Virus record (IMG/VR): IMGVR_UViG_3300037467_000469
Location: 1-38,821 of that record
DNA length: 38,821 bases
Reading direction: 5' to 3' (one strand)
DNA from: a virus
Taxonomy: Duplodnaviria; Caudoviricetes
The position numbers and the translations under genes are program-made. Of this stretch, positions 1 through 38,821 are shown one piece after another. Positions within the stretch are counted from its first letter, which is position 1, and every line of letters starts with the position of its first letter. The notes beneath the pieces were generated by a model. It was not told the origin of the DNA. It made no database searches and worked only from the letters and a program-made list of their open reading frames with translations.

Positions 1-313
1 GGTTCCAATGAACGAAGTCGGACAGGCCGAAGTTGGATTTGGTACCAAGTACCGGACCCAACACGACTGGATTGTCCTTCACACCGTCAATGAAGCCGAC
101 AATCACCTGCTGGCCCTCTTCATAAGGACAGGTCAGACCGGAATTGACCACCAGCGCTGGGTTGGGTGCCGATCCATCCGCCGTGACGACTTCCACACGC
201 ATGGTCTTCAGGTAGTCGGCGGTCGATGTTACCCGGCACAGCTTCAGGTCACGGGCCATTGGACCAACCAGCGGTTGCGGGAACCGCAGACTGTTCTGTG
301 GGGTAAAGGTCAC
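1..313 (-). CDS. Baseplate central spike (gpV/gp5-like OB-fold), 3'-truncated by window edge
   Basis: Not in the ORF track. GTG at 313 overlaps the hub stop (GTGA). Manual translation MTFTPQNSLRF...CPYEEGQQVIVGFIDGVKDNPVVLG contains the P..G..V.VGF..G....P.VLG OB-fold motif and stays open to the window edge. Confidence 0.7.
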   Translation of the reverse strand, partial: MTFTPQNSLRFPQPLVGPMARDLKLCRVTSTADYLKTMRVEVVTADGSAPNPALVVNSGLTCPYEEGQQVIVGFIDGVKDNPVVLGPVLGTKSNFGLSDFVHWN

Positions 314-1665
314 AGGAGACGCCCCCTTGTCAGGGTCAGTGTAGTAGTAAACTCCCCCAGTACGGGGAAGGAGTGGGCAACCCCCTCGATGTAATAGGCA
401 CGCCCACGCCATGGCATGTCGATTCGTTGTCCGATGCGGTACTTACCGTTGCCCTTGACCTGTACGGTACCAGCTTCCAACTTCTCGTTTTCGCCAAACC
501 AGTCCTGCAGACGTTGTTGAAGCACCTGTGCATACTGGATGGCTTGCGTGACGGTGTCGCTGGTCGTCTCGAGCGCTCGGATGGGTACCTCCATAACACG
601 GGTGCCAAATTTTCGGCGGATCTCCTCAGACGACTTCAGCGGAGGCACAAGGTGCTTCCAGTCCTGATCAGTCGGGATCTTCAGCATCGGATTGACACTA
701 AAGACGTTGTAGTGCTCGTTCTTGCTAATACCCAGCGAGTAGCTTAGAACATCTGCCTGATCAAGGACATGCCCGGTCTGGCGCAGGGCCTCCCAAGCGG
801 GCTTATCAAAGGGGGTTGGGCGCAAGAAGACGCCCACGTTGGCGTCACCAAATGCGAACGTAGGGCCGCTTGCGTGCTCAATTGGCCCTGCCGCTGTGAC
901 GGTTTTGTCAAAGTCGTCTGCTCGCCGGACGTCAACGAAGAGTTCGTTGAAAGGGCGATTGACGATGCCGTCCATGAAGTTCCAGACCGGGCCTTCGAAG
1001 CTGAACAGACCGGGTGTGAATGGCAGAAGTTCCTTTGTGGACGCCAAAGCATACCGCAGAAGGTTGTCCAGCCCAACCCGTGTCGCTGAAGTACCGTTGT
1101 AGGCGGTGAACTCCAGCTTCATCAGCGTCTTGAAGAGTAAATCCTTGAGCGCCCACTCGATCAGGTAGGCGGGCGATCCCTGAGGCCCTTTTTGGCGGAT
1201 TAGTTCCTGCTCATTCTGCAGGATCGACTCCGGATCTGTTGGAAACCACTTCTGTGCCGCGTCAAGCAGGATCGACCCAAAATCGCGGCCCTGCACCTGC
1301 ACGGATGCGCCACTGCCGACGCTCATTGACTCATTTACGTTGTCGATGAGACCAACCATGACGGTCTCATCCCGCCCATCCAAACTGGTTGGATTGGCGG
1401 GGTCGTACCGTTGCGTGCGAATGACCACAAGATCGTTAGCTGACAGGCGATCTCGCCACGTCAGGCGATCCGGCCCCCGGCGCCCGGTCAGGCTGATGTT
1501 GAAGGTGCCTGCCGGGGCCGACAGGGGTTTGCTGATGCTGGCCTGCAGGATATCTTCCCGCAGAAGAGACTCCATGTCACCCGCCGCCACTCGGCTTGCC
1601 CGATAATGCTGGGTGGGCGTGTGGAACTCCACGATGAGCCGGGGTCGATAAACGCGTACTTCCAT
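310..1665 (-). CDS. Baseplate hub protein (T4 gp27/XkdQ-like)
   Basis: 451 aa directly after the tape measure; VQGRDFG motif and C-terminal G.VQVKGN..YRIGQ...YYIEGVAHSF....FTTTLTLTRG typical of hubs. Confidence 0.75.
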   Translation of the reverse strand: MEVRVYRPRLIVEFHTPTQHYRASRVAAGDMESLLREDILQASISKPLSAPAGTFNISLTGRRGPDRLTWRDRLSANDLVVIRTQRYDPANPTSLDGRDETVMVGLIDNVNESMSVGSGASVQVQGRDFGSILLDAAQKWFPTDPESILQNEQELIRQKGPQGSPAYLIEWALKDLLFKTLMKLEFTAYNGTSATRVGLDNLLRYALASTKELLPFTPGLFSFEGPVWNFMDGIVNRPFNELFVDVRRADDFDKTVTAAGPIEHASGPTFAFGDANVGVFLRPTPFDKPAWEALRQTGHVLDQADVLSYSLGISKNEHYNVFSVNPMLKIPTDQDWKHLVPPLKSSEEIRRKFGTRVMEVPIRALETTSDTVTQAIQYAQVLQQRLQDWFGENEKLEAGTVQVKGNGKYRIGQRIDMPWRGRAYYIEGVAHSFPVLGEFTTTLTLTRGRLL

Positions 1666-1680
1666 TTCCGGCTCATCTCC

Positions 1681-4600
1681 TTACCACTGCGTCATCTGAG
1701 GCTGGGCGTGCGGATTGCTGTAAGTCTCTTCGTACTTAGCTTCCTGCATAACTTGCTGGACGGTCTTGCGGAACTTCATTTCGAGCAGGTGCTCAGCCTG
1801 CGGGTCCAGATCCTTGCCGTTCACATTCACGTCGATGCGGGCGGTGCCGCTGATGGTTACGGAACGTTCCCCGGCCCGGTAGTCCTGCTGGGCCTTGTAG
1901 ATGGCGTTGGCTAGGGCCTCCTCGTCCACCGTCACCTTGCGTAGCTCGGGGACAGGTGGGCCTTCGATGCCCTGTTGCTGACTCATGTACGAGTCACGTT
2001 GCATCCGCTCAGTATCCCACGTCCAACCCTTGGGCAGGCCATTGGCGCCCCTACTGAAGGCGTCAGCCGGGTTGAAGAACAGCCCGTTGGGATTGCCACC
2101 CAGATTCGTCAGCAGGTTGCGCACACCCGTAGACCAATTCGGGTCTTCTGCATAGCGCTTGTTTACAAAGGTCAGGAAGTCCCCGTACTGGGACTGCTGG
2201 TCCTTGGTCATCTGCTCCCACTTGGACTGCTCTTCCTTGATCAGGTTCACAGCCAAGAGCAGGTCTTCCTGCCAGTTGGGATTGGGGCCATAGCCGCCGT
2301 CGCTCGCCGCCGACACGTTCAGGTACTTGCCCTGCGCATGGTAGTTCGTCAGTCGGGTTGGGGAAAGCGTGTTGAAGGATCCGGTGCCTTCCTGCTGAAG
2401 AATTGCCAGCAGAAGCTCAGGGTGGATGCCTGCTGACAGGGCTACTTTGTTCAGGTCATCCAGCTTTTGGGACGTAAACCCGAACGTTGTGGGGTCTTGC
2501 GACGTCCGGCTGTTGGTGATGAAACCCAGCCCGCCGTTGGCGGTTAGCGATGTGCCCCGCAGACGCTCTTGGTTCACGTAGAACTGGTTCTGCTGGATGC
2601 CTGCTGTGAAGTCACCCGGCGCCATCCATGCTTCCAGATTGCCTGCGATGATGTCGTCAAGGCCATTCTGGCGTAGGTAGGCCAGTGGATCATTGGTCCC
2701 AAAGAGGCTGTTTGAACCCCGCATGATGTTGTAGCGGGCCTGCTCGAGCATTGCCACTTGGAACCGCTTTAGTGCGTCCTTTTGGGGCTGTGAGTCTACA
2801 CCCTTGATGTCACCCGTAAACAGGTTCTGCATGGTGCTGATCTGCCCAAAAAGGCCCTGATCAGCGAAGCCGTCAGCCCCGCCGAATGCCCGCAGGGAAC
2901 CCACGTCATTCTGCAGGCTAAACCAGCCTTGGGCGCCCTTCTCCATGCGGATGCGCTCCGCGTTGGCGTCCATTTTACCCGCCACATACAGACCGCCTGC
3001 CGCCACCCCCAGCGGGGCTAAAATAGCGGCGCCCATGCCTAGGGCTGTTCCAACACCGCCTTCTGCAAGGGCGCCCGTCGCCCAGCCGCCCGCCGAACGC
3101 ACGCCCTGCCAAGCGGCCTGCCCGCCCGCAACACCCAACAGATTCGACAGCCATCCACCGCCGCCACCGGGGGCGCCGGGCATACCGGGTGCGCCGGGGG
3201 CGCCCGGCACACCGGGGGCACCGCCGCCACCCGGCCCGCCGACCTGTGAATTCCAGATGGCGGTGCCAGCAACCAACATGCCACCCGCAAGAACCGGATG
3301 CCCGATAGCCCAATCAGCCAGATCCTGCAGGCCCCGCTGAAGTTCTTTCAGCGTCGGCAGGAGCTTGTCGCCAACCTCCATCTGAAGTTCATCTGTACGG
3401 GCGTCCATCTGGTACAGTTGCCCGCCTTGGCTTGCGGCCCAGTTATCGACCTTAGAGTCAACCCGGCCTCCGTCCATGCCGATGGCGCCCTTGATGGCAT
3501 CCAGACTATTGAAATCGATGCCCATCATGGCCTTGGCTTGTTTGACCGTCAGACCGGGGAAGAAGCCGCGCAGGGCCAGAAGCATCTGGTCCTGATCACC
3601 GCCGTAGTTGGCTTGGATGTACTTCATGGCGTCCCGCAGGTTCTCCGGGCTGGCGCCGTCCTCTTGGCGGCTCTTGGCGTCGAAGTAGCTGATACCCTTG
3701 CCCCAGCCAAAGGCGGTCAGCAGGCCATTCTCCACTGCCGGGTTCGACGCTGAAGCGATTGACTGGTCCAGCATGCCAACGAACTGGGCGCCACGGGCAC
3801 CCCGGAAGCCCTCCAGCCCGGTCTGGTTAAATGCGGTCAGTACCGCCATAGCGCCTGTACTGTCCAAAGCGCCGGGGTTGCGCCCGCCCCACTTCTCCAT
3901 GATCTGGGACATGGACTCCATGGCTTCAACTGCGCGCCCCTGCATCTTCGAGCGGTCAATGTAGCTCGCCAACCGCTCCGCGAACTGGTTGATGTTGCTG
4001 GGGCCGTAGCCGAAGGCACCCAACTGGTACTGGCGTCCGAAGAATTGCGACGTCTCGCCGCCTTCAAGCCCATAGGCACGGGTGAACCGCTGGGCCGGGT
4101 TCAGCGTTTCGGCGTCAATGTAGCCCATGAGTGACTGCATGGTGTTCGCCATGCTCATGGACTCCAACCCCTTGAAGCCCAACTTGCCATAACCGGACTT
4201 GTAGAGGCTGTCTCTGAACGTGTTGAACTGCTCGGGCGTGTGCAGATTCTCGCGGATGCCCATGTCGGACGCCATTTTGTAGAGGTTGGCTGAGTTGTTT
4301 AGTCCGGTCTGAATCTGCTGGTAGGCACTGTAGGCACCCAGAAGGCCCAAGGCCTGCCCGCCATAGCGGCGCATCCAATCCGGCATCCACCCCGTCAGGG
4401 CCTGCCCAACTGTTTGCCGGGGGCCAGCCGGGGGCGCCTTCGGTTGCGCATCCGGACCTTCCTTGAAGCCGCCCAACTGAGACTGCTGGTGGGCCAGCAT
4501 CGCCTTGAGGCGGTCGATTTCCTTCTTGTACGCCGTCGCCAGATCATCGTTGGCGTTCATCTGTCCGGCTATGGCGTCGATCTGGACTTCTTTCTTCTGG

Positions 4601-4920
4601 ATCAAGATTTCCTGCCCACCAGCCTTGTGCAGGCGCTCGATCTCGTCTGTCAGGCGGTCAATCTGCGTCTGGAACTTGTTGGCGCGGCCCGTGGCGGCAT
4701 CGAAGAGGCGCCCTAGCTTGTCGATCTCCTTATTCAGGCCATCGACATGATACTTGGCTTCCCGCATGTCCTTGGGGTCGATGACGCCGCCCGACCGGAT
4801 GCCTTTCATGGACAACGAGTTTAGGCGACGTAGACCTCCCTCTACGTCGCCTACCATGCGCTTGAAGTCGCCTGTCTCGGTTTGTGCGTGAACCCGGATG
4901 CCTAGCTCCTTGATGCTCAT
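1681..4920 (-). CDS. Tape measure protein with C-terminal lysozyme-like (muralytic) domain
   Basis: 1079 aa, helical Ala/Gly-rich, follows the tail chaperones; hydrophobic segments; GIHPELLLAILQQEG...YAEDPNW resembles a lysozyme-fold catalytic region. Confidence 0.8.
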   Translation of the reverse strand: MSIKELGIRVHAQTETGDFKRMVGDVEGGLRRLNSLSMKGIRSGGVIDPKDMREAKYHVDGLNKEIDKLGRLFDAATGRANKFQTQIDRLTDEIERLHKAGGQEILIQKKEVQIDAIAGQMNANDDLATAYKKEIDRLKAMLAHQQSQLGGFKEGPDAQPKAPPAGPRQTVGQALTGWMPDWMRRYGGQALGLLGAYSAYQQIQTGLNNSANLYKMASDMGIRENLHTPEQFNTFRDSLYKSGYGKLGFKGLESMSMANTMQSLMGYIDAETLNPAQRFTRAYGLEGGETSQFFGRQYQLGAFGYGPSNINQFAERLASYIDRSKMQGRAVEAMESMSQIMEKWGGRNPGALDSTGAMAVLTAFNQTGLEGFRGARGAQFVGMLDQSIASASNPAVENGLLTAFGWGKGISYFDAKSRQEDGASPENLRDAMKYIQANYGGDQDQMLLALRGFFPGLTVKQAKAMMGIDFNSLDAIKGAIGMDGGRVDSKVDNWAASQGGQLYQMDARTDELQMEVGDKLLPTLKELQRGLQDLADWAIGHPVLAGGMLVAGTAIWNSQVGGPGGGGAPGVPGAPGAPGMPGAPGGGGGWLSNLLGVAGGQAAWQGVRSAGGWATGALAEGGVGTALGMGAAILAPLGVAAGGLYVAGKMDANAERIRMEKGAQGWFSLQNDVGSLRAFGGADGFADQGLFGQISTMQNLFTGDIKGVDSQPQKDALKRFQVAMLEQARYNIMRGSNSLFGTNDPLAYLRQNGLDDIIAGNLEAWMAPGDFTAGIQQNQFYVNQERLRGTSLTANGGLGFITNSRTSQDPTTFGFTSQKLDDLNKVALSAGIHPELLLAILQQEGTGSFNTLSPTRLTNYHAQGKYLNVSAASDGGYGPNPNWQEDLLLAVNLIKEEQSKWEQMTKDQQSQYGDFLTFVNKRYAEDPNWSTGVRNLLTNLGGNPNGLFFNPADAFSRGANGLPKGWTWDTERMQRDSYMSQQQGIEGPPVPELRKVTVDEEALANAIYKAQQDYRAGERSVTISGTARIDVNVNGKDLDPQAEHLLEMKFRKTVQQVMQEAKYEETYSNPHAQPQMTQW

Positions 4921-5330
4921 GGTTCGTCCCCCCCGTCATCTGGCGGCACATCTTCCCACTCAAGGGGCGCTGACGTACCGCGCTCAATCTGCGCCCGCAT
5001 CTGCTTCTGCAAAGCCGCCAGCCGTTCCTGTGCGGCCTCCACATCAGCATCAGTCGGGGCCGACTGCACAGGGGCTTCGTCTTCAGCTTCCGTTTCCACT
5101 GCGCTTTCAGCGGCCTCGTAATTCGGGTCGTGGTAGGCCTCTTCCTTCTTGACCAGATGGGGATTGGCGAGCTTCCACGATTCCCACTCGAGTTCAATCT
5201 GTAAGTCTGTCGTGGCTAAGAAGCGCTCATCAGTCGGCGGCAGGTTGTACTGCCTGCGGTACCAGTACCTCAGGCGCTCCCGTGGGAGCTTCGCCACTTC
5301 CGGTAGCAGGCTTCGCGCCTGCGCGTCGAA
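4917..5330 (-). CDS. Tail assembly chaperone, frameshifted (T) part
   Basis: Open frame with no convincing start of its own, entered by a +1 shift at TTT-CGA (5331-5326); YWYRRQYNLPPTDERFL motif typical of Twort/SPO1-like chaperones; stop overlaps the tape measure ATG. Confidence 0.7.
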   Translation of the reverse strand, partial: FDAQARSLLPEVAKLPRERLRYWYRRQYNLPPTDERFLATTDLQIELEWESWKLANPHLVKKEEAYHDPNYEAAESAVETEAEDEAPVQSAPTDADVEAAQERLAALQKQMRAQIERGTSAPLEWEDVPPDDGGDEP

Positions 5331-5703
5331 AGATGCGCTTCTGGATGTTGAAGAGGCGCCACAGGTGAACGATGGCGTCCGGATCCTCACTGTCCTGCGC
5401 CTGTGTAACCCAGTCGGGCGCTTCCCGCTTATTTACCAGCAGGTCGATGGTAACGATAGCCTCAGCTAGATCCTTGACGAAGTCCGGAATCAGCCCCGGA
5501 TCCACAGAACCTGCCGGAAGATCCTTCTGGAGGTACTTCGCCGTGTACACGCCGATGGTTATCATATCCATCGCAGTGGGTACCCGGAATCGTACCGTGT
5601 CCTTGTAGTGCGTTCCCGTAAGGCCTTCAAAGTCGATGTTCACCGGAATCGTCGCCTTGCCACCAGCCGCAACCCGGTCGCGCATCTCACGGACCTGATC
5701 CAT
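5230..5703 (-). CDS. Tail assembly chaperone (G part)
   Basis: ATG at 5703 after an AGGGAGGG RBS; 157 aa between tube and tape measure; ...KRIFRR at the slippery site. Confidence 0.75.
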   Translation of the reverse strand: MDQVREMRDRVAAGGKATIPVNIDFEGLTGTHYKDTVRFRVPTAMDMITIGVYTAKYLQKDLPAGSVDPGLIPDFVKDLAEAIVTIDLLVNKREAPDWVTQAQDSEDPDAIVHLWRLFNIQKRIFRRAGAKPATGSGEAPTGAPEVLVPQAVQPAAD

Positions 5704-5725
5704 GGTTAGACCCTCCCTTGATAGT

Positions 5726-5760
5726 AAAAAGGGGGCCGGGGCGCTTGACCCCGGCCCCCC
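5726..5760 (-). terminator. Rho-independent terminator after tail tube
   Basis: GGGGGCCGGGG stem, 7 nt loop, CCCCGGCCCCC followed by TTTTT on the minus strand. Confidence 0.8.
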
Positions 5761-5768
5761 TGTGGTGC

Positions 5769-6182
5769 TTACCGCGCCCGCAGGTAAACCCATGTAGCAT
5801 TCTCGCCTGCGATGGAACCGACCCGGAAGGACTCCGAATAGCTCTGCAGGGAGCACCCCTCATAGGTCCGGACGATCTCGCCTGTGATGTTGTCAGTCAC
5901 GACGATGTTGATCACGTCCCGCTTCAGGATCTCCTCGCCAAGGGCGCCCAGCCCCAACTTGTCCAAGCTCTTCTTCCGGACGTGGAACTTGTCCACCGTG
6001 ACCGACCCGTCATAGCGCAGGGCGATGTGCTCCTGCGGCATGATGGAACCGATCTCATAGACCGCTTCCTGTCCAAAAGAGCGCTGACCGTCAATCGACT
6101 GGATGCGGCCTACGTCCTGCCCGGCGACAAGGATCCGGACAGTTTGGCCTGCATGGACCGTCTGCTTATCAATCGAAGCCAT
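5769..6182 (-). CDS. Tail tube protein (Twort/SPO1-like)
   Basis: MAS..KQTVH.G.TV...GR.QS..GQR.FG...VYEIGSIMPQEH..LRY matches the phage K/A511-type tube as I recall it; follows the sheath. Confidence 0.9.
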   Translation of the reverse strand: MASIDKQTVHAGQTVRILVAGQDVGRIQSIDGQRSFGQEAVYEIGSIMPQEHIALRYDGSVTVDKFHVRKKSLDKLGLGALGEEILKRDVINIVVTDNITGEIVRTYEGCSLQSYSESFRVGSIAGENATWVYLRAR

Positions 6183-6202
6183 GGCGTGCTACCCCCCTTC
6201 GC

Positions 6203-7327
6203 TTAGATCTGGAACTTGGCGTTAATGAGGATCTGGTTGATGGGGTCAACCACATTGCCGAAGAACGTGACGTTCACGTTCTTGCCCGTCTGGCTGACAA
6301 TCGGATTGCTGTAGGCCGGGGAGATGACGTTGGTCCCGTCCGTGTCGTCTGCCAGCCAGCGACGCCGGGTCTTGGCGTCCTCCAGAATGCTGAGCACGTC
6401 AGCATAGATGGCGGCGTCCTTCCCCCCACGGGTACCCACGTAGTTCTTCTCCAGCAAGTGGCGGATCTCGACCGTCAGCGTGTCGATGACGGTCTCCGAA
6501 GAGAGTTCCGTGAGGGCGGTCGTCAGCGACTGGATCAGGTGGAACCCGCCGTCAGAAGCAGGCTCGAAGCAGATCACACCCGCCTGCAGAAGGGTGTCAA
6601 TGTCGGCAGAGGACAGTTCAGTGTCCAGCCCGATGGCATTGATCTTGTCGTAGGTAATCGGCTCCGCAGGGTCAGACCCGGCCCACAGACCCGCCACCAG
6701 TGCCGCTGTCAGGTAGCCCGGCAGGGTGACTACTGCCCCGTTGATGTAGCGCTTGACGCCGCCGTGGATGTAGCACACACGTGCCTCGAGTAGGGCAGTG
6801 GCGTTCGTCACACTGGTGGCAACCGTATCGCCCGCCTTGGACCCAACAAAGGCCCGGCGCTCCTTGCGCTGAGTCACGCCGGACGCCGCAGTCACGTGAG
6901 TCTTGACCAGCGCATGGATGGCGGGGTCGCCGCTGACCACAACAACGCCGTCCACGGTCTTGGTAGCCAGCTTGTCCAGTGCGGTCTGCCAATCAGCAGT
7001 CTGCACAGCCCCACTGACGCCCGTGCCAACCACTTCGCAGACGCCTACAACGTCAGCCGAAGGGCCATCTTGGCTATTCCGGGCCGACCAAGCCAACTGC
7101 ATGGCGGTCAGCGTATCGCCGATCTTCAAGTCACTAGCGGCGACGCTGGGGTCATTGTAGAACTTCAGGACGCCAGAACCCTTGCCCACAGCCGTGGTGT
7201 CAAGCGGGCCGACTACCATGATCACGCGGGTACTGCCGGGGTTGATGACCGTCTGCTGGTCCTTCGAAACCACCGAGAAGGCGCCCGGCCTGTAGATGGT
7301 AGCGCCGCCAAAGTTGGTCCCTGCCAT
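6203..7327 (-). CDS. Tail sheath protein (short form)
   Basis: N-terminal IYRPGAFS, RKERRAFVG, AALVAGL..G..PAEPITY, LLQAGV and C-terminal PINQILI motifs; directly upstream of the tube. Confidence 0.85.
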   Translation of the reverse strand: MAGTNFGGATIYRPGAFSVVSKDQQTVINPGSTRVIMVVGPLDTTAVGKGSGVLKFYNDPSVAASDLKIGDTLTAMQLAWSARNSQDGPSADVVGVCEVVGTGVSGAVQTADWQTALDKLATKTVDGVVVVSGDPAIHALVKTHVTAASGVTQRKERRAFVGSKAGDTVATSVTNATALLEARVCYIHGGVKRYINGAVVTLPGYLTAALVAGLWAGSDPAEPITYDKINAIGLDTELSSADIDTLLQAGVICFEPASDGGFHLIQSLTTALTELSSETVIDTLTVEIRHLLEKNYVGTRGGKDAAIYADVLSILEDAKTRRRWLADDTDGTNVISPAYSNPIVSQTGKNVNVTFFGNVVDPINQILINAKFQI

Positions 7328-7449
7328 TGGTAAATCCCTCCCAGATGCCTGTATTGCAATAGTAGTGGTGAATCATGGGAGGTTTGCTCCCTTCCCATTT
7401 CGTAACCTTCAGGGTTTTTCCCTTCTGGTTCTCAGGAGATTTTTACAGG

Positions 7450-8016
7450 TCAAGGGGTTGTGGTAACTCCGATTAACTCAATCGTACTGTCGGCGGTCAC
7501 CGTCTCCACAATGAGCGGGTTCCAGAAGCGCATAGACAGCGTGTACCAGTACATCGGTTCGGCAAAGCGTTCACTGTCAGCCTCATCCCGCCCGTTACCC
7601 AACTGGATGTTGACGAAGCCAAGTTCCGTCAGGTAGGGGATGGACGCAAACAGGATTCCGTCGATGATCGGCCCCAAACGGTCCCGTTCGTCGGCGTTGG
7701 TGTGCCACAGCCGAATTTCCAGCGTCTCTTCGAAGAAGGTTGACCGGGTGATCAACCACTTCTGATACGTCGGACTGGTGGGGTCGTCGTCGTAGCGGGA
7801 TTCTCCCGATTGGGTGATGGAGTCCCCCTGCATGGCTTTGTTGGCAATGTTGACGCCGATGCACGGAATGTCACCGCCCTGCCGGGGATCCGAACCAACC
7901 ACCTTGATCTTGTTGAGACCGTATTTGACGTCGATTCCGGAGCGCATTAGGTCGATAAGGACGGCTTTCGACTCGTTACTGGCAATGCTGATCTGCGTGA
8001 AATCGGGTTTCGGCAT
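7450..8016 (-). CDS. Tail completion/terminator protein (putative)
   Basis: 188 aa; position between neck genes and sheath; P.I.V motif and acidic character. Confidence 0.55.
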   Translation of the reverse strand: MPKPDFTQISIASNESKAVLIDLMRSGIDVKYGLNKIKVVGSDPRQGGDIPCIGVNIANKAMQGDSITQSGESRYDDDPTSPTYQKWLITRSTFFEETLEIRLWHTNADERDRLGPIIDGILFASIPYLTELGFVNIQLGNGRDEADSERFAEPMYWYTLSMRFWNPLIVETVTADSTIELIGVTTTP

Positions 8017-8019
8017 CGG

Positions 8020-8853
8020 CTACACCCCCAAGGCGTCCATGATGTCCAGTTGGAAGCCAACCCGGATTAGGCTGACAACCTTCTCGTTCGTGTTCGCCTT
8101 GACGGCTTCCGTGACAGGCCGGGGCGGTACACCGGGAAATTGCCACGAGTTTGGGTCGGACTTTACCGACATGCGCCGGAACGTCAGGTACGTTGTCTGA
8201 CCTGCGCCATTCATCTTGACCATGCCGGAAAACTGCCCAGTCTTCCACGTATAGGCAAACTTTTTGGCGTTCTCGCCCGGCCCCTGCGTGAGCTTAGTTC
8301 GCTGGCCTGTTGGATCGGCACCAAGACGCCCACCCCACTGGTAGCTGAAGCCACCATCAACCCGGCGCCCTGTGATGGTCGATTCGGCTAGACCCTTGGC
8401 CTGTTCGTAAACACGATCAGGCATGTTTGTCATCGTGGCGGCGCCCGGCGTACCGTGCCGGAACGGTATCGTGATGAACTGTTTGCCGCTCTTCTTCAAG
8501 GCGTCCTTCATGTCAAAGGGTCGAATGCCGTTCTCCACGAGACGTCCATGCCATGACGTAGAGATGACCTCGCCCATCAAAGGGTTACCCAACGCCGGGT
8601 ATGACAGGCCGTTCTGCACGGATCGGACATACTCGCCGCTGACGGAGTGGACTTGAAACGTGCCGCCAGACCAAACCACTTGCACACCCTGCAGGTAGCT
8701 CACCCACGTTGCCTGTATGAACTCCGTGGCTGTGCGCACTGCTTGGGCGACGTTGGTACCTTGCCGGGCCTGCCCCATGGCGTCGATGTTGCGCATGATC
8801 TGCCGCATTGACGCCTGTGCGTCTCGTACATCCACGTCTAAGTTCAGGACCAT
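8020..8853 (-). CDS. Neck/tail-completion protein
   Basis: Likely start ATG 8853 just after the upstream stop; VENGIRPFDMK...FITIPFRHGTPG...YLTFRR.S.KSDPNSW..PG motifs as in Twort-like neck genes. Confidence 0.6.
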   Translation of the reverse strand: MVLNLDVDVRDAQASMRQIMRNIDAMGQARQGTNVAQAVRTATEFIQATWVSYLQGVQVVWSGGTFQVHSVSGEYVRSVQNGLSYPALGNPLMGEVISTSWHGRLVENGIRPFDMKDALKKSGKQFITIPFRHGTPGAATMTNMPDRVYEQAKGLAESTITGRRVDGGFSYQWGGRLGADPTGQRTKLTQGPGENAKKFAYTWKTGQFSGMVKMNGAGQTTYLTFRRMSVKSDPNSWQFPGVPPRPVTEAVKANTNEKVVSLIRVGFQLDIMDALGV

Positions 8854-8855
8854 GA

Positions 8856-9608
8856 TTACAGATCCTCGCGGTACCGCAGAACCAACCTGCGGGGCATGTG
8901 CTGGGCCTCTACACCGTCGCGGCTTTGAGGCAGTTGGTTGTAGACGATGTAGACCGGGTTGTGCCAGTAGGTGACAGAGTACTGGGCGCCTGTCGTCGGC
9001 CCCCGCCCAGCGTTCCAAGTGATCACGTTTTTATCCACAGAGTAATCCACACCCTGTTGATAGTACGTGATGGCACCTGTCGTCTGGTCTGCTGTCAGTA
9101 CGTAGTCCACGGCTGGGGCGCCTTCGTCGTTCGTGGCGACTGCCTCATAACGCAGGGTATCAGCCGGGGCGCCTGCCCGGTCAACACCGCGAACCAGCGT
9201 GTCATGGGTGCGAAACAGAGCGTCCAGCAGGGTGAACTTGTCATACTCTCCCACGGGGAAGAGCGGGTTCAACTCAAACTGAAAGTGTTGCGCGTCCTGC
9301 TGGCGGCGAACTTCGAAGGGGATCGTAGCGATTAAATCGCCCATTTTCCAGTCCCCGAGACCGTTAAATTCCTTGTTAAGGACTAATCCGGTGACTAGTA
9401 CACCGTCGCCTTCAATCACAGGCGACAAGTAGACGTAACCAGTGCCGTTGCAGGCCGCGCAGTTGGCACCGGGCTGACCGCTGTCCAAGTTCCAACAAGT
9501 ACAGCGGTTGGCGCGTTCCCACTTCACACGGGATGCGTGATTGGAAATGGACGCCGCAAACTGTCGGGATTGCAAGGTCGGTGTGTGCTGGTATCTGAAA
9601 GAAGGCAT
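8856..9608 (-). CDS. Neck (head closure) protein with Cys-rich motif
   Basis: ATG 9608 after AGGGGG; WERANRCTCW...CAACNGTGYVY zinc-finger-like motif typical of Twort-like neck proteins. Confidence 0.65.
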   Translation of the reverse strand: MPSFRYQHTPTLQSRQFAASISNHASRVKWERANRCTCWNLDSGQPGANCAACNGTGYVYLSPVIEGDGVLVTGLVLNKEFNGLGDWKMGDLIATIPFEVRRQQDAQHFQFELNPLFPVGEYDKFTLLDALFRTHDTLVRGVDRAGAPADTLRYEAVATNDEGAPAVDYVLTADQTTGAITYYQQGVDYSVDKNVITWNAGRGPTTGAQYSVTYWHNPVYIVYNQLPQSRDGVEAQHMPRRLVLRYREDL

Positions 9609-9619
9609 GCAAGCACCCC

Positions 9620-10483
9620 CTACAGGACCGTGAAGCGCAGACCCTTGAGTTTGTCGCGCTTCGACTTGATCCATTCGGTGATCTCGTCCGCGTAGATCTT
9701 CCGGCGCGCACCGAAAGCCGCAAAAGATGGGCTGGACGTCTGCGAAAGACTCTCCGACAGACCGTCCAGCGACACGCTGTAGCTCGAAACACCCGGCAGG
9801 AAGGCGTCACCAGCCACATCCAGCGCCATGATGGCGGCGAAACGGGCCACGTTGTCCCCGATGTCGGCGTTTTCCATGTCCGTTAGGTCCAAACCAGCAT
9901 CGTAGTCCACCCATAGGGCGCCCGGCGTGTTCCGTGCCCAGTTGGTGGTCATCAGGGGATACCCGTTGTAGGGGAAGACCATCCCGGCGCTAACGCTCCA
10001 AGGTACGATGCGCAGAAGGCCGTTCTTCCGGTCCAGATGAAGCCAATCAGCCGGGTACTCAACCACAGGTTGTCCGTTTGGGACACGCAAACTAACCTTC
10101 AGTACCTGTGTCACGGGCTTTTGGCGCAGACGAAGGGTGATGACACCATCTGCGTAGTCCTCCGGGTGCCAATCGTAAGGCTCTTCGTCAATCTCGAAGT
10201 CGCCCTCCGTAACCTCACCCGTGATCTTCCGCTTGGTCTTTAGTAGGCCTTGTGCCGCGCCGTTGCACCTGACCCGGTTCATGTTGAGCTTGATATCCAG
10301 ATCGTCCTCGAACTTCGCTACAGCCCGGTTAATGTACCGGGCCAGCGTGTCCGGGGTCATCGTGGTGCCGAACTCCGTAGACAGCAGAGGAAGACCGAAC
10401 AGATAGTCGGCCTTCAACTGCTTCACGGTCAGCCATTCCGGGGTAGGGACGGTTTGGTCCTTCTCCGTCAAAACGTAAGCCAT
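9620..10483 (-). CDS. Head-tail adaptor protein
   Basis: YLFGLPL, VDYDAG and GVSSYSVSLDGLSES..QTSS....AFGAR motifs; position after the capsid genes. Confidence 0.7.
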   Translation of the reverse strand: MAYVLTEKDQTVPTPEWLTVKQLKADYLFGLPLLSTEFGTTMTPDTLARYINRAVAKFEDDLDIKLNMNRVRCNGAAQGLLKTKRKITGEVTEGDFEIDEEPYDWHPEDYADGVITLRLRQKPVTQVLKVSLRVPNGQPVVEYPADWLHLDRKNGLLRIVPWSVSAGMVFPYNGYPLMTTNWARNTPGALWVDYDAGLDLTDMENADIGDNVARFAAIMALDVAGDAFLPGVSSYSVSLDGLSESLSQTSSPSFAAFGARRKIYADEITEWIKSKRDKLKGLRFTVL

Positions 10484-10504
10484 GAGCCGCACCGTCCCTT
10501 CTGA

Positions 10505-10960
10505 TTACTGGATGCCAATCTCAGCGAGCTTGGCCCGCAGGGTGGTCTTGGTCCAGTTCTTCTTGGCGGGAATGCCGTTGTCGCGGGCCTTAGCGAAAAG
10601 CTGGTTCCACTCCTCATCCTCAGCCTCAGCGTTGACGTCGCCCTGCTCAGGTGCCGAGGTCTGCTCAGGTGCCGAGGTCTGCTCAGGTGCCGAGGTCTGC
10701 TCAGGTGCCGAGGTCTGCTCAGGCGCCGGGGTAGGGGCCGGGGTGGTCTTCGGGGCGCTTCCGTTGATCAGTTCCCGCACCTTGTCGGCAACGGTCTGCG
10801 CCACAGCGGTCTCGTCATACTCCTTGTAGCCGACAGCCTTGGCCTGCGCCATCGCTTCGTCGGACTCAACGTTGCCAACGCCGTTCTTGAAGATGACGGC
10901 CTCGCCCGCGATATAGACGGTCCCGTTGAATGCCCGGTTCTCCAGTTGAATCTTCGGCAT
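10505..10960 (-). CDS. Small capsid-adjacent protein with APEQTS repeats and C-terminal HeH/Rho-N-like helical motif
   Basis: 151 aa, GGAGGAGG RBS; C-terminal WNQLFAKARDNGI....WTKTTLRAKL. Confidence 0.55.
   Translation of the reverse strand: MPKIQLENRAFNGTVYIAGEAVIFKNGVGNVESDEAMAQAKAVGYKEYDETAVAQTVADKVRELINGSAPKTTPAPTPAPEQTSAPEQTSAPEQTSAPEQTSAPEQGDVNAEAEDEEWNQLFAKARDNGIPAKKNWTKTTLRAKLAEIGIQ
10643..10727. repeat. 18 bp in-frame tandem repeat (4 full + 1 partial) encoding APEQTS
   Basis: Unit ctgctcaggtgccgaggt read directly from the sequence. Confidence 0.95.
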
Positions 10961-10985
10961 GTGGGTGTCCTCCTCCCAGTACTTG

Positions 10986-11015
10986 AAAAAGGGGCAGGGC
11001 CTATGACCCTGCCCC
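10986..11015 (-). terminator. Rho-independent terminator after major capsid gene
   Basis: GGGGCAGGG/CCCTGCCCC stem followed by TTTTT on the minus strand. Confidence 0.8.
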
Positions 11016-11036
11016 TCTTCGGTGCCGTTATATGAA

Positions 11037-12485
11037 CTACTTGTTCAGAGCGTCGTGCATGGCGCCCGGATCGAAGCCCGGCACCCAGCCGATGTTCTTG
11101 ATGACGACAAAGCGCTTGGCGTTGTAAACGACAGGCATGCCGTACATCAGGATCATGAAGCGTTCCGCCGTAGAAATGCGGGCCAGCGGGAGCTTCATGA
11201 GCGGCGCCAACTGCATGAACCGGACAGCCTGCTCACCGTCGAAGTCGCCTACAAGGCAACGAGACGTGCCGGGAATGTCGAAGTTCTTGTCCACGATGGT
11301 GGTCGTGGCGCCCGCAGTGGCCTTGACGTCGAAGGCGTGCTGAACCTTGTTGCTACCCGGCGCAGTGGAGCGGTAGACCTTGTAGTACCGCACGCCAGCC
11401 GGGTTGTTGACGGTAATGGTGACGGCCTGTCCAGCCGCGACAGCGACAGTGCCCGTGACCGGGACCGACCAGCCCTTCGCGTTGACGGCGACGATGCTGT
11501 AGGTCTGGGTGCCTGCATCGGTGGCGGCGAACTTGGCGGTGGCGTCGGCACCAGCGGTAATGGCACCCGACAGAGTCGGCGCAGACGGGGCGTCCGGGTT
11601 GGAAGCGGCAGTCGGAGCGTTCTCACCCTTCTGGATGAACAGGTTGTTCTCGAAGGGGATCGTGCCGTGCGCCGACTCGTACTTGTTGACCGGGGCGCCC
11701 AGCGTGCCGTTGGCGGCACCCCATGGCGCACGCCGGAAGTTGGTGTTCGGGTCGGTGCCGTCGCCAATGATCAGGGTGGCGAGCGCGGCCTTGTCGTAGT
11801 TGTTCAGGTAGGCGACCTCAGGGACGCCATAGCCCTGCGTGGCGATCAGGTAGGCGGCGGCTTCGAAGACGCCCTCAGTGAGGAACTTACCGCGCATGTC
11901 GATGACGTGCGTCGGCTCGTCACGCTCGATCTGGGCGAACAGGCCGTCCCACTGAAGCGGATCAAGCTGGGAGTCGCCATAGAACAGGGACGACTCGATC
12001 TGCTTGAGCAACCACGTGGTGCCGTCCTGCGACTGCTTGGTGACCATGTCGCCAAGGACGTTCCGGACCAGCGTCGCGCCAAGGGTGATGCTCCGGGTGG
12101 TACCCAAGAACTTCACCAGCGCGGAGCGGCGCTCCCACTGGCTGTCTTCCTCGTTCGGCAGACCGCCGTCAATCATGAACGGCGAGGACTTGCCGCCGAA
12201 GGAGACCATCCGGTTGTACTCCTCGGTCGTGTTGTAAGCGGGCCGCTTGGCAATCCGCTTGTAGAGCTTGACGTGCTTCTCGGTAGCAAGCGACGTCTTC
12301 AGGGTGAGTTCCAGCGACTGCGGACGCAGGACGGACATGTCGCCCGTGTACTGACCATAGGCCTCACCGGACTGGCCCGTACCAAGGGCCTTGTTCAGCG
12401 CGTCAAGGCTCTCGACATGGTCCAGACCCCAGCCAGACAGGTTCAGGTGACCAAACTGCTCAACGCCAAGGACTTCCATGCTCAT
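11037..12485 (-). CDS. Major capsid protein (Twort/SPO1-like), with cleavable N-terminal propeptide
   Basis: LNKALGTG...LRPQSLE..L...KRPAYNT..EYN...IESSLFYGDS...VIDMRG...YYKVYRS resembles the phage K-type capsid, which is matured at VVK/SFQTG as I recall. Confidence 0.92.
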   Translation of the reverse strand: MSMEVLGVEQFGHLNLSGWGLDHVESLDALNKALGTGQSGEAYGQYTGDMSVLRPQSLELTLKTSLATEKHVKLYKRIAKRPAYNTTEEYNRMVSFGGKSSPFMIDGGLPNEEDSQWERRSALVKFLGTTRSITLGATLVRNVLGDMVTKQSQDGTTWLLKQIESSLFYGDSQLDPLQWDGLFAQIERDEPTHVIDMRGKFLTEGVFEAAAYLIATQGYGVPEVAYLNNYDKAALATLIIGDGTDPNTNFRRAPWGAANGTLGAPVNKYESAHGTIPFENNLFIQKGENAPTAASNPDAPSAPTLSGAITAGADATAKFAATDAGTQTYSIVAVNAKGWSVPVTGTVAVAAGQAVTITVNNPAGVRYYKVYRSTAPGSNKVQHAFDVKATAGATTTIVDKNFDIPGTSRCLVGDFDGEQAVRFMQLAPLMKLPLARISTAERFMILMYGMPVVYNAKRFVVIKNIGWVPGFDPGAMHDALNK

Positions 12486-12525
12486 GCTCGCTCATCTCCT
12501 TCCAATTAGTCAGCGTGTGGGTAGT

Positions 12526-13218
12526 TTAGAGGGAGATGCCGATGGCGGCGGCGACGGACGGGGTAAGTTCGCCCGTTACCTCGTAGCGGGTCACATCGCT
12601 GGCGCCAATGGCCCCGGTTTCAACCGCAGAAATCAGCTTAGCCTCAATCTGCGCCCGCGTCGGCCCACCACCCTGCTGGGCACCCTGACCGCTCAGGGAC
12701 TTCTGCAGGGAATGAAGCTGGCGCGTGTCGGTGACCGCCCGGCGCCCGACCGGGTTCTCTGCAAGGCTCTTGATCAGGTCGTGCATCTCCGTGATCTGAG
12801 TCTTCATGGCGGTGTTCTCCTCCATGACGCTCTTGACCGCCTTGCCGACCACGCCAAGGCTCTTAGCAAGCTGGACGTTGAAGATGTTCTGGGCCGACAG
12901 GGACTTGTCCAGCTTCGTCTCGAAGCCATCAACCGTGGCGCCAAGCTGGGTTACAAGGTTCTCAAGGAAGTCGGAGACCTCGAGAACGGTCTCGGTGTCT
13001 TCGTGCGACTTGACCAGATCGGTAACGAAGGACTTCTCGGTGTCTTCGTCTTCCTCACGGGACTCCTCACCGGACTCCTCACCGGACTCCTCACCGGACT
13101 CCTCGTCCTCGTCCGGCTCGTAGTCATCATCATTCGAGACGGATTCCTCCGAGCCGCCTTCAGCCGACTTCAGAAGCTCATCAAGCTCGATATCCAAGCT
13201 CTTAGAAAGATCTACCAT
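12526..13218 (-). CDS. Scaffold protein from internal in-frame start
   Basis: Perfect GGAGGTGA RBS before the in-frame ATG at 13218 (MVDLSKSLD...); acidic, coiled-coil, many x-x-K-S sites. Confidence 0.65.
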   Translation of the reverse strand: MVDLSKSLDIELDELLKSAEGGSEESVSNDDDYEPDEDEESGEESGEESGEESREEDEDTEKSFVTDLVKSHEDTETVLEVSDFLENLVTQLGATVDGFETKLDKSLSAQNIFNVQLAKSLGVVGKAVKSVMEENTAMKTQITEMHDLIKSLAENPVGRRAVTDTRQLHSLQKSLSGQGAQQGGGPTRAQIEAKLISAVETGAIGASDVTRYEVTGELTPSVAAAIGISL

Positions 13219-14064
13219 AGACAATTCACCTCCTGCCAGCTTTTCAGCTAGGCTTTTTAGCAAAACCGCCCGGCTGTAGCCGTAGCGGGCCGCTTCCTCG
13301 GCTACGTCCGGGGCATCTGCCAACAGATACAGGTCTGCGGCGATGCGCTCCGGAGTTAGGGCCTTGGTCAGCTTGCGATTCCGTGCGCGGTGCATGCCGC
13401 CCAGCCAGCGACCAACCACTTGCCGGACCCGCCGGGCAAAATCGTTGTACGCGGCGTTCGGATCCCCAGCGCCTTCGAGACTTTCCGGCATGATGGTAGC
13501 CATGCCGCCAGTGTCCAGTGAGAACTCCAGCGGGTCGGAACTAAAGTCCAACGACTTGGCGATGCGCGCCCATGCGCCCGTATCGACCGGGTTCATGGTC
13601 AGCACCACGTTGCGGATGATCGACTTGGTGACCCTGCCGGGGTCTTTGGGATCACGGGCGCGGGCGCCGCCTTCGATGGAGAAGCCCATCCGGCGACTTG
13701 AACCAGACTTCTCGAGCGTTTCCATCTGCTCAATGATCTGTTTGGTGTACTTGTGCTTGCCATAGAGCATGCCTTTGATGAAGAAGCCATCCGGGGTGAT
13801 CCGGGCCTCCAGCGGTTCCCCGATGAACTGATCCGGCTGAACCAGACCCTTCTTGTCGTGGTGCTCCCACTTGATGTGGCCCTTACTCAGGAAGTAGCTG
13901 TAGTCGATGCCCTCAGGGACCAACTGCTCGTTCTGCTCGTCCCGTTGGCCTGAGTTGGCAACGCCTTCCACGATGACGTTTCCGGTCTCCGGATCGACTG
14001 TGGACTTGGTGATTTCGACGCCCCAAACAAGGCGGTCTTCCGGGCGAATTTCAGCCTCGACCAT
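12526..14064 (-). CDS. Prohead protease fused to scaffold
   Basis: VEGVANS..RDEQNE, KWEH, GFSIEG and VVLT.NPV protease motifs; acidic coiled-coil C-terminal half; likely ATG 14064 after AGGGGGT. Confidence 0.88.
   Translation of the reverse strand: MVEAEIRPEDRLVWGVEITKSTVDPETGNVIVEGVANSGQRDEQNEQLVPEGIDYSYFLSKGHIKWEHHDKKGLVQPDQFIGEPLEARITPDGFFIKGMLYGKHKYTKQIIEQMETLEKSGSSRRMGFSIEGGARARDPKDPGRVTKSIIRNVVLTMNPVDTGAWARIAKSLDFSSDPLEFSLDTGGMATIMPESLEGAGDPNAAYNDFARRVRQVVGRWLGGMHRARNRKLTKALTPERIAADLYLLADAPDVAEEAARYGYSRAVLLKSLAEKLAGGELSMVDLSKSLDIELDELLKSAEGGSEESVSNDDDYEPDEDEESGEESGEESGEESREEDEDTEKSFVTDLVKSHEDTETVLEVSDFLENLVTQLGATVDGFETKLDKSLSAQNIFNVQLAKSLGVVGKAVKSVMEENTAMKTQITEMHDLIKSLAENPVGRRAVTDTRQLHSLQKSLSGQGAQQGGGPTRAQIEAKLISAVETGAIGASDVTRYEVTGELTPSVAAAIGISL
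13060..13104. repeat. 12 bp in-frame tandem repeat encoding EESG
   Basis: Unit ggactcctcacc, about 3.7 copies. Confidence 0.9.
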
Positions 14065-14091
14065 CCGACACACCCCCTAGAAAAACATAAA

Positions 14092-14159
14092 ACGGCCTCG
14101 CTCATACTGGCTTAGTCAACCCCCGATTAAGGGGGCAAAAGCGGGTATGAGCGGGCCGT
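14092..14159 (-). promoter_or_regulatory. Long stem-loop in protease/capsid leader followed by U-rich tract
   Basis: ACGGCC(T)CGCTCATAC pairs with GTATGAGCGGGCCGT, with inner CCCCC/GGGGG; followed by TTTATGTTTTTC and then the RBS on the minus strand. Confidence 0.6.
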
Positions 14160-14190
14160 CCATGAAGGACACAGTTGTGCCGCTGGGACT

Positions 14191-14220
14191 AAGATACCAT
14201 AGGTAGCGAACAGTTGACAA
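14191..14220 (-). promoter_or_regulatory. Putative sigmaA-like promoter for protease-capsid operon
   Basis: TTGTCA-N18-TATCTT with extended -10 TG on the minus strand. Confidence 0.4.
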
Positions 14221-14281
14221 TACATCAGGAAGGAAATTCCCCCAAGATGGACGAATTTTGCCCATCAGAGGGGGTTTTCCC

Positions 14282-14848
14282 ATGTATGACGTGATTTTGG
14301 CAGATCCACCGTGGCAATACAGTGTCTTCAACGCCCTGAAAACCAGTAAGACCGCCAAGGCTGTAGGTGCCGCCACAGGCCACTACGACACGATGACGCT
14401 TACACAGATCAAAGCGCTTCCAGTTGTTGATCTCGCCGCACCAAACTGCGCTCTGTTTATGTGGGTGACAAACCCGCTTCTCGAACAGGCCTTTGACCTG
14501 ATGAGGGCTTGGGGCTTTACCTACAAGACCGTCGCTTTCACATGGATCAAGGTCTACAAGGACGGGCGTCCCATCTGTGGGCTGGGCCACTACACCCGGA
14601 GCGCTACGGAGCTTTGCCTGCTGGGCATTCGGGGCAGTATGCCGCGAGACGACAACAAAGTTGGGCAGGTCATCTATGCCCCGGTTCAGGGTCACAGCCG
14701 GAAGCCAGATGAACAGTACGCCCGGATCATGTCGCTTTATCAGGGGCGCCGCTACTTGGAGATGTTCGCCCGGCGCCCGTGGGACGGCTGGTCAAGCTGG
14801 GGCAACCAGATCGAAAGCGCCCCGGATGCCACTCAGGTGCTCGGATAA
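14282..14848 (+). CDS. MT-A70 family adenine methyltransferase
   Basis: YDVILADPPW, LFMWVT, WGFTYKT.AF.W.K, G.GHYTR..TE.CLLG.RG, HSRKP, YLEMFAR, GW.SWGNQ; ATG 14282 after AGAGGGGG. Confidence 0.92.
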   Translation: MYDVILADPPWQYSVFNALKTSKTAKAVGAATGHYDTMTLTQIKALPVVDLAAPNCALFMWVTNPLLEQAFDLMRAWGFTYKTVAFTWIKVYKDGRPICGLGHYTRSATELCLLGIRGSMPRDDNKVGQVIYAPVQGHSRKPDEQYARIMSLYQGRRYLEMFARRPWDGWSSWGNQIESAPDATQVLG

Positions 14849-14852
14849 AAGG

Positions 14853-14880
14853 AAAACCCCGCCATATGGCGGGGTTATTT
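14853..14880. terminator. Bidirectional terminator between convergent genes
   Basis: AACCCCGCC-ATAT-GGCGGGGTT with A/T tracts on both sides. Confidence 0.75.
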
Positions 14881-15084
14881 CGTTACCACGTGTCGGATGT
14901 TCGGGGCCAGCCTGACGGGGACTTCAACCCCCTGCTTGCACTGAGGACACTTGCCGACCGCCCGCCCATCAGGCCGGAACGTGGTCAGCCGTGTGAGTAG
15001 GTGCAGGTTCCCCGCCTCGTCACGGGTCATGAGGCTCTTCCCGCACTGGGGACAGGTCACTTCGTGACTACTCACACGGTCCAC
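14875..15084 (-). CDS. Small zinc-ribbon protein
   Basis: 69 aa with CPQC...CPQC; translationally coupled to the upstream gene. Confidence 0.6.
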   Translation of the reverse strand: MDRVSSHEVTCPQCGKSLMTRDEAGNLHLLTRLTTFRPDGRAVGKCPQCKQGVEVPVRLAPNIRHVVTK

Positions 15085-15087
15085 CGC

Positions 15088-15378
15088 CTACTCCACAACT
15101 AGGTCGTACGTTTTCTGGAAGATGTCTAACTTGCAGGGGTAGATCTCGCCATTGACCCCCGTAATGAGCATGTCCCCGCGCTCGAATCGCATAGTGCCTT
15201 CTGGCGTAGGGACAAGGTAACAGTCGTCAGTCTCATGGGTGATTGGCTGGCCCTTATAGCGGAATGACCACGGTACGCCGTGCACAAGGTTGGCGTCTTC
15301 GGAGGCTTGTCCATAAGCGACTAGTTCAGCAAATGTGATAGCCTCGATCACCACAGGTTTCTTGCGGAACTTAGCCAC
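15088..15378 (-). CDS. Conserved phage protein (KKPVVIEA / PGDYG-like family)
   Basis: MAKFRKKPVVIEA...TPEGTM....GDMLITG..GEIYPCK.DIF.KTY is a widespread phage protein signature. Confidence 0.75.
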   Translation of the reverse strand: MAKFRKKPVVIEAITFAELVAYGQASEDANLVHGVPWSFRYKGQPITHETDDCYLVPTPEGTMRFERGDMLITGVNGEIYPCKLDIFQKTYDLVVE

Positions 15379-15628
15379 CAGTTTTCACCCCCTTCAGGTA
15401 CGCTGTCGCCTCAGGCGGCGGGGTAATGTCGTGTTGGACCATAGCCGGGGCCAGCTTCTGCCAGATGGCGGCGATGGTCTCCTCACACTTCTGCGGGTCA
15501 TGGGTCATTTCCCGGCGAAAACCGGGGATGCCCTTCCGGAAGTAGTCCACCGTAGCGGCTACTTCCGGGGCGCCCTCACGCTCGATCCCGTTGTACATGG
15601 CGACAGTGAAGCGGGGTTCCTTAGCCAT
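15371..15628 (-). CDS. Hypothetical protein
   Basis: ATG 15628 after GGGAGGG, overlapping the end of the 2106 aa gene; 85 aa. Confidence 0.6.
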   Translation of the reverse strand: MAKEPRFTVAMYNGIEREGAPEVAATVDYFRKGIPGFRREMTHDPQKCEETIAAIWQKLAPAMVQHDITPPPEATAYLKGVKTGG

Positions 15629-18600
15629 GGCGGCGCCCTCCCAGTACGATGACGTGTCGTACAACCCGACTTTCTAGACCAAAGCTCTTCGCCACAGCCA
15701 GTTCCCGTTCCTGCGTGTTGGTGAAGCCGTGCTTCTCACGCAGACGTGCCGCTTGGGCTTCAAACTTCTCGGCCTGCCGGGTCAGGTTCTTCTGGTGGGC
15801 CTTCCATGCGGAACTGCTCAGCATCTCCGTATACTTCTCGGTAACCATCTTCCGCTTATCTGGATCCCAGACCTTGCGGGTGCGCTCTTGGTAGCGCTGG
15901 CCCGCGCTCTTCCGGGCATCCGCCGCCTGTCGCGTCAGGGTGTCGTGCTTGCGCCGTGCCGCCTCAACCGGGTCAACCTTGTCGGTTGCTTGCGCACCAA
16001 AGCGCTTATGCTCACCTGCAAGCGCCGCCTTGTAGCCGGGGCCTTGCGCCGCGTCCCCCACGAAGCCTTCCGCCGCCCGCGTGGCGTTCTCGACGGCTTG
16101 GATGTTGCCAACCTTGCGGTCATGGGCGTTCAGAATGTCGTTGTGGATGGTACCCGGCAGGAACGGCGACTCCACGGAGACCCTGTTATCAGCGCCCAGC
16201 GCCGCACGCTTACCCTTCGAGTCAGAACGCCGGGTACGTGCGACCTTTTGGGCTGTACGCTGGGGGTTCCACTCGTGGTCCAAGCTGATGAAGAGTTGGC
16301 CCGTGCCGAAGTCTTTACCTTCCTTGGCGGCGCTCGACATGATCATGACGTTCGGGCCATTCCGGTCATTGAAGGTAGCGGCGCCCTGATCACGCGTAAC
16401 GGCGTCATCCTCGCCTGTATAGGTGGCGTGCCGTAGCTCCGGGTAATCCCGCTTTAGCTCGTTGACCACGTTCTCGAGCACCTTGGTACCAAGCGCCACG
16501 TACTGGGACGACAGGACCACCTTGGGTGGGACCGGGGACTCGCCAGCCGCCCGGCGATTCTGGTTCAGTTCACGGTTGGCATCCAGATGCTTGCGGATCC
16601 GGTCGCCTACCCACTTCGCCATGGGGCTGTTCTGGTGAAGCGGGATGAACTTACCGTTGTCCATAACGCCATGGAAGCCTGTCTTGGGGTCCGTGTGCAG
16701 GGCGGCAACCGCCGCCGCTTCGGCCCCGGCGTCACCTTCGTCCCCAGCGTTCTTCAGCGCCCGTGCGTAGTCCGTGTGGCGGTGCAGGGCCTCCCACGCA
16801 TCCGGAGCGTTCATGAACTGCTGGAGCTTGTTGACGCCCGACAGGTAACCCGTTGCCGATGACCCAGACCCGTTGTCGTAACCTGTTGCGGCGTCACCAC
16901 GGAGCTTCGAAAGCTCATTGGCACCCAGCAGATCATTCTCGAGCTTGTAGTAGCGGTCGTAGAACTGCCGGGTATCCGGATCGACTTGGTTCAGATCTGG
17001 CGTGTACATGGTGTAGTCGGCGCCGGACTTCAATTGCGCCGTAGTAGGGTTGAAGTACGGGTGGACGGGTACCTTAGCCCCATGGTAGGGATTCGGCTCG
17101 CCCACAACGCCTTCGGGCCGGGTGATCTCGGGGAACTCGACGCCTACGTCTTCGCCCTTGCGGAACTGGACGTACTTCGCCAGCGTCTTGCCCAGATCTT
17201 CCATCTTGTCCGGATGGACTCGAATAACCTTGCCGCCCTTGCGCTCGAAGAAGTTGTTCAGGAACTCTTCCTTCGAACCCAGCCCGTGCTGGCCCATCGT
17301 ACCCATGTTGACAAGGTTCCAAAGCTCGGTCGGGTCGTTCTCCATTGGCGTGCCCGACAGACCCCAGACGTTCTGGACGCCCTTGGCGCCCGCCACATCC
17401 TGCAGGGCCGTACCGCGCGAGCCGTCCGGCTTCTTCAGGTTGTGGACCTCGTCCAGTACCATCGTATCGAAGTCGCCCCCGGTGAACAGGTGCGCGTTCT
17501 TGGCGAAGAAGTCCTGCGAGACAACCACCACGTCATGATCGACCTTCGACATGTCCAGTGGCGCCTTGTCGCTGTGGGGCAAGTAGGGCGCCCGCAGGTC
17601 TTCCGACCCGGTCACGGTGCCGAACATGCCGCCCCGGCCCCCGCTAGGACCGCCGACAACTGCCACCTTGACGTTGGTGTGTCGCTTGAACTCCTTCAGC
17701 CAATCCGACCGAATGCCGGACGGGGCCACGATTACCGACTTCTTCTGGGGCAGGCCTGCGGCCTCAGCCTCAGCCATCTTGTCCAAGATGCCCAAGACGC
17801 CTAGCTGGGTCTTACCCGTGCCCATTCCGTGTCCGGCAACGCCCCGCTTGCGGGTGCGCAGGAAGTGGACGCCCTGCAACTGCGTGTCGTAGAACTTCTG
17901 GGTGGTGAGCTTCGTGGAGTCTTCCTTCAGAAGTCGCTTCAGTGCCTCGGCCTTCTTGCCGCCAGCGGCGATGATGTCAGCAGGCTGGTACTTCGCGGCC
18001 CGCTCTTCCTTCGTCAGGAAGCCCTCGGGCCGGGACTGCTCCTCAAGGTACTTGTTGGTGACCTCATCCGCCTTGTCGGTCAGCGTGAAGCCCCCGAAGA
18101 CCTCGCGGAACTTCTCGAACTGGCTGAGCGACATCTTCGCCTGCCCGTTTTTGTCAACGGGGAGCTTCAAATCCTCAGCAAACGTCTGTCGGAAGGCCTC
18201 CGGCACATGGGCAACCAGATGGTCCTTACCCCAGTCCAGCAGGGGGAGTGACCCGGTCAGCGTGTCCCGTTGCCGTGCATGGGTGATTTGGGCGTTGTCC
18301 GGGCTGATGCGTAGGAGTTGGTCCCCAATGCGCACCCGATAGGCGCCCGTCTTCTCACCGTCATGTACGTACTCGTGGTCGATGACGCCTTCCTGCCACT
18401 TGGACTGACCCTTCAGCCGGAACTTGATCGCGTTGCCCTGTTCATGGGCAACCTTCTTCATCGCTGTGGTCTTAACAGATCCCTCAACCAACTTGCCGTT
18501 CTTAAACAGCGCCTTGGCCTTCTCTGCCGGATCCGTCAGATCGGCGGCGTCAGCGTAGATCTTGCCGTCCCATGGCCCGCCAACCACGGTCGGGGCGCCC

Positions 18601-21600
18601 AAACCGTTAAACTGAAGCTGGATGTGATGGTGGGCACCCTTACCCACAGCCCACTGTGACGGACTGACCGTCACCCACGCCTTGCGTCCGATGGACTGCG
18701 TAATGGCGAAGTCCAGATCAAACTGCGACTGGATGCCATTGGGCATCGAAGACGTGTTCAGCAACTGCCGCATGACCGGATCAGTCGGTTGCCCATCGGC
18801 CCCGATGTGGTACGTGGCGATCCGTCCGTCAGGCATGCGCTTCTTGAACGTAACCGACCCGTCATCTGCTACCTTGGGCACCAAGTCCTCAGCCCGGCTA
18901 AGCTCCTTCTTGACGGCCTTGCGCTGAATGTCAGCGGCGGCGTTGTCCGTCTTGGACAGCACACCGTTCCATTCATCTTCCGTCAGGACCGCCAACTTAT
19001 GGGTGTTCTTATCGGCATAGTCGTTTCCATAGGCCCACTTCTCGAGCAGTTCAGGGAGCATCAAGCCCTTCTTGCCGCCTGTGGTGCCATGGACCTTGTC
19101 GTAGGCTTCCTGCCCACCCTTGGTGCCATAAAGCATGCCCAGCAAGGTGCCGTAGCTTGATTCGTGCTTGGAAACGCCCTTGCCTTCGGCGTCGTCGATG
19201 GACCACACATCGCCCAACTGAGACGTCAGGCCTTCGCCGCCCTTGGCACCCTTGTCAGCGGCCTTGCCCAGTTTGATCTCAAAGGCAACACGTTTCCCAT
19301 CCGGCCCCGTCGCCATGTAGTGACCGGGGGGCAGGTATCGACGCCCTTCCTTGATCTGCTTGAAGTCATCCGTAGAACGGAACTGGTCCCGATGCTCCAT
19401 GAAACGACGCCGAAGTTCGTTCACATCATCGGTGACATGCGCCGTCTTAGCTCCACGGGCCGCTTCCGCATCCTGTTGGGCGATCTCCTCACCAACATCT
19501 TCCGTCTTCTCATGGAAGTTGTGTTCGGCCCGGACCTCGCCTTCGTCGTCGAACTCCTGATGCTTGCCCGACTCCGGGTTGTACCCGGAGTCGGCATCAC
19601 CAGAGTCATAGAGGATAGAAGGGTTGTCCCCGCCCTGAATCAGGATGTGGTGACCGCCCCATGTGATCCACGCAGAACCGGGGTTGTCCTGCAGGAGTTG
19701 CTCCGACCAAGTCAGGGCGCCCGTCTTCCCTTGAAGACGCCCCTGTTGGTCTTTCACATGGGACTCAAATCGTTCCCGGCCTGCACCCCGGACCCAGTCA
19801 CGCACTTTCTGATTGCGCCGGGTTCGGTCTACAGCAGACAGGTGTCCGTGGGTACCCATGGACTTTTCAAGGAAGTCAGCCATGGCGATGGCCTTCTCGA
19901 GCAGGGAGTCAGCGGGCAGGATCGGCTCAGCCAGCGTCAGCAGGATGCCTTCGCCCGGCACCTTGACCATGGTCATGACGTACTCGGTCGGGGGCAAATG
20001 ATCCGCCAGACCATCCAGCGACTTAACCAGCACCTGTCGGGTCGGCGCCCAGTCGCAGACGTCCCGGTCCAGCCCGTAGGCGCCCAGCGCTTCATCCAGA
20101 TCGGCCTCAAAGAGTGCCTTCAGGAGGGTGTTGCCCAACCCAAAGCCCTTCATAACCAGTTCCTTGATGTGCGACACGGCGTCTGGGTTCTTCTGGACAT
20201 GGGCCTGTAGCTTCTTCAGCGCCCGGCTGTACCGCTGACGGGCGTTGTCATGGCTGAGGCCCAAAGCCTGCGCCACGGCGGGGAAGTCCACCAGTTCAGC
20301 CGCCCGCATGCCGGATCCAAGCCCGTGGCGGGCCTGCACAACAGCAAGCTCGTCCTTGGACAGTCCGGCGTCATTCAGGATGGCGTTCAGACCAGCCCGC
20401 TGGGCCTTCCGGACCTCGCCCGCCATGGCCTGCCGCTCGGTGTCATTCTCGCCAGCTACTTGTTCATGCTTGGCAATGGCCTTGTCAGGGCTGTCGGCAT
20501 CCGAGACGTTCCGGTCCAAGCTGGTGGTCTTGTTCAGGTGGTACAGCGACTCCATGGCGGCAACCTTGTCGCCTGTAGCCGTCAGATACTCGCCCCGCTT
20601 GCCCGGCTTCAGGAGCTTGACGTCCGCCCATTCCGGCTTGTTCTTATCCAACCATGCCCCAATGCTCTTCCGATCCGCCGTACCGCCAGCCGCCGCAACT
20701 GCCTTAACGGCCTGATGGTACATGGCGAGCGGCCCGCGAAGCTCACGGGGGAGCTTGATCTGGTCGAACATGCCGTTGCCGTAACGGGACATCCGCTGTT
20801 GGGCGCGGGCGATGGCATAGTTGGAGGGATCCCGCAGGGCCTGCAGGCGCTCCAAATTGCCGTTCTCCTTGTTCTCGTTCCACTCGCGCACGCCTTCAAG
20901 CAGGCCCGTACGGAACTCCTGCGCCAGATCCGAGAAGTAGCCCGTGTCGATGCCGCTGATCTTCTCGTAGGTCTGGACGTGATCCAGACCCTTGGACTGC
21001 ATGAACTTCTTCGCCATGTGGCGGGTCATGCCTTCCATGCGATTGATGAAGTCTTCTTCCGTGACATGCTTCAGCTTCTCGAACTGGACGGGACCGTCCG
21101 GATACGCCCGTACCAGCCGGGGCACCTGTCGCCCAGAAGCGGTCTTCACCATCTCGATCTTCGGGAGCTTGAAGTCGCCTGAGTGGGTGCGGCCCTCGTT
21201 CGGCATCTCCCCGAACATCTCGGCAACCTTGTCCTGCAGACTGGCGAAGTCCTCGCCCGTGGCCTCCTTCAGGTTGGCAACCTGCCCAGAGGCTTCCTGC
21301 TGAATGGTGTCCGGGGTGTTGGTGCCTTCCTTGTACTTGGCGCCCGTACCGATGACCTTGCCCTCAGCCTTGGTCCGGACCAGCTTGTTCTCACCCGTCT
21401 TCTGGTCACGGGTCCATGCTGTGGTCTCAATCGCGGGGGATTCCTCGATGCGCTTCTTCTCTGCGGCCTTCCGGGCGCGCGCGGCCTGCTTGTCAGCCGC
21501 CGCCTTGGCCTCAGCGGCGCCCTTCTTATCCTTCTGGAGCTTCTGGGCAGTAGCCTTACCCGGCTTCAGGGCCTCGGTCGTCTTCTTGGCAGACGTCTTA

Positions 21601-21941
21601 ACAGCCTTGCTTGCGTTGACGTTCTTGGCGGCGACAGCCTGCTTGATCTCCTGCCGCTCAGCCATACCGACCGGAAGCGTTTCGCGGGCAACGGAACCAT
21701 CGGCCTTGATGTAGATGTGGTGCCCGCGCATGGTGCGCCAACTGCCACCGGGGTACTTCTTCTCGATCGCAGATGCGTTGTGACCACCCTTAGCCGCTGG
21801 AGCGGCCTTGGCCTTCGTGGCGGTTGTCTTAGTCTTGGCCTTCGACGTAGATTTGGCGGGTGCGGCCTTAGCCGTCCCCGCCGTCTTCTTCGCCGCCGCC
21901 TTGGCGCCCATCGCCTTCAGTAGGTCATCAGCGAAACCCAT
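15621..21941 (-). CDS. 2106 aa multidomain protein: sigma70-like domain plus SNF2-family ATPase, probably virion-packaged polyprotein
   Basis: Sigma regions 2-4 at ~21063-20200; SNF2 motifs GHGMGTGKT, LDEVH, LSGTP and WNP....Q..AR..R; two W-x-T-x-x-G-x-H modules; clustered x-x-K-[S/A/G] sites between domains. Confidence 0.8.
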   Translation of the reverse strand: MGFADDLLKAMGAKAAAKKTAGTAKAAPAKSTSKAKTKTTATKAKAAPAAKGGHNASAIEKKYPGGSWRTMRGHHIYIKADGSVARETLPVGMAERQEIKQAVAAKNVNASKAVKTSAKKTTEALKPGKATAQKLQKDKKGAAEAKAAADKQAARARKAAEKKRIEESPAIETTAWTRDQKTGENKLVRTKAEGKVIGTGAKYKEGTNTPDTIQQEASGQVANLKEATGEDFASLQDKVAEMFGEMPNEGRTHSGDFKLPKIEMVKTASGRQVPRLVRAYPDGPVQFEKLKHVTEEDFINRMEGMTRHMAKKFMQSKGLDHVQTYEKISGIDTGYFSDLAQEFRTGLLEGVREWNENKENGNLERLQALRDPSNYAIARAQQRMSRYGNGMFDQIKLPRELRGPLAMYHQAVKAVAAAGGTADRKSIGAWLDKNKPEWADVKLLKPGKRGEYLTATGDKVAAMESLYHLNKTTSLDRNVSDADSPDKAIAKHEQVAGENDTERQAMAGEVRKAQRAGLNAILNDAGLSKDELAVVQARHGLGSGMRAAELVDFPAVAQALGLSHDNARQRYSRALKKLQAHVQKNPDAVSHIKELVMKGFGLGNTLLKALFEADLDEALGAYGLDRDVCDWAPTRQVLVKSLDGLADHLPPTEYVMTMVKVPGEGILLTLAEPILPADSLLEKAIAMADFLEKSMGTHGHLSAVDRTRRNQKVRDWVRGAGRERFESHVKDQQGRLQGKTGALTWSEQLLQDNPGSAWITWGGHHILIQGGDNPSILYDSGDADSGYNPESGKHQEFDDEGEVRAEHNFHEKTEDVGEEIAQQDAEAARGAKTAHVTDDVNELRRRFMEHRDQFRSTDDFKQIKEGRRYLPPGHYMATGPDGKRVAFEIKLGKAADKGAKGGEGLTSQLGDVWSIDDAEGKGVSKHESSYGTLLGMLYGTKGGQEAYDKVHGTTGGKKGLMLPELLEKWAYGNDYADKNTHKLAVLTEDEWNGVLSKTDNAAADIQRKAVKKELSRAEDLVPKVADDGSVTFKKRMPDGRIATYHIGADGQPTDPVMRQLLNTSSMPNGIQSQFDLDFAITQSIGRKAWVTVSPSQWAVGKGAHHHIQLQFNGLGAPTVVGGPWDGKIYADAADLTDPAEKAKALFKNGKLVEGSVKTTAMKKVAHEQGNAIKFRLKGQSKWQEGVIDHEYVHDGEKTGAYRVRIGDQLLRISPDNAQITHARQRDTLTGSLPLLDWGKDHLVAHVPEAFRQTFAEDLKLPVDKNGQAKMSLSQFEKFREVFGGFTLTDKADEVTNKYLEEQSRPEGFLTKEERAAKYQPADIIAAGGKKAEALKRLLKEDSTKLTTQKFYDTQLQGVHFLRTRKRGVAGHGMGTGKTQLGVLGILDKMAEAEAAGLPQKKSVIVAPSGIRSDWLKEFKRHTNVKVAVVGGPSGGRGGMFGTVTGSEDLRAPYLPHSDKAPLDMSKVDHDVVVVSQDFFAKNAHLFTGGDFDTMVLDEVHNLKKPDGSRGTALQDVAGAKGVQNVWGLSGTPMENDPTELWNLVNMGTMGQHGLGSKEEFLNNFFERKGGKVIRVHPDKMEDLGKTLAKYVQFRKGEDVGVEFPEITRPEGVVGEPNPYHGAKVPVHPYFNPTTAQLKSGADYTMYTPDLNQVDPDTRQFYDRYYKLENDLLGANELSKLRGDAATGYDNGSGSSATGYLSGVNKLQQFMNAPDAWEALHRHTDYARALKNAGDEGDAGAEAAAVAALHTDPKTGFHGVMDNGKFIPLHQNSPMAKWVGDRIRKHLDANRELNQNRRAAGESPVPPKVVLSSQYVALGTKVLENVVNELKRDYPELRHATYTGEDDAVTRDQGAATFNDRNGPNVMIMSSAAKEGKDFGTGQLFISLDHEWNPQRTAQKVARTRRSDSKGKRAALGADNRVSVESPFLPGTIHNDILNAHDRKVGNIQAVENATRAAEGFVGDAAQGPGYKAALAGEHKRFGAQATDKVDPVEAARRKHDTLTRQAADARKSAGQRYQERTRKVWDPDKRKMVTEKYTEMLSSSAWKAHQKNLTRQAEKFEAQAARLREKHGFTNTQERELAVAKSFGLESRVVRHVIVLGGRRHG

Positions 21942-21953
21942 GGTTAAACCCCC

Positions 21954-23198
21954 CTACTCTTTCAGATCCTTTGGATAAATGATGTGGAGGGATTTTTGGA
22001 CCCCGTTCTCACCCGTGCCGGGGTTGTAGTACCGCTGGACACGGGCGCCAGCGGCCTCATGGATCGGGCCGATGAGCAACCCATGGGGAAGTGCCCGTTC
22101 AGCCTCGTAAATGGTTTGGGCGGTCAGGGCGCCCTGCTGGGGTTGGACCTTCGCCTGCTTGCGTTGCTCGTAGCCGCTGGGTGCCATGGCGTGGGCCTTC
22201 TCCAAAGAAGTGCCCTTAACAACCTGCTTGGTCAGGCCTTGGAAAGCCTTCTGGGGCTGGGTTACGGTGCCCTTGGCGTCGGCCTCCAGCGCCTGCAGGA
22301 ACTTGTCCTGCGCCGCCTTGTCGAAGACAAAGGCCGTCCCGCCGATATTCTTGGCGCCCACCTTGGTGAAGTACTGGGCGGTTTCCGTCAGGGCGTTAAC
22401 CGTCACCCGCTGGCCTGCGGCCTTCTCGAAGACTGCCGCCAGCAAACGAGATCCGGCCCCGGCCTGCGCCGCCTCGGCACCCCGATGGCTGGGTGCCGTC
22501 TCCAAGTACTGCACCGTGTAGCCGCCGTTTGCCTCACCACAGGCCGCGAAGCCTGCCCATTCAGCACCCGACTTCAACCCGATGACGGTTGTGCCGCCCT
22601 CGTCGTCCCCGCCGCCTTGGTCCTGCCCATCTACCAGATCCACCAAGGCCTTACCGAAGTGGACCGGGTAGTCCCCGGACTCCTCCCACTGCTCGACAGC
22701 CCCAAAGATGTCGTCACCGCTGGGATTCTCGTACAGGCCGAAACCCTTCACCCGGTCGTAGGTGGCAAGTCGGCCCTTCGGCTGGGTCTTGCTGGAAGCT
22801 ACAGCAGGCCCAGCCTTCTGGCCTCCGCTTCCTGCGCCCTTGTCCGGGCGAAGATCGTCTGATTTCGCTCCCGCATCCATGTCACTTCGGGACTGGGCGC
22901 CGGGGCGCCCGTCCGCCTGCGCCGTTTTCGGGGCCACGGGCTTCTCTTCCTCCGGATCATGGCGCCCACCCCCCGCCGATTTCAGCAGGTCCACGGTAGC
23001 TAGTGCCTTGATGACCGTGGGGGACCGCAGGTCCATGACGTGGGCCGGGATGTCTTCCCCTGCCGCCTGCAGATCCTGAATGAGCCGGGTGACCACATGA
23101 TCAAGGGCGCCCTGCTCTTCCAGACCCTTGGTGACGGACGGCGAGCGAAGGTAATTAACCCGCTCCCGCAAATCCGCCTTACTGGTGCCTACAGCCAT
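21954..23198 (-). CDS. Protein with GNAT-family acetyltransferase domain
   Basis: YTVQYLETAP..R.......GAGSRLL..VFEKA....VTVNAL.ETAQYF.KVG matches GNAT motifs A/B; flanked by VIKA, LLKS, VVKG, LEKA and VQKS sites. Confidence 0.65.
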   Translation of the reverse strand: MAVGTSKADLRERVNYLRSPSVTKGLEEQGALDHVVTRLIQDLQAAGEDIPAHVMDLRSPTVIKALATVDLLKSAGGGRHDPEEEKPVAPKTAQADGRPGAQSRSDMDAGAKSDDLRPDKGAGSGGQKAGPAVASSKTQPKGRLATYDRVKGFGLYENPSGDDIFGAVEQWEESGDYPVHFGKALVDLVDGQDQGGGDDEGGTTVIGLKSGAEWAGFAACGEANGGYTVQYLETAPSHRGAEAAQAGAGSRLLAAVFEKAAGQRVTVNALTETAQYFTKVGAKNIGGTAFVFDKAAQDKFLQALEADAKGTVTQPQKAFQGLTKQVVKGTSLEKAHAMAPSGYEQRKQAKVQPQQGALTAQTIYEAERALPHGLLIGPIHEAAGARVQRYYNPGTGENGVQKSLHIIYPKDLKE

Positions 23199-23201
23199 GG
23201 C

Positions 23202-26200
23202 CTACTTCGCCCCCTTGGTGGTTCTGGTGGAAGATTTCTTCGTAGCTGAAGGGGTTTCCTTCTGTTCCACGGCGATGGCGGCATTTTGAGCGCTCACCAT
23301 GTTCTTGGCAGTACCTGTGTACTTCTTCTGCGTGGGTCCATGGAAGGTGCTCCAGTCCCATTCACCTGTGCTCTTGTTGTAAGAAACACTGTGCTGGTGG
23401 TCCCCGGTAGCGCTACCCGCATGGTAGTGCTCCATCCCCTTCGACTTGCGCCACGTCCGGTCCCCAACGCGCTCAACCTTGGCAGGCTTACCCTTAACCT
23501 GTTTGGCCTCTTCGGCAAGCTCATACCCGGTCTTGGTAGACTGGGTAGTCGTCTTCTTGTCGGCGTCACGGATGATCGGCTTCTTGCTCATCGCCACATC
23601 AAAGCCGCTCCCGCTTCCCTTGCCATAGAGCTTTTCCATCGCCGCCATGTTGTCGGCCTTGATCTTGGCGTTGCGCTCCCGGTTCAGTTGGGCGCCCGTC
23701 TTAGGCTTCGCCGGGGTCGGCTCAGGCGCCGGGGTCTTCTTGGCCCTGCTGGCCTTCACCGGGGCCTCAGCCGCCGCCTTTGCCGCCGCCTTGGCCTCAT
23801 CAGCCGCCGCCTTTGCCGCCGCCTTGGCGTTCTTCGCCGCCGCACGCTCTTCAGCGGCGCCCTTGGCCTTGGTGTACTGTTCACGGGCCTTGGCAACCGT
23901 TCCGGCGTCGGCGCCCAGCATCTCGAGCACGTCAGCCACGGTCAGCTTCGACCCCACCTTGCCTGCATCGACCCCACCGTCTGACCCAAACACGTCCGAA
24001 ATGATTTTGCCCTTGCGCTCCAGCACGCTCATCTTGCGCTGGTCGATGGAGTTTGCCATTTCAAACTGCTGGTGGTGGAAGTTGTTCTCCTGCCCCTGCC
24101 GATAGCCACGGCCCAGCCGCTGTTCCATCGCCGCAGGGGTCCACTCGTAGTCCAGATCAATGTGCATGTTGGAGTTGGCCTGCAGGTTCATGCCTTCCGT
24201 ACCTGCCTTGGTCATCAAGATGACCTTGCCCTTGCCTGCGTTGAAGTCGATCTCGGCCTGATCACGGGCTTTCTTCGACGTGTTGCCCTGCACGTAGAGG
24301 AAGTCCTTGTCCTTGAAGCCGTGTTCAGCCTTCAACTGCTCCTTCAGGAACTCCAGCGTTCGGGGCGACTGTCCAAAGACGATGGTACCCTTGCCGCCGT
24401 TGTAGTTGTTCTCCTCGTTGGTGCGCTCCCAGTTCGTGGCGATCTGGTCAGCGGCCTCGGCAATCTTGGGCGACGCATAGCCCTTGGTCCGGATCTGCTT
24501 CAGGACCGGGTTTGTGGCCTTGATGCCCATGCCTTCAAGCGCTTCCGGGGTGTCGATCAGTCGGGGGTCGATGGCGATCTGCTCCAGCCGCATTAGCTGG
24601 GTCAGCATGTGCATGTCCACGCTGGCGGCGCCGTCCATCCCTTCAAGCTCCTGAAGCATTGACCCGCGCAGGGCGCCGTAGAGCTTGTTCTGTGCATCAT
24701 CCATGTCCAGAACCGCTGTATCATGCGTCTTGGGCGGCATGGCGATCTTCACGCGGGGATCCTGCTTCTCCAGCATGAAGAAGTAGGGGGCGATCATCTT
24801 GCGCAGGTTCGCACGCTCGTTCGCCTTGACGCCGCAGACCACCTTGGTCTCCCCATCGCCCTTCAGGTTCGGGATGGTCTCGTACTGGGCAAACTTCTGC
24901 ACGAAGCGCTTCTTCTCACCCAGCACGCCGGGGTTCATGAACTCCATGGCCCGGTAGGTCTCTTCCAACTTGTTCATCATGGGGGTTGCGGTCAGCCACC
25001 ACGTGTACTTGGGTGACATGTGCTCGTACGCGGCCTTGGACCGGGCCGACTTGGGATCCTTGAGGTAATGCGCCTCGTCGAAGATGGCGATGTCGTTCTG
25101 CAGTTCCTTCTTGATCTGGGCACCCTCGTTGGTCATGATGGCGTAGCTCATGACCACATAATCAGCCTTCTTGGCCTCCTTGTAGAGCGCCTTGCGCTCT
25201 TCAGGCCCGCCGTCGATCTTCACGACCTTCTTGCCGTTGAAGAACTTGTGGACCTCACGCTCCCAACCGCCCAGTCGGGACGCCGGGACCACGATGACGG
25301 CTGGCCCCTTCGCCTTGCCTTCCTGCTTCAGCTTTTCAGCCGCCAGCAGGCTGGTCAGGGTCTTGCCAAGGCCCGTACCGAAGCCCAGCACGCCCTTCTC
25401 GATGGTGTTCAGGTAGTGGACGCCTGACCACTGGTAACCGTGGGGCTTGATGCCCGCCTTCAGGGTCTTGATCTTGACCGGATCCTCCACCTGTTGAGCG
25501 GCTTCGCCTGCCTTGGCCCGGTCACCCTGTGACTTCAGCTTCTCAGCCAGTGCCGGGTTGTGCTCAGCCATGTTCTTCAGAACACCCTCGGAGATGTTCA
25601 TCATGGGGCCGAACTGCGCGTGCAATTCCTCGATCTGCTTGTGAACCTTGGCAAAGTCGCCCTTGAAGATCCAGATGCCGTTGTGGAAGGCCGTGTCCAT
25701 CTTCTTCACGGCGTTCTTGAAGCTCCGGTGGACCTTGTCGTTGTTGTCGTAGCCCGTCAGCTTCAGACCGATGTAGCCCTTGCCGCCCACGCCAAAGATC
25801 TTCACATCGATCTTCAGGCCTGCGGCCTTCTCAGCCGCCAGACGGGCCTGCATCTCCTCGTAGGTCTCGTAGCCCTTCGCCGCAGGCGGGGGCTGGGTGG
25901 TACCTCCTTGCTGGGCCGGGGCCGGGGCGCCCGGCGCCTCCCCCTTGTACGGGGGCGCCTTGGCGTCATGCCGGAATGAGCCATGGATGCCATTCTCCAG
26001 CATGTACTGCAGGGTCTTGGCGGCGTGCCCGCTGTCCAGCTTGACAGGGATGTGCCAGCCTGTGGCGGCGCCATCCTCCTTCCAGACGGCGCCCAGTTCC
26101 TTCAGGCGGTCCTTGTGCTCGAACGTGTTGTTCTTCTGCCCACTGGCGAGCGCCTTCGGCACGACGAACCAGCCACGGGCGCCATTGCCGAACTGCTTCT

Positions 26201-26489
26201 CAGCCGCCCCGATGATCTTCTCAATCTTGTCGGCTACCTCCGACTTAGTCTTGACCGTGGCGATAGCCGGGGACGATTCCGCCATCACCTCACGGGCCTT
26301 GCGTGCCGCCAAGGTGTGGTGCTCATAGGTCATGCCGGGCCATGCCGTCTCAGGAACGATGCGCCCGTTGTGGACGTAGACATGGCGCCCGTGCATGGTG
26401 ACCCAGTGTCCACCGGGGTACTTGGCGGCGAGTTCTTCGGAGATGCCCTTTGTGAGGACGCTGGAATACCCCTTGATCAACAGGCGCAT
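23202..26489 (-). CDS. SNF2-family helicase/ATPase with N-terminal packaging-like module
   Basis: PHGYQ, GTGLGKT, FDEAH, LTATP, AGTEGMNLQ and WTPAAMEQRLGRGYRQGQ; N-terminus MRLLIKG...KYPGGHWVTMHGRHVY. Confidence 0.88.
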   Translation of the reverse strand: MRLLIKGYSSVLTKGISEELAAKYPGGHWVTMHGRHVYVHNGRIVPETAWPGMTYEHHTLAARKAREVMAESSPAIATVKTKSEVADKIEKIIGAAEKQFGNGARGWFVVPKALASGQKNNTFEHKDRLKELGAVWKEDGAATGWHIPVKLDSGHAAKTLQYMLENGIHGSFRHDAKAPPYKGEAPGAPAPAQQGGTTQPPPAAKGYETYEEMQARLAAEKAAGLKIDVKIFGVGGKGYIGLKLTGYDNNDKVHRSFKNAVKKMDTAFHNGIWIFKGDFAKVHKQIEELHAQFGPMMNISEGVLKNMAEHNPALAEKLKSQGDRAKAGEAAQQVEDPVKIKTLKAGIKPHGYQWSGVHYLNTIEKGVLGFGTGLGKTLTSLLAAEKLKQEGKAKGPAVIVVPASRLGGWEREVHKFFNGKKVVKIDGGPEERKALYKEAKKADYVVMSYAIMTNEGAQIKKELQNDIAIFDEAHYLKDPKSARSKAAYEHMSPKYTWWLTATPMMNKLEETYRAMEFMNPGVLGEKKRFVQKFAQYETIPNLKGDGETKVVCGVKANERANLRKMIAPYFFMLEKQDPRVKIAMPPKTHDTAVLDMDDAQNKLYGALRGSMLQELEGMDGAASVDMHMLTQLMRLEQIAIDPRLIDTPEALEGMGIKATNPVLKQIRTKGYASPKIAEAADQIATNWERTNEENNYNGGKGTIVFGQSPRTLEFLKEQLKAEHGFKDKDFLYVQGNTSKKARDQAEIDFNAGKGKVILMTKAGTEGMNLQANSNMHIDLDYEWTPAAMEQRLGRGYRQGQENNFHHQQFEMANSIDQRKMSVLERKGKIISDVFGSDGGVDAGKVGSKLTVADVLEMLGADAGTVAKAREQYTKAKGAAEERAAAKNAKAAAKAAADEAKAAAKAAAEAPVKASRAKKTPAPEPTPAKPKTGAQLNRERNAKIKADNMAAMEKLYGKGSGSGFDVAMSKKPIIRDADKKTTTQSTKTGYELAEEAKQVKGKPAKVERVGDRTWRKSKGMEHYHAGSATGDHQHSVSYNKSTGEWDWSTFHGPTQKKYTGTAKNMVSAQNAAIAVEQKETPSATKKSSTRTTKGAK

Positions 26490-26501
26490 CGTTGTTACCC
26501 C

Positions 26502-26651
26502 CTAATACGTGACATAGCCTAGCTTGACCAGCAAGGCCCCCAGTTCGTTCCCTCGTGCGGCGCGCTCTTCTGGGGTCATGGTCTGGTCCGTTTGGAGCTT
26601 GCCGACCTCTTCCAAGGCCTCGTTCAGCGTCTTGATATTCGGGTAGTACAC
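26502..26651 (-). CDS. 49 aa small protein (not in ORF track)
   Basis: GTG directly after the upstream TAG; MYYPNIKTLNEALEEVGKLQTDQTMTPEERAARGNELGALLVKLGYVTY; fills the gap exactly up to the next RBS. Confidence 0.6.
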   Translation of the reverse strand: MYYPNIKTLNEALEEVGKLQTDQTMTPEERAARGNELGALLVKLGYVTY

Positions 26652-28805
26652 CTAGCCCACCTTCTTCTGTACCTTAAAGTTGATCGGGACCGGAAGGCGA
26701 TGTGACAGTGGTTTGCTGGTAAGGTAATTCTTCATCCCGGTGTAGATGAGGGCGTTGTTGTCCATATCCTGCAGGCGCGGTTCCCAATAGGCGCGAATTT
26801 CGTCCATCGTCCCCGGACGCCACAACCCAAATTCACCGTCCAAGACATCGCTTGCCGCGCTCCACATGGAAGGATGCGGGCAGTCCACAGCGCCACCGGG
26901 TCCATTTACAAGCGCATGCGAAAACGGATTGGTCATGGACTCGATAGCCATAGCCCATTCCTCATCGTATGAGGGCGGCAGGTCAGGTCGTACAGCCCGT
27001 AAATGGGCCTGACAGGCTAACTGATGTGCCGTTAACGGCGCCCGATTCTGGACGAGGGCCGCCGCTTTCTTGTTGAACTCTCCCCACTCACGCTTCAACC
27101 AGTTCTCCTGCAAGGAATGCAGGTACTCATGGGTGTAGACGTTCTCCATGCGGGATGAGTTCATGCCGTTCTTTTTGCCATGCGGGAAGACCATTTTGTT
27201 CAGTGACGGGCTGTAATAGGCATTCGGGTTAGGGTCTACGTGACCGCTGTCTGGGGAATAATAGCTGAGTTCCACCCCGGACCCCAGACGCATCCAAGAC
27301 GGTAGGCGGTCCAGCCCACTGGCGGCGGTCGCCAGTGCGCCCGCATCGGGGGACCATGTACCCGCAGGCTTGCCTGTCGGGTAGTTCTTTGGGGGGTACT
27401 TCTTTGGATCCAGCGAACTGGTTCCGTACATACCAGCCCACGCGCCTTTGGTCTCGATGCCTGTAATGCCGTGCTCATAGACCAGATAAGCGGAAAGAAT
27501 CATCCGGTCCACGTAGTCCTGCTGGATGGGTAACGAGGCGCCCTGTGGCCCATATTTTCGAATGGCGTCCATGGCCTTCTTGTCCGCCTGTACCAGATCT
27601 TCAGCTTCTCTAAACGACTTCGGCGGTTTGTTACCAGCCAGTCGGACCAATTGCTGAACAGCCTCAAACGTGCCAAAAGCGTCCTGCGCCGCAGGCAGAT
27701 CCATCAGGGCGGGCTTTTGACCCTGTCCCACGATCTTGGGCAGTTCTCCCACACCCTTGCGCACGGCGCCCAGCATGTTGAACAGAGCCATCTGCGACAG
27801 CCATGTCGCCCGTTCCGCCCGGTGGGCGGCGGTATCCAAAGCCTTCTTTTCCTTGACCGTCAACTGAACACCCTTTTGAAGCAACTCAACGTGATGATGC
27901 GCCAGATCCATCGACCAGTCCATCATCTTCATGATGTCCAGTGCGTCCCGCAACTGGTCCCACGGGGCGTCCTGCCACTGCTTGATGCGGTCATAGGTCC
28001 GCGCGATGGGATCACCCTTAGCCTTCACCTTGGCGGTTGCTTTCGGCTTGGCTTCCTTCTTGGCCTTTGCCTTCTCGAGCTTCTGGATGTTCTTGGCCTG
28101 CGCTGGAGTCAGCGCCCGCTCAATGAAAGATTGACCATCCATGGAAAGGCCGGACACACCGCCCCGGCTGTAGTAGACAGTGCCCTTAGACACGCGGTCA
28201 ACAGTACCAGCGCCAGAATCCAGCATAACCCTGTCATGGAAGACCATGCCCTTCTTGGGGTTGAAGGGGTCCAACTTGGGCGCCGCCTTAGGCTTCACTT
28301 CAGCCTTGGCGGGCGTCTTGGCCTTGGTTTGCGCCGGGGGTTCACCCTTCTTGTTGATCTTGGTGGTGACCAGCGCCGTCTTGGTTTTCGACGCGGCTTT
28401 AGCCGGGGCCTTCTGGGCGCCCGGCTTTTCCGTCTTCGTTTTGGTGGCCTTTGGTTCCGTTTTGGTGGCCTTTGGTTCCGTTTTGGTGGCCTTTGGTTCC
28501 GTTTTGACCTTGGTCGTCTTCGCCATGGCCTTCTTCGCCGCCTTGGGATCCGGGGCCAGTTCGGGTTCCCCCCGGCGTTCCGCCAGCCGTTGGAGACGTG
28601 CGGTCGTCTCACCCGGAGTCGCTTTGGCCTTAGCCTGCTTGGCGGGCGCCGTCTCCGGGGCTGGGGTGCCATCCTTGCGGATGTAGACGTGGCGCCCCCG
28701 CTCCGTAACCCAGTGCCCACCGGGGTACTTAGCTTCCATGTCGGCGCCGACACCCTTGATCAGGTCCAGCGGGATGACATCGAAACCCTTGATTAACAGG
28801 CGCAC
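26652..28805 (-). CDS. Lys/Ala-rich protein with C-terminal zincin metallopeptidase domain
   Basis: GTG 28805 after AAGGAGGGG (MRLLIKG...); NAYYSPSLNKMVFP...HEYLH...EEWA is a gluzincin-like arrangement. Confidence 0.7.
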   Translation of the reverse strand: MRLLIKGFDVIPLDLIKGVGADMEAKYPGGHWVTERGRHVYIRKDGTPAPETAPAKQAKAKATPGETTARLQRLAERRGEPELAPDPKAAKKAMAKTTKVKTEPKATKTEPKATKTEPKATKTKTEKPGAQKAPAKAASKTKTALVTTKINKKGEPPAQTKAKTPAKAEVKPKAAPKLDPFNPKKGMVFHDRVMLDSGAGTVDRVSKGTVYYSRGGVSGLSMDGQSFIERALTPAQAKNIQKLEKAKAKKEAKPKATAKVKAKGDPIARTYDRIKQWQDAPWDQLRDALDIMKMMDWSMDLAHHHVELLQKGVQLTVKEKKALDTAAHRAERATWLSQMALFNMLGAVRKGVGELPKIVGQGQKPALMDLPAAQDAFGTFEAVQQLVRLAGNKPPKSFREAEDLVQADKKAMDAIRKYGPQGASLPIQQDYVDRMILSAYLVYEHGITGIETKGAWAGMYGTSSLDPKKYPPKNYPTGKPAGTWSPDAGALATAASGLDRLPSWMRLGSGVELSYYSPDSGHVDPNPNAYYSPSLNKMVFPHGKKNGMNSSRMENVYTHEYLHSLQENWLKREWGEFNKKAAALVQNRAPLTAHQLACQAHLRAVRPDLPPSYDEEWAMAIESMTNPFSHALVNGPGGAVDCPHPSMWSAASDVLDGEFGLWRPGTMDEIRAYWEPRLQDMDNNALIYTGMKNYLTSKPLSHRLPVPINFKVQKKVG
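28437..28506. repeat. 21 bp in-frame tandem repeat encoding KTEPKAT
   Basis: Unit cgttttggtggcctttggttc, 3 full copies plus a partial copy. Confidence 0.92.
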
Positions 28806-28818
28806 TGGGTTCCCCTCC

Positions 28819-29187
28819 TTAGATGAACTGGCGATGGATCTGCCCGCCCAGCGTACCTGCCGTAGGCGCCGCCACCGGGACAATCTTCAGCCGGATCCAA
28901 GGGTAGGCCCTACCCAGCTTGGGCAGATCGTCCACGTCAATGACGGCGATGCCGCCCGCTGGGCTGGCACCTACGTTGAAGGCGGTGCCACGGGGCGCCC
29001 AGTTGTTGCCGTCAGAGGACGCTTCCACCGAGACATTCAGGGCGGCGTCCAGCGTGTCCGACAGGAAGATGCTGGCACCTGTAGCGCCATCGTACTTGAT
29101 GGGCTTGGTGTAGATGGTAGCCGTCGAACGGGGCAAAAGGGTCAGGTCGTCGGTTCCTTGGAACTGCAGGGCAACCGTGCTCGACAT
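28819..29187 (-). CDS. Hypothetical beta-rich protein, possibly structural
   Basis: 122 aa with AGGAGG RBS; VEASSDG.NW and WIRLKI motifs suggest a small jelly-roll fold. Confidence 0.55.
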   Translation of the reverse strand: MSSTVALQFQGTDDLTLLPRSTATIYTKPIKYDGATGASIFLSDTLDAALNVSVEASSDGNNWAPRGTAFNVGASPAGGIAVIDVDDLPKLGRAYPWIRLKIVPVAAPTAGTLGGQIHRQFI

Positions 29188-29205
29188 AGCGTTCAGCCTC
29201 CTTGG

Positions 29206-29670
29206 TTATAGAACGGTCAGCAACCGCACGGCGGTACTGCCCGGCGGTTTGGTATCGCGCAGGTACTTCTGCCATGCCGGGCAACCAAGTTCATGGTTGC
29301 CGACAGTGGCGTAGCACTCCGCGAACATGTCGGCGGCATACTCACTCTGGGGGCGCCCGCGTTCTGCCAACATGATGTGGCCCACTTCGTGAGCGACAAC
29401 AAAGCGTGTCTGCCGTTCCTGCGGCGCCCCCCATTCCATGACGACGATGACGTACTTCACGGACCTCGCACTGATCACGGTGAAGGCGTCATTCTCCAGC
29501 GGGCGCTGGGTGACCACCGTGTACATAGGAAGCACCATTTGGGCCTCCAGATGATTCAGTTCGTCCGTAATCACGCGCATGATGGGCGGCGGAGCGTCGG
29601 CACGCGCCGCCGCGCCCGTCACCAGCAACAGAAGCCCCGCCAGAAACCCTGCAACCAACCTGCGCACCAT
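29206..29670 (-). CDS. Signal-peptide-bearing zinc metallopeptidase (HExxH; M48/M78-like)
   Basis: N-terminal MVRR + hydrophobic stretch + ARA; FVVAHEVGH...SEYAADMFA. Confidence 0.65.
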   Translation of the reverse strand: MVRRLVAGFLAGLLLLVTGAAARADAPPPIMRVITDELNHLEAQMVLPMYTVVTQRPLENDAFTVISARSVKYVIVVMEWGAPQERQTRFVVAHEVGHIMLAERGRPQSEYAADMFAECYATVGNHELGCPAWQKYLRDTKPPGSTAVRLLTVL

Positions 29671-29687
29671 GTTGGGCGCCCCCTTCC

Positions 29688-31886
29688 CTACAACAGACTG
29701 CCGTCTGCGTGAATCAGCGCCACCGTGTAGGCGTCCGGCTCGATGGGCGACGTTTTGGCGGCGTGAGCGGCGATGTAGGCGTCAGGCCGGGCGATGGAAC
29801 TGATGTGGATCTCGTCGAAGTAGGAGCCTAGGGTATCGGCGTTGTTTCCCTCACGACAGCCCAGATTCAACCGATCAAGCACAGTCGGCATGTTCACGCC
29901 CACAGCGCTGAGTTTAGGTACCCCGTTCCAATACAGCTTCACTGAGCTACTGGTGTACGCCACAGCGAGATGCCCCCAGCCAATTGCTGTGTCAGTCGCC
30001 AGTAATGCCTGTGAAACAGTAACCGTACCGTCATCCTTGCGTACTTGAAGCGTCAACTGCCCTGTGCCACCCCAATATGCCCAAATCCAAGGTCCAAGGC
30101 CTGTGCCGTTGCGTAAGACGAAGGCCGTAGCCTGTATCGATGTGAGCGCCCGCTTCACAGCGTTATTGACGTTCACCCACATCTCGATCGTACCCTGTGC
30201 AGGTGTCAATGGCACAGGTTGAATGCTCAGGAAGTCTGTGAGACGCCCAGAGCTCCCCGGATGCCATGTCGTAACGTAGCCCTTCTGCTCCAATTGTGCA
30301 TGCCAGACGTAGATCGTTGAAGCGTTCGGCGTCCGGATACCCATACCAACGTTGGCGACAGTACCTAAATTGTTTGTCATCGTAACTTTCCAGTCGTACC
30401 TCTGCCATCCGGTATTCAACGTGATGGCAGTTGACTGGTAGGAACTTACGCCCTGAAGGTACAGTACAAGGTTCACAGTGACAGTCGTGTCAGCCTTTAG
30501 CCAGATCGACCCCGTGTAGTCCTTCGTAGCCCCTGCCGCCAGTTGCTCGCCGGGGTATTTGTAGAAGGGATCATTCACGGTAGCTGTGCCCTTTACCAGC
30601 TTGGTGGCAGTAGTGCCGCCCGCTGGATCGGTCTGCCCTGTAACCTGCGTTATGTCAGTTGCTGTCCATAATGCGAAGTTGTTGTCAGCAGTGCTTAACA
30701 GGTTGGTTGTGCCTTCTTCGATCAGGATGGCCCCGCTGTTGGCGCCGGGGCGCCAATCTGTTGTCACTGTACCAAACTCATACTGGATGCCATCTACATA
30801 AAATGTCTGCCCCGTAGCTTCCCAGAATCGGATTTGCCCGCCCGAAGATGTACTGTTGGAGTTAAACGTGGAGACAATCCGTACCACCTGCTTTGGATTA
30901 ACAAGCGTACTCACAGTACCGCCACCACTCAAGCTCATACTTACAGTGATGGTGACTGTTCCGGGGTTGTATACATAAGCCGAGAATGCGCAGGATACTG
31001 TATACAACTGCACTGGATAAGCCTCGACAACGATACTTTGTGACGTTGCCCCGCTGACAGAAATAGAACTAGTCCCTTGCCACGACCATGACGTCGTTCG
31101 TGCAAGCGTTGCGCCGCCTGCCGCTATAAACCCCAGCGTCGTACCATCCTCGCCGCCGTTGGACTGGTTCAGCGTTAGCAGGTTCGCTCCACCGGGTGTC
31201 CAGTCAGCCGGGATCCAGTTGCCGCCACTGTCCTTGATGGACGCCTCTTCCAACTGTACTTGGTCGATGTAAGCGGTTCCAGTGCCGCCGATGGCGTTAG
31301 CCGCAAGCTGGATGTTGATGTACGTATTCAGTGTATCAACAGCCGGACTGAACGTAATCCACTGACGCACCCAGCCACTTGTGGGCGCCGTGACGATGGT
31401 CGTGGTTGTGTTGCTGATGATCGTACCGCTGGCTTTGTTGCCGATAAAGGCTGACGTGCGGGCTGTGCCCGCTAGGGCCGTTACCCAGATCCACCAACTG
31501 GCGATGTAGACGGCGCCAACCTTCAAGGTAATAGCGTCGCCCGTAGGGCTGGGGGCCTGCAGGTAGCGGTACATGCGCACCGTGTCGGTTGCCAGAGCGG
31601 AACTGGTAATTTGAAGCATCGCCGCCTGCGTGCCGTCACGCTTAACTGCCGACTGAACGCCCCCGAAGTAGCTGGGGGGCGTCGTGTTGCCACCATTGTC
31701 GTAGACCCACGTGCTAGCGCCCTCGAAGTTGGCAGATGCCGCCTTCAGCAGGTTGGCGCCCCGTCCCGGCACGTACCGGGGCGCCCCGCTCGAGACCTGC
31801 GTGCCGTCCGGCAGGTAGGCCGTCGATGCCCGGCTGAATGTGGGCCGGGCCTTCGCCCGGTTGCGGGCGCCCTTCAGGGGCCGCAT
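29688..31886 (-). CDS. Adhesin/fibre protein with tandem carbohydrate-binding-like modules and C-terminal LamG/ConA-like domain
   Basis: TFSRASTA, LIEEGTTNLL, three NLL...Q[LY]E...W.PG modules; GTIEMWV...WGHLAV.Y....KLYWNG...FDEIHIS. Confidence 0.72.
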   Translation of the reverse strand: MRPLKGARNRAKARPTFSRASTAYLPDGTQVSSGAPRYVPGRGANLLKAASANFEGASTWVYDNGGNTTPPSYFGGVQSAVKRDGTQAAMLQITSSALATDTVRMYRYLQAPSPTGDAITLKVGAVYIASWWIWVTALAGTARTSAFIGNKASGTIISNTTTTIVTAPTSGWVRQWITFSPAVDTLNTYINIQLAANAIGGTGTAYIDQVQLEEASIKDSGGNWIPADWTPGGANLLTLNQSNGGEDGTTLGFIAAGGATLARTTSWSWQGTSSISVSGATSQSIVVEAYPVQLYTVSCAFSAYVYNPGTVTITVSMSLSGGGTVSTLVNPKQVVRIVSTFNSNSTSSGGQIRFWEATGQTFYVDGIQYEFGTVTTDWRPGANSGAILIEEGTTNLLSTADNNFALWTATDITQVTGQTDPAGGTTATKLVKGTATVNDPFYKYPGEQLAAGATKDYTGSIWLKADTTVTVNLVLYLQGVSSYQSTAITLNTGWQRYDWKVTMTNNLGTVANVGMGIRTPNASTIYVWHAQLEQKGYVTTWHPGSSGRLTDFLSIQPVPLTPAQGTIEMWVNVNNAVKRALTSIQATAFVLRNGTGLGPWIWAYWGGTGQLTLQVRKDDGTVTVSQALLATDTAIGWGHLAVAYTSSSVKLYWNGVPKLSAVGVNMPTVLDRLNLGCREGNNADTLGSYFDEIHISSIARPDAYIAAHAAKTSPIEPDAYTVALIHADGSLL

Positions 31887-33101
31887 TTAGACCACCGCCT
31901 TGTAGCTGACATAACTGCCAGCCGTCGCGGAGTTGATCCAGACCGTGGCGCCCGCCTCGAACTGCACGATGTCGCCCGGCATCAGTTCGTAGCCGTTTCC
32001 CGATCCGTCGCGGGCCGTGGTCAGGGCTGATCCGATGACCGAGTCAGCGATGAGCACACAGTCGGCGTTCTTCACACCGCCCTTGACCTCCACGTAACGG
32101 CAGTTGGTGGGCAGGGCAATAGAAATTGCCGTGCCAGCGACGGCGACGGCCTTCTGCCCGGTGGATGCGGTGCCCAGTGCCGCCACGACTTTGAGGTTCT
32201 TGTTCGAATCTACCCGTAGCTGGTCATGACTTGCGCCGTTGTAGCCATAGAGCACGCTTGTCACTGCCAAGCGGTTGATGCTGTTGAGGGTTGCGGCATC
32301 AGCAGGGGATCCGATGGAAGGTTCGGTGCCGCCACTACTACGCAGACTGACAACGAGATTCTTGTTGGTGTCCGTCTGTAGACGCACGTAGTTGGTACCA
32401 TTCCAAGCTCGCAGGATCGAATCGACCCCTAGGACTTCGCTTCCATCGGGGCTATCCGTATTCGCACTCCGCACACGCAGAGCGGTCATGTTGCCGGAGG
32501 AATCCCGGCCTGCGACAAACAGTGCCTTTCCCGGCATGGCTTGTCCAAGAATACCTTCGACACCCAGCGTCACCGTCTGGATAGCGGGCCAGTTATTCAC
32601 GTTGAACCCCGTGGGCCAGTTGCTGACCACTGCCCCGAAGCTGGCAGGCCAGTTACTGACCACTGCCCCGAAGCTGGCAGGCCAGTTCCCCACGTTGATC
32701 GTGCCTGCGACCGTCTGCGTGGCAGGCCAGTTCGTCACCGTGGCGTTGAAGCCTGTCGGGAAGTTGTTCACGTTGAACCCCGCAGGCCAGTTGCTGACCA
32801 CTGCCCCAAAGCTGGTAGGCCAGTTGTTGATGCCGAAGCTGGTGGGCCAGTTCGTCACCGTGGCGTTGAACCCCGCAGGGAAGTTGTTCACGTTGAACCC
32901 TGCAGGCCAGTTCGTCACATTGGCGTCAAAGCCACTGGGCCAGTTGTTGATGCCGAAGTTGGTGGGCCAGTTGGTGATCCAGTTGAACTGGGCGCCGTCC
33001 CGGCCCTGCAGGGGCTGGAACTTACCCGTTAGGGCGTCCTTGTACTGGGGCGCCGGGCCATCTGGTGTCTGGTAAAGCCGCTCTTCCGTGTCTACTGCCA
33101 T
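31887..33101 (-). CDS. Fibre-like protein with N[W/F]P repeats
   Basis: 404 aa; 13 copies of [VI]xN[WF]P; C-terminal beta-rich domain. Confidence 0.65.
   Translation of the reverse strand: MAVDTEERLYQTPDGPAPQYKDALTGKFQPLQGRDGAQFNWITNWPTNFGINNWPSGFDANVTNWPAGFNVNNFPAGFNATVTNWPTSFGINNWPTSFGAVVSNWPAGFNVNNFPTGFNATVTNWPATQTVAGTINVGNWPASFGAVVSNWPASFGAVVSNWPTGFNVNNWPAIQTVTLGVEGILGQAMPGKALFVAGRDSSGNMTALRVRSANTDSPDGSEVLGVDSILRAWNGTNYVRLQTDTNKNLVVSLRSSGGTEPSIGSPADAATLNSINRLAVTSVLYGYNGASHDQLRVDSNKNLKVVAALGTASTGQKAVAVAGTAISIALPTNCRYVEVKGGVKNADCVLIADSVIGSALTTARDGSGNGYELMPGDIVQFEAGATVWINSATAGSYVSYKAVV
32575..32990. repeat. Degenerate 27/33 bp coding repeats (N[W/F]P units)
   Basis: Recurring ggccagtt/ggaagtt cores at mostly 27 or 33 bp spacing. 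Confidence 0.85.
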
Positions 33102-33119
33102 AGTCCTGCGCCCCCTTCG

Positions 33120-33449
33120 CTACACCTTCGATCGGATCTCCATTTCGATGGGGTCATCCGGGTAGGTCGCCCGTCGCCCGTCAGCGTAGACCACCTCACA
33201 CTCAGCCAAGAACAGGCCCGATTGGTCCACGTCCTGATCACGGGGTGCGTACCAGACCTCAGCGCCAGCCGGGTCATGCAGGATGGCCTCCACGTTGTCA
33301 ATCTTGCGTTCGATGGCGTCTGGCAGACGCATCCGGAGGTAAACACGGTCGTCCGGGGTCAAGTCGGTCACCGGAAGCCCATTCAGGGTCAGGACCATCT
33401 GCCATGCGTGGCGGGTGTCACCCTGTACGATCTTGTAGCGCTGTGCCAT
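33120..33449 (-). CDS. BppU-N-like Ig-fold structural adaptor
   Basis: ATG 33449 after GGAGGTGA; KIVQGDT...G.V.Y....DVD..G...AE.EV.YADG...TYP pattern. Confidence 0.6.
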   Translation of the reverse strand: MAQRYKIVQGDTRHAWQMVLTLNGLPVTDLTPDDRVYLRMRLPDAIERKIDNVEAILHDPAGAEVWYAPRDQDVDQSGLFLAECEVVYADGRRATYPDDPIEMEIRSKV

Positions 33450-33628
33450 TAGGGCTTCACCTCCCGAAGGTGCGGTGTCCACATGTTGTTGGTAATCCAG
33501 TTGTGGACGGTTTCAACAGGGATTAGCTGGAACGTGATGCCCTTCTGCTGGGCAATCAGCCGGGCGCCCTTGCGCTGGGGCGCCATGGTGATGTCCTTAA
33601 CGTTGGGTTGGATCCGCAGGCCCTTCAT
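33449..33628 (-). CDS. 59 aa hypothetical protein
   Basis: ATGA overlap with the MuF stop and TAATG overlap with the next gene. Confidence 0.5.
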   Translation of the reverse strand: MKGLRIQPNVKDITMAPQRKGARLIAQQKGITFQLIPVETVHNWITNNMWTPHLREVKP

Positions 33629-35163
33629 TCGCCCACCCCCATGGCCTCTTGGGCGATGGCGCCCGTGTCGTCGTTCTCGCCTGCCTCGTCCACAGCCTGC
33701 GATACCCGCAGGGGCGCCACGATGACGGGTACCCAGAATCCGCCAGCCTCCATGGCGACATACCACAGGTGGTGCCCGTCCAAGATCGTCCCGTGGGCGT
33801 CGATCAGAATGGGCTTGTAGATGCCTTCCCGGCTGAAGCGCTCCCGCACCTTGGCGAGCTTTTCCGGGTTCAGCATGGGTACTTGGTTGGGGTTGGCGCC
33901 CAGCGTGTGCGGATCCCGCCATTCGTACTGGCTCAGATCGGCAAGACGGTCGAAGTCCGGGGCGCCGTGTCCCTTGATCAGCACATCCGGACCATCGAAG
34001 ATGCTCTTCAACGTTGCCCGCAGGGCCTGCCGCTCGGTCAGGATCTCTTCCGGGGTCTTCAGGTCGATCCGGCCTTCCGGGGTCACCTTCATGAACTTGG
34101 GATCGAAGACCTGCCAGCGGCATCGGCAGTTCGGGTGACCGGGGATGCAGGGCACCCAGTCTTTCTTCCGGCGCCCATAGTTGGTCTTGCCCACCCAAAC
34201 TTCACGCCACGGGTCACCCGGTTCCTTGACCACCTTGAAGATCTTGCCATGGATGTGCGCCTTACACCACTCGCAGGCGGTGCCGTCCGCCTGCCCGATG
34301 ACGAATGTCCCGACAGGCAGGGTGGCAAGGTAGCCGTTTGCCATACACTCTGCCAGTTCGGTGATGGCGATGCGTCGCCAGTCACGGTTGAACTCACCCA
34401 GCTTATCCAGCAAGGCCTTCTGAAGTTCACCGGGTGTCCAGCGGCCTCGCCGGGCCTGAATGACCAGTTCGCGGGTTGTGGATATGATGTACTGATTCTG
34501 CGTGGCAATCTTTTCCCCTGCATGAAGTTGCGCCCACCTGATGGCTTCTTCCTCAAGAGTTGTCAGCGGCAAAACAGGCTGGTCCGGGGCGCCCTTGTCG
34601 GCCCGCAGGCGGTACTCCTTGCCCGGATGGGGGGCTGGGAGGTTCTTGCGGGCGTTCAGGGTCACGGGCAGATCGGGCAGGAAGATGGCGGGGAGCTTCC
34701 GGCCCGCACGGTCGAAGGCCTGCATCAGGGCCGAAAGCGCCTCTGCCTTGATGACGTAGCGGTCAGCAAGGGTGGCGTTCTTCGCCAGCCCCTTGCGCAG
34801 TAGGCGTTCGATCTCGGTTAGCTGTTCGTTGGACCAAGACTTGCCGTCGCGCAGGTAGCGGATGACTGACTTGGGCAGGTAGCGCATGCGGTCCACATCT
34901 TGGGCGCCCTTCTGCAGATCCATGGTAATGCTTTTGGCGACGGATGCCCCAGCGGGCACGTAGGCCCCGGTTGCGTCGAAAGCGACGGGGCCTTCCGGGG
35001 CGCCCAGCCCCAACTGGTCAATCAGGTGCAGGATGACCACGGCTGTTGGTTCGGTCAGTTCGGTGTAGAAGGCATCCTCCAGATCGGCCCATGTACTGTG
35101 CTGGTCGTTGCGAGACCAGATACCCCCTAGGGTATCAGTTTCGATAGGGAATGGGTAGGCCAT
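33625..35163 (-). CDS. MuF-like minor head protein with C-terminal ParB/Srx-like domain
   Basis: RRIAITE, ACEWC, PGHPNCRCRW (MuF); NPNQ....K.....I.KPILID....ILDGHH......G...VPVIV (ParB N-terminal like); ATG 35163 after GGAGGG. Confidence 0.8.
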   Translation of the reverse strand: MAYPFPIETDTLGGIWSRNDQHSTWADLEDAFYTELTEPTAVVILHLIDQLGLGAPEGPVAFDATGAYVPAGASVAKSITMDLQKGAQDVDRMRYLPKSVIRYLRDGKSWSNEQLTEIERLLRKGLAKNATLADRYVIKAEALSALMQAFDRAGRKLPAIFLPDLPVTLNARKNLPAPHPGKEYRLRADKGAPDQPVLPLTTLEEEAIRWAQLHAGEKIATQNQYIISTTRELVIQARRGRWTPGELQKALLDKLGEFNRDWRRIAITELAECMANGYLATLPVGTFVIGQADGTACEWCKAHIHGKIFKVVKEPGDPWREVWVGKTNYGRRKKDWVPCIPGHPNCRCRWQVFDPKFMKVTPEGRIDLKTPEEILTERQALRATLKSIFDGPDVLIKGHGAPDFDRLADLSQYEWRDPHTLGANPNQVPMLNPEKLAKVRERFSREGIYKPILIDAHGTILDGHHLWYVAMEAGGFWVPVIVAPLRVSQAVDEAGENDDTGAIAQEAMGVGE

Positions 35164-35445
35164 GGCGTGTCGCCCTCCTTGTTGCACAAAAAGCCCTGAA
35201 AGGCTACGGACTCATAGGTTTTCTCATGTGACATTTTCAATTTAGGCCCCCCACCCCAAAAAATAAAATAAAAAAACCGGGCGGGGATTTCTATTTTATT
35301 TTTTCGCGGGTTGGAACACGGCTCGGTGTAATGCGTCAAAGTGATCAGTTGATAGACTTTGAAGGGTTTTTGTGCGGAGCGCTCACCCGGTTGGGTAGTA
35401 CGGCTCGGGCGCCCGCCCGGAACCATACCCCCTAGGGGTATCTGG
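35116..35445. repeat. Nested inverted repeats sharing one centre (~35280-35281)
   Basis: CCAGATACCCC 35116/35445; GCACAAAAA(G)CCCT 35184/35375; AAAAAATAAAATA 35258/35304. Confidence 0.75.
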
Positions 35446-35460
35446 GAACCTTGTTAAAGA

Positions 35461-35585
35461 CATACATCATTGATGATGCATCTAATGAGATGATGCATTT
35501 TTTCTATATATATCTATCTATATCATCTTATATATCTATATATAGATATATATGGGTGTTGGTCTGAATTTTCGCAATTATTAAG
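35461..35585. other. AT-rich low-complexity region with 24 bp perfect palindrome and GATGATGCAT direct repeats
   Basis: TATATATCTATATATAGATATATA at 35529-35552; GATGATGCAT at 35472 and 35489. Confidence 0.8.
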
Positions 35586-35591
35586 ACCAGC

Positions 35592-35619
35592 AAAAGGGGG
35601 GCCGGGCGCCCGGCCCCCC
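35592..35619 (-). terminator. Rho-independent terminator after DUF2829 array
   Basis: GGGGGCCGG/CCGGCCCCC stem followed by TTTT on the minus strand. Confidence 0.7.
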
Positions 35620-35652
35620 TCTACTTCGACGGGGTGCTGTGTCGGTCCTGCA

Positions 35653-36225
35653 CTACGCCACGGTGTGCCACGTCTCGCACTGCCATTCAGCCGGGATCTG
35701 GTCGCCGCTGTACCACGTAGCCGCGACGACGCCGCCCTCATGCAGTTCCATGCGGTACGCGCTGGTGCCTGCGTCCCAGACGTAGATGAGGTACTTCCCG
35801 ACAGGCCAGCCGTCAGCCGCCGCCTTGGTCCCCACCGGGCTGTAGAGCGTGTTCATCAGCACGTTGATGCCGTCCGGGCCATTGGCAACGGTGCCGTCCG
35901 CCTGCACGGTGACCGTCACCCAGCCTACGTCCGACAGCGGGTAGTTGGTGGTGTCGATGGTGCCCGTGTCGGCGGCGACGGCCTCGGTCTTCGCCATGGT
36001 GGTGGCGCCCTCAGACGTGGCGATGGGCGCGCAGGGCGTCCACGGGGTAGCGGCCTCAGGCGGGTAGTAGTTCGGGCGCATCCAGATGATGACGGTGCCC
36101 GTGTTGGGGTCGGGTGCTGTATGCAGGACCGTGAAGTTCAGGTCGCAGATCTTGTCGGCGCGGGCGATGGTGGCGCCCGCCTGCATGGCGGCTACGGCAT
36201 CCAGAAAGCTCAAGCTGTCGGACAT
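35653..36225 (-). CDS. Divergent DUF2829/Tad2-like protein (probably two domains)
   Basis: LSFLDAVAAMQAGATIAR...W; second half DGWPVGKYL...EWQCETW; ATG 36225 after AGGGGG. Confidence 0.5.
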   Translation of the reverse strand: MSDSLSFLDAVAAMQAGATIARADKICDLNFTVLHTAPDPNTGTVIIWMRPNYYPPEAATPWTPCAPIATSEGATTMAKTEAVAADTGTIDTTNYPLSDVGWVTVTVQADGTVANGPDGINVLMNTLYSPVGTKAAADGWPVGKYLIYVWDAGTSAYRMELHEGGVVAATWYSGDQIPAEWQCETWHTVA

Positions 36226-36239
36226 TATGGCGTTCCCCC

Positions 36240-36770
36240 TTAGTTGGTGACCTCGGTCCAGTCGGTGCTGATGGTGTCCATGTGGGTCTGGGACCATGGA
36301 ACAAATCCACCGTCAGCCGTCTTCAGGCCGATCCACGCCTTGCGCGCCAGCGGCGCCACCAGCGCAGGGGTTACGGACCAGTCTGCAGGGCTGATGAGGA
36401 TGATCCACTGATCAGGACTGTTCCAGCCTACACGCCGCAGGCGGGCGCCCCGGTTCAGGCGCCGGATGGCCTCCATGAAGTTGAACTGCTCGGCGGGGGT
36501 TGGTGTGGCGTTCGGGTTGGGGATGACAGCCCAGTCCTGCCGCTGGGTGTCGTCTGCCAGCGACGGGTCCATGACGCCAGCGGCGAGCACTGTTGACTGG
36601 GTCTCCTTGAAGTTGATGACCTTCGCCAGTTGCGGTGCAGGTGTGACCCATACGCCATTCTGGTAGACGGGCGCCCCCTGCTTGGCTATGAGGTACGTAC
36701 CCACCGCCCACGTGGGCCGGGCAACACGCTGTCCGGCGAAGATTGCGGTTACGGCATCGGTCCAGATCAT
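36240..36770 (-). CDS. Tandem two-domain DUF2829/Tad2-like protein
   Basis: WTDAV.AI.AGQRVAR..W...DD....DW and FNFMEAIRRLNRGARLRRVGWN...LKTADG.FVPWSQTHMDT.STDW. Confidence 0.8.
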   Translation of the reverse strand: MIWTDAVTAIFAGQRVARPTWAVGTYLIAKQGAPVYQNGVWVTPAPQLAKVINFKETQSTVLAAGVMDPSLADDTQRQDWAVIPNPNATPTPAEQFNFMEAIRRLNRGARLRRVGWNSPDQWIILISPADWSVTPALVAPLARKAWIGLKTADGGFVPWSQTHMDTISTDWTEVTN

Positions 36771-36794
36771 CGCTATTTCAGCCCCTTACATGAC

Positions 36795-36822
36795 AAAAGG
36801 GGCGCCCCGGTCAGGGCGCCCC
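36795..36822 (-). terminator. Rho-independent terminator
   Basis: GGGGCGCCC/GGGCGCCCC stem followed by TTTT on the minus strand. Confidence 0.65.
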
Positions 36823-36864
36823 GTTGTCGGTAAGTTTCGACCTTAAATGGTTGAATCCTGCTGA

Positions 36865-37131
36865 TTAGGTTTCAACTACATACCAATCTTCACCCAGCAG
36901 GTCAAGATTGTTGGGTTGCCACGGGCCGAAGGTGCCATCCACGGCCTTCAGGCCATAGAAGGGGCGTCGGGTGATCTCAGCGTTCATGCGGTAGTGGATG
37001 TTAGTTGTGGACCACTCGCTAACTGCGATTAAGCACGCCCACATGTCCTTGCCGTTCCAACCCTTGCGGGCCACGCGGGCGCCCTGCGCCATGTGCCGCT
37101 GGGCCTCGCCCCAGTTGAATGTCTCCATCAT
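36865..37131 (-). CDS. DUF2829/Tad2-like protein
   Basis: FNWGEA...M..GARVARKGWNGKDMW...LKAVDG...PWQPNNLDLLGEDW is the canonical DUF2829 signature; ATG 37131 after GGAGGAGG. Confidence 0.85.
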   Translation of the reverse strand: MMETFNWGEAQRHMAQGARVARKGWNGKDMWACLIAVSEWSTTNIHYRMNAEITRRPFYGLKAVDGTFGPWQPNNLDLLGEDWYVVET

Positions 37132-37829
37132 TTGGTTGTCGCCTCCTCCCACGTGATGCGGTTCCACTCGCGGGGCCACATGGTGCCCATGGGCCAGCGC
37201 TCTAGGGTGCCTTGGGCGCCCACAAGCACGAGTTCGTCCAGCCGCCCTTCAAAGCCTGTCGGGCGCACTTCCAAGTACATGCCAGCAGGCCAGTCAGGCG
37301 CTTTGGCACGCTTGCCCTGTAGGAAGAGCGTCGTCAGCTTGTCGAAGCCATCCTTGCCACCGGGCACCTTGCCGTCAGCGTCCGGCTCGACGATGATCCA
37401 GTCAGTGGCGTTGCTGATCTCAGCGCCTGACGGGTACCACAGCCGGGCTGGCTCCTTGATGTTCGGGTTGTCGTTGGGCCGCTGGAGGATGACCGGGCGC
37501 CCGTGGTCTGGGTGCGGGCCAATCCAGTAGATCATGAAGCTGGCGTAGTCACGGACGGCGTCCCGCGCGACTACGGCACCAGCGTGCATTGCCTCAACCG
37601 CCTGCAGGAACGTCATGAACTCAGCCTTGGGACGGGGTACGATGTGGAACTCCTGCGTGCAGACCGCGTTTGACAGGGCGCCCAGCGCCGATTGCGCCAC
37701 AAGCGGGAAAATGCCGCTCATGATGCGCTCTTGGAAGAGGTTGTGGGCGTCCAGTGTGTCCGGGTTGCCGTGGGTCACGTAAACGGTCACATGCACATGG
37801 TCATGGCTGGGGAAGTTTGGCTGTTTCAC
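37128..37829 (-). CDS. Divergent tandem DUF2829/Tad2-like protein with N-terminal extension
   Basis: MTFLQAVEAMHAGAVVAR...WYPS...I.NATDW and F......LQGKRAKAPDW..GMYL...W; start uncertain. Confidence 0.55.
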   Translation of the reverse strand: MKQPNFPSHDHVHVTVYVTHGNPDTLDAHNLFQERIMSGIFPLVAQSALGALSNAVCTQEFHIVPRPKAEFMTFLQAVEAMHAGAVVARDAVRDYASFMIYWIGPHPDHGRPVILQRPNDNPNIKEPARLWYPSGAEISNATDWIIVEPDADGKVPGGKDGFDKLTTLFLQGKRAKAPDWPAGMYLEVRPTGFEGRLDELVLVGAQGTLERWPMGTMWPREWNRITWEEATTK

Positions 37830-38227
37830 TTGCAGGGTAGCCCCTTTCTACGGAAGCGCCACGGGACCACTTCCTCATAGGTCTTAAAGAGCTTGGGCCG
37901 GGGCTTTGTGGGGATTGCTAGGGCAAGACCCTCACTGCGCCCGACTTCGCGGTGCTTGTAGATGACGCTGGTGTGGATCAGGTTTGGTACAGCCCAGTCG
38001 ATGCCGATGACCCGTGTCGTGTTAGCCGGGGCGCCCGAAAAGAGCTTCAGCCACTCTTCACGGAAGTGGATGATTTGCTCCGGTGTCAGGTCTGGCACCC
38101 GGATCTGCAGGTACTCAGGGACTGGTTCACCAGCGGCCTCGTACAGGTCACGTGCGGTCTGTGGGTGGACAGGTACCTGTGACAGGGCCAGTTCTGTCAG
38201 CCACATCTTGGCGTCTTGTTGATCCAT
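37826..38227 (-). CDS. Hypothetical protein
   Basis: 133 aa with AGGAGGG RBS. Confidence 0.6.
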   Translation of the reverse strand: MDQQDAKMWLTELALSQVPVHPQTARDLYEAAGEPVPEYLQIRVPDLTPEQIIHFREEWLKLFSGAPANTTRVIGIDWAVPNLIHTSVIYKHREVGRSEGLALAIPTKPRPKLFKTYEEVVPWRFRRKGLPCK

Positions 38228-38246
38228 CAGGGCGCCCTCCTTGGGG

Positions 38247-38273
38247 AAAGGGGCCGGGTTGGTGCCCGGCCCC
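38247..38273 (-). terminator. Hairpin/terminator
   Basis: GGGGCCGGG/CCCGGCCCC stem with a short T tract. Confidence 0.55.
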
Positions 38274-38283
38274 TTTGTGGTGC

Positions 38284-38821
38284 TTAGCTGAGCCGGAGCA
38301 CCCGGACTTCCGTCTCTTGGGCGCCCACGCGCAGACCAGACTTGTTCAGGGCTTCGATGGCATCGGCGGCGTAGACCGTACGGACATGTGCGTCCCTGCC
38401 CTCATGGACCTCCACATGCCACTTGGGCAGGTCCGGCAGGCACCGAATGACGATCTCGTCGCCGTTACGCATGGGGCGCATGGGAACAGCTTTGCCTAGG
38501 GCGTCGTTAGGCGTCATCGCCTCTATGATCTGGATGGCGTCGGGGCGTAGGATTGATTGCTCCGTGATCTGGTAGCGGTGTAAGGACAGTTCCTGCACAG
38601 CCCCAAGCGGCGGCTTGGGCTTAGACGCCCACTTGCCGGGCGCCCCAGATGCACAGTCGCACGGGCCGTTCGGCATGGCGGGTTCGTTGTGGGTGGCGCA
38701 GTCGCTGGCGTGCTCGTTGATCAGTTCCACCTGCACCTTGTCAGTAGGCAGGATGGTCACCTGCATGAAGGCCTTCTCAGCGGCGTCCACGGGGTTGATG
38801 GCGCCAACGATGGCACTTGTG
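38284..38821 (-). CDS. Hypothetical protein with His/Cys motif, probably 5'-truncated by window edge
   Basis: Frame stays open to 38820; HASDCATHNEPAMPNGPCDC; three repeated [VI].A.....A..K[AS] units. Confidence 0.6.
   Translation of the reverse strand, partial: TSAIVGAINPVDAAEKAFMQVTILPTDKVQVELINEHASDCATHNEPAMPNGPCDCASGAPGKWASKPKPPLGAVQELSLHRYQITEQSILRPDAIQIIEAMTPNDALGKAVPMRPMRNGDEIVIRCLPDLPKWHVEVHEGRDAHVRTVYAADAIEALNKSGLRVGAQETEVRVLRLS

Follow-up and report, generated by a model that had tools for sequence, protein, structure and literature searches.

A W-x-T hairpin near the predicted mature N-termini of candidate head-packaged phage proteins

Packaged proteins of known phages and the present locus

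The T4 prohead protease cuts after Glu, and we know of no retained header shared by the T4 internal proteins. In the parts of the literature covered here, T4 internal proteins and Alt are described as varied cargo carrying a single short, conserved N-terminal signal that is addressed to the scaffolding core, and lysines of the internal proteins contact the packaged DNA (PMC3012670). The Dar proteins of P1 (DarA, DdrB, DarB), which include an SNF2-type helicase and a zincin, are head-packaged and partly processed (PMC9024508, PMC5512222), and their N-termini are described as lacking a consensus (PMC9024508). MuF ejection proteins and toxins are head-internal, DNA-associated, ejected and known with effector fusions (80alpha gp44, PMC7290940; PMC3482391). 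Phage polyvalent proteins are large, multidomain, encoded beside virion genes and predicted to be packaged and injected; their repertoire includes SWI2/SNF2, zincin MPTase, GNAT, ART, InPase, RadC and 2H domains and MuF fusions (Iyer et al. 2017, PMC5512222; 2022, PMC9503650). What is known of how internal proteins are chosen to be kept and ejected comes largely from T4 and P1.

The window analyzed here is the whole 38,821-nucleotide (38.8-kb) stretch of the virus record. Four cargo genes sit in it between the MuF and the protease-scaffold genes, an order that is the same in relatives, and all four ORFs, on the minus strand, were as the initial annotation had given them. The features are listed below; arrows mark cut sites, those of the window being predicted, and matches to K↓[SAG] are called K sites.

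26652..28805, minus: 717-aa cargo protein with propeptide, W-x-T hairpin, Lys/Ala-rich linker and C-terminal zincin-like metallopeptidase (HEYLH, aa 559)
28755..28805, minus: predicted removable propeptide of the 717-aa protein (hydrophobic strand, K6↓G and K17↓G)
28650..28733, minus: W-x-T hairpin, copy in the 717-aa protein
23202..26489, minus: 1095-aa cargo protein with propeptide, hairpin, SNF2 ATPase with intact motifs and Lys/Ala-rich tail
26448..26489, minus: predicted removable propeptide of the 1095-aa protein (hydrophobic strand, K6↓G and K14↓G)
26346..26426, minus: W-x-T hairpin, copy in the 1095-aa protein
21954..23198, minus: 414-aa GNAT-like cargo protein (6 K sites; hydrophobic strand at the C-terminus, preceded by QK↓S), without the W-x-T module
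15621..21941, minus: 2106-aa predicted polyprotein (hairpin and sigma-70-like domain, cut-site spacer, hairpin and SNF2, C-terminal strand)
21675..21761, minus: W-x-T hairpin, first copy in the 2106-aa protein, ~50 aa after K9↓A
20166..21089, minus: sigma-70-like domain (regions 2-4) of the 2106-aa protein
19842..20165, minus: spacer of the 2106-aa protein with 5 K↓[SAG] sites (K598, 608, 640, 683, 693)
19602..19694, minus: W-x-T hairpin, internal copy (W758) of the 2106-aa protein, 65 aa after K693
16224..17918, minus: SNF2 ATPase of the 2106-aa protein
15624..15695, minus: C-terminal hydrophobic strand of the 2106-aa protein behind VAK↓S, candidate removable address
12526..14073, minus: Twort-type prohead protease fused to scaffold, with 9 K sites and an N-terminus of hydrophobic strand and K↓S
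11037..12485, minus: major capsid protein (MCP); LNK32↓A33 aligned with K24↓S25 of phage 812
33625..35187, minus: MuF-like minor head protein whose ParB-like domain, at the C-terminus, follows a K site

The catalytic bodies proposed in the initial annotation were borne out to different degrees. The sigma-70-like domain and the two SNF2 domains are supported: all 39 PDB matches (39/39) of the sigma-70-like region are sigma factors, the profile alignment runs along SigA regions 2-4, and regions 2, 3 and 4 of the sigma-70 family follow in order. Sigma70_r3 was matched in 9/11 and r4 in 2/11 members, and the model of this region (pLDDT 63) gave a Foldseek E of 1e-5, but a TM of only ~0.2. Both SNF2 domains retain Walker A/B and motifs III and VI. 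The zincin call relies on HEYLH and look-alikes in the Atlas, with no Pfam match, and the GNAT match is weak (E 0.015 in the window protein, 0.0011 in an orthologue). The 2106-aa protein joins a sigma-70-like domain to SNF2, the other three having one recognized catalytic domain each.

This locus resembles the polyvalent proteins in joining several disparate activities in one polypeptide (the 2106-aa protein), in encoding its cargo among head genes with a MuF association, and in its typical repertoire (SNF2 twice, a zincin, a weak GNAT). It differs in that processing in that class was proposed to be mainly by the own zincin (PMC5512222, as far as covered), whereas the window sites match the prohead protease, and in that its SNF2 domains stand without the methylase-LPD36 partner, a pairing common in the class, not required; the window SNF2 proteins (P0001/P0002) gave no adenine methylase or LPD36 match. 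The general combination of head-packaged SNF2, zincin and GNAT was already described as polyvalent proteins (PMC5512222). For the hairpin, its position rule and a packaged sigma factor no description was found in the open literature, which excludes subscription papers and in which a word search easily misses a motif; the word "sigma" is absent from the main text of PMC5512222, and hairpin and sigma factor are absent from its searched parts.

Unlike T4, the window has a protease of phrog_1028, an MCP of phrog_752 and sites after Lys, and neither head nor protease is of T4 type; the analogue of the T4 targeting sequence here would be the removable strand, not the hairpin. DarB of P1 has, in the covered parts of PMC9024508, an N-terminal packaging signal, a likeness to the signal proposed for our cargo, whereas the P1 capsid cut is E↓S and the Dar proteins as described there include no sigma factor. 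The head module of Herelleviridae (Twort/SPO1-like) has homologues of the window protease, scaffold and MCP and likewise K↓S sites, but the head clusters of 812 and TsarBomba run portal-protease-scaffold-MCP and contain neither a MuF-sized gene nor large cargo in this interval. Unlike MuF ejection proteins, the window cargo is mostly on separate genes, each with its own small header.

Predicted cutting after lysine

With a K-site pattern picked after the sequences had been seen, the four cargo proteins contained 20 sites vs 8.6 expected from shuffles and the protease-scaffold, MCP and MuF proteins 12 vs 2.3, whereas 11 tail/neck proteins had 1 vs 4.1 and 14 other ORFs 3 vs 2.4. The sites noted earlier at the cargo proteins are enriched in head and cargo proteins and not in tail proteins, and they match the phage 812 capsid cut. 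Taken singly, only two proteins reach significance by count, with 9 sites vs 0.8 in the protease-scaffold and 6 vs 0.6 in the GNAT protein; the three module proteins do not (p 0.15-0.2), their signal being positional, with sites in the first 25 aa. The 2106-aa protein has 5 K sites within 100 aa (p ~0.0003), and across 11 orthologues the density of K sites per 100 aa is 5.4 in the sigma/SNF2 spacer against 0.3 in the sigma domain, each spacer holding 5-7 sites with three positions kept in 11/11. Among 92 non-head ORFs of a relative, K sites were not enriched (32 vs 27). Since several matches to the pattern lie within folded domains, a cut cannot be called from the motif by itself.

Phage 812 MCP without residues 1-24 (K24↓S25) is 439 aa long, the length of PDB chain 9ROW, and K32↓A33 of the window MCP aligns with that site. 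We found no published statement of the Twort-type K↓S cut, the covered parts of PMC3601020 included, and the cut therefore rests on this length and this alignment. The scaffolds of 812 and TsarBomba hold 7 and 8 K sites vs ~1 expected, and the WEHH and GFSIEG motifs of the window protease (conserved His and Ser) align with those of both phages.

The W-x-T hairpin, its spread and its position

The shared module reported at the start of three window proteins was confirmed, with four copies instead of three: a six-frame search of the window for the core W-x-T-x2-G-x-H-V-Y-I gave 4 matches, all in these proteins, the overlooked one being W758 of the 2106-aa protein (19670). A fifth, long-loop look-alike near aa 1090 of that protein was rejected, having no score with the module profile. 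The modules noted earlier start at 21761, 26426 and 28733, and the ARET end is at 21678, not 21690. The identical MRLLIKG of two proteins holds only if the GTG start (28805) of the 717-aa protein, which is preceded by a ribosome-binding-like run, is read as Met. Lys/Ala-rich stretches were found in all three module proteins, as described before, and not in the GNAT protein.

The hairpin of the 1095-aa protein is predicted as a short helix and beta-hairpin (pLDDT 88.5). No significant match was obtained in Pfam (its LPD models included), PHROGs, PDB sequences, BFVD, PDB folds or the Atlas: E was at best 0.53 in BFVD and Z at best 2.4 in the PDB, and a feature search of the Atlas gave nothing, a 36-residue model being too small for a firm negative. 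A profile built from the module, as the initial annotation had suggested, reached ~170 protein clusters, in which the module is joined to portal, MuF, ADP-ribosyltransferases and further domains of the polyvalent-protein repertoire. Among 138 module proteins there were 7 portal, 4 MuF and 1 DUF2213 fusions, LPD1 in 19/138 and ART-type domains in 15/138, with InPase and RadC also found; ART-PolyVal is among these domains. At least 2 copies occur in 57/138 proteins, and 124/207 copies are inside the protein, not terminal.

The expected placement beside head genes was seen in five complete related genomes, where 14/14 profile matches lie in the head cluster, and in other loci the neighbors are terminase, portal, MuF, scaffold or MCP genes. 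Carriers range from low- to high-GC phages (0.41-0.60) with different head types, whose portals and capsids are unrelated. Profile matches P0027, P0053, P0123, P0126 and P0134 were dropped as false, as were loci L027 and L045 of the first pattern scan (score ~12, long gene downstream of the capsid gene). No cultured carrier was found: in 50,697 phage records, tblastn with three module variants reached no E better than 7, and a six-frame profile search found no hairpin in 7 cultured loci. GTDB genomes gave 0 matches to the strict module pattern and likewise no MCP relative, and the 5 complete relatives have no tyrosine integrase.

Across head types, the position of the module appears to track the natural or predicted mature N-terminus. 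A strict K site lies at most 30 aa upstream of the module in 79/207 copies, as against 16 when positions are random and 12 on the downstream side. The W falls within 21 aa of the start in 18/19 copies of SPP1-like loci vs 3/33 of protease-type loci (by locus, 13/14 vs 2/23), in a classing that left out 39/91 copies as unclassable, that often set "Twort-type" from MuF/portal homology with the protease not in view, and whose "no protease seen" (SPP1-like) covers ~10 kb on each side and leaves room for a host protease. The copies are related and not independent, so that p-values computed over them overstate. New metagenome copies had the W near the start in 2/2 SPP1-like vs 0/4 protease-type cases. 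In protease-type heads the module mostly follows a candidate cut site; 4 DUF2213-type copies follow N/H sites, and proteases and scaffolds there repeat xxN, whereas in HK97-type loci the K pattern was matched in only 1/7. In the 2106-aa protein both hairpins lie 50-65 aa past the nearest K site.

A proposed role for the hairpin and competing readings

Head-packaged, protease-processed modular cargo is a well supported prediction from genes and sequences: it draws on the gene neighborhood, on clusters of candidate cut sites kept in orthologues, on the exchange of cargo bodies and on the family at large. This part of the initial annotation stands as such. As an instance of swapping, the 717-aa orthologue in locus L006 keeps the N-terminus on a different body. 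We propose that the hairpin likely helps packaged proteins to stay with the DNA and to leave the virus head with it. In the full mechanism, to which we give a little better than an even chance, the four cargo proteins would enter the procapsid, be cut after Lys by the head protease that the phage itself encodes, and be injected together with the DNA. The hairpin would keep the pieces with the genome and lead them out.

Two signals would be at work. The first would be a removable hydrophobic strand beside K↓[SAG], N- or C-terminal, recruiting the precursor to the procapsid in a manner modelled on the T4 capsid-targeting sequence. The strand occurs at 44/49 K-type N-termini vs 6/28 other window genes, is with its K site a candidate for a T4-like removed N-terminal signal, and fits the role of address better than the hairpin does. 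The cultured phage fHe-Yen8-01 has proteins led by a strand and K↓A, without the hairpin, that are labelled particle-associated in its record, where the label is liberal and also given to terminase and methyltransferases. The second signal would be the retained hairpin, which is predicted to lie directly at or close to the fresh N-terminus of every released piece, in many cases with a Lys/Ala-rich linker behind it, and which would tether the piece, most likely to DNA. DNA binding by the hairpin is weakly supported: the stretch after the W carries a net charge of only +0.05 per residue, with a positive value in 68% of copies, and acidic residues lie just upstream of many copies.

The predicted products are a hairpin-sigma factor (~aa 10-598) and a hairpin-SNF2 (from ~aa 694) of the 2106-aa protein, a second hairpin-SNF2, a hairpin-zincin and the GNAT protein. 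With an injected sigma factor, phage transcription by the host RNA polymerase could begin immediately; the SNF2 motors would clear the entering DNA or remodel it, and host proteins would be the targets of the zincin and the GNAT. Carried in the virion, a sigma factor would be one more means of jump-starting transcription, beside virion RNA polymerases and Alt-type modification. A broader and more tentative idea, which we doubt somewhat more than we believe, is that tailed phages of unrelated head types share a small set of interchangeable N-terminal "ejection leaders" (W-x-T, HPRxxxGxF, others), apart from the packaging signal, that decide which head-internal proteins leave with the DNA, and that this phage family injects a sigma factor and an SNF2 motor by one of them, with transcription needing no prior phage gene expression. 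The 20-residue header, tracking the mature N-terminus in Twort-, HK97-, DUF2213- and SPP1-type heads, makes the selection of the internal proteins that are kept and ejected directly testable; if the proposal is true, it flags hundreds of unannotated domains as candidate injected anti-defense or host-takeover proteins, and the leader would allow injected effectors to be predicted from their sequence and could be used as a portable tag for delivery.

The "shared address tag" of the initial annotation is, for this phage, not the likeliest reading. The hairpin is probably not the packaging address, since it lies downstream of the predicted cut, and also internally, is absent from the window GNAT protein, and is carried by portal, MuF and protease fusions, for which an address would be superfluous; among 18 orthologue rows, moreover, 7 had W-x-T and 9 had HPRxxxGxF in its place. 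We consider it unlikely, therefore, that the hairpin itself directs encapsidation by binding a procapsid component while the K sites merely trim linkers, a reading in which the copies repeated per polyprotein segment and spread over heads with unrelated portals and capsids would also be unexpected. What speaks for it is that the N-terminal 30 residues of P1 DarB suffice for packaging (PMC9024508, covered in part), and that in SPP1-like loci unrelated zincin and ART bodies of the terminase-portal-scaffold region share only the N-terminal hairpin, with four hairpin-headed proteins in tandem in locus L063. As the sole shared N-terminal element of stand-alone proteins there, the hairpin may be the address in protease-less heads.

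Less probable again is a docking role, in which the hairpin would bind a protein of the head or tail (portal, MuF, tail-tube entrance) and the cargo would be threaded out N-terminus first with no DNA binding. A strict preference for the mature N-terminus would suit such a signal, and MuF is present in 13/14 Twort-type and 3/3 DUF2213-type loci; however, by a motif check that misses divergent MuF families it was found in 4/14 SPP1-like and 1/6 HK97-type loci, a MuF-sized gene is absent between portal and scaffold in L063 and was not found in L016 and L032, and a single conserved peptide would need to recognize portals that diverge widely. MuF as universal receptor is weakened by the motif check.

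We hold it to be quite improbable that the hairpin works after injection, capping the new N-terminus against host proteolysis or binding a host factor. The compact predicted fold at the mature start, common to cargo of very different activity, is compatible with this, but the carriers span the GC and head-type range given above and the hairpin often begins 10-65 aa past the cut, loose for a cap. That the proteins are late cytoplasmic factors with compositional K motifs, as the singly non-significant counts of the module proteins and the normal cytoplasmic place of sigma factors and helicases would allow, is the least credible reading, for the module occurs in fusions with portal and MuF and is confined to head clusters, and the K-site clusters are kept in orthologues at ~20% identity.

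Head operon and candidate protease sites

The 38.8-kb window carries a morphogenesis operon on the (-) strand, ordered as MuF-like gene, five-gene insert, four cargo genes, small ORFs, protease-scaffold (phrog_1028 + 15087), major capsid protein (MCP; phrog_752), and neck and contractile-tail genes. Its head genes resemble those of Twort/SPO1. The nearest relatives, 94-111 kb in length, are uncultured phages in which no tyrosine integrase was found; a search of GTDB genomes turned up no relative. The cargo genes and other features are listed here, with L002 and L006 denoting loci of relatives.

6203-7327 (-), tail sheath, only 374 aa against 591 aa in phage fHe-Yen8-01
14258-14848 (+), MT-A70 methyltransferase, encoded within the late operon but on the other strand
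15088-15378 (-), stand-alone phrog_419 ORF, by eye like the PGDYG-like domain inserted in a relative's GNAT protein (L006:10314-12110)
15621..21941 (-), giant 2106-aa cargo protein
21954..23198 (-), 414-aa cargo protein, weakly assigned as GNAT
23202..26489 (-), 1095-aa cargo protein
about 26502-26651 (-), unlisted ORF of ~49 aa directly after the zincin gene, possibly a cognate inhibitor; L006 lacks both this ORF and the zincin
26652..28805 (-), 717-aa cargo protein (zincin)
28819-33482 (-), insert between MuF and cargo: 122 aa, M78-like 154 aa, LamG 732 aa, repeat-rich 404 aa and 120 aa; L006 has a single 123-aa ORF at this position
33625-35187 (-), MuF, a candidate cargo fusion itself because a ParB-like C-terminal domain, absent in 11 of 12 aligned relatives, lies behind K sites
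36240-37829 (-), three side-by-side Tad2 (Thoeris anti-defence 2)-like genes (PF11195) upstream of MuF; L002 has similar ORFs

Candidate cut sites (K sites, hydrophobic-x-K|[SAG], a pattern picked after the sequences had been inspected) number 20 in the four cargo proteins against 8.6 expected, 12 in protease-scaffold, MCP and MuF together (2.3 expected) and 1 in the tail and neck proteins (4.1 expected); non-head ORFs of a relative displayed no excess (32 vs 27, 92 ORFs). The scaffolds of phages 812 and TsarBomba hold 7 and 8 such sites, with about 1 expected. Cut at K24|S25, the phage 812 capsid protein would lose residues 1-24 and be 439 aa long, as PDB chain 9ROW is; LNK32|A33 of the window MCP aligns to this site. 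The initial annotation had proposed cleavage at K sites in the proteins carrying its module; the count alone is non-significant in all three, and the signal there lies in the position of the sites. As some matches fall within folded domains, accessibility must matter.

The 110-aa spacer between the sigma and SNF2 domains of the giant protein holds 5-7 K sites in each of 11 orthologues, most about 20% identical, at a density of 5.4 per 100 aa; the corresponding density for the sigma domain is 0.3. Judging from these sequences, we infer that the protease would split the giant protein in two, a sigma product and an SNF2 product, both with a hairpin at the front.

Hairpin-bearing proteins and their domains

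The W-x-T module was indeed found on the 717-, 1095- and 2106-aa proteins where it had been placed, and a six-frame search of the window returned four occurrences of its core, the additional one being W758 of the 2106-aa protein. AlphaFold predicts a short helix plus a beta-hairpin (pLDDT 88.5), for which fold and family searches gave no significant match. Walker A, Walker B and motifs III and VI are intact in both SNF2 domains. The giant protein is sigma-70-like over residues 285-592: a profile from 11 orthologues matched 39 PDB sequences, all 39 sigma factors (best E 1.7e-5), and Foldseek, from a mediocre model, also gave sigma. Of 108 ORFs called crudely in the closest complete relative, the sigma profile picked out the orthologue of the giant protein and no other. 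The C-terminal domain of the 717-aa protein bears HEYLH, its Atlas neighbours including zincin clusters and polyvalent ArdC/YodL proteins; the closest relative's orthologue keeps propeptide, hairpin and part of the linker in front of an unrelated body.

A hairpin profile built from 16 sequences and searched against 1.84 billion representatives gave 173 clusters at E <= 0.001, of which 150 were listed, 5 of them false. The matches listed comprise 207 copies in 138 proteins, a count that omits window, near-identical and seed proteins; among them 124 copies are internal, 57 proteins carry at least two, and a strict K site lies <=30 aa upstream of 79 copies, compared with 16 for random positions and 12 on the downstream side. 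In five complete relatives the head cluster holds 14/14 profile matches. Pfam names domains in 75 of the 138 listed proteins (LPD1 19; ART-type 15; SNF2 11; sigma 7; portal 7; GNAT 5; Acb1/2H 5; Zeta 5; RadC 5; MuF 4; InPase 4; topoisomerase IB 4; zincin 4; DUF2213 1; a few others), which matches the repertoire of polyvalent proteins (PMC5512222, PMC9503650). This class of cargo is already known; the hairpin, its placement rule and a head-packaged sigma factor were found nowhere described in the literature searched, which for PMC5512222 was main text. At one further viral locus (L063:6448-10057 (-)), four tandem genes separate terminase from portal; all four begin with the hairpin, and their bodies are unrelated.

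Position of the hairpin by head type

Pattern scans of viral contigs gave 91 distinct hairpin copies, with head type assigned from markers within about 10 kb. In SPP1-like loci where no protease was seen, 18 of 19 copies have the Trp <=21 residues from the start, and in the remaining copy an in-frame Met stands 10 residues ahead of the Trp; in Twort-, HK97- and DUF2213-type loci the figure is 3 of 33. Since the copies share ancestry, these counts are not independent. A K site precedes the hairpin in 18/22 Twort-type copies and an N/H site in 4/4 DUF2213-type copies, where xxN is repeated, by eye, in proteases and scaffolds; the K pattern fits just 1/7 HK97-type copies. Among the 39 copies lacking a head class, 5 are near the start. 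Another 23 copies came from a scan of metagenomes once 23 duplicates were removed, near the start in 2/2 SPP1-like and 0/4 protease-type cases, the other 17 being unclassed. Put most simply, the hairpin stands at the head of the mature polypeptide. In several SPP1-like loci, portal or MuF, scaffold and capsid genes follow one another with no protease-like gene evident; processing by a host protease, as in 80alpha, may occur there.

In other lineages the hairpin follows xNL|S, E-H/Y-A or LRR|S repeats, candidate further protease specificities (profile-matched carriers P0014, P0022, P0069, P0095, P0097, P0110; P0057, P0100, P0117, P0136; P0006).

Candidate address signal and proposed mechanism

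Packaging with processing, taken by itself, is highly probable. For the mechanism we lean towards two signals: the strand, a hydrophobic stretch beside the K site, would recruit the precursor, the protease would free its segments, and the hairpin plus basic linkers would keep each segment with the DNA and lead it out. DNA is the likeliest hairpin partner, since it alone is shared by all of these head types, but what charge adds to the case is slight.

The initial annotation had read the hairpin as the shared address tag, which now appears unlikely: it is located past the predicted cut, the GNAT protein has none, and it also occurs fused to portal, MuF and protease, which get to the head without such a tag. 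An address role in protease-less heads is possible, as the hairpin is the sole element common to stand-alone proteins there. Across 18 rows of giant-protein orthologues, near-duplicates included, the first header is W-x-T in 7, HPRxxxGxF in 9 and a variant of HPRxxxGxF in 2; it is the header slot that is conserved and not the peptide. The strand is more widely shared than the hairpin, lying upstream of the K site in 44/49 K-type N-termini against 6/28 other window genes. A C-terminal strand lies behind a K site in the giant protein, the GNAT protein and one relative's portal, and the N-terminus of the protease has a similar strand; the parallel is the T4 capsid-targeting sequence (PMC3012670). 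Docking of the hairpin onto portal or MuF is somewhat less probable still than an address role, action on the host side is very improbable, and that the proteins are non-virion is scarcely credible.

The slot after the cut or at the N-terminus is also filled by other short headers: HPRxxxGxF (39 contexts), GGPGSG (locus L067) and a VRAH-type basic hairpin (proteins P0065, P0067, P0107, P0148); loci and proteins with such headers include P0018, P0058, P0093, P0111, P0153, L010, L064, L067 and L118.

Giant K|A-led proteins were found in two phages:

L184:15811-23556 (OR620963.1), fHe-Yen8-01, 2146 aa
L185:6612-14721 (OL631484.1), ECML-606-1, 2253 aa

Cultured fHe-Yen8-01 has a MuF/K-site head, and its 2146-aa ART protein and a 272-aa protein start with strand plus K|A and lack the hairpin; its record tags both as particle-associated, a tag applied liberally. 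Both phages are cultured and would lend themselves to testing the strand signal. MLVLAK|A opens the 2146- and 2253-aa proteins, and both phages also have smaller proteins led by K|A near the head genes.

Follow-up and report, generated by a model that had tools for sequence, protein, structure and literature searches.

Phage-type polyvalent proteins are large, multidomain proteins encoded near MuF and other virion genes, carry SWI2/SNF2 ATPases and LPD domains, and have been proposed to be injected into the host (Iyer et al. 2017, PMC5512222), a source that also describes DarA and DarB as head components. Phages that transcribe without new protein synthesis have been described with whole RNA polymerases or modifying enzymes (PMC5512222, PMC13282480), such as the packaged and injected virion RNA polymerases of N4 and phiKZ and the T4 Alt protein, which start or redirect early transcription. 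Phage sigma factors of the SPO1 gp28/gp34 type are stand-alone middle, late or auxiliary proteins made after infection (PMC9429907, PMC3601020), and the words "virion" and "packaged" are absent from the main text of PMC9429907. Our searches of the literature outside most subscription journals found no packaged or fused phage sigma, and no precedent for a SNF2 ATPase fused to one.

The DNA analysed here, referred to as the window, is the whole 38,821-nt stretch of IMG/VR record IMGVR_UViG_3300037467_000469 (Caudoviricetes). It represents an uncultured, SPO1-like phage family whose hosts are likely spore-forming Bacillota, as indicated by SpoVS, encoded in one relative, and by a sporulation-type sigma in three. 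Within its head region, a 2106-aa polyprotein combines a sigma70-like part with a SNF2 ATPase. The best reading of the sequence, to which we assign a probability of about one half, is that this sigma is packaged, released by a protease and injected, and that it starts early transcription.

A sigma70-family factor in a head-region polyprotein

The first-pass annotation had proposed a complete sigma70-like factor inside a giant head-region protein. All seven peptides that it quoted were found in the translation of the ORF, in the order given, and aa 288-590 are, on profile and fold comparison, a divergent member of the sigma70 family in which domains 2, 3 and 4 are all present (Table 1). Searches with the single sequence gave Sigma70_r4 as the sole sigma match in Pfam, at 17.7 bits against a cut-off of 24.1, with no match to Sigma70_r2 or Sigma70_r3, and TIGR02937 at 27.5 bits, below the NCBIfam cut-off of 42.9. 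With phmmer against PDB sequences no sigma was obtained, only chance matches to Bcl-xL; the sigma domain had no tblastn match among 50,697 records of cultured phages, word-index searches gave nothing beyond one 89% relative, and metagenome scans gave no confirmed locus. PHROG 351 (sigma factor) matched aa 288-588 with an E value of 2.2e-7. The Pfam comparison that had been suggested for regions 2, 3 and 4 thus failed for the single sequence, while family profiles matched SigA/RpoD clearly: a 6-sequence profile reached RpoD at E 1.2e-13, and a 16-sequence profile reached SigA of B. subtilis at E 1.3e-17, the match falling into two segments, 2.2-3.1 and 3.2-4.2, with E 3e-8 for the domain 2 segment and 8e-5 for the domain 4 helix-turn-helix. 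The searches were of limited sensitivity, as TIGR02937 missed even the fused sigma of relative G003, and the A2 profile gave no match to the sigma of L012, L013 and L022, which the alignment nevertheless reveals. One further candidate homologue, P0008 (E 1e-4), was dropped as an HA-repeat protein.

With Foldseek against the PDB, 49 of 49 among the matches listed, the best at E 2e-4, were sigma chains or models that contain a sigma, at a TM of about 0.2 owing to different placement of the domains in the model. The best VIA-align match to the whole model was T. aquaticus SigA (Z 10.6, 232 residues aligned, rmsd 25.8), and domain 2 alone matched 1sig (Z 7.6, rmsd 2.7 over 72 residues), both Z values being middling for helical folds; domain 4 matched CnrH with Z 9.3 and rmsd 2.0 over 67 aligned residues.

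Table 1. Features of the polyprotein gene and of its surroundings in the window (a slash marks a predicted cut).
Feature	Position	Strand	Basis or remark
Sigma-SNF2 polyprotein ORF, 2106 aa	15621..21941	(-)	ORF translation
Predicted N-terminal head-protease site LLK/A, aa 7-10	21912..21923	(-)	motif; cleavage predicted
Basic Lys/Ala-rich leader of predicted sigma product, aa 10-287, pI 10.1	21081..21914	(-)	
Hairpin header peptide 1, W-x-T-x-x-G-H-H type	21702..21761	(-)	also in 1095-aa and 743-aa neighbours
Sigma70-family factor, domains 2, 3, 4, aa 288-590	20172..21080	(-)	profile, fold, PHROG matches
Sigma region 2.1	20994-21056	(-)	peptide located in translation
Sigma region 2.2	20880..20936	(-)	D338, Q341 = RpoD D403, Q406
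Sigma region 2.3	20799..20828	(-)	A378-R379 in place of W433-W434
Family-specific insertion of ~25 aa between regions 3.1 and 3.2	20568..20645	(-)	short strands in model
Sigma region 3.2	20457-20534	(-)	peptide located in translation
Sigma region 4.1	20313-20366	(-)	peptide located in translation
Sigma region 4.2 helix-turn-helix	20202..20285	(-)	recognition helix unlike RpoD's
Acidic spacer, pI 4.2	19860..20156	(-)	five predicted protease sites K598, K608, K640, K683, K693
Hairpin header peptide 2, start of predicted ATPase product	19623..19700	(-)	
Conserved middle region, aa 694-1320	17982..19862	(-)	
SWI2/SNF2 ATPase	16047..17984	(-)	Pfam SNF2, PHROG 62
Predicted C-terminal protease site VAK/S, aa 2083-2086	15684..15695	(-)	motif
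Three upstream predicted cargo genes: 414 aa; 1095 aa (second SNF2); 743 aa	21954..28883	(-)	
MuF-like head morphogenesis protein, ParB-like C-terminus	33625..35187	(-)	PHROG 4728 E 1.6e-5
Host sigmaA-type promoter-like site upstream of protease	14191..14220	(-)	similar sites in six relatives
Prohead protease-scaffold fusion	12526..14073	(-)	14 motif copies
SPO1-like major capsid protein, LNK/A at aa 30-33	11037..12485	(-)	34% to SPO1 gp6.1

Key residues and sigma group

Across the 16 family members, the equivalents of RpoD D403 and Q406 are invariant and that of E407 is present in the window clade only (2/16); we take these positions of region 2.2 to be core-binding residues. The P453 position is likewise invariant (16/16), whereas K414, K418, F427 and the -35 contacts R584, E585 and R588 are not conserved. 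The recognition helix of region 4.2 is the most variable segment compared, with a mean identity of 0.30 versus 0.44-0.57 in regions 2.2-3.0. The Trp dyad W433-W434, which the first-pass annotation had found missing in the window protein, is absent family-wide and is replaced by x-Arg in 16/16 members with Arg always at the W434 position. The same Arg occurs in E. coli FliA (R74) and is conserved in group 3, including functional sigma28 (PMC12784957), so neither a decoy role nor dependence on an ATPase follows from the loss of the dyad, contrary to what had been argued; an ATPase is nonetheless fused to the sigma and may help it.

Regarding the group, regions 3.0-3.2 align to RpoD and SigA, which separates the protein from ECF (group 4) factors, in which domain 3 is absent, and the dyad that marks groups 1 and 2 (RpoD, SigA, RpoS) is missing. 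Domains 2, 3 and 4 together with the Arg at the W434 position are the marks of group 3 (FliA/SigD/WhiG), while the closest profile matches are not group 3 sigmas, the 16-sequence profile preferring SigA/RpoD (1e-17) over FliA (4e-7). With respect to regions 1.1 and 1.2, profile matches begin at region 2.2, and the leader is basic and of low complexity. The factor is predicted to function in the manner of group 3 (sigma28-type) sigmas, with weak melting and strict promoter recognition.

These residues bear on the idea of an injected decoy that ties up core polymerase and stops transcription of the host's genes, with the phage's private promoters (below) being read in some other way. The invariant core-binding positions, the loss of several RpoD DNA-contact residues and a degenerate region 4.1 in the L010 clade would suit such a role; the invariant, DNA-facing Arg shared with sigma28 and the purifying selection that keeps domains 3 and 4 (dN/dS 0.10 and 0.13, against the orthologue described below; domain 2, 0.06) would not, and we regard a decoy as improbable.

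Architecture, cut motifs and gene neighbourhood

The C-terminal SNF2 ATPase (aa 1320-1965), absent from the first-pass annotation, was recognized by Pfam SNF2 (E 7.8e-18; 65 bits versus a cut-off of 24.9), Helicase_C (24.2 bits versus 23.5) and PHROG 62 (E 1.9e-40), and comprises both RecA-like lobes with an intact Walker A (nt 17796-17834), DEVH and motif VI. No adenine methylase family matched the 2106-aa protein in Pfam or PHROG, 630 aa being without assignment. The middle region had no Pfam match, no usable Atlas match and no look-alike. A complete 111-kb phage bears an 86% identical orthologue, with an overall dN/dS of 0.11, of 0.05-0.08 in the middle region and of 0.19-0.29 in the leader, and the order sigma, spacer, SNF2 is repeated in 14 full-length homologues with identity down to about 25%.

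Lys-Ser/Ala/Gly motifs flank the sigma and avoid the sigma itself; the earlier observation of putative maturation motifs right after sigma4 in a head-region gene was correct. The pattern was picked after the sequences had been seen, and counts were made in 14 homologues, omitting G006 and the truncated P0004 and L028: 72 motifs fall in 1489 aa of spacer versus 6 in 4471 aa of sigma, with 0 in 3006 aa of leader and 29 in 19721 aa of the rest. A motif lies within the first 20 aa in 14/14 full-length homologues. In the window, head-region proteins totalling 5875 aa contain 43 motifs, and 14 other proteins totalling 4887 aa contain 3. Cleavage in SPO1-like heads takes place after Lys; no paper confirming this was found in our literature searches. 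The fusion gene is situated directly upstream of the protease gene in 14 of 15 new loci, the remaining contig ending there, and downstream of MuF in 10 of 15, which are all those that extend so far. In 8/8 relatives scanned, LPD1, a domain of polyvalent proteins, occurs in its upstream neighbour; LPD1 was not detected in the neighbour proteins of the window.

From this arrangement, the polyprotein is likely packed into the prohead, where cutting by the phage head protease likely yields a sigma product of 64 kDa and an ATPase product of 153 kDa. The sigma-like part could instead be a non-transcriptional DNA-binding or targeting module for SNF2 in a protein that stays whole, given that the fusion is kept in 14/14 full-length homologues and that polyvalent proteins commonly carry SNF2 ATPases (PMC5512222). 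Since 4-6 cut motifs part sigma from ATPase in every homologue and the core-binding positions are invariant, such a module appears very improbable.

Promoter-like motifs in complete relatives

A private, bipartite promoter-like motif occurs 5-14 times in each of six complete relatives (G001, 14; G002, 7; G003, 5; G004, 7; G005, 13; G006, 6), on the sense strand, in a fixed register and 30-75 nt ahead of a start; two weak G005 sites, scoring 1.2 and 28, were dropped. Its upstream box of 8 bp is separated by a 10-bp spacer from a downstream box of 9 bp that ends in TGTA(C/T). Sigma28 promoters have two boxes with a short spacer, a layout that the private motif resembles. The G001 sites scored 43-72 bits versus a null maximum of 6.3, and 44 of 46 sites lie outside the terminase-to-tail block, which makes up 42-49% of each genome. 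No private promoter was found in the window itself, so that the promoter evidence comes from relatives, the nearest being 86% identical. A motif scan of IMG/VR returned 19 stretches, of which the single new complete genome, found via the motif alone, encodes the fusion (E 1e-107); the L064 stretch was left out of the follow-up, and another, G008, lay on an unrelated provirus and was treated as chance.

The downstream box is common to the relatives and the upstream box is clade-specific. G003 and G006 agree in their upstream box and in having an Asn-Arg pair within the recognition helix, in a set of six genomes that is too small to demonstrate covariation. Among the 26 families common to five genomes, no other sigma and no polymerase were found, which also speaks against the decoy. 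Of two sigma-sized core genes considered as alternative readers, one encodes a terminase-small-subunit-like HTH protein and the other has no Pfam match. A stand-alone second sigma, of sporulation type, occurs in G004-G006 only and was ruled out as a general reader because G001-G003 lack it. Another divergent factor could escape sigma searches, as the fused sigma of G003 did with TIGR02937. The reader of the private promoters might be an alternative sigma of the host or a phage factor that escaped detection, the packaged sigma targeting host genes, e.g., those for stress or sporulation; spore-forming hosts, phage sigmas that can alter host sporulation (PMC9429907) and the limited search sensitivity would fit. 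We hold this to be of low probability, as an upstream box that varies by phage beside a constant downstream box is easier to reconcile with a reader encoded by the phage than with a conserved host sigma, and as the fused sigma matches SigA/RpoD best and is not sporulation-like.

Host-type promoters precede the replication genes, which means that the sigma is not strictly needed for starting infection, and an extended -10 site lies directly ahead of the sigma-SNF2 gene in 5/5 of G002-G006, from which host polymerase could make the polyprotein after infection. Both kinds of site would suit a sigma that served the private promoters in the producing cell, cut or uncut, in the way in which SPO1 gp28 and gp34 act (PMC9429907), with packaging, if any, merely removing or storing it. 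This course seems unlikely to us: in the window and G001 the fusion gene lacks a separate promoter and lies at most 13 nt behind other cargo genes; a host-type promoter also precedes the protease gene, so that promoters of this kind are not bound to be early ones; and it would leave unexplained why cut motifs bracket the sigma, why header peptides are present and why the gene keeps its place between MuF and protease.

Proposed mechanism and significance

The conserved layout, the positions of the cut sites and the private promoter class in complete relatives back the idea of an injected sigma. For its use in dormant or sporulating cells, as raised in the first-pass annotation, the pointers are indirect, namely the two genes in relatives that suggest spore-forming hosts. 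The sigma would likely enter with the DNA and, once bound to the host's core RNA polymerase, direct early transcription from the private promoters, domain 4 reading the upstream box and domains 2 and 3 the downstream box; transcription of replication and head genes from host sigmaA-type promoters would come next. For the ATPase we predict a double-strand translocase acting on incoming DNA or on polymerase, in RapA-like recycling, in clearing host proteins or in helping opening; this is the weakest step. Tentatively, we propose that these phages take a third way into early transcription, besides those by host sigmaA and by a virion RNA polymerase, in which the capsid would deliver a protease-matured sigma and its SNF2 partner, one to one from a single polyprotein, and the pair would turn core polymerase to private early promoters without phage gene expression. 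The usual order would then be inverted, with host-type promoters serving replication and head genes, and the sigma4 helix and upstream box, diverging together, would form natural orthogonal sigma-promoter pairs.

If this is true, a packaged sigma is a far smaller means of seizing transcription at entry, and the fused ATPase adds an energy-using partner to a phage sigma. A gene of about 2000 residues, so far annotated only as helicase or hypothetical protein, would gain an explanation. The case can be tested without phage culture, since putative promoters and cut sites are at hand, as are six natural candidate sigma-promoter pairs, and it could yield orthogonal transcription parts for Bacillota.

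Comparison with known systems

Like polyvalent proteins, the 2106-aa protein is large and multidomain, lies near MuF among virion genes and carries SNF2. In contrast, the word sigma occurs 0 times in the main text of PMC5512222, and the SNF2 ATPases described there pair with adenine methylases, none of which was detected here. With sigma28/FliA (PMC12784957) it shares domains 2, 3 and 4, the Arg at the W434 position and, in the window protein, the Pro-Arg of FliA P90-R91; it differs in its RpoD-like region 4.1, its SigA/RpoD-favouring scores, the domain 3 insertion and its place in a phage polyprotein. Like SPO1 gp28/gp34 and the sporulation-like phage sigmas, it is a phage sigma that would redirect host core polymerase, and the similarity of the capsid proteins (Table 1) is a further likeness to SPO1; unlike them, it is not a stand-alone protein and would be delivered rather than made after infection. 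RapA/HepA (PMC5512222, PMC7824862) is also a SWI2/SNF2 ATPase linked to RNA polymerase, is cellular and without a sigma fusion, and is likened here by ATPase class alone. With the N4 and phiKZ polymerases and T4 Alt (PMC5512222, PMC13282480), the proposed system would have packaging, injection and the start or redirection of early transcription in common; where those phages bring in a whole polymerase or a modifying enzyme, a specificity subunit and an ATPase would be delivered here.

Genome organization of the window

The window corresponded to a myovirus structural block in which every gene lies on the minus strand, in the order MuF-like gene, three predicted cargo genes, the 2106-aa ORF, protease-scaffold, major capsid protein (34% identity to SPO1 gp6.1), neck, sheath, and tail genes. 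The first-pass annotation had placed a sigma70-like factor inside this ORF, and all the peptides it quoted were found there in the order claimed; the C-terminal third encodes a SWI2/SNF2 ATPase with intact motifs. Three SNF2 ATPases occur in the clade of the window: the fused one, one in a predicted cargo protein, and one stand-alone, seen in the relative G001. The sigma-SNF2 proteins of the window and of locus L002 are 86% identical, and the cargo genes beside them keep their ends and have swapped internal modules.

Coordinates and promoter boxes in the window and in relatives (G, genomes; L, loci from searches)
Feature	Source	Position (nt)	Description
Sigma-SNF2 gene	window	15621-21941 (-)	2106 aa
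Tad2-like domain genes	window	36240-37829	three in tandem, upstream of MuF; Pfam E 2e-18, 3e-18, 6e-6
Tail-like or decoration genes	window	28819-33482	between MuF and cargo genes; Laminin G domain, NWP-repeat protein, also M78-like peptidase; G001 retains a 122-aa gene alone
SNF2 predicted cargo protein	window	23202-26489	1095 aa
Stand-alone SNF2	G001	42316-44433	behind private promoter
Cargo genes beside sigma-SNF2	window	21954-23198, 26652-28883	
Cargo genes beside sigma-SNF2	L002	7371-9167, 2383-4284	
Upstream cargo genes	L010, L023, L017	1595-9061, 1592-9067, 4793-9064	RadC-like JAB and LPD1 domains
Interrupted sigma-SNF2 gene	G006	65812-73687	
Upstream cargo ORF	G002	65583-73049	
Private promoter inside that ORF	G002	71450-71530	
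Host sigmaA-type site	window	14191-14220	upstream of protease
Second-class promoter sites	G001	10642, 24731, 37714, 49770, 53147, 56886, 58214, 60219	
SpoVS homologue	G001	22391-22702	
Private boxes (upstream / downstream)	G001		TGTCACAG / CCGGTGTAC, 14 sites
Private boxes	G002		GTCCACTT / CCTATGTAT, 7 sites
Private boxes	G003		TAGAATT / CCTGTGTAT, 5 sites
Private boxes	G004		TAAGAGTT / SCTGTGTAT, 7 sites
Private boxes	G005		GTAGAGAA / CGTATGTAT, 13 sites

Identity of the sigma region

As a single sequence, the sigma region was borderline, with 17.7 bits to Pfam Sigma70_r4 (cut-off 24.1), 27.5 bits to TIGR02937 (cut-off 42.9), and no match to Pfam r2 or r3. Amino acids 288-588 matched PHROG 351 (E 2.2e-7), and the ESM Atlas neighbours were sigma70 clusters. 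Homologues came from an exhaustive search (five relatives and one false hit), a profile search (two more), an IMG/VR scan (15 loci), and GTDB (one fragment). The resulting alignment comprised 16 sequences in three deep clades, several being close pairs and hence not independent samples; its profile retrieved B. subtilis SigA (E 1.3e-17) and FliA (E 4.4e-7), and Foldseek matched the models to sigma chains, which bears out the sigma70 identity. AlphaFold models (pLDDT 65.8 and 74.4) likewise retrieved sigma chains in VIA-align (best Z 10.6), with poor global fits owing to the flexible linkage between domains. The 14 full-length homologues (1782-2404 aa) are all arranged as leader, sigma, spacer, middle region, SNF2. 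A comparison with the 86% identical orthologue gave dN/dS values of 0.06, 0.10, and 0.13 for sigma domains 2, 3, and 4; the spacer value was 0.27.

Residues were mapped with E. coli RpoD and FliA as references. In RpoD numbering, D403, Q406, and P453 are invariant in the family, as is the Arg at the W434 position, which FliA also carries. K414, K418, and F427, together with the -35 contacts R584, E585, and R588, are not conserved, and region 4.1 is degenerate in one clade; both count against simple function. A non-transcriptional module is highly improbable. A decoy sigma, also improbable, had been argued from the missing Trp dyad. That argument falls, for the Arg is common to FliA and group 3: according to PMC12784957, sigma28 lacks both tryptophans, and the Arg at the W434 position is conserved in group 3 and touches the -12 base. 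Absence of the dyad thus points to a sigma28-like mode. The fused sigma fits neither the group 1/2 nor the ECF pattern and scores under curated cut-offs; judged by sequence, it would work in the group 3 manner and has a phage polyvalent protein-like build.

Signs of possible packaging

In 14 of 15 new loci the sigma-SNF2 gene sits immediately upstream of the prohead protease, and in all 10 that extend far enough it lies downstream of MuF; its upstream neighbour carries LPD1 in 8/8 relatives scanned. The motif hydrophobic-x-Lys-Ser/Ala/Gly, picked after the sequences had been viewed, has 43 copies in the head-region proteins of the window (5875 aa) versus 3 in 14 other proteins (4887 aa). The 43 include 14 in the protease-scaffold and one near the N-terminus of the capsid protein. 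SPO1-like head proteases cleave after such lysines, although our literature search found no paper for this. The 14 homologues each carry one copy within the first 20 residues; across all 14, the spacer has 72 copies in 1489 aa, the sigma part 6 in 4471 aa, and the leader none in 3006 aa. The predicted products, aa 10-598 (64 kDa, pI 9.8) and aa 694-2085 (153 kDa), each open with a hairpin header peptide that recurs in neighbouring genes.

Among the upstream cargo genes of L010, L023, and L017, one gave a weak zinc-peptidase-like match under the cut-off. In G006, about 800 nt, likely an intron or mobile insert, break the sigma-SNF2 gene within Walker A, and the ATPase resumes in another frame.

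Candidate private promoters in relatives

Upstream regions of five relatives with complete or near-complete genomes (G001-G005) were searched without bias for spaced words, which yielded a two-box motif in four; the fifth was reached via the shared core. The elements keep a constant register, in which an 8-bp box is followed by 10 bp, a 9-bp box, about 8 nt, TGAGGG or TAGRGG, a hairpin, and a ribosome-binding site. All 46 sites point at a start 30-75 nt downstream and 44 lie outside the terminase-to-tail block, most preceding small unknown genes; in G002, G005, G007, and G009, one site lies immediately ahead of a further SNF2 gene, a stand-alone one. Relatives share the downstream box but differ in the upstream box, in line with sigma identities of 0.44-0.57 in regions 2.2-3.0 versus 0.30 in the recognition helix of region 4.2 (computed over six genomes, with near-identical stand-ins for G003 and G004). 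An IMG/VR motif scan returned 19 stretches: 10 on the pattern-source genomes, 7 on four further same-family contigs, one unrelated, and one unchecked. G006, its sole new complete genome, encodes the fusion (E 1e-107) and has 6 sites. With the G001-type pattern, 24 stretches were returned from four contigs, of which two were already known to carry the gene. No private site was found in the window, as expected of a structural block, and the promoter evidence comes from relatives.

The private promoter inside the G002 cargo ORF is complete, with hairpin, ribosome-binding site, and in-frame ATG; the final 507 aa of the ORF could additionally be expressed early as a protein of their own.

Proposed mechanism, alternative readers, and host-type promoters

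We assign a probability of roughly 0.5 to the sigma-SNF2 protein being packaged, cut, and ejected to start early transcription at the private promoters. The polyprotein would be synthesized late, loaded into the prohead, and cleaved into sigma and ATPase products; the ejected sigma would drive the early transcription, and the ATPase would likely target DNA or polymerase. Beyond homology, layout, and motif statistics, we infer every step. A sigma aimed at the host, with another factor reading these promoters, seems unlikely. The 26 families common to G001-G005 revealed no other sigma or polymerase, at a limited sensitivity that missed the G003 fused sigma with TIGR02937, and a stand-alone sporulation-type sigma (412-465 aa with a C-terminal extension; L029, L030, L085) occurs in G004-G006 only.

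Host sigmaA-type sites precede the protease in the window and in relatives, and also replication genes. An extended -10 site directly upstream of the sigma-SNF2 gene in G002-G006 is the main support for a working sigma active in the cell that makes it; the window and G001 lack this site, and we consider such activity doubtful, though the least improbable of the alternatives to packaging and ejection.

In G001, 8 sites (null 0-2) form another promoter class, with a TTGTCCAA box located 9-11 nt upstream of a host-type -10. One of them lies ahead of a conserved HTH gene of 90 aa that encodes a candidate regulator; in G003-G005, host-type promoters are flanked by related boxes. Upstream of the protease, G002-G006 share a conserved leader of 100-150 nt, which contains GGGCAAC...AGGACAG..CCAAGAC and an extended inverted repeat and may form a structured RNA. 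The 9-bp palindrome CTTC(C/G)GAAG, found across G002-G007, G009, and G010, has 107-151 copies in G003-G006 and 29 in G002 versus 0-7 in resampled controls, and none in the window or G001; mostly intragenic but also in the protease promoter spacer, it may serve throughout the genome as a signal for protein binding or packaging.

The SpoVS homologue and strong ribosome-binding sites suggest that the hosts are likely spore-forming Bacillota; for the dormancy role proposed earlier, nothing was found linking it to the fused sigma.

Comparison with known systems

Sigma is absent from the main text on phage polyvalent proteins (PMC5512222), as are virions and packaging from the main text of the paper on phage sigmas (PMC9429907). 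Within the incomplete coverage of our literature search, no packaged or SNF2-fused sigma was found. Virion polymerases and stand-alone sigmas are described in PMC7824862 and PMC13282480. The sigma-SNF2 fusion is real and conserved.
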